Shown here one piece after another: positions 1-64,000 of a DNA stretch of 64,000 nucleotides. Source of the DNA: Gemmatimonadales bacterium (GTDB taxonomy: Bacteria; Gemmatimonadota; Gemmatimonadetes; Gemmatimonadales; GWC2-71-9). The notes beneath the pieces were generated by a model that worked only from the letters and a program-made list of their open reading frames with translations, made no database searches and was not told the origin of the DNA. Numbering within the stretch: position 1 is the first letter of the stretch; each line of letters begins with the position of its first letter. The position numbers were made by a program, and so were the translations under genes. Where the stretch lies: the NCBI GenBank assembly GCA_035553475.1, contig DATNDQ010000062.1, positions 360 through 64,359 of the forward strand, in the 5' to 3' direction.

Positions 1-271
1 GATGACCATCGGCCGTGATGGTGACGACCGACGGATTGCTCGATGTCCACGAGATCTTCTCGCCGATGTACTGGACGCCCCGGCTGTCGGTGGCGACTCC
101 CTCGAGGAGAATCGTATCGCCGACCGGCATCACGACGGTGTCGGGCTCGATGACGAGCACGGCCACGTCCTTGGGACCGATCAGGGTGTCAGTGGTGCAG
201 GCGAAGATCACGGCGGTGGCGATTGCCACCAGCCACGGGATCCGCTTCAGCGAACGGCTTCGAGTCGCCAC
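1..271 (-). CDS. Putative lipoprotein with bacterial Ig-like (Big_2) domain; 5' part only, runs off left edge
   Basis: Own minus-strand translation; absent from the ORF track because there is no stop in the window. Sequence: (V)ATRSRSLKRIPWLVAIATAVIFAC-TTDTLIGPKDVAVLVIEPDTVVMPVGDTILLEGVATDSRGVQYIGEKISWTSSNPSVVTITADG. This gives a lipoprotein-type signal/lipobox followed by a Big_2-like segment, with high GC3. GTG at 271 is in frame; alternative starts are CTG 250 (CTGA overlap with the kinase stop) and GTG 229. Confidence 0.55.
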   Translation of the reverse strand, partial: MATRSRSLKRIPWLVAIATAVIFACTTDTLIGPKDVAVLVIEPDTVVMPVGDTILLEGVATDSRGVQYIGEKISWTSSNPSVVTITADGH

Positions 272-2439
272 GTGCCCCCCGTCCTGGTCAAGGACGCGGT
301 ATAGGGGAGGGGAGTCTCCTGATGTTTGCCTTTATAGTCGAACTGCAGGGTGCCGGTGACCGAAACGGTCGCCTGATCGCCCACTGCAGGCTGAATCGTT
401 CCCAGCTTATACGTCGCCTTGATGTTCTTGCCGTCCTGGAAGAGCCCGGACCACTGGTCCGCCTGAGCTGGCGTCATGCCCGGGTACGCCGCGCGCACCC
501 GGTCGAGTTTCCCGGACTCAATGGCAGTTTCATACGTCGCGATCACCGCCGCGATGTCGCTCGCCAGGATCGGCTGCGGCTGCGGAGGTGTCGGTGCCGG
601 TGCTGGTGTGGTCACCGGTGCCGGCTCGGGCTTCGTTTGCTGCTGTTGTGTTTGCGGCGTGGTCTGCACCGGCACCTGGATCACGGTCTTCGGCGTGTCC
701 TTGGCCGCGACGGTCGACGGGCGCCCAGCGGTCGGCCCCGGCCGGTGCGCGGGATTGCTCGGCTGTGACGGTTTGCTCTGCGCCGGCGTGTTGGCGGGCG
801 GGGTGTTCTGCGCCACCTGGCTCGCGGGGTTCGAGTCGGTCTTCGGCGGCGTTCCCGGTGGCACCACCGCCTGCTGCTGGGTCGCGGTCGTGTTCGGATC
901 ATTGGTCGGCTTCGGGGCCCAGGGCTTGAGCACCGCAAGCGCGATTCCGGCCGCCACGAGGATCCCGCCGCCGATGAACAGCCCCTTCTTCGACCGATGC
1001 CCTTCCGCGGGCGTGACCGTGATGGTGGCGGTGGCGCTCGCACCCTCGCACGTACACGTGATCAGGACTTCGCCCTCGGCGATCGCGTTCACGAGGCCCT
1101 GGGGCGTGATGGTGGCGATCTCCGGCGCCGTCGACGCCCAGGTCACCCGGGGACCGACGAGCGTCTTGCCGCCGGTGCCCTTCAGCTTGGCGGTGAGCTG
1201 CACGGCGCCGCCGGCGGCAACCGATACCTGCTGCGGCACGATACCGAAGCCCGTGCCACCAGTGGTCGACACCGTGGCTTTGCCGGCCTGCGTCCGTCCG
1301 GGCATCGACACCGGCGTCGTCAGGCGCTTCAGCATTTCGGTGTTCTTGTTCGACGCCGCGAGCGTCATCAGCTGCGTCCGCACCGGATCGTCGGGCGTCA
1401 TCGCCGGCACGCCGATGGCCGAGATGGCGTCTTCGACGGTGGGGAAGCGGTCAGCGGGCTCTTTGGCGAGCATCCGCATGACCGCCGTCACGATTTCCGG
1501 CGGGCAGTCGGGGCGCACCTCATCGATGGGCGGCGGCGGATCGTTGAAGTGCGAGTACATGATCGCCATGATGGAATCCGCGTTGAACGGCAGCTTCCCG
1601 GCGAGCATCTCGTACGCCATCACCCCGAGCGAATACTGATCTGATGCGCCCGTCAGCTCCTTGGCGGCGCACTGCTCGGGACTCATGTACGACGGCGTGC
1701 CGACCGTGGCACCCGTCATGGTGAGTCCCTTGGTCTCGGTGACCTTGGCGATGCCGAAGTCGGTGACGACGGCCCAGCCCTCGGTATCCACCATGACGTT
1801 CGCCGGCTTCACGTCGCGGTGAATGATCCCGCGCTTGTGCGCGTAGCCGAGCCCCGCGCCCACCTGCTGAAGGATCTGCTGGACCATCTGGATCGGGAGC
1901 TTGCCCGTCTCTTTGATGATGGAATCCAGCGGCCGACCTTCGACGAACTTCATCACGAAGTAGACGATCTGGTCGCCTTCCTTGACGGCGTAGATCGGAA
2001 TGATGTTCGGATGCGAGAGCGACGCCGCGGTGCGGGCCTCGCGCTTGAAGCGCTCGACCATGCCATCACCGGTAAGGAGCGCGGGGGACATCACCTTGAT
2101 GGCGACCTTGCGGTCGAGCGCGATGTCGTGCCCGAGGTACACCGTCGCCATGCCGCCCCGGCCCAACTCAGCCAGGATCTCGTATTCGCCGATCGTCGCG
2201 TGCCGGACGACGTCGTGCAGGGCGGTCTGGCTCATGGTGGCGCGGACCATGTCCTGCTTCGGAACGAATGCCGTGGCGACGTTCCCCTGTTGCCCGGACA
2301 CGTCGGCGCCGCAGCCCGCGCAGAAGCGTTGCCCGGGCGCGATAGGCGTTCCGCATTTGCTGCAGTTCGCGGGCGCGTTCACAGGCTCATCCGGGTGGCC
2401 GGGGGGTGGGGCATAAGGGGAGATAATATACCGCCCCAC
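247..2439 (-). CDS. Serine/threonine protein kinase with N-terminal zinc ribbon, Big_2-like segment, one TM helix, Pro/Thr/Gln-rich linker and C-terminal NTF2/SnoaL-like domain
   Basis: 730-aa ORF. CxxC..CxxC zinc ribbon (CSKCG...CAGCG). Hanks kinase motifs GRGGMATVY, VAIKV, HRDVKPAN, DFG, SPE. TM helix LFIGGGILVAAGIALAVL, then a low-complexity PT/Q-rich stretch and a ~110-aa C-terminal domain. Confidence 0.9.
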   Translation of the reverse strand: MGRYIISPYAPPPGHPDEPVNAPANCSKCGTPIAPGQRFCAGCGADVSGQQGNVATAFVPKQDMVRATMSQTALHDVVRHATIGEYEILAELGRGGMATVYLGHDIALDRKVAIKVMSPALLTGDGMVERFKREARTAASLSHPNIIPIYAVKEGDQIVYFVMKFVEGRPLDSIIKETGKLPIQMVQQILQQVGAGLGYAHKRGIIHRDVKPANVMVDTEGWAVVTDFGIAKVTETKGLTMTGATVGTPSYMSPEQCAAKELTGASDQYSLGVMAYEMLAGKLPFNADSIMAIMYSHFNDPPPPIDEVRPDCPPEIVTAVMRMLAKEPADRFPTVEDAISAIGVPAMTPDDPVRTQLMTLAASNKNTEMLKRLTTPVSMPGRTQAGKATVSTTGGTGFGIVPQQVSVAAGGAVQLTAKLKGTGGKTLVGPRVTWASTAPEIATITPQGLVNAIAEGEVLITCTCEGASATATITVTPAEGHRSKKGLFIGGGILVAAGIALAVLKPWAPKPTNDPNTTATQQQAVVPPGTPPKTDSNPASQVAQNTPPANTPAQSKPSQPSNPAHRPGPTAGRPSTVAAKDTPKTVIQVPVQTTPQTQQQQTKPEPAPVTTPAPAPTPPQPQPILASDIAAVIATYETAIESGKLDRVRAAYPGMTPAQADQWSGLFQDGKNIKATYKLGTIQPAVGDQATVSVTGTLQFDYKGKHQETPLPYTASLTRTGGTWRLEAVR

Positions 2440-2507
2440 AACGACTTGGGCAGTGTCAGGGGGGGTAACGTAGCGGTGACGAAGCGCACCGGGCCCGAGT
2501 GGCCCTT

Positions 2508-2583
2508 CCCACTCTAAAGAGTGGGCTCGGCGTTACGCTGCGCTTAAGCGCAGGGCCTGGCCGAGCCCACCCTTCAGGGTGGG
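2508..2583. repeat. Structured intergenic repeat, copy A (H1 - enclosed central palindrome - H3)
   Basis: H1 is cccactct-aa-agagtggg (2508-2525). Arms GCTCGGC (2525-2531) and GCCGAGC (2560-2566) enclose the palindrome ctgcgcttaagcgcag (2538-2553). H3 is cccaccc-ttca-gggtggg (2566-2583). Aligns with copies at 33586, 55756 and 60898. Confidence 0.8.
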
Positions 2584-2588
2584 GGAGA

Positions 2589-2888
2589 TTACTTCCCTGC
2601 GGCGCAGGTCACCGTGATCGAGATGGGCGTGTAGATGTCGAAGGTCACGAAGGCCACCAGCATGTTCACGAAGCTGTGCTGGGTCTCGACCTTGGAGACG
2701 CCACGGGCCCCGCATTTGGCCTTGGTGTCGACCGCGTCCGGGGGGATCAGGCCGAAGATCCATCCTGAGGCGAAGGGCTTTTCGATCACGGTGGCGGACG
2801 GTGCCAGGCCCGTTTCGATGGTCGCGTGGAAGCAGGCGGCGGTGGAGACGAGCAGGGCGGCGCAGGTGATGGCGGCGATCGGACGCAT
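2589..2888 (-). CDS. Bor/Iss-family outer-membrane lipoprotein
   Basis: 99-aa ORF with lipobox LVSTAAC. The C-terminal part AKCGARGVSKVETQHSFVNMLVAFVTFDIYTPISITVTC resembles the lambda Bor family as I recall it (KICGG..VKTETQQTFVNGLLGFITLGIYTPLEARVYC). Confidence 0.75.
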   Translation of the reverse strand: MRPIAAITCAALLVSTAACFHATIETGLAPSATVIEKPFASGWIFGLIPPDAVDTKAKCGARGVSKVETQHSFVNMLVAFVTFDIYTPISITVTCAAGK

Positions 2889-2957
2889 GGGTCCCTCGGT
2901 AGTTGGGGAGGAGAGTCGGCGCCAATATGCCCGCCCCCGGGGGACCCCGCAAATCAG

Positions 2958-3890
2958 TCAGTTTCGAGCAGGGGCCGCCGAGGTCTGCGCCCGCCGGAAC
3001 GCGGGGAGAGCGTGGGAGAATTGGATCCAGATGACGGCGCCCAGGATCAACGCCATCGCGCCGAAGGTGCGCGCCGAGACGGGCTCGCCCAGGAGAAGCC
3101 AGCCCAGGAGGACGGCAATCACGGGATTCACGTAGGCGTACGTCCCGACGATGGTCGCTGGGGCGTGCTTCAACGCATACGAGTAGGCGCTGTATCCGAC
3201 CAGAGATCCAAAAATTACGAGATAAAAGAGGGCTTCGAGACCCGTCGCGGTGATATGCACCCGGGGGCCCTCGCCCAGTGCCAGCCCCAGCACGCTGACG
3301 ACGGCGCCCCCCGCCAGCATCTGAATCGACGCCGCGATGTACGGGCTCGCGGCGGGATGTTGCCGCTTGTAGAAGATCGAGCCGAACGCCCAGGAGGCAC
3401 TCGCCCCGGTCAACGCGATCGGCCCACGGAGGTCGGCGTGCAGGAGCGCGGCCGGACTCGCACCCACCAGCAGAATGGTCCCGGCAAACCCCACCAGCAG
3501 GCCGGCGATGACGCGCAGCGAGATACGGCCCGCACCACCGGGGATGACGGCATCGAAGAACGCCATCCACAGGGCCACCGTCACCACGAAAATGCTCGCC
3601 ACGCCGGAGGGCGTGTATTGCTCGGCCCACACGACCATCGCGTTGCCGCCCGTCAACAGGAAGAGCCCGACGACCGACAACACGATCCAGTCCTTCAGTG
3701 ATCCGGGAAGCTTGTCACCGAAGAGCAGGGCTCCCGTGAGCAGGAGGACGCCCGCGATGAAGAAGCGCACCCCGGCGAACAGAAAGGGCGGGAACACGCC
3801 GACGCCGATCCGGATCGCCAGGTAGGTCGATCCCCAGAAGAGGCAGACGAGCAGGTACGCGACGAGCGCTTTGCCACGGAGGGCCGCCAT
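2958..3890 (-). CDS. EamA/DMT-family transporter
   Basis: ORF 2958..3950 trimmed to ATG 3890 (MAALRGKALVAYLLVCLFWGSTYLAIR). About 10 hydrophobic helices in two EamA-like halves. The start lies 1 nt after the stop of the upstream AsnC-family gene. Confidence 0.85.
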   Translation of the reverse strand: MAALRGKALVAYLLVCLFWGSTYLAIRIGVGVFPPFLFAGVRFFIAGVLLLTGALLFGDKLPGSLKDWIVLSVVGLFLLTGGNAMVVWAEQYTPSGVASIFVVTVALWMAFFDAVIPGGAGRISLRVIAGLLVGFAGTILLVGASPAALLHADLRGPIALTGASASWAFGSIFYKRQHPAASPYIAASIQMLAGGAVVSVLGLALGEGPRVHITATGLEALFYLVIFGSLVGYSAYSYALKHAPATIVGTYAYVNPVIAVLLGWLLLGEPVSARTFGAMALILGAVIWIQFSHALPAFRRAQTSAAPARN

Positions 3891-3891
3891 G

Positions 3892-4374
3892 TCAGTCGTT
3901 CTCCGGAGGCAGAGTGAGTGACGCCTTCTCGAACAGGGTGCTGAGCACAATGGTGGTCTTGGTGTTCAACTGTTTCGGCGACCCCGCGAGTGTCCGCAGG
4001 ATGTCCTGGATCCCCTCGAGATCACGCGCGGCGACCTTGAGGACATAGCAGTCATCGCCTGCCACGTGGTGGGCTTCGAGGACTCCGGGATGCTTGAGGA
4101 GTGACCGCATGCGCGGCTCATCGCCGACGTATCCCGAGCTGCCGTAGCGGACCGCGACGAACGCGGTGACGGGGACCCCCGCCTTCGCGCGGTCGAGCTG
4201 GGCCGAGTAGCCGGTGATGATGCCGGCGCTTTCGAGCCGCCGGACCCGCTCCATCACCGCGGGGCGGGAGAGTCCGACTTCATCCGCGAGGGCCTGGAAG
4301 CTGGCCCGCCCGTTGTCGGCGAGGAGGCGGAGCAGCTGGCGATCCACCGCATCGATCGGTCGTTTGCCCGACAT
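3892..4374 (-). CDS. Lrp/AsnC-family transcriptional regulator
   Basis: 160-aa ORF. N-terminal HTH (DRQLLRLLADNGRASFQALADEVGLSRPAVMERVRRLE) plus a C-terminal AsnC/RAM-type ligand domain. Confidence 0.9.
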   Translation of the reverse strand: MSGKRPIDAVDRQLLRLLADNGRASFQALADEVGLSRPAVMERVRRLESAGIITGYSAQLDRAKAGVPVTAFVAVRYGSSGYVGDEPRMRSLLKHPGVLEAHHVAGDDCYVLKVAARDLEGIQDILRTLAGSPKQLNTKTTIVLSTLFEKASLTLPPEND

Positions 4375-4532
4375 TTCGCTAGCTCCTCGGAATCAGGACT
4401 GACGATTAGTAGGCGACGGAGATAGTTAGATAACGTTTCATCATAGTAATTGGTTTCCGCGAACTGGACTATCCGGTTCCGGTCCCGAAACTCCGGGGTA
4501 CGTCCCCACCTCCGCCTCACTACTATTCGGCC
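4375..4532. promoter_or_regulatory. AT-rich divergent promoter/operator region between the asnC-like and larE-like genes
   Basis: Locally low GC in an otherwise high-GC window (gattagtaggcgacggagatagttagataacgtttcatcatagtaattggtttcc). Bounded by divergent gene starts. Lrp/AsnC regulators typically autoregulate at AT-rich sites. Confidence 0.35.
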
Positions 4533-5333
4533 ATGAGTCTGACTCGCCTGCGCGAGGTGGTGCGCGCCTATCCGACCGCTCTGCTCGGCTACTCCGGTGG
4601 AGTCGACTCCGCCCTGCTCGCCGTGGTGCTCCGCCAGGAGCTGGGACGCGACCGGATGCTCGCCGCTATCGGACGCAGCGATTCGTATCCCGAAGAACAG
4701 TGGCGCGTGGCGCACGACATCGCGGGCCGTTTCGATGTGCCAGTCCTCGAGGTCGCGACGCACGAGCTGGAAGATTCCCGTTACCTCGCCAACCCCACCA
4801 ACCGCTGCTTCTACTGTAAGACGGAGCTGTGGGCGCGTCTGTCGCGCGTGGCGGCAGAGCGGGGGCTCGCGGTGATCTGCGACGGGACGAACGCCGACGA
4901 CCTCGGCGAGCATCGCCCCGGGCGGGCCGCGGGGATGGCCGCCGGCGTTCGCTCCCCGCTCGCGGAGGCGGGTCTGACGAAGGCGGAGATTCGCGCCGCC
5001 TCCGCGGAGCTTGGCCTCCCCAACTGGGATGCCCCGGCGGCTCCCTGCTTGTCGTCGCGGATCCAGTATGGACTGAACATCACCCCCACTCGCTTGAAAC
5101 AGGTCGAAGCCGGCGAGGCGTACCTCCGGGCCGAGGGTGTCACGGGTGATCTGCGGGTGCGGCACACCGGCACGGCGGCGCGCATCGAAGTCGACCCGGC
5201 GGCCATCGCCCTCGTGGAGGCCCGGATCGAGACGATTCGCTCACGCTTCCTGGATCTGGGGTTCACCACCGTCGAGGTCGACCCCCGCGGCTATCGCCGG
5301 GGCAGTCTCCTGCTCGATCGCGCCGCGACGTGA
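4533..5333 (+). CDS. PP-loop ATP-utilising enzyme, LarE-like sulfur transferase family (TIGR00268-like)
   Basis: 266-aa ORF with PP-loop YSGGVDSALLA and the conserved Cys motif PCLSSRI. Confidence 0.8.
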   Translation: MSLTRLREVVRAYPTALLGYSGGVDSALLAVVLRQELGRDRMLAAIGRSDSYPEEQWRVAHDIAGRFDVPVLEVATHELEDSRYLANPTNRCFYCKTELWARLSRVAAERGLAVICDGTNADDLGEHRPGRAAGMAAGVRSPLAEAGLTKAEIRAASAELGLPNWDAPAAPCLSSRIQYGLNITPTRLKQVEAGEAYLRAEGVTGDLRVRHTGTAARIEVDPAAIALVEARIETIRSRFLDLGFTTVEVDPRGYRRGSLLLDRAAT

Positions 5334-5887
5334 GATTGTTCGTGGCCGTCAACTTCCCGGCCACGTTGCGCGCGCGCTTGTGGGAGGCCACTGAGCGGCT
5401 GCGGGCGATGCACCTCCCCGTCCGCTGGGTGGCCCAGGACGGCATGCACCTGACCCTCAAGTTTCTCGGCGAGACGGACGAGCAGCGCCTCGGGGAGCTG
5501 GGAGATGCGCTCGACCGGGCGGTGGCAGGCGTGCGCTCGATGCCCGTGACCGTTGAGGGGTTCGGCGCCTTTCCTGACGCCGCCCATCCCTCCGTGATCT
5601 GGGCCGGCGTCGTCAGCGATCCCGCGCTCGAGCTGCTGCAGCATGGAGTGGAGCAGGCGTTCGGTCCGCTGGGGTTCCCTCCGGAAGGGCGACCGTTCAG
5701 GCCCCACGTCACCCTGGGCCGGTCCCGGCGAGACAGCCCCAAGGGGGCCTTTCGGGTACTGGAAGAGGCCCTGGACGCTCTCGTCTGGAGTGAAACCGCG
5801 GAAGTGACCTCCGTCGAATTGATGAAGAGCACCACCACGAAGGGCGGGGCGGTGTACGAGGAGGTACGGCATGGACGGCTGTCTTAA
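5330..5887 (+). CDS. thpR: RNA 2',3'-cyclic phosphodiesterase (2H family, ThpR/LigT)
   Basis: 185-aa ORF with two HxT/S motifs (HLTLKF and HVTLGR). GTG start in a GTGA overlap with the upstream stop. Confidence 0.85.
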   Translation: MRLFVAVNFPATLRARLWEATERLRAMHLPVRWVAQDGMHLTLKFLGETDEQRLGELGDALDRAVAGVRSMPVTVEGFGAFPDAAHPSVIWAGVVSDPALELLQHGVEQAFGPLGFPPEGRPFRPHVTLGRSRRDSPKGAFRVLEEALDALVWSETAEVTSVELMKSTTTKGGAVYEEVRHGRLS

Positions 5888-6530
5888 AGCCATCGGGCGT
5901 CTCGGTTGCCTGCTCGCGATCCTTATCGTGGCGGGTGTCGCGTACTGGTTCCGGGCGCCGATCATGCACACCGCCTCCAGATACCTGGGGCCCCATTCGA
6001 CCCGGTTGCCACCTGTTTCCGACACGTCGGTCGGCGCTCCCACCCCGGGAGCCGTGCGCACCGCGGCCGCGAAACTGGCATCCCTCGGCGCCCCTGGGGG
6101 CCCCGATTCGGTGGTACTGACGCCGAACGAGATGGCGTCGCTGATCGGCGGGGGGATCGACTGGACCGTACGGAAGGGGTTCGACTCCCTTCGGGTGGAG
6201 CTGATGAACGGCAGTATCGCCGTGGACGCGCGGCTCGATACGCGCGTCCTGCCCCGCGACGCGCTGGGGCCAGCGGAGCACGTGCTCGCGACGTATGAGC
6301 CATTACGGATGGCGGGGCCGGTGACCATTGGGACGCCCGGTGTGGCGCACTGGAAGATCCAGGAGCTGTCGGTCCACGGATTCCCGTTCCCGTCGCCGGC
6401 CGTGAACCGGCTGGCGAAGCTCGTCGCCGGGGCCGACGACGGCAGTGTGCCGGTGCTCGTCCCGACGACCATCCGCCGGATCGAGATCAACCCCACGGGT
6501 GTGGTGTGCTACCGGAGGCCCAAGGCGTGA
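5871..6530 (+). CDS. Hypothetical membrane-anchored protein
   Basis: 219-aa ORF with an N-terminal TM helix (LGCLLAILIVAGVAYWF). Coding-like codon bias. I recognise no family. Confidence 0.6.
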   Translation: MDGCLKAIGRLGCLLAILIVAGVAYWFRAPIMHTASRYLGPHSTRLPPVSDTSVGAPTPGAVRTAAAKLASLGAPGGPDSVVLTPNEMASLIGGGIDWTVRKGFDSLRVELMNGSIAVDARLDTRVLPRDALGPAEHVLATYEPLRMAGPVTIGTPGVAHWKIQELSVHGFPFPSPAVNRLAKLVAGADDGSVPVLVPTTIRRIEINPTGVVCYRRPKA

Positions 6531-7915
6531 GTCAGCGCGTACTGGTGGCCGATGACGAGAAAGGGATTCGCGAGGCGCTGACCCAGCTCCTCGAGTTCGA
6601 GGAGCTCGAGGTCATGAGCTGCTCGTCCGGCGGCGACCTGCTCCTCAAGTATCCGGAGTTCCGCCCCCACCTCGTTTTCCTCGACGTGAAGATGCAGGGG
6701 ATGGATGGGCTCGAGACCCTGCGCAAGTTGCGGGAGCTCGATCCTCATGCGCAGGTGGTCATGATCTCCGGTCACGGTACCGTCCAGACGGCCGTCGAAG
6801 CCACGCAGTTGGGCGCGTATGACTTCCTGGAAAAGCCCCTCGACACCGACCGCGTGCTCCTCACCTTGCGCAACGCGCTGCAGCATGGCGCGCTGGCGGA
6901 CGAGAACGTCCGCCTGAAGGCGGAAGTCCAGTCTCGGCACCAGATCGTCGGGTCGTCCAAGGCCATCAAGCAGGTACTGGACACCATCGAGAAGGTGGCG
7001 CCCACGCCCGCCCGGGTCCTGATCACGGGCGAGAACGGGACGGGCAAGGAGCTCGTCGCCCGGGCGATCCACACCCTGTCTCCGCGCGCCGACGGCCCCT
7101 TCGTGGAAGTGAATTGCGCGGCCATTCCGACCGAGCTGATCGAAAGCGAGCTCTTCGGGCACGTGAAGGGTTCGTTCACGGGTGCGGTGGGGGACCGCGC
7201 GGGCAAGTTCGAGCTGGCCGATGGCGGCACGCTCTTCCTCGACGAGATCGGTGACATGAGCCTCTCGGCGCAGGCGAAGGTGCTGCGCGTGCTCCAGGAG
7301 GGCGTGATCTCCCGGGTCGGATCGGGCAAGACACTGGCGGTGGACGTGCGGGTGATCGCTGCGACCAACAAGAAGCTCGACTCGGAAATCGCGGCGGGAC
7401 GTTTCCGGGAAGATCTGCTCTATCGTCTGAACGTCGTACCCATCGTCGTGCCACCGCTGCGCGAGCGGCGCGGCGACATCCCCCAGCTCGTCAGACATTT
7501 TGTCGAAGAGCTGGGCCGGGCTACCGGCCTTCCGTCGCGTGGCTTCGAGGAAGGGGCGCTCGAGCATCTGGCGGAGCATGACTGGCCCGGCAACATTCGC
7601 GAGCTGAAGAACGCGGTGGAGCGGTTGCTCATTCTCGCGCCTGGGCGGGCGGTGACGCCTGCCGACGTGGAGCGGATCGCCACGGGCCCCAGTGGGGGAA
7701 CGGGGGCGGGCGTGGGCGTCGTGGGAGGGAATGGCGGCGCGCTGTTCGAGTCCGCCACCTTCGAGGAGTTCAAGCTGGCCGCGGAGAAGGCGTTCCTCGT
7801 CGCCAAGCTCCAGGAGCACGACTGGAATGTCTCCGAAACGGCGCGCACATTGGAGATGCCGCGCAGCAACCTCTACAAGAAAATCGAGCGCTACGGTCTA
7901 GTACGGGAGGGCTGA
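6527..7915 (+). CDS. Sigma-54-dependent Fis-family response regulator (NtrC-like)
   Basis: REC domain (VLVADDEKG...[11 protein letters not shown]). AAA+ domain with Walker A GENGTGKE and a GAFTGA-type loop (GSFTGA). Fis-type HTH ([25 protein letters not shown]). GTG 6527 forms a GTGA overlap; the ORF-track start at 6506 is also possible. Confidence 0.9.
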
Positions 7916-8383
7916 GTGCCTGGGAAGGATGAGCGCGACCGCGATTGGGACAAGGAGCTGGCCGAGGTGGACCGGCTGCTCAACAACATGCCGGGGCACC
8001 CGCCGGCCCCCGCCCCCATCAAACCGGCCGGTGGTTACCCTCCTCCCGGTCAGGCCCACGCCGGCCACGCCCCCCGCGTGCTCTCCACGCGGGAATGGGC
8101 CGGCACCTGGATCCGGGTGGGACTCGGCCTCCTCATCGGCATCGGGATGACGCAGTGGCCGTACACGCACGGCTGCGGATTCAAGCTCTGGTTCTATCTG
8201 GTGGGCGTCGCCGCGGTGCTCACCGCGGGAGTCTGGAGCTCGATCTCCTCCTGGCGCCGTCACCTCGCCTGGGCACACATCTTCTCGCAGGGTCTGATCA
8301 TCTGGGGCCTGGTCCTGGCTGCCCGTGAGGTGCTGCCTCGAGTAGGTTACGCGTTGCACGCGGCGACCTGGCTGTGCCCGTAG
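7916..8383 (+). CDS. Hypothetical small membrane protein (3-4 TM)
   Basis: 155-aa ORF whose GTG start immediately follows the regulator stop. Pro-rich N-terminus, then hydrophobic helices. No family recognised. Confidence 0.6.
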   Translation: MPGKDERDRDWDKELAEVDRLLNNMPGHPPAPAPIKPAGGYPPPGQAHAGHAPRVLSTREWAGTWIRVGLGLLIGIGMTQWPYTHGCGFKLWFYLVGVAAVLTAGVWSSISSWRRHLAWAHIFSQGLIIWGLVLAAREVLPRVGYALHAATWLCP

Positions 8384-8414
8384 CACCCCCACACTGACTG
8401 AGGTCCGACGTCTG

Positions 8415-9899
8415 ATGTCCGACTTTAAGAATTTCATCGCCGGCGCCTGGGTTCCCCCCACCACCGGCGACTACTTCGAGAACACCAATCCCGCCGACAC
8501 CTCCGACCTGATCGGGCGATTTCCCCAGTCCGGGGCCGAGGACGTCGCCCGTGCCGCGGCGTCGGCCAAGAAGGGTTTCGCCGCCTGGTCCAGAACCCCG
8601 GCACCCATCCGGGGCCAGGTACTCCAGCGCGTCGGTGATCTCCTGGTCAAGAAGAAGGAAGATTTCGCCCGGGCGATGACGCGCGAGATGGGGAAAGTGC
8701 TGCTCGAGACCCGCGGGGACGTGCAGGAGGGCATCGACACCGCCTACTACGCGCATACCGAGGGCCGCCGGCTCTACGGGAAAACCGTCCCGTCGGAGCT
8801 CCGGAACAAGTGGGCGATGAGTTTCCGCCGCCCCATCGGCACCGTCGGCGTCATCACGCCCTTCAACTTTCCGCTCGCCGTGCCGACGTGGAAAATCTTC
8901 CCGGCCCTGCTGTGCGGCAATGCGGTGATCTGGAAGCCCTCCGAGGACGTGCCGCATACTGCCCATCTGCTGGTCGAGCTGCTGCTCGAGGCGGGTCTCC
9001 CCCCCGAAGTGATCCAGCTGGTGCATGGCGGCGGCGCGGCGGGGAAGGCGCTCGTCGAGCACCCCGATGTCGGCGTGATCTCGTTCACCGGGTCGACGGA
9101 GACCGGCGCCCTGATCGGCGCGACCTGCGGCCGGATGCACAAGCGTCTGTCGCTCGAGATGGGCGGCAAGAACGCGATGATCGTCATGGACGACGCCGAC
9201 CTCGAGCTCGCCCTCGACGGCGTGCTCTGGGGCGCGTTCGGCACCACCGGACAGCGCTGCACGGCCACCAGCCGGCTCATCCTCCAATCCGGCATCCACG
9301 ACCGTTTCGTCAAGATGGTGGCGGACCGCGCGCAGAAGCTGCGGCTCGGTCCCGGGCTCGACGCACAGACCGAAGTGGGACCGCTCATTCATGAAGCCTC
9401 CCGCAACAAGGTCGAAGAGTACGTCGGCATCGCGAAAGAGCAGGGCGCGGCGGTCCTGATCGGCGGGGCCAAGGCGACTGGCAAAGGGCTCGAACGCGGC
9501 TGGTTCTATCAGCCCACGCTGTTCGTGGGCGTGAAACCCGGCATGCGGGTGGAGCAGGAAGAGATCTTCGGGCCCGCCCTGTCGGTGATCAAGGTCAAGG
9601 ACCTGGATGAGGCGATCCGGGTCAACAACGATGTCGCGTACGGGCTCTCCAGTGCTCTCTACTCCCGCGACGTGAACGCGGCTTTCCGCGCACTCAACGA
9701 GCTCGACAACGGCATCACCTACGTGAACGCCCCCACCATCGGCGCCGAGGCGCACCTCCCGTTCGGTGGCGTGAAGCAGACGGGGAACGGGCACCGCGAG
9801 GGCGGGTGGGCGGTCTACGATTTCTACTCGGAGATCAAGGTCGGCTACGTCGACTACTCCGGGAAGCTCCAGCGCGCACAGATCGACACGGAAGCGTGA
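8415..9899 (+). CDS. NAD(P)-dependent aldehyde dehydrogenase family protein
   Basis: 494-aa ORF with catalytic motifs LEMGGKN and GQRCTA and ALDH-typical length. Confidence 0.92.
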   Translation: MSDFKNFIAGAWVPPTTGDYFENTNPADTSDLIGRFPQSGAEDVARAAASAKKGFAAWSRTPAPIRGQVLQRVGDLLVKKKEDFARAMTREMGKVLLETRGDVQEGIDTAYYAHTEGRRLYGKTVPSELRNKWAMSFRRPIGTVGVITPFNFPLAVPTWKIFPALLCGNAVIWKPSEDVPHTAHLLVELLLEAGLPPEVIQLVHGGGAAGKALVEHPDVGVISFTGSTETGALIGATCGRMHKRLSLEMGGKNAMIVMDDADLELALDGVLWGAFGTTGQRCTATSRLILQSGIHDRFVKMVADRAQKLRLGPGLDAQTEVGPLIHEASRNKVEEYVGIAKEQGAAVLIGGAKATGKGLERGWFYQPTLFVGVKPGMRVEQEEIFGPALSVIKVKDLDEAIRVNNDVAYGLSSALYSRDVNAAFRALNELDNGITYVNAPTIGAEAHLPFGGVKQTGNGHREGGWAVYDFYSEIKVGYVDYSGKLQRAQIDTEA

Positions 9900-10873
9900 A
9901 GCGCGTCGCGGGGATGTGCCTGGCGCTGATCGTCGCGTCGTGCGTGCGGCGTCAGGCACCCGCCGCATGGACGGATACGTCCCCGCATACCGTCACGTTC
10001 GTCTCCGTGGCGCCCGACGTCCGGCTCGAAGTACTCGATTGGGGCGGCACCGGTCCGAATCTGGTCTTCCTCTCCGGGCTCGACGACGTCGCCCACGGCT
10101 TCGACGATTTCGCGCCACAGTTCCGGGATGCATTCCATGTCGTCGCCATCACCCGGCGAGGGTTTGGGGCCTCGACGCAAACGCCCTCCGGCTATGACCT
10201 CGCTACCCGGATTCAGGATCTGACCGCGGCACTCGACTCCCTCAACATCGGGAAAGTGATCCTCGTGGGGCATTCGATGGCGGGGGACGAGCTGACGGGA
10301 TTCGCGGGCGCCCATCCGGACCGGGTGACGGCGCTCGTCTATTTCGACGCCGCGTACGACCACTCCGTGCTGGGAGACCTGATCGGCTCCTACCCTCAGC
10401 AGCCGCCTTCCCGCGCGGACTCCGCTTCGCCGAAGGCGTTTCAGCACTACCTGCTCACCACCTTCGGGATGCTGATCCCCGAGTCCCAGATCCGGGCTAC
10501 CGAAGTGTTCGACGGGAACGGCCACCTTCGGTCCGACGTCACACCCGCGACCGTCGATTCGCAGATGCTCGCGGGGGCGGGGCACCCGGACTACTCGAAG
10601 GTGCACGCGCCGGCGCTGGCCATCGACGCGGTGGTGGACTCCGCTCCGCAGCTCTTCCCCCGCTGGAGCAAGTTTGACGATTCGACCAGGGCTCAGGGGA
10701 GGCGGTTCACGACCAGGATCACGGCGTGGGGGGCCGCCCAACGAGTGATGTTCAGGCAGGCGATGCCGCGGGCGAAGGTGGTCGAGCTGCATGGTGCCAA
10801 CCACTACGTCTTCTATTCCAACCGGATCGACGTCGTAGGGGAAATGCGGGCATTCCTCGCGACGGCGAAATAG
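9896..10873 (+). CDS. Alpha/beta hydrolase, probable lipoprotein
   Basis: Trimmed to GTG 9896 (GTGA overlap with the ALDH stop): VKRVAGMCLALIVASC lipobox. Nucleophile elbow GHSMAG. ATG 9914 is an alternative start. Confidence 0.8.
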   Translation: MKRVAGMCLALIVASCVRRQAPAAWTDTSPHTVTFVSVAPDVRLEVLDWGGTGPNLVFLSGLDDVAHGFDDFAPQFRDAFHVVAITRRGFGASTQTPSGYDLATRIQDLTAALDSLNIGKVILVGHSMAGDELTGFAGAHPDRVTALVYFDAAYDHSVLGDLIGSYPQQPPSRADSASPKAFQHYLLTTFGMLIPESQIRATEVFDGNGHLRSDVTPATVDSQMLAGAGHPDYSKVHAPALAIDAVVDSAPQLFPRWSKFDDSTRAQGRRFTTRITAWGAAQRVMFRQAMPRAKVVELHGANHYVFYSNRIDVVGEMRAFLATAK

Positions 10874-10933
10874 GACGTTTTTCGGTACCATCCCGCACGA
10901 ATCGGGTGCAGGTGAGTCTCCGCACGCGCCGCA

Positions 10934-11197
10934 TTGTGTGTCGTGGCGCACACTCCCTTCGAGTCCCTCGTCATCATTTTGAATGCCGGCGGCTCACCGC
11001 TCGAGGATGACGCGCTTCGCGCGTTCGACGGTGTGTCACCGGTGTGGGTCAGAGTCGAGCGCGAGGGATCGGTCGCGTGCCTCGCCGCCCGCATCCGTCA
11101 CGTCGAGTCGTTCGACGACCTCGGGGTCCGGATTCGGGGGTGGGGGGGTGCCCGGGGGTGGACAGTGACTGTTGCGCCGTGCGGGCCCCTCCGCTAA
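10934..11197 (+). CDS. Hypothetical small protein (uncertain)
   Basis: 87-codon ORF in an otherwise 335-bp gap. I read its codons and third positions are predominantly G/C, like real genes here, while the other frames look like shadow frames. No family recognised and the start is uncertain. Confidence 0.35.
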   Translation: MCVVAHTPFESLVIILNAGGSPLEDDALRAFDGVSPVWVRVEREGSVACLAARIRHVESFDDLGVRIRGWGGARGWTVTVAPCGPLR

Positions 11198-11207
11198 CGT
11201 ACGATAC

Positions 11208-11981
11208 ATGCACGACTTGGGGGCTCCCCAGAGTTCGCCCAGCGCGCCACTCCCGCGTGAGTCCTCGCATCCCCCAAAAAATCGCCGTTCGTTCTTCGCC
11301 CGATGGTTCGACGCCTGGATGCGCACGTTGGGTATGGCGTTCGTGTTGTTCATCCTCCTGCACACCTTCGTTCTTGAAGCGTTCCAGATTCCGAGCGGCA
11401 GCATGGAGCACACGCTGCTCATCGGCGACTTCCTCTTCGTGAACAAAGCCGTGTACGGTGCCGTGATTCCCGGCACGCACACGCGTCTGCCCGGTTTCGC
11501 GACTCCGCATCGCGGTGATGTGGTGGTCTTCCCGTACCCCCGGCATCCCGACACGACCTTCGTCAAGCGCATCGTCGGCGTCGGCGGGGACACGCTCCAG
11601 ATGGTCGAAGGGCACATGATCGTGAACGGGGTCCGGAGCGCCGAGCCGTACGTCGAGCGCACGGACTCGCTGCGGAACGATTGCGACGAGTCCTTCGAAT
11701 GGCAGGTGGCGTACCTGGTGGACACTTCGGCCGCGGCGCGCGCCAGCTATCATGGGTGCCGCGACGATTGGGGCCCGCTGGTCGTGCCGCCGCACAAGTT
11801 CTTCGTGATGGGGGACAACCGCGACATCTCGCTCGATTCCCGCTACTGGGGATTCGTGGACGAGAGTACGATTCGTGGCCGGCCCCTCATCGTGTACTGG
11901 AGCGTCGACCGGGACGCGCACGATCATTTTCCGTGGCTTAACGACATCAGATGGTCGCGATTGGGTTCGCTGATTCACTGA
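11208..11981 (+). CDS. lepB: Signal peptidase I
   Basis: Catalytic Ser box SGSMEHTL, Lys box VKRIVGVGGD, and GDNRDISLDSRYWGFV. ATG 11208 chosen; TTG 11172 is possible. Confidence 0.85.
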   Translation: MHDLGAPQSSPSAPLPRESSHPPKNRRSFFARWFDAWMRTLGMAFVLFILLHTFVLEAFQIPSGSMEHTLLIGDFLFVNKAVYGAVIPGTHTRLPGFATPHRGDVVVFPYPRHPDTTFVKRIVGVGGDTLQMVEGHMIVNGVRSAEPYVERTDSLRNDCDESFEWQVAYLVDTSAAARASYHGCRDDWGPLVVPPHKFFVMGDNRDISLDSRYWGFVDESTIRGRPLIVYWSVDRDAHDHFPWLNDIRWSRLGSLIH

Positions 11982-12015
11982 AGTCTTCGTTCATGCACGG
12001 AGGAAGAGGGACCCC

Positions 12016-12873
12016 ATGCAACTGAACACGGCGAGGCGCGCTTCGTTCGACGAAGGCTCACTGGACCAGTATCTCCGTGAGATCAGTCAGTATCCGCTGA
12101 TCACCCGGGAAGAGGAGGTACTCCTCGCGCAGAAGATCAAGCTGGCCGACGAGGAGGCCCTCGACAAGCTGGTCCGATCGAATCTCCGGTTCGTGGTTTC
12201 GGTCGCGAAGAAGTACCAGAACCAGGGAGTCTCGCTCGCCGACCTGATCAACGAGGGCAACCTCGGTCTGATCCGCGCGGCGCACAAGTTCGACGAGACC
12301 AAGGGCATCAAGTTCATCTCCTACGCGGTCTGGTGGATCCGCCAGGCCATCCTGCAGGCCCTGGCCGAGCAGTCGCGCATCGTCCGCGTGCCGCTCAACC
12401 GGGCGGGCACACTGCACCGGATCGGCAAGCGCTCGTCGGCGCTGCTCCAGGAGCTGGGACGCGAGCCGACCGTCGAGGAAATCGCCGAGGGGATGGACAT
12501 CTCGGAAGAGGAAGTCGCGAAGACGATGTCGATCTCGCAGGCGCACCTCTCCCTGGACGCGCCCCTCACTCCCGGTGAAGACAACAAGCTGCTGGACTAC
12601 CTGCCCGACACGCAGAACCCCGGTCCCGACGACGAGATCTTCGAGCACGCGCTCACCGAGTCCGTGGAGAAGGTGCTCGGCACGCTGAAGGACCGCGAAG
12701 CCCTGATTCTCCGCCTCTATTTCGGCCTCGAAACCCCGGAGCCCCTCACGCTCGAAGAGATCGGGGCGAGGCTCGGCATCACGCGGGAGCGGGTCCGGCA
12801 AATCAAGGAGAAGGCGCTGGCGAGGCTCCGGCACGTCTCGCGGGCCCGGGCGCTCGACTCGTTCCTGTTCTAG
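12016..12873 (+). CDS. rpoD: RNA polymerase sigma factor, RpoD/SigA family (short FCB-type, no region 1.1)
   Basis: 285 aa. Region 2 DLINEGNLGLIRAAHKFDETKGIKFISYAVWWIRQAILQALAEQSRIVRVPLN; region 4.2 TLEEIGARLGITRERVRQIKEKAL. Confidence 0.9.
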   Translation: MQLNTARRASFDEGSLDQYLREISQYPLITREEEVLLAQKIKLADEEALDKLVRSNLRFVVSVAKKYQNQGVSLADLINEGNLGLIRAAHKFDETKGIKFISYAVWWIRQAILQALAEQSRIVRVPLNRAGTLHRIGKRSSALLQELGREPTVEEIAEGMDISEEEVAKTMSISQAHLSLDAPLTPGEDNKLLDYLPDTQNPGPDDEIFEHALTESVEKVLGTLKDREALILRLYFGLETPEPLTLEEIGARLGITRERVRQIKEKALARLRHVSRARALDSFLF

Positions 12874-12888
12874 CACCGTCCGTCCAAG

Positions 12889-12928
12889 GAAAGCCCCGCC
12901 CGATTGGGCGGGGCTTTCTATTTATATT
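12889..12928 (+). terminator. Rho-independent terminator after rpoD
   Basis: 13-bp perfect stem gaaagccccgccc / gggcggggctttc with loop gatt, followed by the T-rich tract tatttatatt. Confidence 0.7.
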
Positions 12929-12935
12929 CCGGCCC

Positions 12936-13439
12936 ATGGCCTCCCAATCGTCGTTCGACGTCTCGACGGGCGCCGACCTCCAGGAAGTCGACAACGCCGT
13001 GAACCAGGCGACCAAAGAGGTCACGCAGCGGTATGACTTCAAGGGGTCGAAAGCCTCGATCACCTTCGACCGGACCAAGGGGCTCCTGACCCTGGTCGCG
13101 GACGACGACTACAAGATGAAAGCGCTGTTCGACGTCCTGCAGGGCAAGATGATCAAGCGCGGGGTCCCGGTGAAAAACCTGCAGCTGGGGGAGATCGTGC
13201 CGGCGACGGGGGACACGGTCCGCCGCGAGATCACCCTCACGCAGGGCATCCCGCAGGACAAGGCCAAGGCCATCGTGAAGGCCATCAAGGACAAGAAGTT
13301 CAAGAAGGCCCAAGCCTCCATTCAGGGAGAGGAAATCCGGGTGCAGTCACCCTCGAAGGACGAGCTTCAGGAGGTCATGGCCTTCCTGCGCACCCAGGAC
13401 TTCGGCATCGAGCTGAAGTACGGGAACTACCGCGGATGA
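12936..13439 (+). CDS. yajQ: YajQ-family (UPF0234) nucleotide/c-di-GMP-binding protein
   Basis: 167-aa ORF. SFDVSTGADLQEVDNAVNQATKEVTQRYDFKG is typical of YajQ. Confidence 0.9.
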   Translation: MASQSSFDVSTGADLQEVDNAVNQATKEVTQRYDFKGSKASITFDRTKGLLTLVADDDYKMKALFDVLQGKMIKRGVPVKNLQLGEIVPATGDTVRREITLTQGIPQDKAKAIVKAIKDKKFKKAQASIQGEEIRVQSPSKDELQEVMAFLRTQDFGIELKYGNYRG

Positions 13440-14752
13440 AGCTCGGCGTCATCTCCCTCGGGTGTGACAAGGCGACGGTCGACTCCGAGCGCCTGGTGGG
13501 GGACCTGGTAGGCCATGGGGCGGTCGTGACCCCCGACCTGCCGCATTCGGACGTCATCCTGGTCAACACCTGCGGGTTCATCGACGCCGCAAAGCAGGAA
13601 TCCATCAACGCCATCCTCGGCGCCGCCCGCTTGAAGCAGGACGGGGACGTGAAGGCGGTAGTCGCCGTCGGATGCCTCGTCCAGCGCTACAAGACCGAGC
13701 TCGCCGCCGAGATGCCTGAGGTGGATCTCTTCCTCGGATTCTCAGACCTCCATCATCTGGTCCCCGAGCTCGCCAAGCGCGGACTGATCGCCGACCCGGT
13801 GACGGATCATCCGGGCGTGCGGCAGTTCCTGGGCGACCAGCCGCACGTCCGCTATCTCAAGATCTCGGAAGGCTGCGATCACACCTGCGCCTTTTGCGCC
13901 ATCCCGCTCATGCGCGGGAAGCATCGCTCCGAGCCGGTGGAGCGCCTGGTGCGCGAGGCGCAGGCCCTCGAAGCCCAGGGCGCCGTGGAAATCAACCTCG
14001 TCGCGCAGGACCTGGGACACTTCGGACGCGATCTGGGGCTCGGTGGTCCCAAACTCCCCGATCTCCTGGAAGCGCTCCTCTCGGCAACGTCGGTGCCGTG
14101 GTACCGGCTCCTGTACGTCTATTCCGCGGGGTTGTCGGAGCGCCTGGTGCGCGTGATCGCGGACAACCCGCGCATCGTTCCCTACATCGATATGCCCATC
14201 CAGCACGCCAACGACCAGATGCTGGAGAAGATGCGCCGCCCGGAACGGAAGCGGACCATCGTCGAGAAGCTGGCTTGGCTGCGCGCCGCCGTGCCCGACC
14301 TCGCCGTGCGGACCACGTGCCTCGTAGGATTTCCGGGTGAGACCGACGAGCAATTCCGCGAGCTCGTCGAATTCATCGAAGAGGCACAGTTCGACCGCAT
14401 GGGTGCGTTCACGTATTCGCCGCAGGAGGGCACCCGGGCGATGCAGTACCCGGACGATGTGCCCGAGGAAGTGAAGCGCGAGCGCCTGGAAGAGCTCATG
14501 GAAGTCCAGCGCGCGGTGTCGGGGGACCGGCTCGCGCGGTTCGTCGGACGCGAGGTGGACGTGCTCATCGACCGGGTGGCCGATCCTCTGGACGGAGGCG
14601 CAACCCACGTCGGGCGGGTGCCCTGGCAGGCAGACGATGTGGACGGCGTCACCTACGTCGCGGCGGGGGGTTGGGCCCGCCCCGGCAAGATGATCCGGGC
14701 GCGCGTCACGGAGAGCGAAGACTACGATTTCCGGGCGGTCGCGCTGGCGTGA
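13436..14752 (+). CDS. rimO: Ribosomal protein S12 methylthiotransferase RimO
   Basis: 438 aa with UPF0004 N-domain, radical-SAM CDHTCAFCAIP motif and a TRAM C-terminus. ATGA overlap with yajQ. Confidence 0.92.
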   Translation: MKLGVISLGCDKATVDSERLVGDLVGHGAVVTPDLPHSDVILVNTCGFIDAAKQESINAILGAARLKQDGDVKAVVAVGCLVQRYKTELAAEMPEVDLFLGFSDLHHLVPELAKRGLIADPVTDHPGVRQFLGDQPHVRYLKISEGCDHTCAFCAIPLMRGKHRSEPVERLVREAQALEAQGAVEINLVAQDLGHFGRDLGLGGPKLPDLLEALLSATSVPWYRLLYVYSAGLSERLVRVIADNPRIVPYIDMPIQHANDQMLEKMRRPERKRTIVEKLAWLRAAVPDLAVRTTCLVGFPGETDEQFRELVEFIEEAQFDRMGAFTYSPQEGTRAMQYPDDVPEEVKRERLEELMEVQRAVSGDRLARFVGREVDVLIDRVADPLDGGATHVGRVPWQADDVDGVTYVAAGGWARPGKMIRARVTESEDYDFRAVALA

Positions 14753-15972
14753 GGCCAGCCCTCGCCCGACGCGTCCTCGCGGCCGTGGCGCTCCTCGGCG
14801 CCGCGGCCTGCAATCCCCACCGTCCGCCCCCACTCCCCGGGGCCGAACCTGAGCTCCGCATCGGCATCGCCGACGGCCTGAAGCGGATCACCCTGGGTGG
14901 CGACGCTCAGGTCCTTGTCACTGACGACGCCAATGGGTCCGCAGTGGCCGGCATCCCCGCCGGTTCCGTCTGGTCCATCGTGCCCGACTCGGGCGCCCTG
15001 GTGCTGATCGCGCCCGATGGCGCCCGCACCGGCCGTCATCAGGGCATCTCCGCGGTCAGCGCCACCGACAATCATTTCGTCGCGGCGGACGGGAAGCGCT
15101 ACCGGGGCAGGGTCAATGTGGTCCGCACGGGCACGGGGCTGCAGCTCATCAACCGCATCGGGCTGGAAGGGTATGTGGCCGCCGTCATCGGGCCGGAGAT
15201 GGGGCCGCGGCGCCAGGACGAGCTTCAGGCCCTCGACGCCCAGGCGATCGTGTCCCGCACCTTCGCGCTGAAGAACCGGGGTCGCTGGGAGGCCCAAGGG
15301 TTCGACCTGACGGACGACACGCGGGACCAGGTGTACGGGGGCGTGGCGGCAGAGACACAACAGGCCTGGGCCGCCGTGCGACGGACCGCCGGGCTGGTCG
15401 TGATGTACCACGGGGACCTGATCGACGCGTTTTTCCACTCGACCTGCGGGTTCCGGACCGCGGACGCGACCGAGGCGTTCCGGAACGGCGTTGCCCGTCC
15501 GTACCTCCGTCCGGTGTCGGACGCGTCGGGGGGCGGGCACTACTACTGCGACATTTCCCCGCGGTTCCGGTGGCGCGAAGAATGGGATGGCGCCACGCTC
15601 CGCACTATATTGGCCCGCAGCATCCCCGATCTGCAGCGGATCGTCAACATCGAGGTCTCGAAGACGTCGCCGTCGGGGCGCGTGGCGGAGCTGCGGATCG
15701 TGTTCCCCCACGGCGAGGCACGGATACCGGAGCCGGACGTCCGTAGCGTGCTCCGGTCCGCCTCGGGATCGCTGTTGCAGAGCGCCGCGTTCCAGGTGTT
15801 CGTCACCACCGACTCGGGGCAGGTCACCAGCCTCGTCGCGGCGGGCGCCGGGTCCGGACACGGTGTGGGGTTCTGCCAGTGGGGTGCCATCGGTCGCGCC
15901 CGCGCGGGGCAGGGGTATCACGACATCATCACGACGTACTTTCCGGGGACCGACATTGAAAAACTTTACTAA
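14749..15972 (+). CDS. SpoIID/LytB domain protein, probable lipoprotein
   Basis: Trimmed to GTG 14749 (GTGA overlap): VRPALARRVLAAVALLGAAAC lipobox. SpoIID motifs AQAIVSRTFAL and FHSTCGFRT. Confidence 0.85.
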   Translation: MRPALARRVLAAVALLGAAACNPHRPPPLPGAEPELRIGIADGLKRITLGGDAQVLVTDDANGSAVAGIPAGSVWSIVPDSGALVLIAPDGARTGRHQGISAVSATDNHFVAADGKRYRGRVNVVRTGTGLQLINRIGLEGYVAAVIGPEMGPRRQDELQALDAQAIVSRTFALKNRGRWEAQGFDLTDDTRDQVYGGVAAETQQAWAAVRRTAGLVVMYHGDLIDAFFHSTCGFRTADATEAFRNGVARPYLRPVSDASGGGHYYCDISPRFRWREEWDGATLRTILARSIPDLQRIVNIEVSKTSPSGRVAELRIVFPHGEARIPEPDVRSVLRSASGSLLQSAAFQVFVTTDSGQVTSLVAAGAGSGHGVGFCQWGAIGRARAGQGYHDIITTYFPGTDIEKLY

Positions 15973-16660
15973 CAACAAGTCGGTTAGACGGCTAGTTCGT
16001 AGTCGGTTAGTGGCGCTCCTGATGGGAGGGCTGGCACTAACCGCCTATCCGCCTAACCGCCTAACCGCCCAGTCCTTTTTAGAGCAGTTCTCCTACGACA
16101 ACCTGCAACCCACGGGCCTGCGGTTCGAGCTCGGTGCCCTCGGCGCCAGCCGGCTCCGGGGCGCCATGGTGGGCGCTTTCCGGTTCGACGCCGGCAACAT
16201 CGCCCCCCGGGTGCGGGTACTGCTGGGACTCTCGTATTTCCGGTCCAACTTCAGCCAGAGCTCGCTCAACGACTTCGCGAACAAGATCCGGGCGCTGGTC
16301 AATGACCCGGACTCGAACTTTACGGTGAACGTCGGCCAGATCCGGTGGTCGGACCTCGCGGGAGATCTGGACCTGCAGTACGCCTTCCCTCAGAGCCAGA
16401 CCCTCACCACGTTTCTGGGGGCCGGCGTCGGCGTGCATCTGCGCCACGGCTCCGGTTCGGCCATCAACGGCACGTTCGTGCAGGACGCACTCGATGGCCT
16501 CTTTCCAGCAGCCAACGTGACCGTGGGCGTCGAAGCCCGGCTCACTTCGCAAGTGGCCCTGTCCGCCGAGGGCCGTGGCGTCGTGTCGCAGGGGTTGTCC
16601 ACCGCGTCACTGTCCGTCGGACTCATGTACCGGTTTCACGGAGCGGGAGGCCCGCGTTGA
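15956..16660 (+). CDS. Putative outer-membrane beta-barrel protein
   Basis: Tail of ORF 15491..16660. Signal-like KSVRRLVRSRLVALLMGGLALTA, then alternating beta-strand pattern ending SVGLMYRF. Start uncertain: TTG 15956, GTG 16010 or ATG 16022. Confidence 0.55.
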   Translation: MKNFTNNKSVRRLVRSRLVALLMGGLALTAYPPNRLTAQSFLEQFSYDNLQPTGLRFELGALGASRLRGAMVGAFRFDAGNIAPRVRVLLGLSYFRSNFSQSSLNDFANKIRALVNDPDSNFTVNVGQIRWSDLAGDLDLQYAFPQSQTLTTFLGAGVGVHLRHGSGSAINGTFVQDALDGLFPAANVTVGVEARLTSQVALSAEGRGVVSQGLSTASLSVGLMYRFHGAGGPR

Positions 16661-17664
16661 ACGATCCGGTCCGGGTTGCCATCATCGGTGCAGGCGGGAT
16701 TGCGCAAGTCGCGCACCTGCCCGTGTTGCGCAAGCTGCCCGGCGTCGAGATTGCGGCGATCTGTGACAACGATCTCTCCAAAGCGCAGGCACTCGCCTCC
16801 CGGTTCGACGTCAAGAACACCTACGACGACATCGAAGAGGTCCTGAAATACGCCGAGGCGGATGCGGTGGTGCTCTGCACGCCGAATCATCTGCACGAAA
16901 TCCACGCCGTCGCCGCCCTGTCGGCGGGCGCGCATGTCCTGTGCGAACGGCCCCTGGCGCTCAAGACTGAAGGCGTGGAGGTCGTCCTCCAGGCGGCGGA
17001 ACGGTATGGCAAGCGGATCATGGTGGGGATGAATCACCGGTTCCGCACCGACGTACAGGCCGTGCGCAACTTCGTGAACGGCGGCGAGCTGGGGACCGTC
17101 GATGCCATCCGCGGCGGGTGGTACACCTTCCAGCCCTCCCGGCAGCAGCTGGGATGGCGGCTCCATCGCCCGGAGGCGGGCGGGGGCGCGATCCTCGACC
17201 TCGGCATGCCGCTGATCGACCTGGGGCTCTGGCTCACAGGGTGGCCCCTGCCCAAGCGGGTGTCCGCGAACGTCCTGGGGCGCTCCGCGGGAGGCGTGGA
17301 GGACCTGGGCTCCGCACTGATCGTCTGCGAGAATGGCACCGCGATCTCGGTGGACGTCAGCTGGCGCCACATGGGGGCGGGCGAGCGCTTCTGGTTCGAC
17401 GTGGTGGGGAAGAAGGGCGCCGCCTCGATCCAGCCGCTCCGCGTGTTCAAGGACGTGCACGGGACGCCGACCGATGTGACGCCCACGGGCGCGAGCTCGC
17501 GGGAGACGGTCTTCCAGCAGTCGTATCGCGCGGAGTGGACCTACTTCCTGGCGGTGCTTCGCGGTGACGTGAACGCACCCCCTCCCAAGGACCAGTTGGC
17601 GCTGCAGCGCGTCATGGATGCCCTCTACCGGTCCGCCGAAGAGGGACGCGACGTGCTCCTGTGA
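16657..17664 (+). CDS. Gfo/Idh/MocA-family oxidoreductase
   Basis: Trimmed to TTG 16657 (TTGA overlap): LNDPVRVAIIGAGGIAQVAHLP Rossmann N-terminus with a typical C-terminal domain. Confidence 0.85.
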   Translation: MNDPVRVAIIGAGGIAQVAHLPVLRKLPGVEIAAICDNDLSKAQALASRFDVKNTYDDIEEVLKYAEADAVVLCTPNHLHEIHAVAALSAGAHVLCERPLALKTEGVEVVLQAAERYGKRIMVGMNHRFRTDVQAVRNFVNGGELGTVDAIRGGWYTFQPSRQQLGWRLHRPEAGGGAILDLGMPLIDLGLWLTGWPLPKRVSANVLGRSAGGVEDLGSALIVCENGTAISVDVSWRHMGAGERFWFDVVGKKGAASIQPLRVFKDVHGTPTDVTPTGASSRETVFQQSYRAEWTYFLAVLRGDVNAPPPKDQLALQRVMDALYRSAEEGRDVLL

Positions 17665-19205
17665 GCCGGGCGCGCGTGGCCCTTCTGGTGGGCCTGGGCG
17701 CCGTCCTCCTGCTGTTCGCGTACCCTCCGTTCCACGTCCCAATACTCTCGTTCGTCGTCCTCGCCCCGGCGGTCCTGCTCCTCCGGGAGCTCGAGTCGCG
17801 CGGCGATACCCGTCTCGCCTTCAAGTGGGGCTGGTGGTACGGGTTCGTCAGCCAGGGAGTGGTGCTCTACTGGTTGGTGGTGGCGCTCTGGCACTTCACG
17901 CCCCTCTCCGGCCTCGGGTACCTCGTCACCATCGTGATGATGGGGGTGTTCACCGGGGGTGTGTTCTGGCTGCTCACGAGGCTCCGGATGACGGCGCCGA
18001 TGGTGCCGCTCTGGGTGACCCTCCCACTCGTCTGGACCACGCTGGAGTGGGCGGTCGGTCACGCCGGCGACGTGGCGTTCCCGTGGCTGGGGATCGGCTC
18101 GTCACTCACCGATGCGCCCGTGCTCGTGCAGTGGGCCGACCTGGCGGGCGCGCGCGGGATCGGTGTTTGGCTGATGTGGTGCTCGGTCCTGCTGGTCGAG
18201 GCCGCGCATTCCGTTCGCGGCCACGTCCGGTCCGCGGCGTGGCGGGGTGCCGCCGTGATCGCGACCGTCGCCGCCTCCTGGGCGTACGGAGCGCACCGGA
18301 TGACCACGTTGCGGCTGCGGCCGGCCGGCGTGGTGGGACTGGTTCAGCCCAACATCGGCTTCCACGAGAAGTGGGACCCGTCCGAGATCCAGCGGGAAGT
18401 CGATCTCCTGATGAGTCTCTCGCGCCGTGTGCGGGCGATGTCCCGCGCGGACGTCATCGCGTGGCCGGAGGCGGCCTTGCCCGGATTCCTCCAGCAGGAG
18501 CCGGCCTGGGACTCCGCGCTGTCGCGCTTCGCGCGCGAGAGCCACACCGCGATGGTCATCGGAGGGTTGTACTACACGGGTGTCCCCAGCTCCGACCCCG
18601 CTTCGTACCAGATGTACAATGCCGCGTTCTACATGGACTCGGCGGGGCATTGGAGCCTGTATCCGGTCTACGAAAAGCGGTACCTGGTCCCGGTGGTGGA
18701 ACGGACGCCGTTCGTTCCGCTGAGCTGGTTCAAGGCCATTCCCGGAATCGCCAACTGGTCCGGCCGCTTTCATCCGGGGACCAAGCTCCCCCTCTATCCC
18801 ACGCCCGTCGGCAAGGCCGGGGTCATCGTCTGCTACGAATCCGCTTTTGAGTATCTGACGCGGGCGTACCGCGCCGAGGGCGCGGACGTGGTGTTCAACA
18901 TCACGAACGACGCGTGGTATGGGGAAACCACCGCACCCTACCAGCACGCCGCGCACCTGATCATGCGCGCGATCGAAACCCGGATGGGGATCGCCCGTGC
19001 AGCCAATGATGGAGTGTCGGAGTTCGTGGACCCCCTGGGCCAGGTGTCGGACGCGACAGTGCTGGGGACCCAGGACGCCGTCGCGGGGCGGCTCGTCACC
19101 AGCGATGTCGTGCCGCTCTACGTGCGGTGGGGGGACTGGGTAGGGACGGGGGCCGCGATTCTGACGCTCGGATTCATTGGATTTGCCGTGTTTCCGCGGA
19201 AATAA
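17661..19205 (+). CDS. lnt: Apolipoprotein N-acyltransferase
   Basis: 514 aa with multiple N-terminal TM helices. Nitrilase-fold motifs WPEAA and VIVCYESAF (catalytic Cys). GTGA overlap with the upstream stop. Confidence 0.9.
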   Translation: MSRARVALLVGLGAVLLLFAYPPFHVPILSFVVLAPAVLLLRELESRGDTRLAFKWGWWYGFVSQGVVLYWLVVALWHFTPLSGLGYLVTIVMMGVFTGGVFWLLTRLRMTAPMVPLWVTLPLVWTTLEWAVGHAGDVAFPWLGIGSSLTDAPVLVQWADLAGARGIGVWLMWCSVLLVEAAHSVRGHVRSAAWRGAAVIATVAASWAYGAHRMTTLRLRPAGVVGLVQPNIGFHEKWDPSEIQREVDLLMSLSRRVRAMSRADVIAWPEAALPGFLQQEPAWDSALSRFARESHTAMVIGGLYYTGVPSSDPASYQMYNAAFYMDSAGHWSLYPVYEKRYLVPVVERTPFVPLSWFKAIPGIANWSGRFHPGTKLPLYPTPVGKAGVIVCYESAFEYLTRAYRAEGADVVFNITNDAWYGETTAPYQHAAHLIMRAIETRMGIARAANDGVSEFVDPLGQVSDATVLGTQDAVAGRLVTSDVVPLYVRWGDWVGTGAAILTLGFIGFAVFPRK

Positions 19206-19217
19206 AAGGCGGGATTA

Positions 19218-19267
19218 GGGATTGGGGATTCGTGGCGGCTCTTGACCAATCCCGAATCCCCAATCCC
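19218..19267. terminator. Long perfect hairpin between convergent lnt and DUF1634 genes (candidate bidirectional terminator)
   Basis: 15-bp perfect arms gggattggggattcg (19218-19232) and cgaatccccaatccc (19253-19267) with a 20-nt loop. No clear U-tract. Confidence 0.45.
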
Positions 19268-19277
19268 CCATCCCCGA

Positions 19278-19652
19278 CTAGATTCGTCCCACCAGACTCC
19301 CCAGCAGTATCAGCAGGACCACGAGCGTAATGACCTGATACTTTCTGTCTCGCTCCATCAGGAATCCCACCAGCGAAAGCGCGACCCGCGCCACCGGGGT
19401 CGCGATCAACAGCAGCAGCCCCAATTGCGTCAGCGCCCGCGGTTCCAGGTGCAAGGACCCACGCAGGATGCCCACGAGCGACGACAGCTCAGGGGGCTCA
19501 CCCCGAAAGACGGCGTAGTGAACGGGCTCGCCGCCGTGCTGCGCCAGAAAGAGCGCTCCTCCCACCGCCGCCACGAAGGCCGCGGTCAGCACTCCGAACC
19601 GGAGCACGGACCCGACGGCCCGCTGGACCTTGGCGTCGTCCCAGCGGACCAT
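19278..19652 (-). CDS. DUF1634 membrane protein
   Basis: 124 aa with 3-4 TM helices. This family usually pairs with TauE/SafE permeases. 1-nt TGATG overlap with the upstream gene. Confidence 0.8.
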   Translation of the reverse strand: MVRWDDAKVQRAVGSVLRFGVLTAAFVAAVGGALFLAQHGGEPVHYAVFRGEPPELSSLVGILRGSLHLEPRALTQLGLLLLIATPVARVALSLVGFLMERDRKYQVITLVVLLILLGSLVGRI

Positions 19653-20488
19653 CAGATCGTCCCCTGGATGGCGCGATACACCATCTCGATGGCCAGTGCC
19701 ACGATGACGACGCTGAACACAAGGCGCAGATGCTTGGGGTGTGTCCGCGTGAGGATCCGGGCGCCGAGGAGGGCGCCGGCCAGCACACCGAGCATGACGG
19801 GGAAGGAGAGCACCGGGTCGATGTAGCCGCGCCGGAGGTAGACCCCCGCGCTCGCGGCGGCGGTCACGCCGATCATGAAGTTCGAGGTGGTCGTCGAAAC
19901 CTTGAAGGGAAGGCGCATCGCGTTATCCATCGCCAGCACCTTCACCGCGCCCGACCCGATGCCCAGAAGCCCGGACAGAATGCCCGCCACGAACATGAGA
20001 GAGAAGCCGGTGGCCACCCGCTGGACGCCGTACGGCTGGAGCCCATCCGGCGTGGGGTACGTGCCGTTCAAGCGCAGGGAGCGGGCCAGGGGATCGGACA
20101 GGTCCTGGGTGACATGCTCGACCCGGGGCCGGGCGGACAGCCATGCGGAATACAGCAAGACCGCGGCAAAGACGATGGCGATGGCACTGGTGGAGATCAT
20201 CCCGGCGAGGAACGCGCCGCCGAGCGCGCCCACGGTGGTCGCGATTTCCAGGAACATCCCGATCCGGATGTTGGTGTAGCCCTCACGGACGTACGCGGCA
20301 GCCGCGCCCGAGCTCGTCGCGATCACGCTGATGAGGGAGGCACCGATGGCGTACTGCAGATTGACCCCGAACCCGATGGCGAGGAGAGGCACGATCACCA
20401 TCCCACCTCCCAGCCCCGTCAACGAACCCAGCAGTCCCGCCAGAAAAGAGCCGCCGAAGAGGAGGGCGGCGAATAGCGCCGCGCTCAC
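19652..20488 (-). CDS. TauE/SafE-family sulfite/anion exporter
   Basis: 278 aa, polytopic, with Gly-rich repeats (LLGSLTGLGGGMVIVPLL ... LLGIGSGAVKV). Confidence 0.88.
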   Translation of the reverse strand: MSAALFAALLFGGSFLAGLLGSLTGLGGGMVIVPLLAIGFGVNLQYAIGASLISVIATSSGAAAAYVREGYTNIRIGMFLEIATTVGALGGAFLAGMISTSAIAIVFAAVLLYSAWLSARPRVEHVTQDLSDPLARSLRLNGTYPTPDGLQPYGVQRVATGFSLMFVAGILSGLLGIGSGAVKVLAMDNAMRLPFKVSTTTSNFMIGVTAAASAGVYLRRGYIDPVLSFPVMLGVLAGALLGARILTRTHPKHLRLVFSVVIVALAIEMVYRAIQGTI

Positions 20489-22440
20489 CCGTCCCCGCGC
20501 GCCGCGGCCGGCTCGAACACTTTCCCTTCGACGAAGAGGCGGTAGAGCTCGCCGTCCAGCTGCCCCTGGGTGACTTCCTGCTTCATGATGTCGAGGGCGC
20601 GCTCCGCCGGAACGGCCCGCTTGTAGGGACGGTCCTGCGCGGTGAGGGCGTCGAAGATGTCCGAGATGGTCATCATGCGCGTCTGAATCGGGATCGCTTC
20701 GCCCTGGATCTTTCGGGGGTAACCCCGGCCGTCGAGCTTCTCGTGATGGCCGTACGCGATGTCCGGGATGCGCTTCAGCTCACGGGTCCAGGGGATTTCC
20801 TTCAGGAAGTTGAACGTGTGGGTGACGTGACTCTCGATCTCAAGGCGCTCGGCTTCGTCCAGCGATCCCTTCGGGATGGTCAGGTATCGCACTTCGTCAG
20901 GCGTCAGGAGCGGCTGCGGAGCACCCGCCAGGTCGGCGTAGGTCCGCCGCGCGAATTCCGACAGATCGTGCTTGCTCTGTTCGGGCAGGAGTGAAGGCTC
21001 GTTCGACTGCAAGACGGTCTCCAGGAACCGGTCGAGATCGGCGAGGGACTTCCGGTGTTCCTCGTCCAGCTTCTCCTGGAATGCCGGATACCCCTTCTTG
21101 CCGTGCTCCTCGAGGAACTCCGTGCGTCGCTGCCAGAAGTCCCGCTCCAGCGAACGGCGTACAAAGGCGTGCCGCTGGCGGATGAGGTCCAGGTCGGGCG
21201 GATAGAGCTTCTTCGCCTTGACCAGAACCTGCTCCCGGACGCCGACCTTGCCGAAGTCGTGCAGGAGGCCGGCGTACCGGATCTCCCGGACCTGCTCGCG
21301 CGTGAACCGGATGGCCTTGTACGGGCCCTGTACGGCGCGGTCCACCACGGAGGCGAGGGAAACCGTGTAGTCGGCCACGCGGCCGGAGTGACCGAAGGTG
21401 GTCGGGTCCCGTTGCTCGATGGCCTGAACGGATGCGCGGACGAATCCTTCGAACAACCGCTCGATCTCCTGATACAGCCGGCTGTTTTCGATGGCGACCG
21501 CCGCCTGGGCCGCGAGGGCGGTCACCAGCTCCACGCTCCGGCGGGAGTAGGGCACCACCTCGCGCTCGACGTCCGCCGCCGTCCCCAGGACCGCGTCGGA
21601 GTTCCGCTTCCGGTTGATCAGCTGCAGCACGCCGATGCGCTGGTCCCGGTGATCCTTCATGGGGATGACGAGCATGGACTTCGACCGGTAGCCGTACCGT
21701 TCGTCGAACGAGCGGTTGATCGAATACTCGACATCCGGGGGGAGATAGTAGGCGTCGTCGATGACCAGGGGGTCACCGGTGACCGCCGTGTAGCCCGCGA
21801 GGCTCGAGCGGTCCATCGGGATGGTGAACTCGACGAACGGCGCTTCGGGTTTGGAAAATGTCTGAGCGAGAGAGAAGCGCAAACGCGGGGACCCGCTGTC
21901 GGCCGCCTCCACCAGATACAACGAGCCGGCATCTGACTGGGTGATGCGGCGCGCTTGCGTGAGGATGAGCTCGAGCAGCGTCTTCAGATCCCGCTCGGTC
22001 CCGAGCGCCGCGCCGATCCGGGTGAATTCGCCGATTTCCTGGGAGCGTTGCTCCGCCTGGGCCATGGCGCGGGCCGCCTCCCGTCGCGCCGCCGCTTCCC
22101 GCAGGCCGCTGCGGACCGCGATCAGGAGCTGACGGGGACCGATGGGGTGGCGGACGAACGCCGCGAGGAGCTCCGTGGCGAAGGGCTCCGGGACGTCCAG
22201 CTCACCCTCTCGTCCCAGCGCGATGATCGCGCCTCCCGCATCAACGAACCCCCGCTGGGCGTCGAGCGGGAAGGCGGAGCGGGACCCCCCATCCAGGAGG
22301 AACACCGTGGGCCGCTCATCCACCTCGAGCTGGAGCGGTCCGGAAATGGGCCGCGCCTCGATCTGGGCGCCGGCGAGGGCGTCCAGCACGATCGCCGGCG
22401 ACCAGCCGGTGGGGTGCAGGAGGACGTAGCGCGCGCTCAT
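20485..22440 (-). CDS. HD-GYP phosphodiesterase with N-terminal receiver-like domain and GAF domain
   Basis: 651 aa. GAF region (LLELILTQARRITQSDAGSLYLVE...). HD-GYP motifs HDFGKVGV and HHEKLDGRGYPR. The N-terminal ~120 aa are REC-like but I see no clear acceptor motif. Confidence 0.9.
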   Translation of the reverse strand: MSARYVLLHPTGWSPAIVLDALAGAQIEARPISGPLQLEVDERPTVFLLDGGSRSAFPLDAQRGFVDAGGAIIALGREGELDVPEPFATELLAAFVRHPIGPRQLLIAVRSGLREAAARREAARAMAQAEQRSQEIGEFTRIGAALGTERDLKTLLELILTQARRITQSDAGSLYLVEAADSGSPRLRFSLAQTFSKPEAPFVEFTIPMDRSSLAGYTAVTGDPLVIDDAYYLPPDVEYSINRSFDERYGYRSKSMLVIPMKDHRDQRIGVLQLINRKRNSDAVLGTAADVEREVVPYSRRSVELVTALAAQAAVAIENSRLYQEIERLFEGFVRASVQAIEQRDPTTFGHSGRVADYTVSLASVVDRAVQGPYKAIRFTREQVREIRYAGLLHDFGKVGVREQVLVKAKKLYPPDLDLIRQRHAFVRRSLERDFWQRRTEFLEEHGKKGYPAFQEKLDEEHRKSLADLDRFLETVLQSNEPSLLPEQSKHDLSEFARRTYADLAGAPQPLLTPDEVRYLTIPKGSLDEAERLEIESHVTHTFNFLKEIPWTRELKRIPDIAYGHHEKLDGRGYPRKIQGEAIPIQTRMMTISDIFDALTAQDRPYKRAVPAERALDIMKQEVTQGQLDGELYRLFVEGKVFEPAAARGDG

Positions 22441-23351
22441 GGCTTGGTCGAGTCCTTGGGTGGATCCGCCTTGTCCGGAGGCAGCGGGGTCACACCGGTC
22501 AGGAAACGATAGGGCCGCCGGGATACCGCGTCGGCGAAGTGATTCAGCTGACGCGACAGCTCCGCCAGGTTTGTCGCCGTTGCCCGGAGATCGCCCCGGT
22601 TTTCGCTGGCCATGACCTGCGCGCTCTGGACCACGGAGTCCAAATGGACCAGCAACCGGTTCGACGAGGCCAGCGTGGCGGTCACCGAATCCGCGATGCC
22701 GGGCGGAATCCGGCGGGTGATCGAGTCGATCCGGGCCATGCTCGACGAGACGCTGGTGACCGCGGCGGACAGGCTCGGCGTCATGCTCTGGATCGTGCTG
22801 TTCGCGGACGCCAGCGTGCGCTGCACCCCCACCAGGGCGTCACGCGCCCTCAGCAGGACGTCGTGTACGTCACTCGACAGGCTGGTCACCACGACCTTCA
22901 GCGAGTCGAGGGCCGAGGAGGGGCGATCGGAATTGATGGTGTCGCCGGCGCCGAGCGTGCGGGCGATCCCATGGGTCGAGTCGGGGAGGATCAGGACGAT
23001 TTCCGACGCCGACGAGATCTGGGACACCGATGCAATCGACGCCTTGGTGCCGAGCGGCAACAGCAGCTTCGAGCCGTTTTCGAATTCCTGCGCGAGGGAG
23101 AGGCGCGCGATGAACGACACCCGGCGGCTGGTGGGGTCGACGCGCGGCACGATCGACGCCACGCGTCCGATCTCCAGGCCTTCCACCAGGACCCGGGTGT
23201 CGGCACTGATCCCCTCGGCGTTGGCGACGCGCATATACAGGGCGTAGCGCCGCTGGCCCCACCCGCTGGTCGCGAGCAGTGCCCCGATCACCAGCCCGAC
23301 GGCGACCACGATCAAGAGCCCGACGATGAAGTCCTGACGGTTGGTTTCCAC
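22437..23351 (-). CDS. MlaD/MCE-family protein
   Basis: 304 aa. N-terminal TM helix (FIVGLLIVVAVGLVIGALL), an MCE domain (YMRVANAEGISADTRVLVEGLEIGRVASI) and a helical C-terminus. Confidence 0.85.
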   Translation of the reverse strand: METNRQDFIVGLLIVVAVGLVIGALLATSGWGQRRYALYMRVANAEGISADTRVLVEGLEIGRVASIVPRVDPTSRRVSFIARLSLAQEFENGSKLLLPLGTKASIASVSQISSASEIVLILPDSTHGIARTLGAGDTINSDRPSSALDSLKVVVTSLSSDVHDVLLRARDALVGVQRTLASANSTIQSMTPSLSAAVTSVSSSMARIDSITRRIPPGIADSVTATLASSNRLLVHLDSVVQSAQVMASENRGDLRATATNLAELSRQLNHFADAVSRRPYRFLTGVTPLPPDKADPPKDSTKP

Positions 23352-23367
23352 GGCTCCTCGAAATTCG

Positions 23368-24060
23368 CTACGCGGGCTCGAGCTCGAGCGCGCCTTGCCG
23401 GCCCAGCCGGTAGATCCGTTCCACCCGGTTATGCAGCAGCGACGGCAGCTCCTGGCAGGTGATCAGCACCGACCGGCGCCCGCCCTGGACCTCTTCGCCG
23501 CCCCGCGCCAGGGTCAAGAGCTCCCCCGCCACGCGGGACGAGAGACCATCGAACGGCTGTTCCAGAATCAGCAATGACGGATCGAAGGCGAGGGCCCGGA
23601 CCAGCGCGGTGCGCCGCCGCTCTTCTTCATTCGCCTGTGCGGGGCGGAGGCCGCCGATGCGGCCAATGCGGCCCGCGGCCAACATCACCTCGACTCGTCC
23701 CTCGATCTCCTTCGAGCCGGTCGTGCTCCCGAACCGCAGGGGCAGGGCCACGTTGTCGCGGAGTGAGAGATTTTGCAGCAGGCCGTCGCCGGCTGGAAGG
23801 TAGCCCACGCGGCGGCGGAAGGCCAAGCGTTCGCGCTCCGGAAGGTCCGTCAGGTCGGTGCCGAGCACGAGGACACGGCCGGAGCGGGGAGGATCCAGCG
23901 CCAGGGCCATGGGGCCCAGCGGGGCGTCCTCTTCGCCGATGATGACCACCGTTTCGCCCCGTTCGACGGTGAGGCTGAACGGCGTCGCCGCGCGCGGCGA
24001 GATCAGAACCTGATCGAAGACCAACGGGGCGCCTTCGAAGACGGACGGGCGGCCGGTCAC
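23368..24060 (-). CDS. MlaF-like ABC ATPase homologue with all catalytic motifs degenerate (pseudo-ATPase)
   Basis: 230 aa, alignable to ABC NBDs. Walker A position reads GEEDAPLG (no GK[ST]). The Q-loop Q is absent (YLPAGDG). The signature reads ANEEE instead of LSGGQ. Walker B reads LLILEQP (D->E, catalytic E->Q). The H-loop reads ITCQE. Confidence 0.8.
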   Translation of the reverse strand: MTGRPSVFEGAPLVFDQVLISPRAATPFSLTVERGETVVIIGEEDAPLGPMALALDPPRSGRVLVLGTDLTDLPERERLAFRRRVGYLPAGDGLLQNLSLRDNVALPLRFGSTTGSKEIEGRVEVMLAAGRIGRIGGLRPAQANEEERRRTALVRALAFDPSLLILEQPFDGLSSRVAGELLTLARGGEEVQGGRRSVLITCQELPSLLHNRVERIYRLGRQGALELEPA

Positions 24061-24063
24061 CGG

Positions 24064-24831
24064 TCAGCCGAACAGTGCCGCGCCAAGGAAGATGCCGACG
24101 ATCGACGAGACCGTCGCCCGGCTCGCGGCGATGGGGATTTCGGTGGGGCCGCGCCGGACGGCCAACCCGTAGAAGCTGGGCACGACGCCGACCACGATGC
24201 CGAAGGCGAGCGCCTTCGCCACGGTGAGCCAGACATCCCGCAGCGTCAGGGCCTGGAGGACGACGTCCATGTAGCGGCCGGGGGCCATGCCGTTGAAGGT
24301 CGCGGCCCCGAGCCCTCCGGCGACGGCCACGACGTCGAACAGGATCATGAGGATGAAGACGCTGACGAGCCCACCGACGAAGCGGGGCACGACGAGGTAC
24401 TGCCGGGGGTCGATGCCCATCCCTTCGAGCGCCCGGACTTCGCCCATGACCTGATTGGTGGCGAGCTCCGCGGCGATGGCGGTCCCCGACCGGCCCGCGA
24501 CGGCGAGCGCGGTGACGAGCGGGCCCAGCTCGCGCACGATCACGACCACCATCAGGGTGCCCAGCCACTCGGTCTTGCCGATGGATCCCAGCTCGCGGGC
24601 GGCCTGCGAGATCACGAGGAAACTGAGGATGCTGGAGAGCAGGACGATGAGGGCGACGGCGTGCACGGCGGTGAAGCGGATCTGGTTCATGGTCACCCGG
24701 AACGCGACCGCCCGGCCGGCGACGGGGAGGGTGACCAGCGCCCGGAGGGCGCCAAAGCCGAAGCGCGCCAGCGCCCCCAACTGGGAGAGCCGGCGCGCCA
24801 CGATGTTACCCAGACGGCCGATGAAATTCAC
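24064..24831 (-). CDS. MlaE-family ABC transporter permease
   Basis: 255 aa with typical MlaE features (RQLSQLG..., TALAVAGRSGTAIAAELATNQVMGEVRALEGMGIDP). Confidence 0.88.
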   Translation of the reverse strand: MNFIGRLGNIVARRLSQLGALARFGFGALRALVTLPVAGRAVAFRVTMNQIRFTAVHAVALIVLLSSILSFLVISQAARELGSIGKTEWLGTLMVVVIVRELGPLVTALAVAGRSGTAIAAELATNQVMGEVRALEGMGIDPRQYLVVPRFVGGLVSVFILMILFDVVAVAGGLGAATFNGMAPGRYMDVVLQALTLRDVWLTVAKALAFGIVVGVVPSFYGLAVRRGPTEIPIAASRATVSSIVGIFLGAALFG

Positions 24832-24838
24832 CGGCGGG

Positions 24839-25546
24839 TCAGCCCTGCTGCTCCTTCTTCAGGCCTTCCTGCGCCGGACCGTAATCCGGGAAGACGTTCA
24901 GCGCGGCCTTGTACATCTCGACGGCCTTCTCCTTGTTGCCGCGGTCATGATAGAGGAGCGCGCGGGAGTAGAAGGTCAGCGCTTCGGTCGGGACGGGCTT
25001 GCTCATGCGCTGCGTGGCCACGTCCTTGGGCAGGGGCGGGAGGCTGGCGTCTTTCATCAGGCGCTGCGCCACGTCCGTGACGATGCTGAAGAGCTTGTCC
25101 TGAGAGGCGGTCTGCGACTCGGTCTTCATGATCTCGGTCGTCTCGACGTTGATCAACCGGATGTCGAGGCGCCAGTTGGTGCCGTTGGCGATGAACGTAC
25201 CCGTCACCGCGTACTTGGCCCCGACGATCTTGCCGATCTTCGCAGCGGTCTGGGGATCCACGCGGCCCGACGCGTCGAGATTCTGCTCGTCGGTGAGCTT
25301 CTGGATCTCCTCGCGCTCCACCACGCGCCAGGCGTCATTCGCCTTCAGCTCGTTGATCATCATCCCCGCGAAGCCGCGCTGCAGGGCAGGCATGTCCGCC
25401 GGATCTTTCATGCCGATGGATCCGCCATTTTCGAAGGCGAAGACGGCGACGCCCGGACGGGTGTCGGTCGTCGTGGCCTGCTGCGCGACTGCGGGCCCCG
25501 CGAAACCGACCAGGGCGAGCAGGGCCAGCATCGAACGCGAACGCAT
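24839..25546 (-). CDS. Secreted CsgG/LpoB-like domain protein with C-terminal TPR
   Basis: Trimmed to ATG 25546 (MRSRSMLALLALVGFAGPAVAQ; GAGGAG SD-like sequence upstream). The VAVFAFENGG...VVEREEIQKLTDEQNL..GKIVGAKYAVTGTF pattern resembles the CsgG/FlgO/LpoB fold. TPR-like tail. Confidence 0.7.
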   Translation of the reverse strand: MRSRSMLALLALVGFAGPAVAQQATTTDTRPGVAVFAFENGGSIGMKDPADMPALQRGFAGMMINELKANDAWRVVEREEIQKLTDEQNLDASGRVDPQTAAKIGKIVGAKYAVTGTFIANGTNWRLDIRLINVETTEIMKTESQTASQDKLFSIVTDVAQRLMKDASLPPLPKDVATQRMSKPVPTEALTFYSRALLYHDRGNKEKAVEMYKAALNVFPDYGPAQEGLKKEQQG

Positions 25547-25581
25547 AGAGTGCTCCTCGGGTCCAAGACCCCTGTGGGTAC

Positions 25582-26457
25582 TCACAACGTCAGCTGCAGT
25601 CCTTCTTGAGCGGCCAGGACCTCGCCCGGACCGCCCAGCTTCTTCGCTTCCTTGCGCGCCGCCGCGAGGACGTCATCCATCGCGCCGTCCGAGTGCTCCG
25701 GCTCGTGATGAAACAGGACGAGCCGCTCCACTCCCGCTTCCTTGGCGAGCGCCACGGCCTCGGTGTAGCTCGAGTGGCCCCAGCCGGCGTGCGCCTTCAA
25801 TTCGTCCGGCGTGTACATCGCATCGTGGATCAGGAGGTCCACGCCGTTCAGAAATCCTACGAGCTCCTTGCGCCAGCCCGGCCCGGTCTCGTACTTGCCG
25901 CCGGCGCCCAGCTCGTTGTCGGTCACGTAGGCGAGACTTGCCCCTCCGGCCGCGGGGGTCAGACGATACCCCAGCGTCGTGCCCGGGTGCCGCAGCCGCG
26001 TGGAGTGCACCTTGAACTCACCCACCGGGAACTCGCCCGCTCCCACATGCTCCACCGTCAGGCGCGCCGACAGCGCATCGAGCGGTACCGGGAACACCGA
26101 CGGGTGCATCTGCTGCCGGAGAATGTCCTCGAGGGACACCTCACCCTGCTGTGATCCCCAGATCCGGATCTGATTCCCGGGAGAGAAAAACGGCTTGAAG
26201 TAGGGAAGGCCCTGGATATGATCCCAGTGCGCGTGCGACAGCAGGATTTCCGCCGTCACCGCGCCGTTCTGCCGTTCCACCAGCTTCCCGCCCAGCGCCC
26301 GGATGCCGGTGCCCGCATCGAGGATGACCAGCTTGCCCCCGGCCCCCTCCACGGCGACGCACGGCGTATTGCCACCGTAGCGCGCGGTATGGGCGCCGGG
26401 GGTCGGGATGGATCCCCGAGTCCCCCAGAACGTCACCGAGTACTTGCGATCAGGCAC
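25582..26457 (-). CDS. MBL-fold metallo-hydrolase
   Basis: 291 aa with HAHWDH (HxHxDH) motif. GTG start. Confidence 0.85.
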   Translation of the reverse strand: MPDRKYSVTFWGTRGSIPTPGAHTARYGGNTPCVAVEGAGGKLVILDAGTGIRALGGKLVERQNGAVTAEILLSHAHWDHIQGLPYFKPFFSPGNQIRIWGSQQGEVSLEDILRQQMHPSVFPVPLDALSARLTVEHVGAGEFPVGEFKVHSTRLRHPGTTLGYRLTPAAGGASLAYVTDNELGAGGKYETGPGWRKELVGFLNGVDLLIHDAMYTPDELKAHAGWGHSSYTEAVALAKEAGVERLVLFHHEPEHSDGAMDDVLAAARKEAKKLGGPGEVLAAQEGLQLTL

Positions 26458-26534
26458 CGTAATCCTAGGGCTAAGTTACGGAAAATCTGCAACGTACAAC
26501 AAGCCGACACCTCACGGCCCGGTCGTGACTTACC

Positions 26535-27206
26535 TCACCCCCGACCGGCCGCCTCAGCCAGGGCGGGGCGGTTCTTGACCAGAATCTCCTTGCGCCCCAC
26601 TTCGATCAGCCCCTTGTCGACCAGCTCGCGCATCGTGCGCGACACCGTCTCGCGGGACGAACCGATCATCTGTGCGATGGTGTGGTGGGTGAGCCGCCGC
26701 GTGATCCGCTCGCCGCCATTTTCGTCCGCCATTTCGAGCAGGAGCCGTGCGACCCGGCCGTTCACGTCGAGCAGGACCAGCGAACCGACCTTTTCGTCCA
26801 CGCGCCGCAGGCGGCGGGAGAGCTCCCGCAGGAGCGCAATGGCGATGGCGGGGGTGGTCGAGAGAATCGGCGCGAAATCCTCGCGGCGGAGCACCACCAG
26901 GTTGGAGTCTTCCATGGCGATGACGTGGGCCGACCGCGGCTCGTCGTCGATCAACGCCATCTCCCCGAAGAACTCGCCCTCACCGAGCACCGAGAGGATC
27001 ACCTCCCGGCCATCTTCGCCGATGAGCACGACCTTCACCTGGCCCCCGCACACCACGAACAGGGCGTCGCCGGGATCGTCCTCGAACAGGATTACCGAGT
27101 TCTTGGGGTGCGTGCGCTCCCGGGCGACGTCCAGCACCCGCTGGAAATCGGCCTGGGAGAGCTCGCTGAACAGCGGAACCTTGCGCAGGACTTCGGACGC
27201 CAGCAC
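26535..27206 (-). CDS. Crp/Fnr-family transcriptional regulator
   Basis: 223 aa with a cNMP-binding domain (FGEMALID) and C-terminal HTH (RETVSRTMRELVDKGLI). Confidence 0.9.
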   Translation of the reverse strand: MLASEVLRKVPLFSELSQADFQRVLDVARERTHPKNSVILFEDDPGDALFVVCGGQVKVVLIGEDGREVILSVLGEGEFFGEMALIDDEPRSAHVIAMEDSNLVVLRREDFAPILSTTPAIAIALLRELSRRLRRVDEKVGSLVLLDVNGRVARLLLEMADENGGERITRRLTHHTIAQMIGSSRETVSRTMRELVDKGLIEVGRKEILVKNRPALAEAAGRG

Positions 27207-27284
27207 GCGTATCCTTTGAAAGAATCGGGACTTGGGTGTGGGGCAAGCTTACGGTAGCGGCGTCCGGGTGTCAATTCGGCGTGC

Positions 27285-27314
27285 TTGTCGGCAACTGTAT
27301 GCCCCGTTTATATT
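27285..27314 (+). promoter_or_regulatory. Candidate promoter upstream of rpmE
   Basis: TTGTCG (27285-27290), 18-nt spacer, TATATT (27309-27314). The -10 area tatatttc also approximates the Bacteroidota-type TAnnTTTG motif. Pattern match only. Confidence 0.25.
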
Positions 27315-27356
27315 TCCGCGCTTCCAAAGCCCCAACCTTTATCAGGACAGGTATTC

Positions 27357-27569
27357 GTGAAACCGGGCATTCATCCGAATTATCAGCGGGCCATGGTGAC
27401 CTGCGCGTGCGGGAACACCTTTATCACGCGGTCGACCACCCCTGCGATCAACGTCGAAATCTGTGGCAAGTGCCATCCGTACTTCACCGGCAAGCAGAAA
27501 CTGATCGACACCGCCGGCCGGGTGGAGCGGTTCCGCCAGAAGTACGGGACGGGCAAGGCCGCGAGCTGA
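27357..27569 (+). CDS. rpmE: 50S ribosomal protein L31 (Cys-containing type A)
   Basis: ORF 27285..27569 trimmed to GTG 27357: [27 protein letters not shown]...[13 protein letters not shown]. Confidence 0.9.
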
Positions 27570-27572
27570 CCG

Positions 27573-28631
27573 ATGGAGGCCCGCCTCCGCCAGGCGCTCG
27601 CGCGGGCGGAGGAGGTCGCCCGGCTGCTGGCCGACCCCAGCACGGCCCGGAATCCGGGAGCGCTGAAGCAGCTGGGGCGTGAGCACGCCCGCCTCGACGT
27701 CATCCGCCAGACCAACCAACGCCTCGAACGCCTCACCGAGGAGCTCGCACAGGCCCGGGAGGTCCTCCAGGACAGAGACCCCGAGCTGGCCCAGCTGGCT
27801 CGGGCGGATGTCGAGCGTCTGCGCCCCGAGGTTGCCAGCACGGAGGCCGAGCTGGCCGAGCTCCTGGTGCCGGCGGATCCACTCGATGACCGCGATGCAA
27901 TCGTCGAGATCCGCGCCGGGACAGGCGGGGACGAAGCCGCGCTCTTCGCCGCCGATCTCTACCGGATGTATACGCGGTTCTGCGAACGCAAACGGTGGAA
28001 GATCGAGGTCACCGAGCTCTCCGACGCCACCCTGGGCGGCATCAAAGAGGTGATTTTCGCCGTGCGCGGCCCGAAGGCGTACGGCACGCTGCGGTACGAA
28101 TCCGGGGTGCACCGCGTCCAGCGCGTGCCCGAGACCGAAGCGCAGGGACGCATCCACACGTCCGCTGCCACCGTCGCTGTCCTGCCGGAAGCCGAGGAGG
28201 TCGACGTCACCATTGAAGAAAAAGATCTTCGCATCGACGTCTTCCGGTCGTCCGGTCCCGGCGGGCAGAGCGTGAACACCACGGACAGCGCGGTGCGCGT
28301 GACCCACCTGCCGACTGGTCTCGTCGTGCAGTGCCAGGACCAGAAATCCCAGCTCCAGAACAAGATCAAGGCGCTCGAAATCCTCCGGTCCCGCTTGCTC
28401 GACCGCATGGTCGCCGAGCAGGAAGCGGCCCGGTCACGGGACCGCCGCGCGATGGTGGGCACGGGGGACCGCTCCGCGAAGATCCGCACCTACAACTTCC
28501 CGCAGAACCGGCTGACCGATCACCGGATCCATTTCACGACGCATAACCTCACCGACGTCATGAATGGGGACCTGGATGCGGTCATCACCGCCCTGCGGTC
28601 GGAAGGCGAGAAGGAGCGCATGAGTGCCTGA
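27573..28631 (+). CDS. prfA: Peptide chain release factor 1
   Basis: 352 aa with GGQ motif (SSGPGGQSVNTTDSAVR). The RF1-type PxT recognition tripeptide here reads PET. Confidence 0.93.
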   Translation: MEARLRQALARAEEVARLLADPSTARNPGALKQLGREHARLDVIRQTNQRLERLTEELAQAREVLQDRDPELAQLARADVERLRPEVASTEAELAELLVPADPLDDRDAIVEIRAGTGGDEAALFAADLYRMYTRFCERKRWKIEVTELSDATLGGIKEVIFAVRGPKAYGTLRYESGVHRVQRVPETEAQGRIHTSAATVAVLPEAEEVDVTIEEKDLRIDVFRSSGPGGQSVNTTDSAVRVTHLPTGLVVQCQDQKSQLQNKIKALEILRSRLLDRMVAEQEAARSRDRRAMVGTGDRSAKIRTYNFPQNRLTDHRIHFTTHNLTDVMNGDLDAVITALRSEGEKERMSA

Positions 28632-29502
28632 GGACCCCTCCGGTTCCGTCGGAGAGGTGCTGAGCAAGGCGACGGAGCGTCTGCAACAGGCGGGCGTGCT
28701 GAACCCCAAGCGGGAATCAACGGCACTGTGGGCCGCCATCGTCGGACGTACACCGGGCGACGTCTGGCTGGACCGGGAAGGAGCCGCCGAGCCGGGCGCC
28801 GCGGACCGGTTCTGGAACGCTGTAGGCCGGCGGGCGGGAGGTGCTCCATTTCCGTATGCGGTGGGGCGCGCGGGATTCAGGAACCTCGATCTGGTGGTTG
28901 ACGCGCGGGCGCTGATCCCGCGGCCGGAGACCGAGGGCCTGGTGGGGCTGGTGCTCGAGTGGGCGGGAAACCGGCACGGCGGGGAGGGCCTCGCGGCGGA
29001 TGTCGGCACCGGAACCGGTTGCATCGCGCTCGCGTTGGCGCAGGAGGGGGACTTCAGCGGCGTCGTGGCCACGGAGCGCTCTCCGCAGGCGGCGTCGCTG
29101 GCACGCGAGAACGTGGCCCGGGTAGCTCCCAAGGTGCCGGTGGAGGTGCGGGAAGGAGACTTGCTGGGTCCCCTGGCGGGGTCCCGCTACCGTGTCATCG
29201 TCTCCAATCCCCCCTATCTCACGGAGCAGGAGTATGACGCGCTGGATCCGTCCGTGAAGTCCTACGAACCACGCGAGGCGCTGGTGAGTGGCGTGGATGG
29301 CCTGGATGCGACGCGGGCGCTCCTGGCCGGCGCGGCGGCGCTGCTCGAGCCGGGGGGCCTCCTGGCCCTGGAAATCGACGAGCGACGAGGGCCCGAGGTC
29401 CGCACCCTGGCGCACGAGCATGGATGGCGCCGCATTGGCATTCACGATGATCTGTTCGGCCGGCCGCGGTTCGCGCTGGCGTTCCCTGGGGAGGGTTTGT
29501 GA
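28624..29502 (+). CDS. prmC: Release factor glutamine N5-methyltransferase PrmC
   Basis: 292 aa with SAM motif DVGTGTGCIAL and NPPY motif (VSNPPYL). 8-nt overlap with prfA. Confidence 0.88.
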   Translation: MPEDPSGSVGEVLSKATERLQQAGVLNPKRESTALWAAIVGRTPGDVWLDREGAAEPGAADRFWNAVGRRAGGAPFPYAVGRAGFRNLDLVVDARALIPRPETEGLVGLVLEWAGNRHGGEGLAADVGTGTGCIALALAQEGDFSGVVATERSPQAASLARENVARVAPKVPVEVREGDLLGPLAGSRYRVIVSNPPYLTEQEYDALDPSVKSYEPREALVSGVDGLDATRALLAGAAALLEPGGLLALEIDERRGPEVRTLAHEHGWRRIGIHDDLFGRPRFALAFPGEGL

Positions 29503-29852
29503 TCGATGATAAGGCGGTAGAGCTCGGACGGCTGCTGGGCCAGACCGAGGAATACAAGGCGCTGAAGCGCGCCAACGACCGGATGCGCGAGGAGCAGGAC
29601 GTCCTGAAACAGCTCGCGGAGGTCGAACGGCTGGCGGTCGAGATCGAGCGCGGTGCGCAGGCCGGCATCGAACCCGCCAAGGAGCAGGTGGAGGCGTATG
29701 ACCGCGCGCTGCACGCCGTCCAGGGGCATGCGGTGTACCAGCAGGTAGTCGCCGCCCAGGCGAACTTCGAAAAGCTCATGGCCAAGGTCAACGAGCGTAT
29801 TTTCGAAGGGATCAAGAAGGGCTCGGCCAGCCCGATCATCACGCTGGGCTGA
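29499..29852 (+). CDS. YlbF/YmcA-like (UPF0342) helical protein
   Basis: 117 aa, helical, with a pattern resembling Com_YlbF (VELGRLLGQTEEYKALKRA...YQQVVAAQANFEKLMAKVNE). GTGA overlap with the upstream stop. Confidence 0.6.
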   Translation: MIDDKAVELGRLLGQTEEYKALKRANDRMREEQDVLKQLAEVERLAVEIERGAQAGIEPAKEQVEAYDRALHAVQGHAVYQQVVAAQANFEKLMAKVNERIFEGIKKGSASPIITLG

Positions 29853-29853
29853 C

Positions 29854-30477
29854 ATGTTCATCGTGGTGGAGGGGCCGGAGGGGGCGGGGAAGTCCACGCT
29901 GGTGCGTGGGATCAACGCTCGTTTTCTGGCCGAGGGGCGCCAGGTGCTGATGGTGCGGGAGCCGGGCGGCACGCCGGTGGCGGAGGCGGCGCGGAAGATC
30001 GTGCTGAAGTCCCGCCACGACTTGAATCCGGCGTCCGAGCTCTTCCTGTACCTCGCCGCACGCGCGGATCTGGTCGAGAAGCAGATCAGGCCCGCGCTCG
30101 CCGCCGGTCAGGTGGTGCTGGCCGACCGGTTCGACCTGTCGACTCGTGCGTATCAGGTGGCGGGCCGCGGGTTGGCGCCCGACGCCGTGCAGGCGGCCCT
30201 CCAGGTCGCGACCGGCGGACTCACGCCGGACCTCACGCTGGTGCTCGACGTGCCGGTGGAGGTGGGGCGGGAGCGGCAACGGAAGGCCCGGAAGGAGCAG
30301 GACCGCATCGAGCGCGAGAGCGACGCATTTCACGGTCGCGTGCTCGAGGCGTACCGGAAGGCGGCCGGTCCCGGCGTCGTGCATCTGGACGCCACGCAGA
30401 CGAAGTCCGCCGTGTTGGAGGCCGCGTGGAAGGAAATCGGCGCGGCATCCGCGCTTTCACTGCGAGGAATCTCATGA
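29854..30477 (+). CDS. tmk: dTMP (thymidylate) kinase
   Basis: 207 aa with P-loop VVEGPEGAGKST and DRF motif (LADRFDLST). Confidence 0.9.
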   Translation: MFIVVEGPEGAGKSTLVRGINARFLAEGRQVLMVREPGGTPVAEAARKIVLKSRHDLNPASELFLYLAARADLVEKQIRPALAAGQVVLADRFDLSTRAYQVAGRGLAPDAVQAALQVATGGLTPDLTLVLDVPVEVGRERQRKARKEQDRIERESDAFHGRVLEAYRKAAGPGVVHLDATQTKSAVLEAAWKEIGAASALSLRGIS

Positions 30478-32090
30478 AGGGCAAGAACATCGCCATCATC
30501 GCCGGCCTGACCGGAGCCGCTCTGGTCACGGGAGGCTGGCTGCTGCAGCGGGATACGGTCCCGACCGGTTCAGTCTACGAGCAGGCCCGGCTCTTCGACG
30601 ACGTGCTGGCCCACGTGGCCGACTACTACGTCGACTCGATCGACGAAGGCAAGCTCTACGGGATGGCCATCGACGGCCTGGTGGACCAGCTCCACGATCC
30701 GTACTCAGTCTACCTGAAGCCCGACGATTTCAAGGAGCTCACCGAGCAGATCTCGGGAGACTACGGTGGACTGGGATTCCAGTTCGAGGTCCGGGACAAC
30801 GCTGTGGCGGTCGTCGCGCCCCTCCCGGAAACACCGGCCGAACGCGCCGGGCTGCTGGGCGGTGACATGATCACCGCGGTGGACGGACAGGCGACCGCGG
30901 GCTGGAAGCAGGACGACGTCTTCAAGAAGATGCGCGGTCCGGCCGGCACGGTCGTGACGCTCACGGTGAAGCGGCCCGGCGTGGATCAGCCGATGACGTT
31001 CAAGATCACGCGCGCCAAGATCCACGTCCGTTCGGTGGGTCTCGCGATGATGCTCGACGACCATGTCGGCTACATCGCCATGAGCCCGGTCAGTGACTCC
31101 TCCGCACACGAGATGGAAGTCGCCGTCGACTCGCTGACCAAGGCGGGCATGCGGGCGCTGATCTACGACCTCCGCGGGAACCCCGGTGGTTCTCTCCAGC
31201 AGGGGGTCGGGGTGACGGACCTGTTCCTCAACCCGGGGCAGGAAGTCGTGGCGACCAAGGGCCGGGCGCCGCACTCGAACGCCGTCTACCGGGACGACGA
31301 GCCGCAGCGCTGGCCGAACCTGCCGATCGTGGTGCTGGTCAACGGGTTTACCGCGAGTGCCGCCGAAATCATCTCCGGCGCGCTCCAGGATCATGATCGC
31401 GCACTGGTGGTCGGCACGCCTACATGGGGCAAGGGTCTGGTACAACAGGTCTGGCAGCTGACCCCGGAAACCGCACTCAAGCTGACGACGGCCCGCTGGT
31501 ATACGCCGAGCGGGCGGACGATCCAGCGGACCATGAAGAGTGAAGAGGAGCAGGTGGCGCTGGTGCTCGCGGCGGAGCATGGGCAGGACACGTCCAAGAT
31601 CGATACGACGCACGTCTTCAAGACGGACGCCGGACGCGTCGAGTACGGCGGCGGCGGGATTCACCCCGACCTGTTCGTCGCGGTCGATACCTTCAGCACG
31701 GGCGAGCAGGCCTTCAACAAGTCCCTGGGCGCCAAGGCGCCGGTGTACGCGGATGTCCTGTCGGGGTACGCCGTGGATGCGAAGGTTCATCATCTCGTGT
31801 CGAGTCCCGATTTCCAGGTGACGGACGCGATGGTGACGGAAGTCCTCGACCGGCTCCGGGCCCGCGGCGTGACGTTCACGCCGGCCATTCTCCAGGGTGG
31901 TGCGGATCTGCTCAAGCAGGAAATCGGGTACGAGGTCGCGCGGTACAGCTTCGGCCGGATCGGCGAATTCCATCGCCGGATCTCGGACGACCGGCAGGTG
32001 GTGCGCGCACTCGACCTGGCCCGGAAGGCCAAGACCCCGCAGGAGCTGCTCTCGTTGGCGGCGAAGCCCCAGCCGCACCCCGGCCGCTAA
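30474..32090 (+). CDS. S41-family C-terminal processing peptidase
   Basis: Trimmed to ATG 30474 (ATGA overlap): MKGKNIAIIAGLTGAALVTGGWLL. PDZ domain, LRGNPGG, and catalytic Ser region VNGFTASAAEI. Confidence 0.9.
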   Translation: MKGKNIAIIAGLTGAALVTGGWLLQRDTVPTGSVYEQARLFDDVLAHVADYYVDSIDEGKLYGMAIDGLVDQLHDPYSVYLKPDDFKELTEQISGDYGGLGFQFEVRDNAVAVVAPLPETPAERAGLLGGDMITAVDGQATAGWKQDDVFKKMRGPAGTVVTLTVKRPGVDQPMTFKITRAKIHVRSVGLAMMLDDHVGYIAMSPVSDSSAHEMEVAVDSLTKAGMRALIYDLRGNPGGSLQQGVGVTDLFLNPGQEVVATKGRAPHSNAVYRDDEPQRWPNLPIVVLVNGFTASAAEIISGALQDHDRALVVGTPTWGKGLVQQVWQLTPETALKLTTARWYTPSGRTIQRTMKSEEEQVALVLAAEHGQDTSKIDTTHVFKTDAGRVEYGGGGIHPDLFVAVDTFSTGEQAFNKSLGAKAPVYADVLSGYAVDAKVHHLVSSPDFQVTDAMVTEVLDRLRARGVTFTPAILQGGADLLKQEIGYEVARYSFGRIGEFHRRISDDRQVVRALDLARKAKTPQELLSLAAKPQPHPGR

Positions 32091-32097
32091 CCCACTC

Positions 32098-32976
32098 GTG
32101 GGAGTGGTCGGGATCATCGGCGCGGGGCGGGTGGGAGCCGGGCTGGCACTGGCTCTCACCCGCGTCGGCCGTGAAGTCCGCCTGATCAGCCGCCGGCCCG
32201 TTCGCATTCCCGCACCGCTGTCTCTCAAGGTCGCGCCCGACGGTCCCGACGCGGAATGGGTGTCGGGGCTCGAGGTCCTCTTTCTCGCCGTTCCCGACGA
32301 CCGCATTCACCCGGTGGCCCAGCAGCTCTGGGCGACGAAAGGCATCGGTCCCGGGCAGACGGTGCTGCACTGTTCGGGCGTGCTCGGCCAGGAAGCCCTC
32401 TCGGCGCTGGTTCCCACGCGCGCGGCGCTCGGATCGCTCCACCCCCTGCAGACCATCAGTGATCCGGAAGTGGCTCCCGAACGCTTCAAGGGTGCCTGGG
32501 CGGCGGTGGAGGGGAGTCCGGCGGCGATGGACACCGGGGAAGACATCGCGCGCGCCCTGGGCATGAAGCCGTTCCGGATCACGGCGAAGCAGAAGATTCT
32601 CTACCACGCCGGGGCGGTATTCGCGTCGAACTATCTGGTGGTGGTGGAGGCGATTGCCCAGCGGCTCCTGCGCCATGCGGGACTGTCCGATGAGGAAGCC
32701 TGGGCGGCGTTGTCACCGCTCGTGAGAGGCACGATCACCAATCTCCTGGCCGCGGATCCTCGCAGTGCCCTGACCGGCCCCGTGGTGCGCGGTGACACCG
32801 ACACGATTCTCAGGCACCTGGGCGCGCTCACCATCGACGACGCGCGATTGTATCAGATGCTGGGACGGGCGGCGCTGGAGCTGGCGAGGAAGGGGGGGAT
32901 GGACGACAAGACGGCGCAGAAGGTGGCGGATGCCCTCGCTACTGATCTACCACCCGTACTCCAGCCCCCGGAGTAA
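32098..32976 (+). CDS. Rossmann-like / DUF2520 domain protein
   Basis: ORF 31897..32976 trimmed to GTG 32098 (VGVVGIIGAGRVGAGLALAL), with a DUF2520-like C-terminal half. Confidence 0.7.
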   Translation: MGVVGIIGAGRVGAGLALALTRVGREVRLISRRPVRIPAPLSLKVAPDGPDAEWVSGLEVLFLAVPDDRIHPVAQQLWATKGIGPGQTVLHCSGVLGQEALSALVPTRAALGSLHPLQTISDPEVAPERFKGAWAAVEGSPAAMDTGEDIARALGMKPFRITAKQKILYHAGAVFASNYLVVVEAIAQRLLRHAGLSDEEAWAALSPLVRGTITNLLAADPRSALTGPVVRGDTDTILRHLGALTIDDARLYQMLGRAALELARKGGMDDKTAQKVADALATDLPPVLQPPE

Positions 32977-33670
32977 AGCGGAAGGTCCCGCCGGATACCC
33001 CGACGTTCAGCTGGTGCTTCGAGAAGATCAACACGCGCTTCTGTCCCGACGTCTCCGTAATGTCCAACCGCGTCACCAACCCCGACCGCGCGATGGTGAG
33101 GTCCGCTGCCGTGTAGGGCTGATCGGCCGTGATCGGCTCGAGGTGGATCACGTCCGTCACGCCCGCGGCCGTCGAATCCGTGCGCAGAAAGCGGGCGTGG
33201 TACCGCTGTTCTGAATGTTCGACGAACTGACCGATGAGATTGGGACCCGTGCCCCCATTCGAGGGGAGCGGCGTGCGGATGACTTGCCCGGGTGTCGTGC
33301 TTGGTGTGTAGATCCAGAGATACTTCCCGTCGGACAGAATCCGGTCGTGCTTCGGGTGGGTGAAGTTCATGGTGAAGCGGGAAGGAGGCTCCTGGTACAG
33401 CACGCCGCGCGTGGTGTCAGGCGCGCCGACCATCGGGTTGTCCACGATCTGAATGAAATCGGCACGAAGCGTATGAACGGTGTCGTACGCCGCCCGTGCC
33501 CGGGCGAGGACCGCGAACGGATCCTGCGCGGCGAGTCGAATCGTGAGGGCGGGCATGAACAGGAGGACCAGTAACCGATGGTATTCCCAGGCCCGAGGCC
33601 TGGGCTCGGCACGGCACTGCGCTTCAAGCGCAGCGCCGCACCGGGCACACTCTTTAGAGTGTGAAGTCAC
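32939..33670 (-). CDS. LolA-like outer-membrane lipoprotein carrier family protein
   Basis: Only the 3' part of the 514-aa ORF 32939..34483 is real ([36 protein letters not shown]...[11 protein letters not shown]). Start ambiguous. GTG 33670 (GTGA overlap with the aroF stop) puts a long n-region in front of [20 protein letters not shown] 33571 or ATG 33556 leave a poor or absent signal peptide. Confidence 0.65.
33586..33663. repeat. Structured intergenic repeat, copy B (reverse orientation relative to copy A)
   Basis: H3 cccaggc-ccgag-gcctggg (33586-33604); GCTCGGC (33604-33610); central ctgcgctt-c-aagcgcag (33617-33633); H1 cacactc-ttta-gagtgtg (33646-33663). Confidence 0.8.
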
Positions 33671-34707
33671 GCCCCCACCGACGCCGGCTCCGCCATCCGG
33701 CGGCCCGTGACCTCGGCGATGATCCGGACTTCCTTCATGAGCTGCGCGAACTGCTTCGGAAAGAGCGACTGGGCGCCGTCCGAAAGCGCCTGATCGGGCG
33801 CGGGGTGCACTTCCACGATGATGCCGTCCGCACCCGCGGCCACCGCGGCGCGCGCCATCGGCAGCACCTGGTCGCGGAGACCGGTGCCATGGGAGGGATC
33901 GGCGATGATCGGCAGGTGTGACAGCTTGTGCACCACGGGAATCGCCGTCAGGTCGAAGAGATTCCGGGTGATCGGATCGAACCCGCGCACGCCCCGCTCG
34001 CAGAGCATGACCTCGGCGTTTCCCTCGGCGAGGAGATACTCGGCCGAGAGCAACAGCTCGGTGATGGTGGCGGCCATGCCGCGCTTCAGGAGTACCGGCT
34101 TTCCGCACCGTCCCGCCGCCTTGAGCAGGGAGTAGTTCTGCATGTTCCGGGCGCCGATCTGCACGATGTCGGCCATCTCGGACACCCAGCCCACACCCTC
34201 GATGTCCATCGCTTCCGTGCACACGAGTAGGCCTGTTTCCGCGCGTGCCTTTTCGAGGAAGCGCAGGGCAGGCCGCCCCAGTCCCTGGAATGAATACGGA
34301 GAGCTGCGGGGCTTGAACGCGCCGCCGCGCAGAATCGTGGCCCCCGCCTCTTTCACCTGCCTGGCGGTCTCGATGATCTGACGCTCGGTCTCGACGGAGC
34401 AGGGGCCCGCGATGGCCACGACGTCCGTGCCGCCCACGGTGACCCCATTGGGGAAATGGATCACCGTCGACTCGCTCTTCCATTCCCGACTGACCTGCTT
34501 GTATGGCTTGGAGACGTGGATGACTTCCGTGACGCCCGGCAGCCCCTCGAGGCGCGAAGCATCCACCCGGCCGTCGTTGCCGATGAGGCCGACGGCCGTG
34601 CGCTGGGCCCCCGGCATGGCCTGCGCCTGGTACCCCATCTCTTGAATCACCGCGACCACGCGCTGGACTTCGGCGTCCGTGGCCCCATGTCGCATCACGA
34701 TCAGCAA
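33667..34707 (-). CDS. aroF: 3-deoxy-7-phosphoheptulonate (DAHP) synthase, type I-beta with N-terminal ferredoxin-like regulatory domain
   Basis: [21 protein letters not shown] and other motifs. The N-terminus [17 protein letters not shown] aligns with my recollection of Thermotoga DAHPS (MIVVLKPGSTEEDIRKVV), hence TTG 34707. The ORF-track start TTG 34761 is possible. Confidence 0.88.
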
Positions 34708-34716
34708 AAGTCGCTC

Positions 34717-34730
34717 CGGAACTAGTTCCG
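34717..34730. promoter_or_regulatory. 14-bp perfect palindrome just upstream of the aroF start (candidate operator)
   Basis: cggaactagttccg lies 10 nt upstream of TTG 34707 in a locally AT-richer stretch. If the gene starts at 34761 it is intragenic. Confidence 0.25.
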
Positions 34731-34773
34731 AATACTCCCTAGGAAACGGGAAGGCCGTCAAGACAAGGGTCTG

Positions 34774-37032
34774 TCAGTGCCGAGGTCCCATGAATACCAG
34801 CCGCTTGTAGAGCTGGGTGGTTCCACTGCGCAGTCTCAGGATGTACACCCCGGCGGGCACGAAGCGCCCGTCGTCGGCGCGGCCATCCCACGTGACCTGC
34901 GGGTCGCAGGTCGGACCGCCCAGGGGCCCTCGGCCGTAGCGGCCGGGTGGGAGAACACCCCCCAACGCTTGCCGGGGGATGATCCGGCGGATGAGGTCCC
35001 CCCGCAGATCGAGGATCTGGAGGTCGGTCTGCCCGGGAGTCGCGACGTCGAACCAGATGCAGGTCGAGTCCCGGCCGACCGCGGGGAACGGGTTGGGGAA
35101 GTTCTGATAGAGCAGGGTCACCTGCGGGGCCGAGGCGTCGAGGATGATGAAGACCCCGACCGAAGAAACCCGCGTCGTGTCGGGGCCGGCATGGACGGTC
35201 AGCCTCCAGAAGTACGGCGTGTTCTCCTCGAGCGCCACAGGGACCCGAAATGAGGTGACGCTGATGCCGCCGGCCCCGTACACCGGGATGGTCTGGCCGA
35301 GCCGGAAAATCTGGAGGTCGAACTGAAAGGGCCCCGGGGGCGACGCAATGCCCGGCACCGTCCAGGAGAAGGTCGGCTGGACCGAGTCGGTGGTGACGCC
35401 GGCCGAGTCGTTGAAGGTGACGAGGGTGGCCCAGGCGGGTACGGTGATCGGGCCGACGACGCCCGTGGTCGCGGTGACGCCCATGGCCGTCGCATCCACG
35501 CGCCAGTAAACCGGAGCCCCCGGTTTGAACGCCCGGCTCGGCAAGTACTGCGTGGCACTCCCCATCAGCGAATCCAGGATCGGGTTCGCGAGCAGTGAGT
35601 CGCGGGCGATGCGGAGGCGGTAGGCGACGGGTCCGGTGAAACCGGGCGTCGTTCCGACAGTCCAGCTGAATTGCGGCGTCACCGACGTGAGCGTGGGCGG
35701 CAGGGGTGACAGTGGGGTCACGCCATTCGGAAAGATGGCCGAAGCGGTGACGTCGGGCCGTCCCCATCCCCGGGTGGAGTCGGGCCCCGCCGCGTTGGCC
35801 GCGTAGCGACGGAGAGCGGAGCGCAGCGCCAGAGGGCCGAGCGTGGGCTGCGCCTCCTTCACCAGGGCCGCGGAGGCGGCGAGGATCGGCGTTGCGAAGG
35901 ACGTGCCGTTCAGTCGCCCCATGGTTCCGGTGCCGGTGACGGTGCAGACCGCCACGCCAGGGGCCGTGAGGTCGGGCTTCAGCCGGCCATCGGCGGTTGG
36001 TCCACGGCTCGAAAAGGAGGCGATGAGCCCCAGCGAATCTTCGGCACCCGCGGTGATGACCGACTTCGCGTCTCCCGGGGTCACCAGCGTGCGGAAGCCG
36101 GGCCCGCCGTTGCCGGCGGCCGTGACGACCAGGATCCCGTGGGCGGAGGCGCTCTCGGCAGCCACCGAGGTCACCGCGACGTCCCCATTGAGCTGACTCG
36201 GCGTATAGCTGAAGCCATTGTCGAAGGCGAAGTACCCGAGGCTCGACGAGACGATGTCGACGCCGATCGAGTCCGCCCATTCGAGCGCCGCGACGTAGTT
36301 GTCCTCCTCGATCCGGGTCTCCGACCGGACATCCTCAGTCTTCGCGAGCAAGTAGGACGCGCCGCGGGCGATTCCCACCAGGCGTCCGGAAACATTCCCG
36401 GCGAAGAGCGACCAGACCGCGGTGCCGTGAAACTGCGGGTCGAGGAGCAGGGAGTCGTTGGGCTGATTCCGCACCACCGAGTCTCCGAACACAAAGTCGT
36501 ATTGCGCGGTGACGGTGACGCCCGCGAACGCGGGATTCAACGTGTTGAACCCCGCGTCGAGGATGGCGATACGGACGCCGGTGCCATCGACGCCGTGATC
36601 CGCGAGCCCACGCAGGTCGAGCTGACGGTAGGGCATTTCGGAGGGTCCGTAGGTCGGGTCCCCCGCGGCGCCGCAGGTGTCGGCGGCCAGCACGATGGCG
36701 GCGCGGGCTGGAGTGGTGGGGTCAGGTCCGCGGCGCGCTCGCCAGCGTCCCAAGGGCTGAATCCGCTGGAACGACGGGTCTTGCGACAGGACGCGCAACG
36801 CGCTCGTCGAACCCGAGACACTGACCGCGTGGAGCCACCGGCTGGTACGGCGAATCTGCGCGCCCGCGGCGCTGGCCCGCGTGACCGCATGGTTCAGCGC
36901 GATCCCGGGTCGCACGAACAGCCAGACGGTGAACGTGGAGTCACGAGACCAGGCACGAGCCAGCGGGGCCGAAACCGCCGGGACGGTCCCGACGGCTCCA
37001 CGTTGGGCGTGCGCCGTGCCGCTCGCCAGCAC
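34774..37032 (-). CDS. S8 (subtilisin-like) serine peptidase with Por/FlgD-Ig type C-terminal sorting domain
   Basis: 752 aa with catalytic triad contexts IAILDAGF, HGTAV, GTSFATP. The C-terminus LYQNFPNPF...AGVYILRL matches the T9SS/FlgD-Ig CTD pattern. Probably extends to CTG 37077 (see findings). Confidence 0.88.
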   Translation of the reverse strand: MLASGTAHAQRGAVGTVPAVSAPLARAWSRDSTFTVWLFVRPGIALNHAVTRASAAGAQIRRTSRWLHAVSVSGSTSALRVLSQDPSFQRIQPLGRWRARRGPDPTTPARAAIVLAADTCGAAGDPTYGPSEMPYRQLDLRGLADHGVDGTGVRIAILDAGFNTLNPAFAGVTVTAQYDFVFGDSVVRNQPNDSLLLDPQFHGTAVWSLFAGNVSGRLVGIARGASYLLAKTEDVRSETRIEEDNYVAALEWADSIGVDIVSSSLGYFAFDNGFSYTPSQLNGDVAVTSVAAESASAHGILVVTAAGNGGPGFRTLVTPGDAKSVITAGAEDSLGLIASFSSRGPTADGRLKPDLTAPGVAVCTVTGTGTMGRLNGTSFATPILAASAALVKEAQPTLGPLALRSALRRYAANAAGPDSTRGWGRPDVTASAIFPNGVTPLSPLPPTLTSVTPQFSWTVGTTPGFTGPVAYRLRIARDSLLANPILDSLMGSATQYLPSRAFKPGAPVYWRVDATAMGVTATTGVVGPITVPAWATLVTFNDSAGVTTDSVQPTFSWTVPGIASPPGPFQFDLQIFRLGQTIPVYGAGGISVTSFRVPVALEENTPYFWRLTVHAGPDTTRVSSVGVFIILDASAPQVTLLYQNFPNPFPAVGRDSTCIWFDVATPGQTDLQILDLRGDLIRRIIPRQALGGVLPPGRYGRGPLGGPTCDPQVTWDGRADDGRFVPAGVYILRLRSGTTQLYKRLVFMGPRH

Positions 37033-37073
37033 GGTTCCGAGGAGGATCCCCCGGATGACGGCGGCGCGGGAGC

Positions 37074-40000
37074 TCAGGCGGTGCGCTCGAGCTGTCCCAG
37101 CCGGACGCCCACGATGGTGGAGACGCCCGGTTCCTGCATGGTCACGCCGTAGACGGCGTCGGCGGCCTGCATGGTGCGGGGATTGTGCGTGATGACGATG
37201 AACTGGGTCGACGTCTTGAACTCCGAGAGGAGCCGGACGTAGCGGCCGACGTTGGCGTCATCGAGGGGCGCGTCCACCTCGTCCAGCAGACAGAAGGGAC
37301 TGGGACGGGTGAGGAAGATCGAGAAGAGCAGGGACACGGCCACCAGGGTTCTCTCGCCCGACGAGAGGAGATGGATCCGCTGGGTCCGCTTGCCGCGGGG
37401 CGCCGCGTGGATCTCGATCTCCGAGTCGAGGGGCTCGTCCTCGTTGGCCAGCCGCACGTCGCACTCGCCGCCGCCGAAGAGCGTCTGGAAGACGCTCCGG
37501 AAATTCTCGCGGACCTTGCCGAACGACTCGAGGAACAGGGCCTTCGCGGTCTGGTCGATTTCCCGGGCCGCCTGCTGGAGCGACGACCGGGCGGCCACCA
37601 GGTCATCCCGCTGGGTCATCAGGAACTCGAGCCGCTTGACCTCCTCGGCGTGCTCCTCGACCGCGAGCGCGTTGACGGGGCCGACCTGCTCGATGGCGTT
37701 CTTCAGCCGCTCGTTCTCCGAACGGAGCCACTCGAGATCACCTTCGACCTCGGGAGCCTCAGCCAGGAGCTGGTCGAGCGACTTCTTCCATTCCACTTCT
37801 ACGCGTTCCGCCAGACCGCGTTTGCGGCCATCCACCTCGGTCCGTTCGACCTCGAGCCGGTGGGCTTCATCCCCCAGGGCGTCGAGCGCGACCCGCGCCT
37901 CGTTCAAGGCGTTCTCGGCGGCCGTCACACCGGCCTCTGCCTCCGAGACCGCGGAGCCCGCGCCCTCGGTGGCGCCTTCGAGCTCGGCGAGCGCGATCCG
38001 GCGCTCCTGGAGACTGTCTTCCCAGCCGCTCCGTTCCGTCGTCAAGGACGCCGTATCGCGATCGATGGACTCGATTTCGCTCGCCAGCGCCACGGCGTGC
38101 TGCCGGAGCGCCTCGGCATCCTGGGCCGCCCGTCCCGTGCGCTCCCGGGCCGCCGCGAGCCGGGCCTCGACTTGCGCGGCGTCGACTTGCCAGTGGACTC
38201 GCTGCTCGCGCGCCGCTTCCTGCTCGGCTTCGAGCCCCGCGAGTGTCGCGCGCTCGGCGGACAGCCGCTCGTCCGCGCGCATCCGCTCGATTTCCAGGGC
38301 CTGGAGGTCCGCCGTCAGAGTTCCGAGGCGGGCATCCACGTCTTCGAGACGGCGGGTCAGGCGGTCGGACTGCGCCGCGGCCTCGCCGGCATCCCGGCGC
38401 GCGTGCGCCGCGGCGCGCTCGGCCTCACCCTTCTGCGCGCCCGTTTCGAGCTCGAGGTGCCGCTCCCGCTCCGCCGTTTCGCCGGCCTCCGTCACCGCCG
38501 CCTCGGCGGCCGCGACGTCGCGCGTCGCGGCGTCCAGATCGGATTCGGCGCGCGCGCTCGCCTTGGTGGCTTCGGTGATTTCCTGCTCGAGCTGCTCCAG
38601 CTCCGCGCGGCGCTGCAGCGGGCCCGCGGACCCCGCGGAGTCGAGGAATACGGCGCCGTTCGCGCGCTTCAAGGCGCGAGCGCCCGACATGACTTCGTGA
38701 CCGGCGAGTAACGCCCGGACCCAGGCGACCGCCGGACCGTCGACGCGGAGGTCATCCTTCAGCGGATGCCCATCGGCACCCTGGCGCGGCCCGGGATAGC
38801 AGGGGAGGAGGACGAGAGGACCAGGCTGGGCGCTCTCGTGCCAGCGCTGAATTTCCGCGATGGCCGATTCGTCCCGGACCAGTACCCCATGCAGCCACTC
38901 GCCCAGCAGGCGCTCGGCCAGCTCCGCATCGCGCCGGCTGGTGCGCACGAAATCCGACAGGGGACCGACGACCGCATCCCCGAACTGTGATTTCACCTTG
39001 AGCAGAGCCTGCGCCGCGGGCGCGAGACCGACGCGCTCGCGATCGAGCTCGGTGAGGGCCTCGCGCCGGGCGGTGAGCTGGGCGAGCGCCTCTTCGGCCC
39101 GGCGACGGGTGGTTCGGGCCGCTACCTCCGCCTCCTGGAGGCTCGCCAACCTCTGCCGGGCCTGTTGCAGCGCTTCGACCGCACGTACCGCTGCCTGGGC
39201 CTGCGCCGCGGCGCGCTGCGTCTGCGCCTGCGCCGCCGACTGCGCGGCCGTCGCCGCCTGCTCACGGGTGCCGCGCTCCGCGGATGCCCGCGCCGCCTGC
39301 TCGCGCAGCTCACCGCGTTCGCGCTCGAGCAGGGTCCGCTCGGCGTCGGCGGCATGGGCGCGCTCGACGTGCTTGCGGAGCTCGTCGTCCTGGAGGCGGA
39401 CGGCATCCCGCGCGCGCACGAGGCGTTCACGCACCTCCGCCTCCAGCGCGGTACGGCCTTCCAGCTCGGTGCGCACCGTCGTGAGGTCCGTCTCGGCGGA
39501 GGTGCACTCCGACTGTGCCGCGTCGCGCTCCCGCTCGGCCTGGGCGGCGCGCTGCTCGTCCTGGGCGCGCTCCTCGCCGGCGCGGCCACGGCGTTCCGAC
39601 GCGTTCGCGAGACGCTCGGCCGCGAGCTTCAGGTCACCCTCGAGCCGTCCCACCGCGATTCGGGCGTCGGCCAGCCGGCGCTCGACTTCGGTGCGGGCGG
39701 CTTCCGCGGTATGCCGACCTTGCACCTGCGCCTCGCGCTCGCGCTCCGCGTCCGCCAGGCGTTGGCGGGCGGCGGGCATGTTCTCGTCGAGCTCGCGCGT
39801 GCGGACACCGAGCGCGCCGAGGGCGAGGTCGAGGTCTTCCATTTCGCGGCGAACGAGCGTCATGGCCACCCCGAAGCGCTCGTCGATCATCTTCACGTAG
39901 CGCTCCGCCTTGCCGCGCTGACGGGCGAGAGAGCGCACCTGGGTCTGCACTTCTGAAATCAGATCTTCGAGCCGCGCCAGGTCGGTCGCGGTTTCTTCGA

Positions 40001-40541
40001 GCCGGCGCTCCGTGCTGCGCTTCCGGTCCCGGTACAGGCCGATCCCGGCCGCTTCTTCGAACAACCCACGCCGCTCTTCAGCTTTTTCCGAGAGCAGGGC
40101 GTCGATCATTTTCGCTTCCATCACCACGGCCGCGTCGGCGCCCAGTCCCGTGCCACGCAGCAGGTCCTGAATGTCACGCAGCCGGACCGGTGACCGGTTC
40201 AGCAGGTAGTCACTCTGGCCGGACCGGGAGAGGCGGCGGGTGACGACCACTTCCTGATAGGCGATGGGGAGCACGCCGTCGGAGTTGTCGAACACCAGCG
40301 AGACTTCGACGACGTTGACGGGCCGGCGTCCGGTGGAGCCCTGGAAGATCACGTCTTCCATCTTCCCGCCCCGGAGGAGCCGCGGAGACTGTTCGCCGAG
40401 GACCCAGCGGACGGCGTCCGAGATGTTGGACTTGCCGCATCCGTTGGGGCCGACGATGGCCGTGACGCCGAGATCGAAGGGCAGTTCCACCGAGCCGGCG
40501 AACGACTTGAACCCGGACAACTCCAACCGCGTCAGTCTCAT
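37074..40541 (-). CDS. smc: Chromosome segregation protein SMC
   Basis: 1155 aa with Walker A GPNGCGKSN, long coiled coils, a hinge, signature LSSGERTL and Walker B FCLLDEVDAPLD. Confidence 0.95.
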   Translation of the reverse strand: MRLTRLELSGFKSFAGSVELPFDLGVTAIVGPNGCGKSNISDAVRWVLGEQSPRLLRGGKMEDVIFQGSTGRRPVNVVEVSLVFDNSDGVLPIAYQEVVVTRRLSRSGQSDYLLNRSPVRLRDIQDLLRGTGLGADAAVVMEAKMIDALLSEKAEERRGLFEEAAGIGLYRDRKRSTERRLEETATDLARLEDLISEVQTQVRSLARQRGKAERYVKMIDERFGVAMTLVRREMEDLDLALGALGVRTRELDENMPAARQRLADAEREREAQVQGRHTAEAARTEVERRLADARIAVGRLEGDLKLAAERLANASERRGRAGEERAQDEQRAAQAERERDAAQSECTSAETDLTTVRTELEGRTALEAEVRERLVRARDAVRLQDDELRKHVERAHAADAERTLLERERGELREQAARASAERGTREQAATAAQSAAQAQTQRAAAQAQAAVRAVEALQQARQRLASLQEAEVAARTTRRRAEEALAQLTARREALTELDRERVGLAPAAQALLKVKSQFGDAVVGPLSDFVRTSRRDAELAERLLGEWLHGVLVRDESAIAEIQRWHESAQPGPLVLLPCYPGPRQGADGHPLKDDLRVDGPAVAWVRALLAGHEVMSGARALKRANGAVFLDSAGSAGPLQRRAELEQLEQEITEATKASARAESDLDAATRDVAAAEAAVTEAGETAERERHLELETGAQKGEAERAAAHARRDAGEAAAQSDRLTRRLEDVDARLGTLTADLQALEIERMRADERLSAERATLAGLEAEQEAAREQRVHWQVDAAQVEARLAAARERTGRAAQDAEALRQHAVALASEIESIDRDTASLTTERSGWEDSLQERRIALAELEGATEGAGSAVSEAEAGVTAAENALNEARVALDALGDEAHRLEVERTEVDGRKRGLAERVEVEWKKSLDQLLAEAPEVEGDLEWLRSENERLKNAIEQVGPVNALAVEEHAEEVKRLEFLMTQRDDLVAARSSLQQAAREIDQTAKALFLESFGKVRENFRSVFQTLFGGGECDVRLANEDEPLDSEIEIHAAPRGKRTQRIHLLSSGERTLVAVSLLFSIFLTRPSPFCLLDEVDAPLDDANVGRYVRLLSEFKTSTQFIVITHNPRTMQAADAVYGVTMQEPGVSTIVGVRLGQLERTA

Positions 40542-41725
40542 GGCGTGGTCCCCATACGGGTGATGAGTGTGGCCGTGACGCCGGCACCGCCGAGAGCGGC
40601 GGCCGCGGCACTGGCTTGTTCGGGTGTTTCAAAAGCACCGACGAGCTGCAGGCCGGAGCCGCCCCAGCGTACCGGGGGCACTCCCAGGTGCCGCAGGGAA
40701 TCGAGCGACGGCTTTCCAGCGGCGTTCAGCTGAAGCGAAAACGGTGCGTGCAGGAGCTCCCCCTGACCGGTGGGTGCGAGACCGCGCCTCCACAGGTCGG
40801 CGCGGGCGGCGGCGGCTCCCTGGCGCGTCGCGTAGGCGCCCACGAGTACGCGATACCACAGTGCGCCCGACGCATCGAGCGCGAGCGGCGTGACGAACGT
40901 CCCCACGCCCTCTTCGGTCAAGCGGTCTGCCGCCGCTACCGCCTTCTCAGGAGCACCATAGGCCGCCAGCTGCACGGTCCACGGGAGGGAATCGGCGCGA
41001 GGCGCGGCGATGATGGGCGCGGCATGCGGGACGCGCTCGGCACCACGCCCCAGGATGGTCCACCCGACTGCCCCAAGCAGAATGAGCCCGAGGCCGGCCG
41101 CCACGGGGCCCCAGGTGCGGCGCCGAGGAGCGGTCCCGGATCGGGACGCGAACGCGGGTCGAGTGAGGCGGGGGGCCGCTTCAGGTCCGCTGACCACCGC
41201 GAGGATTTCGGCATCGCGGGCGGGGGGCTGAAATCCGGCGGCTGCTTCGCCGACGGGCGTCAACAACACCACACCGTCGGGCGCGGAACCGAGCTGATCG
41301 ACCGTTGACGCGGAGCAGAAGACGAAGAGCAGGGCGTTCTCGGACCGGAACCCGGCATGCAGCGCCCGCCAGCGCGGATGCGCGAGAACGGCATCCGGAT
41401 CGGGCGCGTCCCCGCCCGTTCCGATGAAGAACACCCGGTCGACCTCGCGCGCCACCAGGTCCCAGGACCGGTCATACTCGAGCGCGTCCACGACTCCTTC
41501 GCCGGCAACGAGCTGAGCGACGCGATGCAGGGTGGGATCGGCGAGGCGCAGGTCGACCAGGGCGACGCGCCGGTTCACGGCACACCCCCGCGCGATGTCC
41601 CAGGCGGCGCGTCCCGCCCACTCGAGGTCGGAGCCTAGCGGCACGAGCGCGATCAGCGTCTTCCCCGTCAGCAGGGGGGGAACCGAGAGCTGCGCGTCGC
41701 CGCGCGTGACGTCTCGCGTGGTCAC
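40538..41725 (-). CDS. Bitopic SPOR-domain protein with cytoplasmic degenerate MinD/ParA/BY-kinase-like domain
   Basis: 395 aa with TM helix WGPVAAGLGLILLGAVGWTIL and two C-terminal SPOR-like repeats (LPWTVQLAAYGAPEKA...YRVLVGAYATRQGA). The N-terminal ~180 aa resemble a P-loop NTPase scaffold (RRVALVDLRLADPTLHRV...FIGTGGDAPDP) without an intact Walker A. ATGA/GTGA overlaps on both sides. Confidence 0.8.
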   Translation of the reverse strand: MTTRDVTRGDAQLSVPPLLTGKTLIALVPLGSDLEWAGRAAWDIARGCAVNRRVALVDLRLADPTLHRVAQLVAGEGVVDALEYDRSWDLVAREVDRVFFIGTGGDAPDPDAVLAHPRWRALHAGFRSENALLFVFCSASTVDQLGSAPDGVVLLTPVGEAAAGFQPPARDAEILAVVSGPEAAPRLTRPAFASRSGTAPRRRTWGPVAAGLGLILLGAVGWTILGRGAERVPHAAPIIAAPRADSLPWTVQLAAYGAPEKAVAAADRLTEEGVGTFVTPLALDASGALWYRVLVGAYATRQGAAAARADLWRRGLAPTGQGELLHAPFSLQLNAAGKPSLDSLRHLGVPPVRWGGSGLQLVGAFETPEQASAAAAALGGAGVTATLITRMGTTP

Positions 41726-43128
41726 TGTGGCGGCTGGTAGATCCAGTACGGGCGTCCCAGTTTGCGGCCGATATCCTCGGCCTGCTCGCGAGTCGCATAG
41801 GGTCCCAGCACCACGCGATAGCCGTCATCCGTCGACGTCGGGGGCAGCACCTTCGCCTGCAGGCCGGCGCGCGACAGCTGCTGCGCCATGCCGTCAGACC
41901 ATTCCTTGTTCTGCGAGATGGAGACCTGGACGTAGAGTGCGCCGGCGGCGGTGTCGCCCGCGGCTGCGGCAGGTCCCGGCGCGTCCGCGAGCGCCGCGGA
42001 GCGAGACGAACCGCTCGGAATCCATCCGGTCGCGACCCAAAGATCGCCGGCGGCACCACTCACCTTGCCGACCTGTTGACCCGAGTCGGGCCGGATCGCG
42101 ACGACGTCGGTTCCTTGCCGCACCAGAACGGTTCCGTCCAGTGAGACCACCGGCAAATCCTCGCCCCATGCAGTGGCGACCGTCGCCGTGAGCGTCTTCG
42201 TCGGCAGATCCACGATCCACACCGTGTCACCGATTCCCGCTTGCGCCAGAAGCCAACGCCCCAGTGGATCGAGCCGCAGGGCGCGCGCCATTCCCGGCAG
42301 CGCGACGCCATCCAGTTCATCGCGCGAAAACCGGTCTACTACCGCGAGCCCGAATCCGGTCTTCCGGCTCACGTAGAGACGATGCCCGGCAGGCGAGAAC
42401 GCGATACTCGTGGGGTGGTCGGGGAGCGGAACGAAGGCCGGGGCGCGCCTTCCGACCGGTTCGATGAGTACGAGTCCCGAATCGGTCGCCGATGCCACTT
42501 CGTCACCGAAGCGCGCGGCCTCGACGACACCTGATCCCGGGTAGGGGCGCATCACCGCGGGCTGGTCGAGTGCTTCGGCGACCAGCCGCGGTTTCTTCTC
42601 CGAGGTGACCGCGATGAGCCGTTGATCGGCGCCCCCGAAAATCGCCGCGGGGGTTGCGGCGAGCGGTTGTGGCCACACCGTCTTCGAGCGATGCGAGTAG
42701 CTCACGACGCGCTTCTTCGCATCGATGGTGAAGAGCGTGCCGTCGGGGCCGAGGGCGGCCATGGTCACACCCGTGGCGACGGTGTCGGCGCGGCCGCTCT
42801 GAAGGTCGTAGGCGATCGCTTCGCCCTTGGCCGAATGGAGAAACAGCAGGCCGTCAGCGTCGTCGGTGCCGATAACGCGATCCACGGCCGGTAGGCGTCC
42901 CCGCAGCGTTCCGGGGAGCTCGGCGAGGGTCGGGAGACGATAGAGCCTCGGGGTGCCGCCCTTGGCGGACAGGCGAACCAGGACCGCGGCAGAGCGGCCC
43001 TCGGTGCGAGCTGCCGGCTTAACTGGTTGTGCCTGCTTGGCTTGCGCGGATGCGGGTGCCGGTGTGTGGGAGTGGCAACTCCCCAACACCACGGTCGCCA
43101 GGATGAGACACGCGGGGCGGGTAGACAA
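41722..43128 (-). CDS. Lipoprotein with beta-propeller-like repeats and C-terminal SPOR domain
   Basis: 468 aa with TTG start and lipobox VVLGSC. YVTN-like repeats (LYVSRKTGFGLAVVD, VWIVDLPTKTL). C-terminal SPOR (YVQVSISQNKEW...YRVVLGPYATREQAEDI). Confidence 0.75.
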   Translation of the reverse strand: MSTRPACLILATVVLGSCHSHTPAPASAQAKQAQPVKPAARTEGRSAAVLVRLSAKGGTPRLYRLPTLAELPGTLRGRLPAVDRVIGTDDADGLLFLHSAKGEAIAYDLQSGRADTVATGVTMAALGPDGTLFTIDAKKRVVSYSHRSKTVWPQPLAATPAAIFGGADQRLIAVTSEKKPRLVAEALDQPAVMRPYPGSGVVEAARFGDEVASATDSGLVLIEPVGRRAPAFVPLPDHPTSIAFSPAGHRLYVSRKTGFGLAVVDRFSRDELDGVALPGMARALRLDPLGRWLLAQAGIGDTVWIVDLPTKTLTATVATAWGEDLPVVSLDGTVLVRQGTDVVAIRPDSGQQVGKVSGAAGDLWVATGWIPSGSSRSAALADAPGPAAAAGDTAAGALYVQVSISQNKEWSDGMAQQLSRAGLQAKVLPPTSTDDGYRVVLGPYATREQAEDIGRKLGRPYWIYQPPQ

Positions 43129-43130
43129 AT

Positions 43131-43164
43131 GGCCTCGCCGACAAAATAGGAAGTCGGCGAGGCC
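43131..43164 (-). terminator. Perfect 12-bp hairpin downstream of the Omp85-fusion gene
   Basis: ggcctcgccgac / gtcggcgaggcc with a 10-nt A-rich loop. On the minus strand it is followed by atttgtc. It ends 3 nt before the next gene's TTG start. Confidence 0.5.
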
Positions 43165-43190
43165 GGGGCAAGTGGTTCAGCCGAACGGAG

Positions 43191-46100
43191 TTAGAACGTC
43201 GGGCCGAGGGACAGGGTCCAGTACGCGTGGCTGTTGTTCGGACGGTCGAGCGGCTTCGTGTAATCGAGCCGCAGGATCACGATGCCGAACATGTTGGCGC
43301 GAATTCCGAGGCCGTAGCTCCGCAGGGGAACGCGGACGTTCTCCGGGCTGCAACTCGGATCGCTCGGATTGCCGCAACGGGTCCAGTGCAGCTGCGAGGT
43401 GCTGTTGAACGCGACGCCAGCGTCGTAGAAGAACGCGCCCTCGAGCGGCGGGAAGCCGAGGGGCAGCACGCCGAGCACCAGCGCCCGCGTGAGGGGGAAG
43501 CGGATCTCGACGTTGGCGACCGCGACCTGTGAACCGATCAGCTGATCGAGCTCGGCGCACCCGGTTTGCGAGCTGCCGTTGGTGACCGCGACGCATTCGT
43601 TGCTCTGGAACGAGCCGGCGGTATATCCGCGAATGAGCTCCGTAGACCCGAGGAACGTTGGAAACCGCCCGCCATCCCGGCCGACGCGGCCGAAGTAGAG
43701 TCCACGAACAGCCAAAGTGAACGGGCGGAAGAGGAAGTACCGCCGCCAGTCGGCGGTCATCGCCGTGAACTGCCAATTTCCCAGAGCGGGTGCGACCTCG
43801 AGGCGCCAGCGGTTGCCCGCGAACGGCCCGACGTAGCTGAACAGCGTGTTGTCATGCACCAGCGCGGCGCTGGGCTGGGCGTACGAATTGGTCACGCCGC
43901 CGATGGTGTTCACGTTTTCGTCCGCCAGCTCGAGTGGGCACCCGATGGAGCATCCTGGCGGCGGTGCATAGATGTCCTGGATCTGCAGTGTCGCGTCCGA
44001 AATCGCCACGGCGTGGAGCGAGAACTCCACCCGGCTGAACTGACTGAACGGATACGAGGCGGTTCCGAACAGATCCCGGATCACGAAGCGGCGGATGTTG
44101 GTGTTCAGCGTGTAGGTCTGGGCGAGGGTGTCCCGCACGCTCGAGGACGGCTCGTAGAAGTAGTACGGCTCCTGGGTGAATCCGACGGCCCAGTTGGTCC
44201 GGTGCACCTGATTGATGTAGGCGGCCAAAACTTCCGCCTCGGCCAGCCGGCCGTTCACGGCGCCGGAGAAGACCATGGTCCGGTCCCCCAGCATGTCCGA
44301 GAGCGACACCGCCGTACCTCCGAAGAAGCCCCGCCCGAAATTGTCACGTTCATAGCCGATCGTCGGCCGGGCGACGTAGTCCGGGGTGAAGCGCACGTGG
44401 TACGGCATGATCGAGAATTCGGCCGTGTCCGGCAGCGCGAGCGTGTTCGAGTCGAGGAGCTGCTTCACGGAAACGGCGGCCGCCACCTTCGTGGTCTCCG
44501 CGGGCTGCGCGCCCGACTGGCGGAGCCCGGACGGAGCCCGGTAGATGGAGCTCGACGGCGCTGAAGCGGCATTCGAGTCCGACGGGCTCGGCGGCACGAT
44601 CCTGCCGGTGTCTCCGGGGGTGAGCCCGGCGACCTCAAACCGCGGCCGGGTCTGGGCGTAGACGAGCGGCGGCATGGGCTTGTCGGCGTATGGCCGCCCA
44701 CGCAGCGAGCGCGGATTGTCGAGGGCGTAGACGTCCCAGCTGCCGTCGTCGTAATAGGCGAACGCCAGGCGGTCGGTCTCCTTGGCCCACGAGAGGGCAG
44801 GGGAGATCGGCGTGATGCCGGAGACGCCGGTGTAGACATCGGTCAGCTGATAGACCTGCTTGTCGCCCAGGTCGTACAGGAAAATGTTCGGAATACCGGT
44901 GCGGTCGGAGACGAAAGCCAGCGAGCGGCCGTCCGGGGCCCAGACGGGATTCACGTTCCGCCCGTATTCCATATGATCGAGCACTTCGACCTGCCCGGAC
45001 TCCAGATGATACAGCGCGATCCGGAAGTTCCCGGTGGCGAGGGTCTGGAAGTTGGTGTTCGGGCCGCGGTCGGTCGAGAACGCGATCGTCTTGCCGTCGG
45101 GCGACCATTGGGGCAGGAGGTCTGCATACTTGTCGTTGGTCAGCCGCCGGAGGTCCGAGCCGTCCCGGTTGATGATGAAGAGGTCCGCCAATCCGCCGTC
45201 GTACCCGGTGAAGGCGAGCTGCGTGCCGTCCGGCGACCAGGTCGGATTGTTGATGCCGTTCAGCGGGATCTTGAGCCGCGCGGCTTCCTTGTCCTTCTTG
45301 ATGTCGAAGAGGACGAGGTCATCCCGGTCCTTGTGCTTCACGGCGATGGCGAAGTACCGGCCGTCGGGTGAGAATGCGCCCGACGAATAGATGAACCGCA
45401 GGCTTTCGTAATTGCTCGACGTCGTGGACTTCACCAGCCGCCGGATCGTCCTCCCGGTTTCGGCGTCCGCCAGATACAGATCGATGAAGAAGTCGTTCCC
45501 CTCGCCGAAGTAGGCGATGTTCTTGCCGTCGGGCGAGAGGGCCGGAGCCAGATGCAGCCGCCCGTCCGAGCGCTTCTCCGTGAGCAGCGGCTCGGCGATG
45601 CGGCGCGCGGGATAGTGACTCGAGATCTCGGGCAGGAACGTCGCCTGGACGGCATCGCGCCAGTCCTTCGAGAGCTCGTCCAGCGAGATCCCCAGGGCCC
45701 GCTTGAAGGCGCCCTCGATGCCCGCGCCCCGCGAGGCCTGCAGGATTTCTCCGATGACCTCGTCCCCCCAGCGCTGCCCGATGTACGCGAAGAGCGCGTG
45801 CCCGTAGAAGTAGGGGAAGATGTTGGGGTTGTCCGTCATGTCCTCGATGGTGGGCAGGTGGCCCTGGAGGGCCGCGTCCCGCAACGCCATCGCCGTCGCC
45901 GGGTCCAGCGGACCCAGCGACAGGTACTCCGACATGCCTTCCATGAACCAGCCCGGGGGGTTCACGGCGACCATGGTCTGGATGCCGGCGCCCGGGTGAC
46001 CGCCTGAGTACACGTCGTACTGGAACTGGTGCGTCATCTCGTGCTGGATGACGTGCTCCATCCCTTCGTAGTCCCCGGTGAACGGGATCACCATCCGGTG

Positions 46101-46451
46101 CTTGAAGAACTCCGTGACGCCCTCGGTGCCCTCGTCGGGACTCTCCCCGCCCAGCGCGTTGGTCTCCTGGAACTCCGAGTACGACGCATACAGGAGAATG
46201 GGTTTGCGTTCGATGAAGTTGTGATGGAGGATGCGTGAGAGGCGCGCGTATGACCGTTCCGCGATGCGCGCCACGTCGAGCGCGGCTTCACGCTCGACGG
46301 GATAGAAGTAGACGTCGAAGTGTTCGGTCTGGATGATCTGCCAGTTGAAGGAGCGGTACTGGACCTTGTTCTGTCCGAAGTACTGCGCCGACGCCGTGGT
46401 GCTGAGCGCGACGCACGCGAGCCCCGTCAGGAAAACCTTCGTCCCCTTCAT
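43191..46451 (-). CDS. Outer-membrane fusion protein: MA-clan-like zinc peptidase + PD40/TolB-like beta-propeller + Omp85/BamA-type barrel
   Basis: ORF trimmed to ATG 46451 (MKGTKVFLTGLACVALSTTASAQ; GGGGGTGG upstream). HEMTH motif. Five SPDG..IAF PD40 repeats. C-terminal barrel ending WTLSLGPTF. Confidence 0.85.
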   Translation of the reverse strand: MKGTKVFLTGLACVALSTTASAQYFGQNKVQYRSFNWQIIQTEHFDVYFYPVEREAALDVARIAERSYARLSRILHHNFIERKPILLYASYSEFQETNALGGESPDEGTEGVTEFFKHRMVIPFTGDYEGMEHVIQHEMTHQFQYDVYSGGHPGAGIQTMVAVNPPGWFMEGMSEYLSLGPLDPATAMALRDAALQGHLPTIEDMTDNPNIFPYFYGHALFAYIGQRWGDEVIGEILQASRGAGIEGAFKRALGISLDELSKDWRDAVQATFLPEISSHYPARRIAEPLLTEKRSDGRLHLAPALSPDGKNIAYFGEGNDFFIDLYLADAETGRTIRRLVKSTTSSNYESLRFIYSSGAFSPDGRYFAIAVKHKDRDDLVLFDIKKDKEAARLKIPLNGINNPTWSPDGTQLAFTGYDGGLADLFIINRDGSDLRRLTNDKYADLLPQWSPDGKTIAFSTDRGPNTNFQTLATGNFRIALYHLESGQVEVLDHMEYGRNVNPVWAPDGRSLAFVSDRTGIPNIFLYDLGDKQVYQLTDVYTGVSGITPISPALSWAKETDRLAFAYYDDGSWDVYALDNPRSLRGRPYADKPMPPLVYAQTRPRFEVAGLTPGDTGRIVPPSPSDSNAASAPSSSIYRAPSGLRQSGAQPAETTKVAAAVSVKQLLDSNTLALPDTAEFSIMPYHVRFTPDYVARPTIGYERDNFGRGFFGGTAVSLSDMLGDRTMVFSGAVNGRLAEAEVLAAYINQVHRTNWAVGFTQEPYYFYEPSSSVRDTLAQTYTLNTNIRRFVIRDLFGTASYPFSQFSRVEFSLHAVAISDATLQIQDIYAPPPGCSIGCPLELADENVNTIGGVTNSYAQPSAALVHDNTLFSYVGPFAGNRWRLEVAPALGNWQFTAMTADWRRYFLFRPFTLAVRGLYFGRVGRDGGRFPTFLGSTELIRGYTAGSFQSNECVAVTNGSSQTGCAELDQLIGSQVAVANVEIRFPLTRALVLGVLPLGFPPLEGAFFYDAGVAFNSTSQLHWTRCGNPSDPSCSPENVRVPLRSYGLGIRANMFGIVILRLDYTKPLDRPNNSHAYWTLSLGPTF

Positions 46452-46470
46452 ACCACCCCCGGTCGAGCCT

Positions 46471-46845
46471 TCATTCTCCCACTGCGACCACCGGTGCTTC
46501 ACCCCAGAGCCGCTCCAGCTGATAGAAATCTCGGAGCTCGGGATGGAAGAGATGCACTACGAAGTCCACGTAGTCGAGCAACACCCACCGGCCCTGCGTC
46601 AGTCCTTCCACGTGGTGGGGCTTGTTCTCCCCACCAAGCGACATCAGATGATCCGCCATGCCCCGCACGTGTGCGTCGGAGGTTCCCGACGCGATCACGA
46701 AGTAGTCCGTCGCTTCCGACAATCCCCTGAGGTCCAATACGACCACCTGTACCGCTTTCCGGTCCGACAATCCTTCGAGGATGGGCCGGAGCCCCTCCAG
46801 AGCGGGGGCCGGTTTCCCGCGGGAACGCCCTCGACCGCTACTCAT
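46471..46845 (-). CDS. rsfS: Ribosome silencing factor RsfS
   Basis: Trimmed to ATG 46845 (8-nt overlap with the upstream stop). VVVLDLRGLSEATDYFVIASGTSDAHVRGMADHL...VLLDYVDFVVHLFHPELRDFYQLERLW. Confidence 0.88.
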   Translation of the reverse strand: MSSGRGRSRGKPAPALEGLRPILEGLSDRKAVQVVVLDLRGLSEATDYFVIASGTSDAHVRGMADHLMSLGGENKPHHVEGLTQGRWVLLDYVDFVVHLFHPELRDFYQLERLWGEAPVVAVGE

Positions 46846-48652
46846 AGCGCCGCCCGCCGTCGTTTGTTCCGTCCTCCACCTGGTAAAAGACGCCCCAGGT
46901 ACCAATCCCGGTGTGGGCCGCGAGAACCGGTGTGATCGGACTGATCAAAGCTTCCTTGGGCGCGTAGCGGCGGACCAGTTCCTGACGCAAGGACTCGGCG
47001 AACTGATGGATGCCGGCGTGTACCACGCCGAGCCGGAGCGATTTCGGCTTGGCGGCGAGTGCCCGGTCCAGGAGCGTGAGCACCCTCGTCTTCGCCGCCT
47101 CCCGCCCGCGCGCACGCCCCGCGGAATCCACCACGCCTTCGGGCGTCAGCGTCAGGATGGGTTTCAGGTTCAGACGCGTCCCGAGCCAACCGGCCAGGCG
47201 CGACACCCGTCCCGAGCGGATCAGGCGATCCAGCTTATCTACGACGAAGAAGCCGGAGGATTGAGTCCGGACCCGCCCGAGCTCGACCGCGATCTCCTCG
47301 GGTGGCACGCCCTGCGCCGCGAGCTCAAGGCCCCGGAGGACCAGCATGCCTTCCCCGAGGGACGCGCTGCGGGAGTCCACAAGAGAAATCCGGTCGGCTG
47401 CCACCTCTTTCGCGGCGGCCTCGGCGTTCGCGTACGTCCCCGACAACGGCTTGGACACGGTCACCACCACGATCTTCTCGGCCACGCGCAGGGCGTCCTT
47501 ATACACCTCGGCGAACGCCTGGCGCGTGGGCTGGGAGGTGGTCGCATCCTGGCCGGAACGGAGCCGCGTGAAGAACTCCGGGGCGGAAAGCTCGAGCCGG
47601 TCGCGGTAGACGCGGTCGCCCACGACGACCTGCAGCGGAACCAGGCCGATCTGCTTCTCGAACACGGCGGAATCGGGGAGGTCGCACGCGGTGTCGGCCA
47701 CGAAGGCGACCGGGCGCTTGTTCACGAGGGCCTGATGCTGGGCCCGCATGTCCTCCGCCTTGGTGTACTCCAGGGTGCCCCAGCCGCGGCCGAGCTCGAA
47801 GACCCGGTCGGGGGTGTCGGTGTGAACGTGGGCCTTGAGGAGGTCGCCCGATTCAAGAACGACGATGGACCCGCCGAGCTCCCGGAGTGCGGCTCGGACC
47901 TGCTCCGGCTTCGGCAGGGAAGCACCCCGCACCATGACTTCCGTGCAGAACCGGTAGTCGCGGTCGGAGGCCACCTCGGTGGTCGCGGCGGCATTCACGA
48001 GGTCCCGGTCGACGGCCCCCTGCGCCTGGCCCCCTTCTTCTATAAGGCGTTTCACGCCGTCCAGCAGGCGGACGAATCCCTTGGCTCCGGCGTCCACGAC
48101 TCCCGCCGCCTTCAGGGCCTGGAGGAGCTCGGGTGTCCCCTGCAGCGAGCGCTCGGCGCGGGTCACGAGGCGCCGCATGAACACCTTGAGGTCCCGCTCA
48201 TCGGCGGCGGCGTCCGCCTCGTCGGCAGCGTCGCGGGCGACGGTGAGGATGGTCCCTTCGACGGGGTCGTCGAGCGCGCCATTCAGGCGTTCGAAGCCCA
48301 TGCGGATGGCGCGGGCCAGGTCTCGGGCGCTGGCGGTGCGGCGGTCCCCCAGACCATCGCGAAGACCGAGGAGAAACTGCGAAAGCATCATGCCGGAGTT
48401 GCCGCGGGCGCCGCGGATGCTCGCCTGCGCCATCGTTTCGGTGACCTGGGGCAGGGGGGCGTCGCCGAGGATGCGGAGGGCCTGCGCGACTTCGCGGAGG
48501 GTGAGCCACATGTTGGTCCCGGTGTCGCCGTCGGGCACCGGGAACACGTTCATCCGATTCAGCTCATCCCGACCCGCCGCGACCCAGTCCGCCGCGGCCA
48601 GGAGCGACCGCGACAGTCGGGGTCCATCGACGTAACTGATCCCGGCGGGCAC
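46838..48652 (-). CDS. DAK2/DhaL (FakA-N-like) domain fused to a DegV (FakB-like) fatty-acid-binding domain
   Basis: 604 aa with GTG start. N-terminal Dak2 motifs PVPDGDTGTNM and RGNSGMM. Middle YloV-type segment (YRFCTEVMV). The C-terminal ~280 aa are classic DegV (VAFVADTACDLP...TTSQPT...SKPLSGTYANA...VVDKLDRLIRSGRVS...ISPITPVLAAHTGIGTWGV). Confidence 0.88.
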   Translation of the reverse strand: MPAGISYVDGPRLSRSLLAAADWVAAGRDELNRMNVFPVPDGDTGTNMWLTLREVAQALRILGDAPLPQVTETMAQASIRGARGNSGMMLSQFLLGLRDGLGDRRTASARDLARAIRMGFERLNGALDDPVEGTILTVARDAADEADAAADERDLKVFMRRLVTRAERSLQGTPELLQALKAAGVVDAGAKGFVRLLDGVKRLIEEGGQAQGAVDRDLVNAAATTEVASDRDYRFCTEVMVRGASLPKPEQVRAALRELGGSIVVLESGDLLKAHVHTDTPDRVFELGRGWGTLEYTKAEDMRAQHQALVNKRPVAFVADTACDLPDSAVFEKQIGLVPLQVVVGDRVYRDRLELSAPEFFTRLRSGQDATTSQPTRQAFAEVYKDALRVAEKIVVVTVSKPLSGTYANAEAAAKEVAADRISLVDSRSASLGEGMLVLRGLELAAQGVPPEEIAVELGRVRTQSSGFFVVDKLDRLIRSGRVSRLAGWLGTRLNLKPILTLTPEGVVDSAGRARGREAAKTRVLTLLDRALAAKPKSLRLGVVHAGIHQFAESLRQELVRRYAPKEALISPITPVLAAHTGIGTWGVFYQVEDGTNDGGRRYE

Positions 48653-48662
48653 GGGGCGCGCC

Positions 48663-49106
48663 TTACTCCTTGACCACCGTCACCTGCACTTCGGGCCGGA
48701 CGTCGGCGTGAACTTTCACGCCCACCTTGAACTCGCCGAGCGCGCGAATGGGCTCGGGGAGATCGATCTGGCGCTTGTCGACATCGTGGCCGGCTTCCGC
48801 CAGCCGGCGCTGGATGTCCGCGGCGGTGATGGACCCGTACAGCTTGTCTTCCTCGCCGACCTTCACCGAGAAGGTGAGCTGGACCTGCGCGAGCTTGTCG
48901 GCGATGATCTGCGCCGCATCCTTCTCCGCCGCGCGCACCTTCATGATGCGTGCCGCCTCGAAGGTGATCTTCTTCTTGTTGCCCTCGGTGGCCGGATAGG
49001 CCAGGCCTTTGGGCAGCAGGAAATTGCGGGCGAAGCCGTCCTTGACCTTCACGACCTCGCCGGCCTTGCCGACGTGCTGCACGTCTTCCCGCAGAATGAT
49101 TTCCAT
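48663..49106 (-). CDS. rplI: 50S ribosomal protein L9
   Basis: Trimmed to ATG 49106: MEIILREDVQHVGKAGEVVKVKDGFARNFLLPKGLA. Confidence 0.92.
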   Translation of the reverse strand: MEIILREDVQHVGKAGEVVKVKDGFARNFLLPKGLAYPATEGNKKKITFEAARIMKVRAAEKDAAQIIADKLAQVQLTFSVKVGEEDKLYGSITAADIQRRLAEAGHDVDKRQIDLPEPIRALGEFKVGVKVHADVRPEVQVTVVKE

Positions 49107-49119
49107 GCCGTCCTCGTGA

Positions 49120-50043
49120 TCAGTTCGGCCGGCCCTCGAGCCGGCGCCGGAATTCCAACCAGGTATCACTCACGCCCAGGACACAGAGGCTCGGGGCAGT
49201 GGCGGGAGCGAAGAGCACTCCCGTGAGCACCGCCAGCGCCTGCAGCCAGGCCGGAACCGCGACTATGCCGGCGGCGACCGCGACCACGGCCGCCCCGCGG
49301 AGCACGTACAGGGCTCCCAGAATCAGTCCAACATTCAGCGCGGCGACGCGGATGCCCGGGGCGCCGCCCGAGAGAATCCAGGCGATCGTCGCCACCACCA
49401 CACCCCAGACCGCGCCGTCCGCGAGCCGGAACTCCCGGAACGGGCGCAGCGCCGGACCCAGCGGGTGCCGCGCGGTGCGCACATGCCATTGCCACGCCAG
49501 CGCCAGGGCGGCCAGACCCCACAGGATCTCGAGCGCGGGGCGCACCGTACTGAACACGCGCACCGCCGGCTCGTATTTCGCATACATGTCCGCCACGACG
49601 TCGGGGGACATGACTTCCAGTACGGTCCGCAGGGCGAAGCTGGTCTGCCGCACCGTGTCCCAGGCGAGGAGGCCCCAGGTGTGCGCGCCGTTCAGAATCC
49701 ACGCGAGCGTCACGGCGCTGGCGCTGCTCCACGCCAGCGCACCTGTCGCGCGCGGCAGAAACGGTCCGGGCGCATTCCAGGCCATCACCACGAACGCCAC
49801 GGCGGCGAAGAGCTGAAAGACACCGATCACCGCGTCGACCGCCGTTTCGCGCGGCGTAATCAGGGCCCAGAGGGCGAGCACGCCGATCAAGAGCGCGCCC
49901 GCGCGGAACACACTGGACCGCGTGCCTCCGATCAGCTGGAGGCCGGCGAACGTGAGCCCCACGAGCGGCAAACTGGTCGGCGCGAAGAGGGCGAGAAGGA
50001 ACGTGCCCGTCATCAGCGACCAGAAGCCCCGCGGGAAAACCAT
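49120..50043 (-). CDS. DUF2232 (YybS-like) membrane protein
   Basis: Trimmed to ATG 50043, 2 nt after the rpsR stop. Polytopic. Its position upstream of rplI matches the yybS-rplI synteny known in Firmicutes. Confidence 0.75.
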   Translation of the reverse strand: MVFPRGFWSLMTGTFLLALFAPTSLPLVGLTFAGLQLIGGTRSSVFRAGALLIGVLALWALITPRETAVDAVIGVFQLFAAVAFVVMAWNAPGPFLPRATGALAWSSASAVTLAWILNGAHTWGLLAWDTVRQTSFALRTVLEVMSPDVVADMYAKYEPAVRVFSTVRPALEILWGLAALALAWQWHVRTARHPLGPALRPFREFRLADGAVWGVVVATIAWILSGGAPGIRVAALNVGLILGALYVLRGAAVVAVAAGIVAVPAWLQALAVLTGVLFAPATAPSLCVLGVSDTWLEFRRRLEGRPN

Positions 50044-50045
50044 TG

Positions 50046-50267
50046 TCAGCCGGTGAAGCCCTTGATATACGGGATCAGGGCCAGCTGCCGCGCGCGCTTG
50101 ATGGCCGTGGCCAGCTGCCGCTGGTGCCGCGCGCACATGCCCGACAGGCGCGAGGGCAGAATCTTCCCGCGCTCGGTCAGGAAACGGCTCACGGTCCGGT
50201 CGTCCTTGTAGTCCAGAACCCGGACCCCCGACTCACACACCGGGCACGTCTTCGAAGGGCGTCTCAC
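50046..50267 (-). CDS. rpsR: 30S ribosomal protein S18
   Basis: 73 aa: [60 protein letters not shown]. Confidence 0.93.
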
Positions 50268-50620
50268 GCGTCGTCCTCCTCACCGTCGTCGTCGCCGCCG
50301 ATCGCCGGCGCAGGCACCGGCTTGGCCTCCGCTTCGGCCGCCACCACCAGGAAACGCAGGACACCCTCGTCCAGCTTGACCGCGCGCTCATACTCGGGGA
50401 GCAGGTCCCCGGTCGTCTCGAACTGCGCGACGACGTAGTAGCCGGTGTCCTTCTTCTTGATGGGATAGGCGAGGGTCCGCTTGCCCCAATGGCTCACGTT
50501 CGTCATCGAGCCCTTGCCGTCTTTGGTCAGGAGCGCGTGAAAACGTTCGAGCTTCTCGGTGACTGCGGGTTCCTCGAGGGCACTGTCAAAAATGTAGACC
50601 GTCTCGTATCGACGAGTCAT
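50264..50620 (-). CDS. rpsF: 30S ribosomal protein S6
   Basis: 118 aa beginning [17 protein letters not shown], with an acidic C-terminal tail. Strong SD GGGAGGTG upstream. Confidence 0.92.
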
Positions 50621-50698
50621 GCCACCTCCCTTTGGTCTTGAACGACCCGGTGCAGGTGCGGCACCGAGTAGGGGAATTGAGCGGCGAAAGCTAGTGGG

Positions 50699-51802
50699 TC
50701 ACACGTTGAACCGGAAGAGCAGGACATCTCCATCCTGCACCACGTATTCCCGGCCCTCGCTGCGAACCAGGCCCTGCTCCCGGGCCGGCTTCCAGCCCCC
50801 CGACTTGGTGAAATCCGCAAAGCTCACCGTCTCGGCCCGGATGAATCCCTTCTGGAAGTCCGAATGAATGACACCGGCGGCATCGTAGGCCGTGTCATTC
50901 ACGTGAATGGTCCACGCACGCACTTCCTGCTCACCCGCGGTGAAGTAGGTCCGGAGGCCGAGCAGGGCATAACCGGCGTGAATCAGGCGGTCGAGCCCGG
51001 GCTCCTTCACCCCGGCGCCGGCGAGAAACTCCTTCCGCTCGTCGCGCGACAGCTCCGCGAGCTCCGCTTCCAGCTTGGCGGAGAAGGGCACCAGCTCGGC
51101 TTCTTCGTGATGGGCGGCGACAGCCTTCTTGAGTACGTCGACGAACTTCCCGCCACCGGCCGCCAGGTCGTCTTCACTCACGTTGGCCGCGTACAGAATC
51201 GGCTTGGAGGTCAACAGCCCCATCGCGCGAAGGGCAGCGAGCTCCTTGGCGTCCTTGGCCGCGGCCCGCGCGCCCGAGCCCCGATTGAGCTCGGTGGTGA
51301 CGCGCTCCAGCAGCGCCATTTCGACCTGCGCGTCCTTGTCCCCCGACTTCGCGCTCTTGCGGGTCTTGTCCATCCGGCGGTCGATGACCGACACGTCCGC
51401 GAGGGCGAGCTCGGCCGAGATCACGTCATGGTCGCGCACCGGGTCGACCGGTCCCATGACGTGGACCACGTCGGGGTCTTCGAAGCAGCGGATGACGTGG
51501 ACGATGGCGTCCACTTCGCGGATGTGGGACAGGAACTGGTTGCCGAGTCCCTCGCCTTGCGACGCGCCCTTCACGAGGCCCGCGATATCCACGAACTCCA
51601 CGACGGCGGGGACCTTCTTCTTCGGCTTCACCAGCTCCACGAGCTGCTCGAGACGAAGGTCCGGCACCTCTACCACGCCGACGTTTGGATCGACCGTGCA
51701 GAAGGGGTAATTCTCGGCGGCCGCGGCTTTGGATGAAGTCAGCGCGTTGAAGAGCGTGGATTTTCCGACGTTCGGCAGACCAACTATTCCAAGGCGAAGC
51801 AT
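50699..51802 (-). CDS. ychF: Redox-regulated ATPase YchF
   Basis: 367 aa with GIVGLPNVGKSTLFNALT and a TGS-like C-terminus. Confidence 0.95.
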   Translation of the reverse strand: MLRLGIVGLPNVGKSTLFNALTSSKAAAAENYPFCTVDPNVGVVEVPDLRLEQLVELVKPKKKVPAVVEFVDIAGLVKGASQGEGLGNQFLSHIREVDAIVHVIRCFEDPDVVHVMGPVDPVRDHDVISAELALADVSVIDRRMDKTRKSAKSGDKDAQVEMALLERVTTELNRGSGARAAAKDAKELAALRAMGLLTSKPILYAANVSEDDLAAGGGKFVDVLKKAVAAHHEEAELVPFSAKLEAELAELSRDERKEFLAGAGVKEPGLDRLIHAGYALLGLRTYFTAGEQEVRAWTIHVNDTAYDAAGVIHSDFQKGFIRAETVSFADFTKSGGWKPAREQGLVRSEGREYVVQDGDVLLFRFNV

Positions 51803-51812
51803 CTCATCCCTT

Positions 51813-52919
51813 CTATCGCAGAAATGGAGCGATGACGATCCACGTCAACACCGCGACGCGCACCAGCGCGAAGCGGGGGCCCTTCCCGGCGGCGCCGATC
51901 GCGCCGACCACCACCGCGGCGACGAACGTGTGAAACCAGCCGGACCAGTGACTCGGAGTCACCAGGGGACTGCCGGAATGCGAAGCCACCAGGATCGCGA
52001 GGGCGGCGATGATGGTGACGGCCTGGCCGGGCGTGGACGGTAGAGCCACCGCGGTGAAGGCCGCGAGAGCGACCACGGCGGATCCGTACGGGCCGACGAA
52101 GTGAAAGGACGCGACGGCGACCACGACCAGGGCGACCGTCACCATCCGTTGGTTGATCAGCGTGATGCCCGCGCCCAGGACGACGCCTGCGAGCCCTGCC
52201 AGCAGCGTGGCTTGGGGGGACAACGCGTCTTCATGGAGTCCCAAGGCGACCGGGTCGAGTCCCGTCGCGGCGAGGGCCACGAGGCACCCGACCACGATGG
52301 CTCCCGTCACCATCCCGGCGCGCGATGACTCCTTCCACAGCAACCCGACCGCTCCTCCGACGATCCCGGTCGTGGCGACCAGCATGGGGTACGCCACTCC
52401 ATCCAGCCGATTCGCCGCAAAGGGCGTGGCGGCCGCGACCACCAGGGCACCAGCCGCCGCGAAGACGCCGGCGTCGGAAGCTTCGGGGACCGTGCTGCCA
52501 CTCTTCTTGCTCGCCGAAATCACCGCGGAGCCGAGGGCGAAGGCCGCGACGAGCTGGGCGAAGAGCTTCCAGCCGCCGTCGTCCATCCCGGCGGCCGAGC
52601 CGAAGAGCTCGAAGACGAGTCCGAGGCCGAGGAGGGAGGTACCCCAGGCCGACAGACCGAGGATCCGGGATTCGATCCCGAAATCCGCCATCCATTGAAC
52701 GGTCAGGGCGGCGACGGCGCCGAGGGCGAAACTGGCGCCGGTGCGGGCGCTGATCAGTCCGTCGAGCACCACGAGCGCGACGATGGCGATCAGTCCGGGC
52801 TCAACATACGTGCCCAGCTCCGGGCGTCGTGTGGCGGCGCGCAGGGCGACGAGGGCGGGGATGAGGGCCACCGCACCCCCGAGGATGGCGATCTCAGGGA
52901 ACCAGGGCACCAGGTTCAT
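51813..52919 (-). CDS. Hypothetical polytopic membrane protein
   Basis: 368 aa, with about 10 Ala/Gly/Val-rich hydrophobic helices. ATGA overlap with the pth stop. No family recognised. Confidence 0.65.
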   Translation of the reverse strand: MNLVPWFPEIAILGGAVALIPALVALRAATRRPELGTYVEPGLIAIVALVVLDGLISARTGASFALGAVAALTVQWMADFGIESRILGLSAWGTSLLGLGLVFELFGSAAGMDDGGWKLFAQLVAAFALGSAVISASKKSGSTVPEASDAGVFAAAGALVVAAATPFAANRLDGVAYPMLVATTGIVGGAVGLLWKESSRAGMVTGAIVVGCLVALAATGLDPVALGLHEDALSPQATLLAGLAGVVLGAGITLINQRMVTVALVVVAVASFHFVGPYGSAVVALAAFTAVALPSTPGQAVTIIAALAILVASHSGSPLVTPSHWSGWFHTFVAAVVVGAIGAAGKGPRFALVRVAVLTWIVIAPFLR

Positions 52920-53461
52920 GCGGGGGTCTCACCCCGGAGCCAGCGCTCCACGGCGTCGACCATCTTCGGCATCGCTGCTTCGATCAGGTCCCGTTGCTCC
53001 GGGTCCGCCGGCGCGAGGACGTAGTCGGCCCAGTCACCCACGCCTTCGGGCAGGGGACCGACACCGATGCGGAGGCGCGCATAGCCTGGGGATTGGAGGG
53101 CGCCTTCGATGCTCTTCAAGCCGTTGTGGCCACCGGCCGACCCGTCGAGCCGCAGGCGAAACGTGCCGGCGGCGATGCGGAATTCATCGACGAGCACGAG
53201 CAGGTCGCTGGCGGGATTGAACGTCGGATCCGCGCGGAGCGAAACGAGTGCCGCCCCCGACCGGTTCATGTACGTCTGCGGCTTGAGGATGCGTACCGGC
53301 ACGCCTTCCACTTCACCTTCGGAAACGCGAGCGCGCTCACCACGCCGGAAGGGGCCGAACCCCCACCGCGCAGTGAGCGCGTCCGCCAGCCAGAACCCTG
53401 CGTTGTGGCGCGTCGCCTGATACTCTTCGCCCGGATTCCCCAGGCCGACGACGGCGCGCAG
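52916..53461 (-). CDS. pth: Peptidyl-tRNA hydrolase (CTG start)
   Basis: The ORF track begins at GTG 53311. My translation upstream in the same open frame gives (L)RAVVGLGNPGEEYQATRHNAGFWLADALTARWGFGPFRRGERARVSEGEV, which is the conserved Pth N-terminus including the catalytic His. The only possible initiator after the rplY stop is CTG at 53461. Confidence 0.85.
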   Translation of the reverse strand: MRAVVGLGNPGEEYQATRHNAGFWLADALTARWGFGPFRRGERARVSEGEVEGVPVRILKPQTYMNRSGAALVSLRADPTFNPASDLLVLVDEFRIAAGTFRLRLDGSAGGHNGLKSIEGALQSPGYARLRIGVGPLPEGVGDWADYVLAPADPEQRDLIEAAMPKMVDAVERWLRGETPA

Positions 53462-53464
53462 AGC

Positions 53465-54187
53465 TTATCCCTTGGGCTTGGCTTCGCCCTTGGGCTTGGC
53501 CTCGCCCTTGGCCTCGGCCGCAGGCTTGCCCTCTTCGCCTTCCTCTTCGTCGTCCTCGCGCTCCTTGCGGATGAGCTCGGGCTCGGCGACGTCGGTCGCA
53601 CCTTCCGCCGCGGGCGCCACGACTTCCTCGGCACGGGGCGGCACGACCACCGCGATGGTGAGATCGGCGAGGGTCAGGATCGTCGCGTTCGGGATGACCA
53701 GATCCCGCACATGGAGCGAGTGTCCGATGATCAGGGCCGACACGTCGAGCTCCACGCGATCCGGGATGTGCTCGGGGAGCACTTCGATCTCCACTTCGCG
53801 CGTCACCTGGTCCAGCACGCCGCCGGCGTTGCGCACGCCGTCCGGGGTGCCGACGAGGTGCACCGGCACCTTCAGCTTGACCTTCTCATCCGCGTGGATC
53901 TCGTAGAAGTCCACGTGGATGATGTCGGGGCGGATGGGGTGCCGCTGAATCTCGCGGATGAGCGCCTTCGCCTTCTTGCCGTCGATGGTGAGCTCGATCA
54001 GCGTGCTCTCCGGCTCGATGCCGGTGAGCGCCTTTTCGAGCGCCGGGCCGTCGACGGTGAGGTTCTGGGCGGCCCGGCCATGCCCGTACACCACGGCCGG
54101 CACCTTCTTGGCGAAGCGACTCTGACGGGCCGCGCCTTTCCCGGTCTGGTCCCGGTTCTGCGCGGTGAGACTGACGATCTGTGCCAT
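53465..54187 (-). CDS. rplY: 50S ribosomal protein L25/general stress protein Ctc
   Basis: 240 aa with full-length Ctc-type two-domain architecture and a repetitive Lys/Glu/Ala tail (GEAKPKGEAKPKG). Confidence 0.9.
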   Translation of the reverse strand: MAQIVSLTAQNRDQTGKGAARQSRFAKKVPAVVYGHGRAAQNLTVDGPALEKALTGIEPESTLIELTIDGKKAKALIREIQRHPIRPDIIHVDFYEIHADEKVKLKVPVHLVGTPDGVRNAGGVLDQVTREVEIEVLPEHIPDRVELDVSALIIGHSLHVRDLVIPNATILTLADLTIAVVVPPRAEEVVAPAAEGATDVAEPELIRKEREDDEEEGEEGKPAAEAKGEAKPKGEAKPKG

Positions 54188-54199
54188 ACCACTCCTGCC

Positions 54200-55153
54200 T
54201 TAGTCGAAAAGAGAACTGACCGACTGATTCGAATGTTCGTAGCTGATCGCCTTGGCCAGGATGGCCCCGACGGACAGCACCTTGAGCTTCTCGAACTGCC
54301 GCTCCGGCGTCAGCCGGATGGTGTTCGTCACCGCCACTTCCTCGATCGGCGCGGCGCGGAGCCGCTCCACCGCCGGACCGGAGAGCAGGGCGTGGGTCGC
54401 GAATGCGAACACGCGCTTGGCTCCGAGCCGCTTCAACGCCGACGCGGCTTCCGTAATCGTGCCGGCGGTATCGATCATGTCGTCGGGGATGAGACAGTCC
54501 TTGCCGTCCACGTCACCGACCACATTCACCACTTCCGCCACGTTCGCCGAGGGCCGCCGCTTGTCGATGATCGCGAGTGACGCGTTGAGCCGCTTCGCGA
54601 ACCCCCGCGCCATCTTCGCCGAACCGACATCGGGCGCCACGACCACCGGGTCGCGCAGGTCCTTGGTGCGGAAGTGCGCGACGAACACCGGCGCCGAGTA
54701 CAAGTGGTCCACCGGGAGGTCGAAGAAGCCCTGCACCTGGTGGGAATGGAAATCCATGCCCAACACCCGGTCCGCGCCCGCGTGGCTGATCAGGTTCGCC
54801 ATCAGCTTGGCGCTGATCGCCACCCGCGGCTGATCTTTCCGGTCCTGCCGCGCATACCCGAAGTAGGGCAGGACCGCCGTCACCCGGGCCGCACTGGCCC
54901 GCCGAGCCGCGTCGATCAGGAGCAGCAGCTCGATGTAATTCTCGGCCGGCGGATTGGTCGGCTGGATGATGAAGACATCCCGCCCGCGGACGTTCTCGTC
55001 GATCTTGACGAAGATTTCACCGTCCGCGAACCGCCGGATGGTGACCGCGCACAACGGCTGTCCCAAATGCTGAGCCATCTCCTCGGCGAGCGGCCGGTTG
55101 GCCGTACCCGCGAGCAGAAGCAGCTGGCTTCGGGAGAAGGTCAAATCCGCCAT
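54200..55153 (-). CDS. prs: Ribose-phosphate pyrophosphokinase
   Basis: 317 aa with DFHSHQVQGFF and the PRPP-binding loop DDMIDTAGT. Confidence 0.95.
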   Translation of the reverse strand: MADLTFSRSQLLLLAGTANRPLAEEMAQHLGQPLCAVTIRRFADGEIFVKIDENVRGRDVFIIQPTNPPAENYIELLLLIDAARRASAARVTAVLPYFGYARQDRKDQPRVAISAKLMANLISHAGADRVLGMDFHSHQVQGFFDLPVDHLYSAPVFVAHFRTKDLRDPVVVAPDVGSAKMARGFAKRLNASLAIIDKRRPSANVAEVVNVVGDVDGKDCLIPDDMIDTAGTITEAASALKRLGAKRVFAFATHALLSGPAVERLRAAPIEEVAVTNTIRLTPERQFEKLKVLSVGAILAKAISYEHSNQSVSSLFD

Positions 55154-55282
55154 TTTCTGAGCCGGGCAAGATAGCCGCCAAGCATCGCAAAGCCAAGGGG
55201 TTAAAACCCCTCAACCAAGCGGGGCCCTGCGGCGTACAGACCTGTGGCCCCAATTCCGGTGCCTCTAGGGAGGAACAACCGA

Positions 55283-55735
55283 ATGCGGAAGATGCTCGTA
55301 GCCGTCGCCCTCTTGGGGGGCGCTGTCGCGCCGCTCACGGCGCAGGGTGGTGGGGGAATGGGTGGTGGCCGCGGGTTCGCGCCGCCCCCCAATCATTGGA
55401 TGACGATGGACTCCGTGGGGTCGGCCCTCGGCCTGACTGCCGCCGAGATGACGGCGATTCAGCCCCAGTATGACTCGATCAACGGGATCCTGAAACGGTC
55501 CGCCGCGATGCGGGACTCCATCCGCGCCAGCATGCAGGGCGGAGGGGATCCGCGGGCGGCCATGGCGGCTGCACGCCCGATGATGCAGTCACTGCAGGAC
55601 CAGGAAGACGCGCTGATCAAGGAAATTCACGGCAAGATCTCGGCGGCAGCCGCCGCCAAGCTCGACGCCGCGCCTCCTCCGCGGGTGATGCGGCAGCGGC
55701 CGGCCGGTGGGATGGGTGGCGGTCCGGGGCGGTAA
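55283..55735 (+). CDS. Secreted Gly/Met-rich protein, possibly Spy/CpxP-like (LTxxQ-type)
   Basis: Trimmed to ATG 55283 (GGGAGG SD; MRKMLVAVALLGGAVAPLTAQ signal). LGLTAAEMTAIQP motif. GGGGMGGG at both ends. The family assignment is tentative. Confidence 0.6.
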   Translation: MRKMLVAVALLGGAVAPLTAQGGGGMGGGRGFAPPPNHWMTMDSVGSALGLTAAEMTAIQPQYDSINGILKRSAAMRDSIRASMQGGGDPRAAMAAARPMMQSLQDQEDALIKEIHGKISAAAAAKLDAAPPPRVMRQRPAGGMGGGPGR

Positions 55736-55755
55736 CCGCCCGGCTTCGTCCTTCA

Positions 55756-55829
55756 CAGACCCAAGGTCTGCGCTCGGCAGGGCACTGCGCGTAAGCGCGG
55801 CGCTTTGCCGAGCGCACTCCTTTGGAGTG
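55756..55829. repeat. Structured intergenic repeat, copy C (same orientation as copy B)
   Basis: H3 cagacc-caa-ggtctg (55756-55770). Arms CGCTCGGC (55771-55778) and GCCGAGCG (55807-55814) enclose ctgcgc-gtaa-gcgcgg. H1 cactcc-ttt-ggagtg (55815-55829). Confidence 0.8.
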
Positions 55830-55846
55830 TGAAAAACGAGAGCGGG

Positions 55847-58174
55847 CTATAGACGAAACAGGTACGAGAACTTGGTAAAGAAGCCGTCTGTCGTGCGCCG
55901 CAATCCACGGAACGCAAACGTCCCCTGATCATCGAGACTCGAGCCGTAGCCCGCATAGACCACGGTGCCGGGGGACGGCGTGAACGCCACCAGCCAGTCC
56001 ATCCGGAATCCGTTGTCCGTGAATTGCAGCGCCCGCTCGTAGACGCCCGTCGCCGGATTCTTGATCAGAATCGGGTCGTTGGTCCGCGAATCGTCGCGGA
56101 GGGAATCCTGGAACGTCGAGACGTACTGTCCGACGAGGCGCACGAACAGCGGGCGCGAGACCTGATACTCCACCTTGAGTCTCGGAATCAGCTGGCGCGC
56201 GACCAGCGAGCCGTCCGAACGCCGCCAGTATTCCTGATGGAGGTAGGTTCCGCCCACCCGGATCCGGTCATTGGGCCGCCAGTTCACACCGGCCTGGATC
56301 AGGAGGATCTGAGCGGGGGACCACTCGTAGAAATTCTCGTCCTGAATCGCGGGGAGGAACAGCAGGTTCGCATCGAAGTGCCGGTATTGCGGCGTCGCGA
56401 ACTGCAGCAGGATGTCGAGGTTCCTGATCGACGGAACGCCGACGAAGGGCACGGTGTCGGTGACCGCACCCACGGTCCGTTGCAGCGCGTAGTTGGCGTA
56501 GAGTGACGGGTCATAGCCGAAGCGTTCGAAGAACAACCCGGTGGTGACGGTCCAGCCGCGGATGACCGTGTTGGTGTTGAAGTGAATCTCGCGATCGTCC
56601 GGTGCGTCCCCCGCCTGGAAGTGCGGATAGAGCCAACGTCCGAAGAGGAGAATGTCTCCACTCCAGCTCTCCAAGGCTTGCCCCGGCGCGCCGTAAAACG
56701 TGATCTGGTGATCGGCCTGGCCGACGGCGATGCCGTTCCGCGAGATGAAGCCTGACTGGTCGAAGAACTGGGGATGAATCCCCGCGAGGGAGTACGAGAA
56801 CGCGAATTGACGTCCGGAGCGGACCAGGGACGCCGACCACAAAGGCCCCTGGACGGTTGAACCGGCGGTGCGAGTGAAGCTCTCTGCGCCCTGCAGCCCC
56901 AGGGTGTAGATGCCGCCGAACGTGATGCGCGCGTCGGCACCCATCACCCGATTCCAGTCACTGCCATCCTGCTTGTCCGTATAGACGATGCCCGCCGTGG
57001 ACTGCCCGCCCAGGTCGGCGCGCGCGCGGAGGATATTATAGAAAGGATTGTCCATTCCGGTGGCGGAGAACGCCTGCGCATCCATGCCCGAGAGCACGCC
57101 GATGCCGACGTTGCCGACTTTCCCCGTGACTTTCACCGCGCCCACCGGCTGCACCAGCGCCCGCGTATAGACGAGGTTGTTGGGCGTCGCGAACTGCTCG
57201 AGCCCCTCGAGAAAGAACGGCCGTTTTTCCGGGAAGTAGAGAGCCTGCCGAGGATCGAACACCAATTGGCTTGCGTCCGCTTCCACCTGCGAAAAGTCCG
57301 GATTCACGGTGCCCGTCAACGTCAGGTTGTTCGTGATTCCCCAGCGCACGTTCCCGCCGACGTCCGGATGAAGATGATGGTACGACCAGCCCGGTCCTGA
57401 GGGCGCGCCGTCCACCTTGCCGGTGAGCTCCGGATTGAGATCGAGCACGAGGTCGCGATGGAGGTCGGTGAGGCCCTCGAGCGTCCCGGACTGCCCGAGG
57501 AACGAGGCCGCCCGCCGCCGCGCGGCGGTCCACGTCTGGACGTGACCGGAATGCTGCACGGTGCGGATGATCTGGAGGCCCCAGGTCTGGGTCGCGGTCG
57601 GCTGATACCGGATGCTCTTGAAGGGGATCCGGACTTCCACCTCATAGCCATAGTCCGTCACCCGGCCCTTGGACTGATAGACGAAGTCCGTCGACAGATC
57701 GACCGTGTCACTCGTGCCGGCGTGGGTCTCGTTGAGCGTGCCGTCCGCCTGAACGCCGAGGGGATTCACCCCCAGGGCAATCGCCTGGCGGTGATCGTTG
57801 AACGTGTCGAGCAGGATCTCGACCATGTCGTCGGTCGAGATGTGGTCCCGAGTGGCCAAGGTCGCGTGCACGGGGCCATGGGATTCAAAGGCCCGGATGC
57901 CGAAGTACATGGCGGTCGCGGAGTACCACACCAGCACCTGCGTCGAGTCGTCCGCCGGGCGGCCGTCCACGGGCGTGTACTCCGAGAAGCCCGTGAGGAT
58001 GGCTGCCTTCTGCCAGGGCGGGTCATCCAGCGAGCCATCAATGTTGGCGGAGGCGTCGATGCGCGGCGTCGCCACGGCGACGTTGCCTGCCGTGCCGGAG
58101 TAAGGGCCGGCGGCGGGCGGTGTGGGACGGAGGGGTGGATGGCTTGCAGCCAGGAGCCAGAGCAGGGGAAGCAT
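55847..58174 (-). CDS. DUF5916 / carbohydrate-binding family 9-like outer-membrane protein
   Basis: 775 aa with signal MLPLLWLLAAS. N-terminal CBM9-like region IDGSLDDPPWQKAAILTGFSEYTPVDG. Large beta-rich C-terminus ending FSYLFRL. Confidence 0.8.
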   Translation of the reverse strand: MLPLLWLLAASHPPLRPTPPAAGPYSGTAGNVAVATPRIDASANIDGSLDDPPWQKAAILTGFSEYTPVDGRPADDSTQVLVWYSATAMYFGIRAFESHGPVHATLATRDHISTDDMVEILLDTFNDHRQAIALGVNPLGVQADGTLNETHAGTSDTVDLSTDFVYQSKGRVTDYGYEVEVRIPFKSIRYQPTATQTWGLQIIRTVQHSGHVQTWTAARRRAASFLGQSGTLEGLTDLHRDLVLDLNPELTGKVDGAPSGPGWSYHHLHPDVGGNVRWGITNNLTLTGTVNPDFSQVEADASQLVFDPRQALYFPEKRPFFLEGLEQFATPNNLVYTRALVQPVGAVKVTGKVGNVGIGVLSGMDAQAFSATGMDNPFYNILRARADLGGQSTAGIVYTDKQDGSDWNRVMGADARITFGGIYTLGLQGAESFTRTAGSTVQGPLWSASLVRSGRQFAFSYSLAGIHPQFFDQSGFISRNGIAVGQADHQITFYGAPGQALESWSGDILLFGRWLYPHFQAGDAPDDREIHFNTNTVIRGWTVTTGLFFERFGYDPSLYANYALQRTVGAVTDTVPFVGVPSIRNLDILLQFATPQYRHFDANLLFLPAIQDENFYEWSPAQILLIQAGVNWRPNDRIRVGGTYLHQEYWRRSDGSLVARQLIPRLKVEYQVSRPLFVRLVGQYVSTFQDSLRDDSRTNDPILIKNPATGVYERALQFTDNGFRMDWLVAFTPSPGTVVYAGYGSSLDDQGTFAFRGLRRTTDGFFTKFSYLFRL

Positions 58175-58302
58175 CGCGAGACGACTCCTATGGGCCGGGA
58201 AGACGCCGCCTACGCAACTCCACAGCCACAGGTTTCGCGGTTCAACGCGCGGACCGTGCCATTCGGCGCTACGATATAGAATACGCCTTTTTGGAGCCTG
58301 TC

Positions 58303-59430
58303 ATGCGGTCATTCGTCGTCTTCGCCGGCGGCCTCGTTCTTCTCCTGGGAGCCCCCCGGCGGGTCCTTTCGGGGCAGGCGTCCAGGCCCTTCACGCTTGG
58401 CGCCGATATCTCGTACCTCGATGCCCCGGCCGTCCGGGGGCGCGCGCACCGGACCTATCAGGAAAATGGGAAAGCCGATGATGAGCTTTCCATCCTGATG
58501 CGCCATGGGTGGACCTCGTTCCGCCTTCGGGTCTTCGTGTCGCCAGTCCGGGAGGCGCCCGACAACAGCCTGACCAACACCATCCCGCTTGCCCGCCGGA
58601 TCAAGGCGGCGGGGGGCACGTTCCTGCTGGACATCCACTATTCCGACACGTGGGCCGATCCCCAACACCAGGAAATCCCGGTCGCCTGGCGCGACCTCTC
58701 GTTTGATTCCCTGGAGGCGCGCGTCGAGTCCTACAGCCGGGATGTGATCAGGACTTTGAAGGACTCGGGCGCCATGCCCGACTGGGTCCAGGTAGGAAAC
58801 GAGATCACGCGGGGCACCCTCTGGCCGCTGGGGCAGGTCCACGTGCCTGGCGCTGCTCAATACAACCCGCCCTCTGGCTCCGACAGCACCGCCCAGTGGG
58901 ATCACCTCATCAGGATTCTGAAAGCTGGGATCCGCGGTGTGCGGGCCGGGGCGGGAAACACGCCGCCCCGGATCGCCATCCATATCGACCGGGGCGGGGA
59001 CTGGGCGACGACCGAATGGTTCTTCGACCACCTCGAGGCGGCTCACGTCGACTATGACATCATCGCCCAGAGCTTCTACCCGCCCTGGCGGCATGGCACT
59101 CTCGAAGACCTCTGGAAGAACATGACGGAGTGCGCCCGGCGCTATCACAAGGATTTTCTCGTCGCGGAGACCGGCTACGAGCCGACGCATTCGCCGGACA
59201 ATCCCGACATGCTGTGGCCCGTGACCCCCGAAGGACGGCTCCAATTCATGGCCGATCTGGTCAACACCGTGAAGAAGGCGGGCGGCATCGGGGTGATGTA
59301 CTGGGCCCCCGAATGGGACCTCTGGAATGCGGATGGCACGCCCGGCCCTGCCGTTTTCACACTCGACCACCTGAAAGATCTCTCGGCACGCCCGGCGAGC
59401 CACGCTCCCCCGGAGGTCTCTGGTCCCTGA
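58303..59430 (+). CDS. GH53 arabinogalactan endo-beta-1,4-galactanase
   Basis: Trimmed to ATG 58303 (MRSFVVFAGGLVLLLGAP signal). GADISYLD, VQVGNEI (acid/base Glu) and FLVAETGY (nucleophile Glu). Confidence 0.88.
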   Translation: MRSFVVFAGGLVLLLGAPRRVLSGQASRPFTLGADISYLDAPAVRGRAHRTYQENGKADDELSILMRHGWTSFRLRVFVSPVREAPDNSLTNTIPLARRIKAAGGTFLLDIHYSDTWADPQHQEIPVAWRDLSFDSLEARVESYSRDVIRTLKDSGAMPDWVQVGNEITRGTLWPLGQVHVPGAAQYNPPSGSDSTAQWDHLIRILKAGIRGVRAGAGNTPPRIAIHIDRGGDWATTEWFFDHLEAAHVDYDIIAQSFYPPWRHGTLEDLWKNMTECARRYHKDFLVAETGYEPTHSPDNPDMLWPVTPEGRLQFMADLVNTVKKAGGIGVMYWAPEWDLWNADGTPGPAVFTLDHLKDLSARPASHAPPEVSGP

Positions 59431-59446
59431 CCCCTGCCTCCTGCCG

Positions 59447-60838
59447 TTACTGCACGTACCGGAGGATGTCGTAGAAGAAGTGGGGCCCGAACCGGAGGTT
59501 CTCGAGGCTCACACGCTCGTCGTTCCCGTGAACTCCCCGCTGGTCGTCCTCCAATTCGACCTTGAAGGGATCGAGCCCGTACGTGACGATGCCGAGGGCG
59601 CGGTACGTCGGCCGATCGGTGGCGCCCGTCAGCATCACCGTGGTGATCAGGGCCTTCGGGTCCCGCTCATGGGCGGCCCGCTCGACGGCCCGGAACAGGT
59701 CAGTCTCGATGGGACTCTCGAGGGGTGGCTTGGGGGGGAGAATCGTGGCCCAGTGAACGGCCGTGTCATTCACCACCTTCAACAGCTCGGCGCGAAATGC
59801 GGCGGTGTCCTGGTCGGGGAGGAGCCGGATGTCGAGGTCGGCGGTGGCTTCCGCGGGAATGACGTTGGTCTTGCTCGATCCGGAGAGGCCCGTCTCCGAG
59901 ATGGTGTTCCGAAGGATCGCGTTCCATTCGACGTTGTTGAGGATCCATTCGCGGGCGGCCGGCACCTTCAACGCGGCGTCCACGTCACGCAGCCAGGTGG
60001 CCTGATCGCCGGTGAACTGGCTGGAGAGGTCGTGCAGGTACTTGCGCACTCCCGGCGTCACCCGAATCGGCGTTTCGTAATGCGCGATGCGGTCGAGCGC
60101 CGCCACCAGACGCGGGACCGGGTTGTTCTTCGTTGGACGGGACCCGTGGGACGGAATGCCATGCACCGTCATCCGCTGCCAGAACGTGCGCTTCTCACTC
60201 ACGCTGACGCCGTAATAGAGGAGGCGGCCATGGTCGAGGGGGTTCGAGCCGCCCTCCGTGATGAGGAATTCCACGTCCTTGAGGAGGTCCGCGTGCCGGG
60301 CGACGAAGGTCGCGGCGCCCGTGCCGCCCAGCTCCTCGTCGGCGTTCCCGATGAACACGATGTCGCGGTTGAGGGTCACTCCTGACCGCTTGATGGCGAG
60401 CATGGCCATCAGCTCGGCAATCCCTTCCCCCTTCATATCCAGGGCGCCACGGCCGTACAGGAACCCGTCCTTCACCACGCCCCCGAAGGGGTCGACCGAC
60501 CAGAAGGCCGGCGTCACCGGCACGACGTCCATGTGACTCACGAGGGCGATGGCCTTCTTCGAGCCGTTGCCCCTCAGGCGGGCGTAGAGGTTCGCGCGGC
60601 CCGCGCCGAGTTCGACGGTGTCGAGGATCTGGGATTCGATGCCGTTTTCCCGGAGCATGTCCTGGAGGAAGCGGGCGGTCTGAATTTCGTTCCCCGGGGG
60701 ATTCGTGGTGTTGAGGCGCAGATAGGACGCCAGCACACGTTGCGTCTCGGCGCCCAGGGAATCCCAGTTGACGGGCGTCTGTGCGGTGAGGGGGGTGACG
60801 GCGGCGAACAGGAAGAGGCTGACGGCGATGCGCTTCAT
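59447..60838 (-). CDS. M20/M28-family metallopeptidase, secreted
   Basis: Trimmed to ATG 60838 (MKRIAVSLFLFAAVTPLTAQ). Motifs LVSHMDVVPV, GRGALDMKG, GNADEELGG. Confidence 0.88.
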   Translation of the reverse strand: MKRIAVSLFLFAAVTPLTAQTPVNWDSLGAETQRVLASYLRLNTTNPPGNEIQTARFLQDMLRENGIESQILDTVELGAGRANLYARLRGNGSKKAIALVSHMDVVPVTPAFWSVDPFGGVVKDGFLYGRGALDMKGEGIAELMAMLAIKRSGVTLNRDIVFIGNADEELGGTGAATFVARHADLLKDVEFLITEGGSNPLDHGRLLYYGVSVSEKRTFWQRMTVHGIPSHGSRPTKNNPVPRLVAALDRIAHYETPIRVTPGVRKYLHDLSSQFTGDQATWLRDVDAALKVPAAREWILNNVEWNAILRNTISETGLSGSSKTNVIPAEATADLDIRLLPDQDTAAFRAELLKVVNDTAVHWATILPPKPPLESPIETDLFRAVERAAHERDPKALITTVMLTGATDRPTYRALGIVTYGLDPFKVELEDDQRGVHGNDERVSLENLRFGPHFFYDILRYVQ

Positions 60839-60897
60839 GAGGAGCCCGGGTTCGAGAGTGGGGATAGGCTCCCGTCTCGCGGCCCGCGTGTCAAGTT

Positions 60898-60973
60898 CAC
60901 ACTCTCGAAGAGTGTGCTCGGCGATGCACTGCGCTTGCAGCGCAGCGCGCTGCCAAGCGCGGGCCTCTGGCCT
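60898..60973. repeat. Structured intergenic repeat, copy D (same orientation as copy A)
   Basis: H1 cacactc-tcgaa-gagtgtg (60898-60916); GCTCGGC (60916-60922); central ctgcgct-tgc-agcgcag (60929-60945); GCCAAGC (60952-60958, 1 mismatch); H3 gggcc-tct-ggcct (60961-60973). Confidence 0.75.
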
Positions 60974-61025
60974 GAGAAGGATGGGGCCGGTACAATAGCC
61001 CCTTACCCATCGTCCATCGGGAAAC

Positions 61026-64000
61026 ATGCGCGCGACACTCGCTCTTCTCGTCCTCCTTCCGGCTTCCACCATTTTCGCCCAGGGCGGCAGAAAAAAGCCG
61101 GCTCCCAAGCCCGCCGCGGCAACGCCTGGAGCTCCTTCACCGCGGGCCGACAGCGGCGGACTGGGCGGCATCGTTGGCGGCCTCAAGCTCCGGTCCATCG
61201 GACCGGCACTCACCGAGGGGCGCATCTCCGACATCGCCGTGGATCCCACCGACAAGGCGGTGTGGTACGTGGCGACCGCGGCGGGCGGCGTGTGGAAGAC
61301 CATCAACGACGGGACTTCCTACGCGCCGATCTTCGACGGCGAGGGGTCGTGGTCCATCGGCGCGATCACGATCGATCCCAACGATCACAACGTCATCTGG
61401 GTCGGCACGGGAGAGAACAACGCGCAGCGGGTGGTGGCCTTCGGAGACGGCGTGTACAAGTCCGTCGATGGCGGCAAGAGCTGGAAGAACGCCGGGCTCA
61501 AGGAGTCACAGCACATCGGCCGGATCGTCGTGGACCCCCGGAACTCCGACGTGGTTTACGTCGCCGCCCAGGGACCCCTGTGGAGTAGCGGTGGCGACCG
61601 CGGCGTGTTCAAGACCACCGACGGGGGCGCGACCTGGACCAAGGTGCTGGCCGGCGACGACTGGACGGGCGCCAACGACATTCAGCTCGATCCCCGGCAT
61701 CCCGATGTGCTCGTCGCGACCACCTGGCAGCGCGAGCGGCGCGTGTACGGCTTCATCGCCGGCGGACCCGGTTCGGCGGTCTGGCGGTCGACTGACGGCG
61801 GCAAGACCTGGGTGAAGTCCCAATCGGGCTTCCCCAAAGGGGACCTCGGCCGGATCGGTCTGTCTCGCTCGCCCGCCGATCCCGACGTCATCTACGCCAT
61901 CGCGCAGGCCGCCGACGAGAAGGGCGGATTGTTCCGGTCGCGCGACGGCGGCGCCAGCTGGGAGAAGATGAGCGGCACGCAGTTCGGCGGGAACTACTAC
62001 AACCGGGTGTTCGCGGACCCGAAGAACGTGGACCGCGTGTATGCGGTGAACGTGTTCCTGCAGATCTCGAACGACGGTGGCAAGACCTTCAGCTCGCTGG
62101 GTGAAATCAACAAGCACGTCGACAACCACGTGGTCTGGATCGATCCGGATGACACCGACCATCTGGTCGTCGGCTGCGACGGTGGGGTCTACGAGACCTT
62201 CGATCACGGCAAGAGCTGGCGGTTCGGCGCCAACCTGCCGGTGACGCAGTACTACCGCGTGGCGACGGACAACGCCGAGCCGTTCTACAATGTGTACGGC
62301 GGCGCGCAGGACAACTTCTCGGTCGGCGGGCCGAGCCGGACGCGGACGAACAACGGCATCCGGAATTCCGACTGGTTCATCACCGCCGGTGGCGACGGGT
62401 TCGGGAGCGTGGTCGATCCCACCGACCCCAGCACCGTTTACGCGCAGTCGCAGTTCGGCAACCTGGTCCGGTTCGATCTCCGGACGGGCGAGCAGGTGGG
62501 CATCCAGCCCTTCGACGAGACCACCGGGGAAGCGCTCCGCTGGAACTGGGACGCGCCGGTGATCATCAGTCCGCACGACCACCACCGCCTGTACTTCGCC
62601 GCGCAGCGGGTGTACCGGAGCGACGACCGTGGTGACTCGTGGCGTCCCGTCAGCCCGGATTTGTCCCGGCAGATCGACCGCAACTCGCTGAAGATGATGG
62701 GGCGGGTGTGGGGCGTAGATGCCGTGGAGAAGAACGTGTCCACGACGTTGTTCGGCACGATATTCACCCTCGCCGAGTCGCCTCTCAAGGAAGGGCTGCT
62801 CTTCGCCGGCACCGACGACGGGCGCATCCAGATCAGCGAGGATGGCGGGGCGCACTGGCGGGCCACGGACCATTTCCCCGGTGTGCCCGACACGACATTT
62901 GTGACGCGCGTCGTACCGTCGGCCCGTGATGTGAACACCGTGTACGCCACGTTCAACGGTCACTGGTCGGGGGACTTCAAGCCGTACGTCCTCAAGAGCA
63001 CCGACCTGGGCCGCACCTGGACCAACATCTCCGGTGACCTGCCTGAGCGTGGCGACGTCTGGTGCCTGGCTGAGGACGGGGTGGATCCGGACCTGCTGTT
63101 CGTGGGCACCGAATTCGGACTGTACTTCACCGCCGATGGCGGCCAGAAGTGGAACCGGCTCCAGAACGGCTTGCCGACGATTCAGGTCCGTGATCTGACC
63201 ATCCAGCGGCGCGAGAACGACCTCGTGCTCGCGACGTTCGGCCGCGGCTTCTACGTGCTGGACGACTACACACCCCTCCGGCACCTGAGCGTCGAGAACC
63301 TGGCGCAGCGGGCGGTCATTTTCCCGGTTCGTCCGGCGCCTTTGTACGTGCCCTCGAGTCCCCTGGGCCTCCCCGGCATCGGATTTCAGGGGGCGGGACA
63401 CTACTCGGCGGACAATCCGCCGTACGGCGCGGTGTTCTCGTACTTCCTGAAGGACCCCATCCTCTCCCGGAAGGAGCGGCGGCAGAAGGCGGAAGCCGCG
63501 AAGGAGAAGCAGGGTGCGGATATCGGCTATCCGTCCTGGGATTCGCTGAAGGCGGAGGAACGCGAGGAAGATCCGGCCCTGATCGTGACCGTCTTGGACT
63601 CCGCCGGGAATGTCGTGCGGCGGTTCACCGGCTCGACGGGCAAGGGCATCAACCGGGTGGCGTGGGACCTGCGGTTGCCGACCAGCAATCCAGTGGACGG
63701 ACCGCCATTCAAGGCTGATCCGAACAATCCGTTTGGCTCGGGCCCCCGGGGACCGTACGTGCCGCCCGGGACCTATCAGGTGTCCCTCGCCGAGCGGGAT
63801 GACAGCGTCTTTACGCCGCTGGGGACGCCGCAGCGGTTCCGCGTGGTGGATATCGATAGCGCCCTGCCGGGCCGGGCGTACGCGTCGCTGAGTGATCAGG
63901 AGAAGGTGGCGGCCCTGCAGCGGGAGGTCCTGGGTGCGTCGGCGCTCGTCAACGAAGCGCTGACACGGGTCGGGTATCTCAAGCGGGCGATCGACGAAAC
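61026..64000 (+). CDS. Sortilin/VPS10-BNR repeat glycosyl-hydrolase-like secreted protein; 3' end beyond the window
   Basis: Not in the ORF track because there is no stop before the window edge. My translation from ATG 61026: MRATLALLVLLPASTIFAQ...ISDIAVDPTDKAVWYVATAAGGVWKTINDGTSY...VYKSVDGGKSWKN...FKTTDGGATWTK. The frame is open in every segment I checked (61026-61680 and 63420-64000). The 631-aa minus-strand ORF 61506..63401 is its shadow. Confidence 0.85.
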   Translation, partial: MRATLALLVLLPASTIFAQGGRKKPAPKPAAATPGAPSPRADSGGLGGIVGGLKLRSIGPALTEGRISDIAVDPTDKAVWYVATAAGGVWKTINDGTSYAPIFDGEGSWSIGAITIDPNDHNVIWVGTGENNAQRVVAFGDGVYKSVDGGKSWKNAGLKESQHIGRIVVDPRNSDVVYVAAQGPLWSSGGDRGVFKTTDGGATWTKVLAGDDWTGANDIQLDPRHPDVLVATTWQRERRVYGFIAGGPGSAVWRSTDGGKTWVKSQSGFPKGDLGRIGLSRSPADPDVIYAIAQAADEKGGLFRSRDGGASWEKMSGTQFGGNYYNRVFADPKNVDRVYAVNVFLQISNDGGKTFSSLGEINKHVDNHVVWIDPDDTDHLVVGCDGGVYETFDHGKSWRFGANLPVTQYYRVATDNAEPFYNVYGGAQDNFSVGGPSRTRTNNGIRNSDWFITAGGDGFGSVVDPTDPSTVYAQSQFGNLVRFDLRTGEQVGIQPFDETTGEALRWNWDAPVIISPHDHHRLYFAAQRVYRSDDRGDSWRPVSPDLSRQIDRNSLKMMGRVWGVDAVEKNVSTTLFGTIFTLAESPLKEGLLFAGTDDGRIQISEDGGAHWRATDHFPGVPDTTFVTRVVPSARDVNTVYATFNGHWSGDFKPYVLKSTDLGRTWTNISGDLPERGDVWCLAEDGVDPDLLFVGTEFGLYFTADGGQKWNRLQNGLPTIQVRDLTIQRRENDLVLATFGRGFYVLDDYTPLRHLSVENLAQRAVIFPVRPAPLYVPSSPLGLPGIGFQGAGHYSADNPPYGAVFSYFLKDPILSRKERRQKAEAAKEKQGADIGYPSWDSLKAEEREEDPALIVTVLDSAGNVVRRFTGSTGKGINRVAWDLRLPTSNPVDGPPFKADPNNPFGSGPRGPYVPPGTYQVSLAERDDSVFTPLGTPQRFRVVDIDSALPGRAYASLSDQEKVAALQREVLGASALVNEALTRVGYLKRAIDE

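Follow-up and report, generated by a model that had tools for sequence, protein, structure and literature searches.

The window, i.e. the entire 64,000-nucleotide stretch of DNA analyzed here, comes from a soil Gemmatimonadales bacterium and contains an envelope lipid-transport operon, in which the product of the minus-strand gene at 23368..24060, 230 aa long, combines an MlaF-like ABC fold with replacements in all the catalytic motifs (a ‘pseudo-NBD', identified with Pfam, AlphaFold2, Foldseek and the motif register). The ORF is uninterrupted and starts with GTG, 3 nt past the stop codon of the gene for an MlaE-type permease (24064..24831, minus strand; Pfam MlaE PF02405, 184 bits, and matches to MlaE in the PDB), the dedicated partner of the pseudo-NBD. 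On the other side lies the gene for a needle-type, MlaD-like MCE protein (22437..23351, minus strand; Pfam MlaD PF02470, 32 bits, TIGR00996 and AlphaFold2). The MCE match is above the cut-off. The MlaE/MlaD-like setting proposed in the earlier note holds, and the combination of an MlaE permease with an MCE protein that defines an Mla operon is present. The other members of this seven-gene cluster, also conserved and on the minus strand, are a Crp/Fnr-type regulator with cNMP-binding and HTH domains (26535..27206, the first gene), an MBL-fold hydrolase (Lactamase_B_2; 25582..26457), a secreted protein with CsgG/LpoB-like and TPR profile matches immediately upstream of the trio (24839..25585) and, downstream, a GAF and HD-GYP protein recognized by profiles, with intact catalytic motifs (20485..22440), the first 4 nt of which coincide with the end of the MlaD gene. 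The CsgG/TPR protein has a type I signal peptide; the possibility that it is an outer-membrane lipoprotein was rejected because the lipobox Cys is absent, and it does not qualify as a PqiC-like lipoprotein partner. A profile search confined to the operon genes detected no STAS domain, the domain of the MlaB partner, in any of them.

The pseudo-NBD belongs to the ABC NBD family, as the earlier note inferred. The Pfam profile PF00005 (ABC_tran), which covers residues 27–170, scores 36.6 bits (E 8.6e-9) against a curated gathering cut-off of 25, in line with a fold of a RecA-like core and a helical subdomain, and 203 solved NBD sequences match the protein, including Acinetobacter baumannii MlaF (7d06_B, E 1.9e-14). 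The AlphaFold2 model (pLDDT 82.7, pTM 0.84) finds its best Foldseek matches in Escherichia coli MlaF (6xgy_A, E 1.2e-16; 6xbd_I, TM 0.82, rmsd 2.4 A), and the TM values for MlaF, LolD and FtsE lie within the 0.77–0.82 range. The protein is not, however, a member of the MlaF equivalog family NF008809, for which it scores 43.1 bits against a curated cut-off of 441; it ranks 28th among the 29 NBD matches of its own genome, compared with 182.6 bits for the canonical copy on another contig, C81. In the MAFFT alignment, its C-terminus falls ~25–30 residues short of the canonical MlaF end, so that the MlaF C-terminal extension is missing. This absence and the loss of the D-loop described below were not among the earlier claims.

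The motif register was fixed by PDB alignments, by the family profile compared with the canonical MlaF of the same genome and by a joint MAFFT alignment. The canonical Walker A motif GYSGTGKS is replaced by GEEDA---PLG (residues 42–49, 23914..23937, minus strand, as are all the motifs), without Lys or Ser/Thr; compared with GDEDSG[VIL]G, the consensus of the family, the species in the window lacks a further 3 residues. The Q-loop GYVFQ becomes GYLPA, with Ala in place of Gln (GYLPAGD, residues 86–92, 23785..23805), and the signature, LSGGM in canonical MlaF, becomes ANEEE in place of LSGGQ (residues 143–147, 23620..23634; family pattern A-[NTSD]-[ED]-E-[EQ]). In Walker B, YDEP gives way to LEQP, i.e. 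D-E to E-Q (LLILEQ, residues 163–168, 23557..23574; LEQP, LADP or LEEP across the family), followed by a D-loop without Asp, shortened from GLDPV to GL---SS. The H-loop VTHD becomes ITCQ(E) (LITCQE, residues 199–204, 23449..23466), with Cys replacing His here and, as ITGQE, Gly in most of the family. The five replacements listed in the earlier note (Walker A without GK[ST], Q-loop, signature, Walker B and H-loop) are thus all confirmed. Intact Walker residues elsewhere in the protein, which that note regarded as grounds for refutation, were sought by phmmer, profile and MAFFT alignment and not found. Neither GK[ST] nor any other canonical motif occurs in the 108 metagenome proteins and 76 species-level genomes of the family. 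The P-loop is the least conserved motif, with 57 variants over the 76 genomes, and the replacement motifs ANEEERRR, LEQPFDGL, RGGE and ITGQE are nearly invariant in these proteins and genomes. None of the functional criteria of an ABC ATPase (Walker A, signature, Walker B Glu, Q-loop Gln, D-loop Asp and H-loop His) is met. The capacity to bind and hydrolyze ATP appears to be lost, a conclusion that follows from sequence logic alone, with no biochemical data. The current annotations of such genes, ‘MlaF' or ‘ABC transporter ATP-binding protein', are functionally misleading.

The two partners of the pseudo-NBD are distinctive as well. The MlaE permease is only 27–36% identical to other MlaEs and has a conserved, family-specific coupling-helix sequence unlike that of the canonical Gemmatimonadota MlaE. 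In the AlphaFold2 model, the MCE protein consists of a TM helix (residues 2–29), MCE strands (35–142) and helices at 147–212 and 220–278; TIGR00996 matches residues 9–275. The part C-terminal to the barrel thus comprises ~135 residues of long helices, modeled with low confidence (pLDDT 50–65), and, to the extent that these helices can be trusted, the definition of a needle-type MCE protein (one MCE domain with a long helical needle at its C-terminal end) is satisfied. The genome encodes only two MCE proteins.

Despite the loss of the motifs, the gene is under purifying selection. It is present in 42 of the 301 genomes of the phylum and in 21 of the 127 genera, all from one order; database searches yielded matches in 126 species-level genomes, and among the 80 matches listed, all are labeled Gemmatimonadota. 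The order MlaE-pseudoNBD-MlaD does not vary in either of the two sets of loci compared (20 of 20 and 80 of 80), and the set of 80 is free of frameshifts. The ORF is intact in 41 of the 42 carrier genomes and in all the 80 examined, across two families of the order and with protein identity down to ~47%; 43 columns are invariant among 108 sequences. The dN/dS ratio is 0.33 for the pseudo-NBD, compared with 0.37 for MlaE and 0.65 for MlaD, the absolute values being rough, as most pairs approach saturation in dS. The most conserved block is the permease-docking groove, which opens at the Q-loop remnant (residues 78–112, dN/dS 0.09), followed by the signature helix (0.15), the segment from RGGE to the H-loop (0.19) and the Walker B/D-loop (0.20); the values are 0.34 for the P-loop and 0.50–0.57 for the remainder. 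The retention of a structural pseudo-ATPase, as the earlier note surmised, is therefore supported by more than 120 intact orthologues, the fixed gene order, a dN/dS close to that of MlaE and the conserved replacement motifs. Pseudogene-like decay in relatives, which would have refuted it, is not seen apart from a single frameshifted genome, and the pseudogene reading is rejected in view of the conservation and dN/dS.

MlaE, the pseudo-NBD and MlaD form one functional unit that is inherited and lost jointly: in eight of the eight related genomes that retain the flanking genes, all three are cleanly absent together, which, in the tree of the flanks, amounts to at least four independent events. 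In the relatives that lack the pseudo-NBD, we looked for a canonical NBD at the same position; the whole trio is gone, and the other MlaEs pair with canonical MlaFs. The CsgG/TPR, GAF/HD-GYP, MBL and Crp genes are unchanged in these eight Gemmatimonadales genomes, so they are independent of the trio. In the genus from the window, the pseudo-NBD is the fastest evolving gene of the cluster (dN/dS 0.17 vs 0.02–0.09), which, together with the further P-loop deletion, indicates that the constraint may be weakening locally.

The explanation we consider probable, with ample room for doubt, is that the pseudo-NBD is a conserved pseudo-enzyme, an MlaF-derived NBD fold that caps a needle-type MCE lipid conduit but has no catalytic role; the independence of the conduit from ATP at the pseudo-NBD is an inference. 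Since every residue for ATP binding and splitting is lost, the machine probably works without an ATP cycle of its own. On the cytoplasmic side, the pseudo-NBD would be a subunit dedicated to the MlaE permease and the needle-type MCE protein of its own operon, with the coupling helices of the MlaE dimer accommodating two pseudo-NBD copies. Each site of the former ATP sandwich would then hold some six acidic residues (D-E-D on the P-loop face and E-E-E on the signature face), and, without a phosphate-binding Lys, Ser or Gly, such a sandwich is inferred to preclude an ATP-driven closure cycle. MlaE would be expected to remain in, or close to, the outward-open conformation typical of the nucleotide-free state. 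The apo form of MlaE in E. coli MlaFEDB has this conformation, in which an uninterrupted hydrophobic channel links the MlaE pocket with the MlaD pore (PMC7790496). The module might accordingly let lipid cross the periplasm by equilibration or under external gating, as a conduit rather than a pump, a proposal motivated by the long helical MCE needle and by the lack of MlaC and MlaA (no PF05494 or PF04333 match in this 97%-complete genome). A point against a merely passive cap is that the segments that replace the signature, Walker B and the H-loop seem over-conserved for a scaffold, which suggests that the old interface still has some role; it may bind a ligand or a partner, or dimerize.

Each of the known systems resembles this module only in part. 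MlaFEDB of E. coli, A. baumannii and Pseudomonas aeruginosa (6xbd, 6xgy, 7d06) has the same order of MlaE, NBD and MCE protein; its MlaF is the best structural match of the pseudo-NBD, and its MlaE is a full-length homologue. However, MlaF hydrolyzes ATP and has the full set of motifs, a C-terminal ‘handshake' extension and the STAS partner MlaB, all missing from this operon, the MlaC and MlaA proteins of the Mla pathway are absent from this genome, and the MCE protein bears a long helical needle. The P. aeruginosa PA3211-PA3214 system is similar in combining an MlaE-like permease, an NBD, a single-MCE protein of ~300 aa with a periplasm-spanning helical needle and an extra gene for an envelope partner (PMC13631591). 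The needle of PA3213 is ~180–200 A long (PMC13631591), and the MCE protein from the window is in the same size class. The differences are that PA3212 is described as an ATPase (PMC13631591) whereas the NBD here is dead, and that the outer partner is an octamer of a PqiC-like lipoprotein (PMC13631591) as opposed to a secreted CsgG/LpoB-like and TPR protein without a lipobox. The MlaEFD ‘bridge' of Veillonella parvula also is a minimal MlaE-F-D core without MlaA, MlaB and MlaC, in which the elongated MlaD is proposed to bridge the envelope (PMC10665443); unlike the pseudo-NBD, its MlaF is canonical and close to proteobacterial MlaF (PMC10665443). E. coli PqiABC and LetAB (YebST), MCE tunnels without any ABC ATPase, provide a precedent for ATP-independent conduits, although their membrane partners PqiA and LetA are unrelated to MlaE and there is no NBD-fold subunit. 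Naturally degenerate catalytic motifs in a retained NBD are found in Pdr5, CFTR, TmrAB and PatAB, but in these transporters one consensus site remains complete and ATP binding persists at the degenerate one. In the expected homodimer of the pseudo-NBD, the Walker A and signature faces are both lost, leaving no complete site, so that it does not fit the definition of an asymmetric transporter.

Several other explanations have to be weighed against an ATP-independent conduit. The MlaE-MlaD pair could borrow a canonical MlaF, either as a heterodimer with the pseudo-NBD or as its replacement, in which case ATP would still drive transport. The search for canonical paralogues suggested earlier did find them: complete mlaE-mlaF-mlaD sets exist on contig C81 of the same genome and in all 41 other carriers, and there are well-known heterodimeric ABC transporters in which a single site is degenerate (Pdr5, CFTR, PatAB). 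We nevertheless regard energization in trans as improbable. In the known asymmetric transporters, the degenerate NBD still contributes an intact signature to the working site, whereas the pseudo-NBD has lost both Walker A and the signature, so that both composite sites would be incomplete in a mixed dimer; judging from the motifs, rescue by a heterodimer, an option raised in the earlier note, is unlikely and is further disfavored by the distinct coupling helix and low identity of the partner MlaE. Moreover, the canonical MlaFs each adjoin their own MlaE, the 3-nt spacing after mlaE suggests stoichiometric co-production of the pseudo-NBD, and the trio is lost jointly, not the pseudo-NBD alone. 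Still harder to credit is an evolutionary relic, i.e. a once-active third Mla system that has lost its ATPase and drifts to deletion with a functionless pseudo-NBD. The repeated clean losses of the trio fit this explanation, as do a carrier genome (G141) with frameshifted MlaE and pseudo-NBD genes, some frameshifted metagenome copies (P0024, P0122, P0125 and P0134) and the raised dN/dS and P-loop deletion in the genus from the window; it is opposed by the intact ORFs across two families, the selection on a par with that on MlaE, the groove block, the invariant columns and the identical replacement motifs, which are not expected of a neutral relic. The trio losses, the G141 frameshifts and the faster local evolution with its P-loop deletion count against the conduit as well. 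Cryptic, non-canonical binding of ATP or GTP, with the pseudo-NBD acting as a slow switch, has an equally slight chance. A wider radiation of degenerate NBDs includes 15 ‘Asb' representatives in which Walker A survives without the signature and the catalytic Glu, which suggests a graded path with binding without hydrolysis as the intermediate, and an E-to-Q exchange such as that in Walker B here is the classic means of trapping ATP (LolD E171Q and LptB E163Q are among the fold matches). Against this stand a P-loop that has lost Lys and Ser/Thr, gained three acidic residues, varies more than any other motif and is 3 residues shorter here, and the concomitant loss of the Q-loop Gln, D-loop Asp and H-loop His.

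The remaining alternative likewise assumes that ATP is no longer used, but departs from the non-catalytic cap in the present role of the old site. The conserved, remodeled interface would bind something else, be it c-di-GMP, a divalent cation that bridges the acidic faces or the GAF/HD-GYP protein or another partner, and the pseudo-NBD would be a cap or sensor gated by this ligand or signal. The module would then either conduct lipid under second-messenger control or act as a sensor across the envelope that feeds into c-di-GMP turnover. This remains doubtful, albeit clearly less so than the three preceding possibilities. It would account for the strong constraint on the nearly invariant replaced motifs (dN/dS 0.15–0.20), and ABC-derived signaling machines are known, with BceAB-BceS among the Foldseek matches. 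It also draws on gene neighborhoods: a c-di-GMP enzyme gene directly adjoins the operon in 4 of ~8 independent degenerate-NBD families, namely GAF/HD-GYP in the family from the window, GAF-GAF-GGDEF alongside P0150, GGDEF with a 1-nt gap next to P0200 (from a cluster labeled Myxococcota) and GGDEF-EAL alongside the P0165/P0279 family. With ~17 c-di-GMP-type genes among the ~2,700 genes of the genome from the window, a flank match is expected in ~1–2% of operons, which puts the binomial probability of 4 in 8 at ~1e-5. The presence of such neighbors in half of the eight sampled families hints at second-messenger coupling. However, no known c-di-GMP-binding motif was identified, and there are no binding data; the flanking genes persist without the trio; the adjacency in Gemmatimonadales is a single evolutionary event; and the four other degenerate families sampled have no c-di-GMP enzyme neighbor.

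The energization of MCE/Mla systems and the direction of lipid movement are still debated; lipid transfer by Mla is partly ATP-independent, and Pqi and Let have no ATPase. A natural MlaE-MCE machine in which the NBD is kept over hundreds of millions of years of divergence with every ATP motif abolished is a ready-made experiment on the non-catalytic contribution of the NBD (scaffolding, gating or signaling) and on whether ATP is dispensable for lipid movement through an MlaE/needle-MCE conduit. We found in the literature no description of a dead MlaF, nor of an Mla-type machine that works without its own ATP cycle via a dead NBD. A broader proposal, tentative and well short of even odds, is that Mla/MCE modules with dead NBDs are a widespread, undescribed class of envelope machines (in Gemmatimonadota, in clusters labeled Myxococcota and Spirochaetota and in unlabeled metagenome lineages), in which the former ATP site has become a second-messenger receiver, such that c-di-GMP, synthesized or broken down by the neighboring GGDEF, EAL or HD-GYP enzyme, gates a passive trans-periplasmic lipid conduit or the needle-MCE/MlaE/pseudo-NBD assembly reports the envelope lipid status to a c-di-GMP enzyme. 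The recurrent c-di-GMP neighbors suggest a putative second-messenger link to envelope lipid traffic; if the receiver role is real, an ABC transporter scaffold has been turned from a pump into a signaling-coupled channel or sensor.

The family from the window is not the only one of its kind. In a search for evolutionary intermediates, a profile scan of 1.84 billion representatives recovers a tight pseudo-NBD family, followed by a gap in the scores and then many other degenerate families. Whether the degenerate NBDs have a single origin is not resolved in the NBD tree. Other MlaF-like families are fully degenerate, too, two of them labeled Myxococcota and Spirochaetota. Six other degenerate families that were checked (P0150, P0203, P0212, P0200, P0234 and P0165/P0279) also lie in MlaE-NBD-MlaD operons, and the degenerate NBD P0221 adjoins MlaE, with MlaD nearby.

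The 230-residue MlaF-like protein (pseudo-NBD; window 23368-24060, minus strand), in which all catalytic ATP motifs are replaced, is encoded within a tightly packed minus-strand gene row. According to Pfam, this row consists of a Crp-type regulator (26535-27206), an MBL-fold hydrolase (25582-26457), a secreted CsgG/LpoB-like plus TPR protein (24839-25585), an MlaE permease (24064-24831), the pseudo-NBD, an MCE/MlaD protein (22437-23351) and a GAF plus HD-GYP protein (20485-22440). The pseudo-NBD ORF is intact; its GTG start codon lies 3 nt past the mlaE stop, and 16 nt separate its own stop from the start of the next gene. The TauE/SafE exporter and DUF1634 genes that follow the HD-GYP gene (19278-20488), also in the sister genome G001, are local neighbours outside the conserved cluster and are absent from most other genomes with the pseudo-NBD (carriers).

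The pseudo-NBD belongs to the ABC nucleotide-binding fold family, as the earlier note had proposed. It scores 36.6 bits with Pfam ABC_tran (cut-off 25), aligns with 203 solved NBD sequences from the PDB and yields a confident AlphaFold2 model (108 homologues as input; pLDDT 82.7, pTM 0.84), for which Escherichia coli MlaF tops the Foldseek list (6xgy_A, E 1.2e-16; 6xbd_I, TM 0.82). At the same time, the protein shows none of the features that define an ABC ATPase or the MlaF equivalog: it scores only 43 bits against an equivalog cut-off of 441, ranks 28 among the 29 NBD matches to this model in its own genome and is missing the MlaF C-terminal extension. The motif register was set in three independent ways, from the PDB alignments, from the family profile compared with the genome's own canonical MlaF, and from a joint alignment including ten canonical Gemmatimonadota MlaFs. 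The losses previously read by eye hold in this register: Walker A is GEEDA---PLG, without GK[ST], versus canonical GYSGTGKS, the Q-loop has lost its Gln (GYLPA versus GYVFQ), the signature is ANEEE versus LSGGM, the Walker B D-E pair has become E-Q (LEQP versus YDEP) and the H-loop His is replaced (ITCQ versus VTHD). The D-loop is likewise reduced, to GL--- from GLDPV.

A one-off or wrecked gene is ruled out by the existence of a conserved family with a constant gene order. A word-indexed search returned 1,102 relatives, the best 120 of which are all at least 60% identical, and the pseudo-NBD is present in 42 of the 301 sampled genomes of the phylum (21 of 127 genera, two families, one order). 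The scan of species-representative genomes gave 126 matches, one of them 97% identical to the protein in the window; the 80 matches listed are all labelled Gemmatimonadota and come mostly from soil MAGs. The order Crp, MBL, CsgG/TPR, MlaE, pseudo-NBD, MlaD, HD-GYP is kept in 20/20 and 80/80 loci, with the row complete in 65 of the 80 and truncated at contig ends in the others. No canonical ATP motif was found in any family member examined, and the replacements themselves are conserved across orthologues (GDEDSG[VIL]G, GYLPAGDGLLQNLS, RPAQANEEERRR, LLILEQPFDGL and ITGQE, with RGGE invariant). Some metagenomic gene calls (P0024, P0122, P0125 and P0134), each its own cluster representative, are frameshifted or fused, for example the MlaE C-terminus with the pseudo-NBD or the pseudo-NBD with MlaD; these are probably assembly errors that inflate the apparent diversity of the family.

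Pseudogene-like decay, which would have refuted a retained subunit, is not supported: none of those 80 loci contains a frameshift. The exception is G141, a single-contig genome in which both MlaE and the pseudo-NBD are frameshifted (about positions 5742-5747 and 6446-6450 of locus L046, G141:C1:133128-145580) without damage to any of the five flanking genes; loss under way or an assembly (long-read indel) error may account for this.

The three Mla-like genes appear to be a single, dispensable unit. No orthologue of this MlaE was found in Gemmatimonadota genomes without the pseudo-NBD, where the best matches are 27-36% identical and the MlaEs adjoin canonical MlaFs (two types). An HD-GYP orthologue (63-74% identical) is retained in 9 of 20 such genomes, and in 8/8 fetched genomes without the trio the cluster consists of Crp, MBL, CsgG/TPR and HD-GYP, with no tblastn trace of MlaE, pseudo-NBD or MlaD in the 8 regions, a clean absence. 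Because the trio-less genomes nest among the carriers in at least four places in the tree of the four flanking proteins, with carriers at the deepest splits, the trio is read here as ancestral and lost en bloc at least four times. The four-gene cluster (window 20485-27206; trio-less loci L172-L179) is itself conserved, with or without the inserted trio; cyclic-nucleotide signalling is a possibility for its role.

Selection was assessed by the Nei-Gojobori method over 1,261 genome pairs; dS is close to saturation, so the absolute values are rough and the ranking of genes and regions is what is informative. The dN/dS of the whole pseudo-NBD gene is 0.33, compared with 0.37 for MlaE and 0.65 for MlaD. 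Within the protein, the lowest value (0.09) belongs to residues 78-112, which cover what is left of the Q-loop and the beginning of the helical subdomain, the site where NBDs grip the permease coupling helix. The signature helix (0.15), the RGGE to H-loop segment (0.19) and the Walker B/D-loop (0.20) follow, then the P-loop (0.34) and the remainder (0.50-0.57). Among the motifs, what remains of the P-loop varies most (57 variants among 76 genomes), and three further residues are deleted from it in the window's species (23914-23937) and its 96-100% identical relatives, a deletion absent from same-genus relatives at 83-85% identity. Within the genus, the pseudo-NBD evolves fastest of the cluster (0.17 versus 0.02-0.09). 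Judged from substitution patterns, the constraint on the segments that stand in for the signature, Walker B and H-loop would exceed the needs of a pure scaffold, and something more may be happening at the old ATP interface. Together, the conserved family, a dN/dS close to that of MlaE and the inheritance and loss of the trio as a unit bear out the earlier reading of a retained structural pseudo-ATPase subunit.

In ABC transporters, one NBD contributes Walker A and its partner the signature to the clamp around ATP; the Walker A Lys and Ser/Thr hold the phosphates and Mg2+, and the Walker B Glu and H-loop His catalyse hydrolysis. Since both ATP-sandwich faces of the pseudo-NBD are gone, with acidic residues in their place, its homodimer is predicted to have no ATP site, and pairing the pseudo-NBD with canonical MlaF would still not produce a complete one. 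In Pdr5, CFTR and PatAB, by contrast, the degenerate NBD still supplies an intact signature. That the trio's MlaE and MlaD instead borrow an NBD encoded elsewhere is unlikely. The search for canonical MlaF paralogues suggested earlier did find them: a complete mlaE-mlaF-mlaD on contig C81 of the window's genome (MlaF motifs GYSGTGKS, LSGGMRKR, ILYDEPT and VVTHD) and one to three canonical MlaFs in each of the 41 other carriers. Against a foreign NBD stand the distinct, conserved coupling helix of the trio's MlaE (AELATNxVmGEvrALEgmGIDP versus canonical AELGTMrVTEQvDALE), the tight gene spacing, which suggests co-production, and the joint loss of all three genes. The C81 operon (714-4809) has a housekeeping setting, with an RpoD-like sigma factor gene upstream and a NUDIX gene, then ATP synthase genes, downstream; its MlaD (335 aa) likewise has a long C-terminal region. 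Only two MCE proteins, and no MlaA or MlaC, were found in this genome.

Among known systems, the nearest are MlaFEDB, the needle system PA3211-PA3214, the MlaEFD bridge of V. parvula, and Pqi and Let, which have no ATPase. In the literature searched, a catalytically dead MlaF is nowhere described; a phylogenomic survey of Mla remarks only on 'uncertainty of MlaF annotations' (PMC10665443). E. coli MlaFEDB without nucleotide is open to the outside, and an unbroken hydrophobic path leads from the MlaE pocket through the MCE pore; pocket collapse has been proposed to be linked to the ATP cycle (PMC7790496). The trio's MCE protein consists of a TM helix followed by an MCE barrel and ~135 residues of long helices (helix confidence low); in size it is comparable to P. 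aeruginosa PA3213, which forms a needle of ~180-200 Å (PMC13631591). From the lost ATP sites, the open apo path and the needle-type MCE protein, it is inferred that the pseudo-NBD is most likely a non-catalytic cap that would keep MlaE open, or nearly so, such that a trans-periplasmic needle conduit could run without ATP at this subunit. Fold, motif loss, selection pattern and co-inheritance are observations; the stoichiometry, conformational state and lipid flow of the complex are inferred, in the absence of biochemistry, a multimer model or expression data.

Many other MlaF-like NBDs were found by a family-profile search of 1.84 billion representatives. Among the 78 single-domain matches of at least 200 aa whose motif states were classified, 23 have lost Walker A, signature and Walker B, 15 keep Walker A alone, 15 have lost the signature alone and 22 are canonical. 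Two degenerate clusters are labelled Myxococcota and Spirochaetota, and wherever contigs permitted, the degenerate NBDs lie in MlaE-NBD-MlaD operons. In the NBD tree, canonical NBDs cluster together and the degenerate ones form many deep unresolved lineages. A sizeable group (P0146, P0156, P0161, P0163, P0169, P0179 and others) combines an intact Walker A with a degenerate signature (LSPAE, LNDEL, LNEGE) and a Walker B with D-D, not D-E; these are possible ATP-binding, non-hydrolysing intermediates.

A c-di-GMP enzyme gene directly adjoins the dead-NBD operon in 4 of about 8 independent families: GAF/HD-GYP in the window family, GAF-GAF-GGDEF in P0150, a GGDEF gene 1 nt upstream of mlaE in P0200 and GGDEF-EAL in the P0165/P0279 family. 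This is far above chance (~1e-5, simple binomial without phylogenetic correction), given about 17 GGDEF or HD-GYP genes per roughly 2,700 in the window's genome; few other degenerate families were sampled, and these came from matches to the pseudo-NBD family's profile. The survival of the Gemmatimonadales HD-GYP cluster without the trio speaks against a strict dependency between the trio and the c-di-GMP enzyme gene, and no known c-di-GMP-binding motif was found. TPR protein neighbours recur in three degenerate families. One independent dead-NBD operon, on a metagenome contig (L180, 3624-7853; protein cluster labelled Myxococcota), reads GGDEF (motif intact), MlaE, pseudo-NBD (GDDQESLS, VPPAL, VEDP), MlaD and TPR protein, all in one direction and either overlapping or separated by 0-2 nt.
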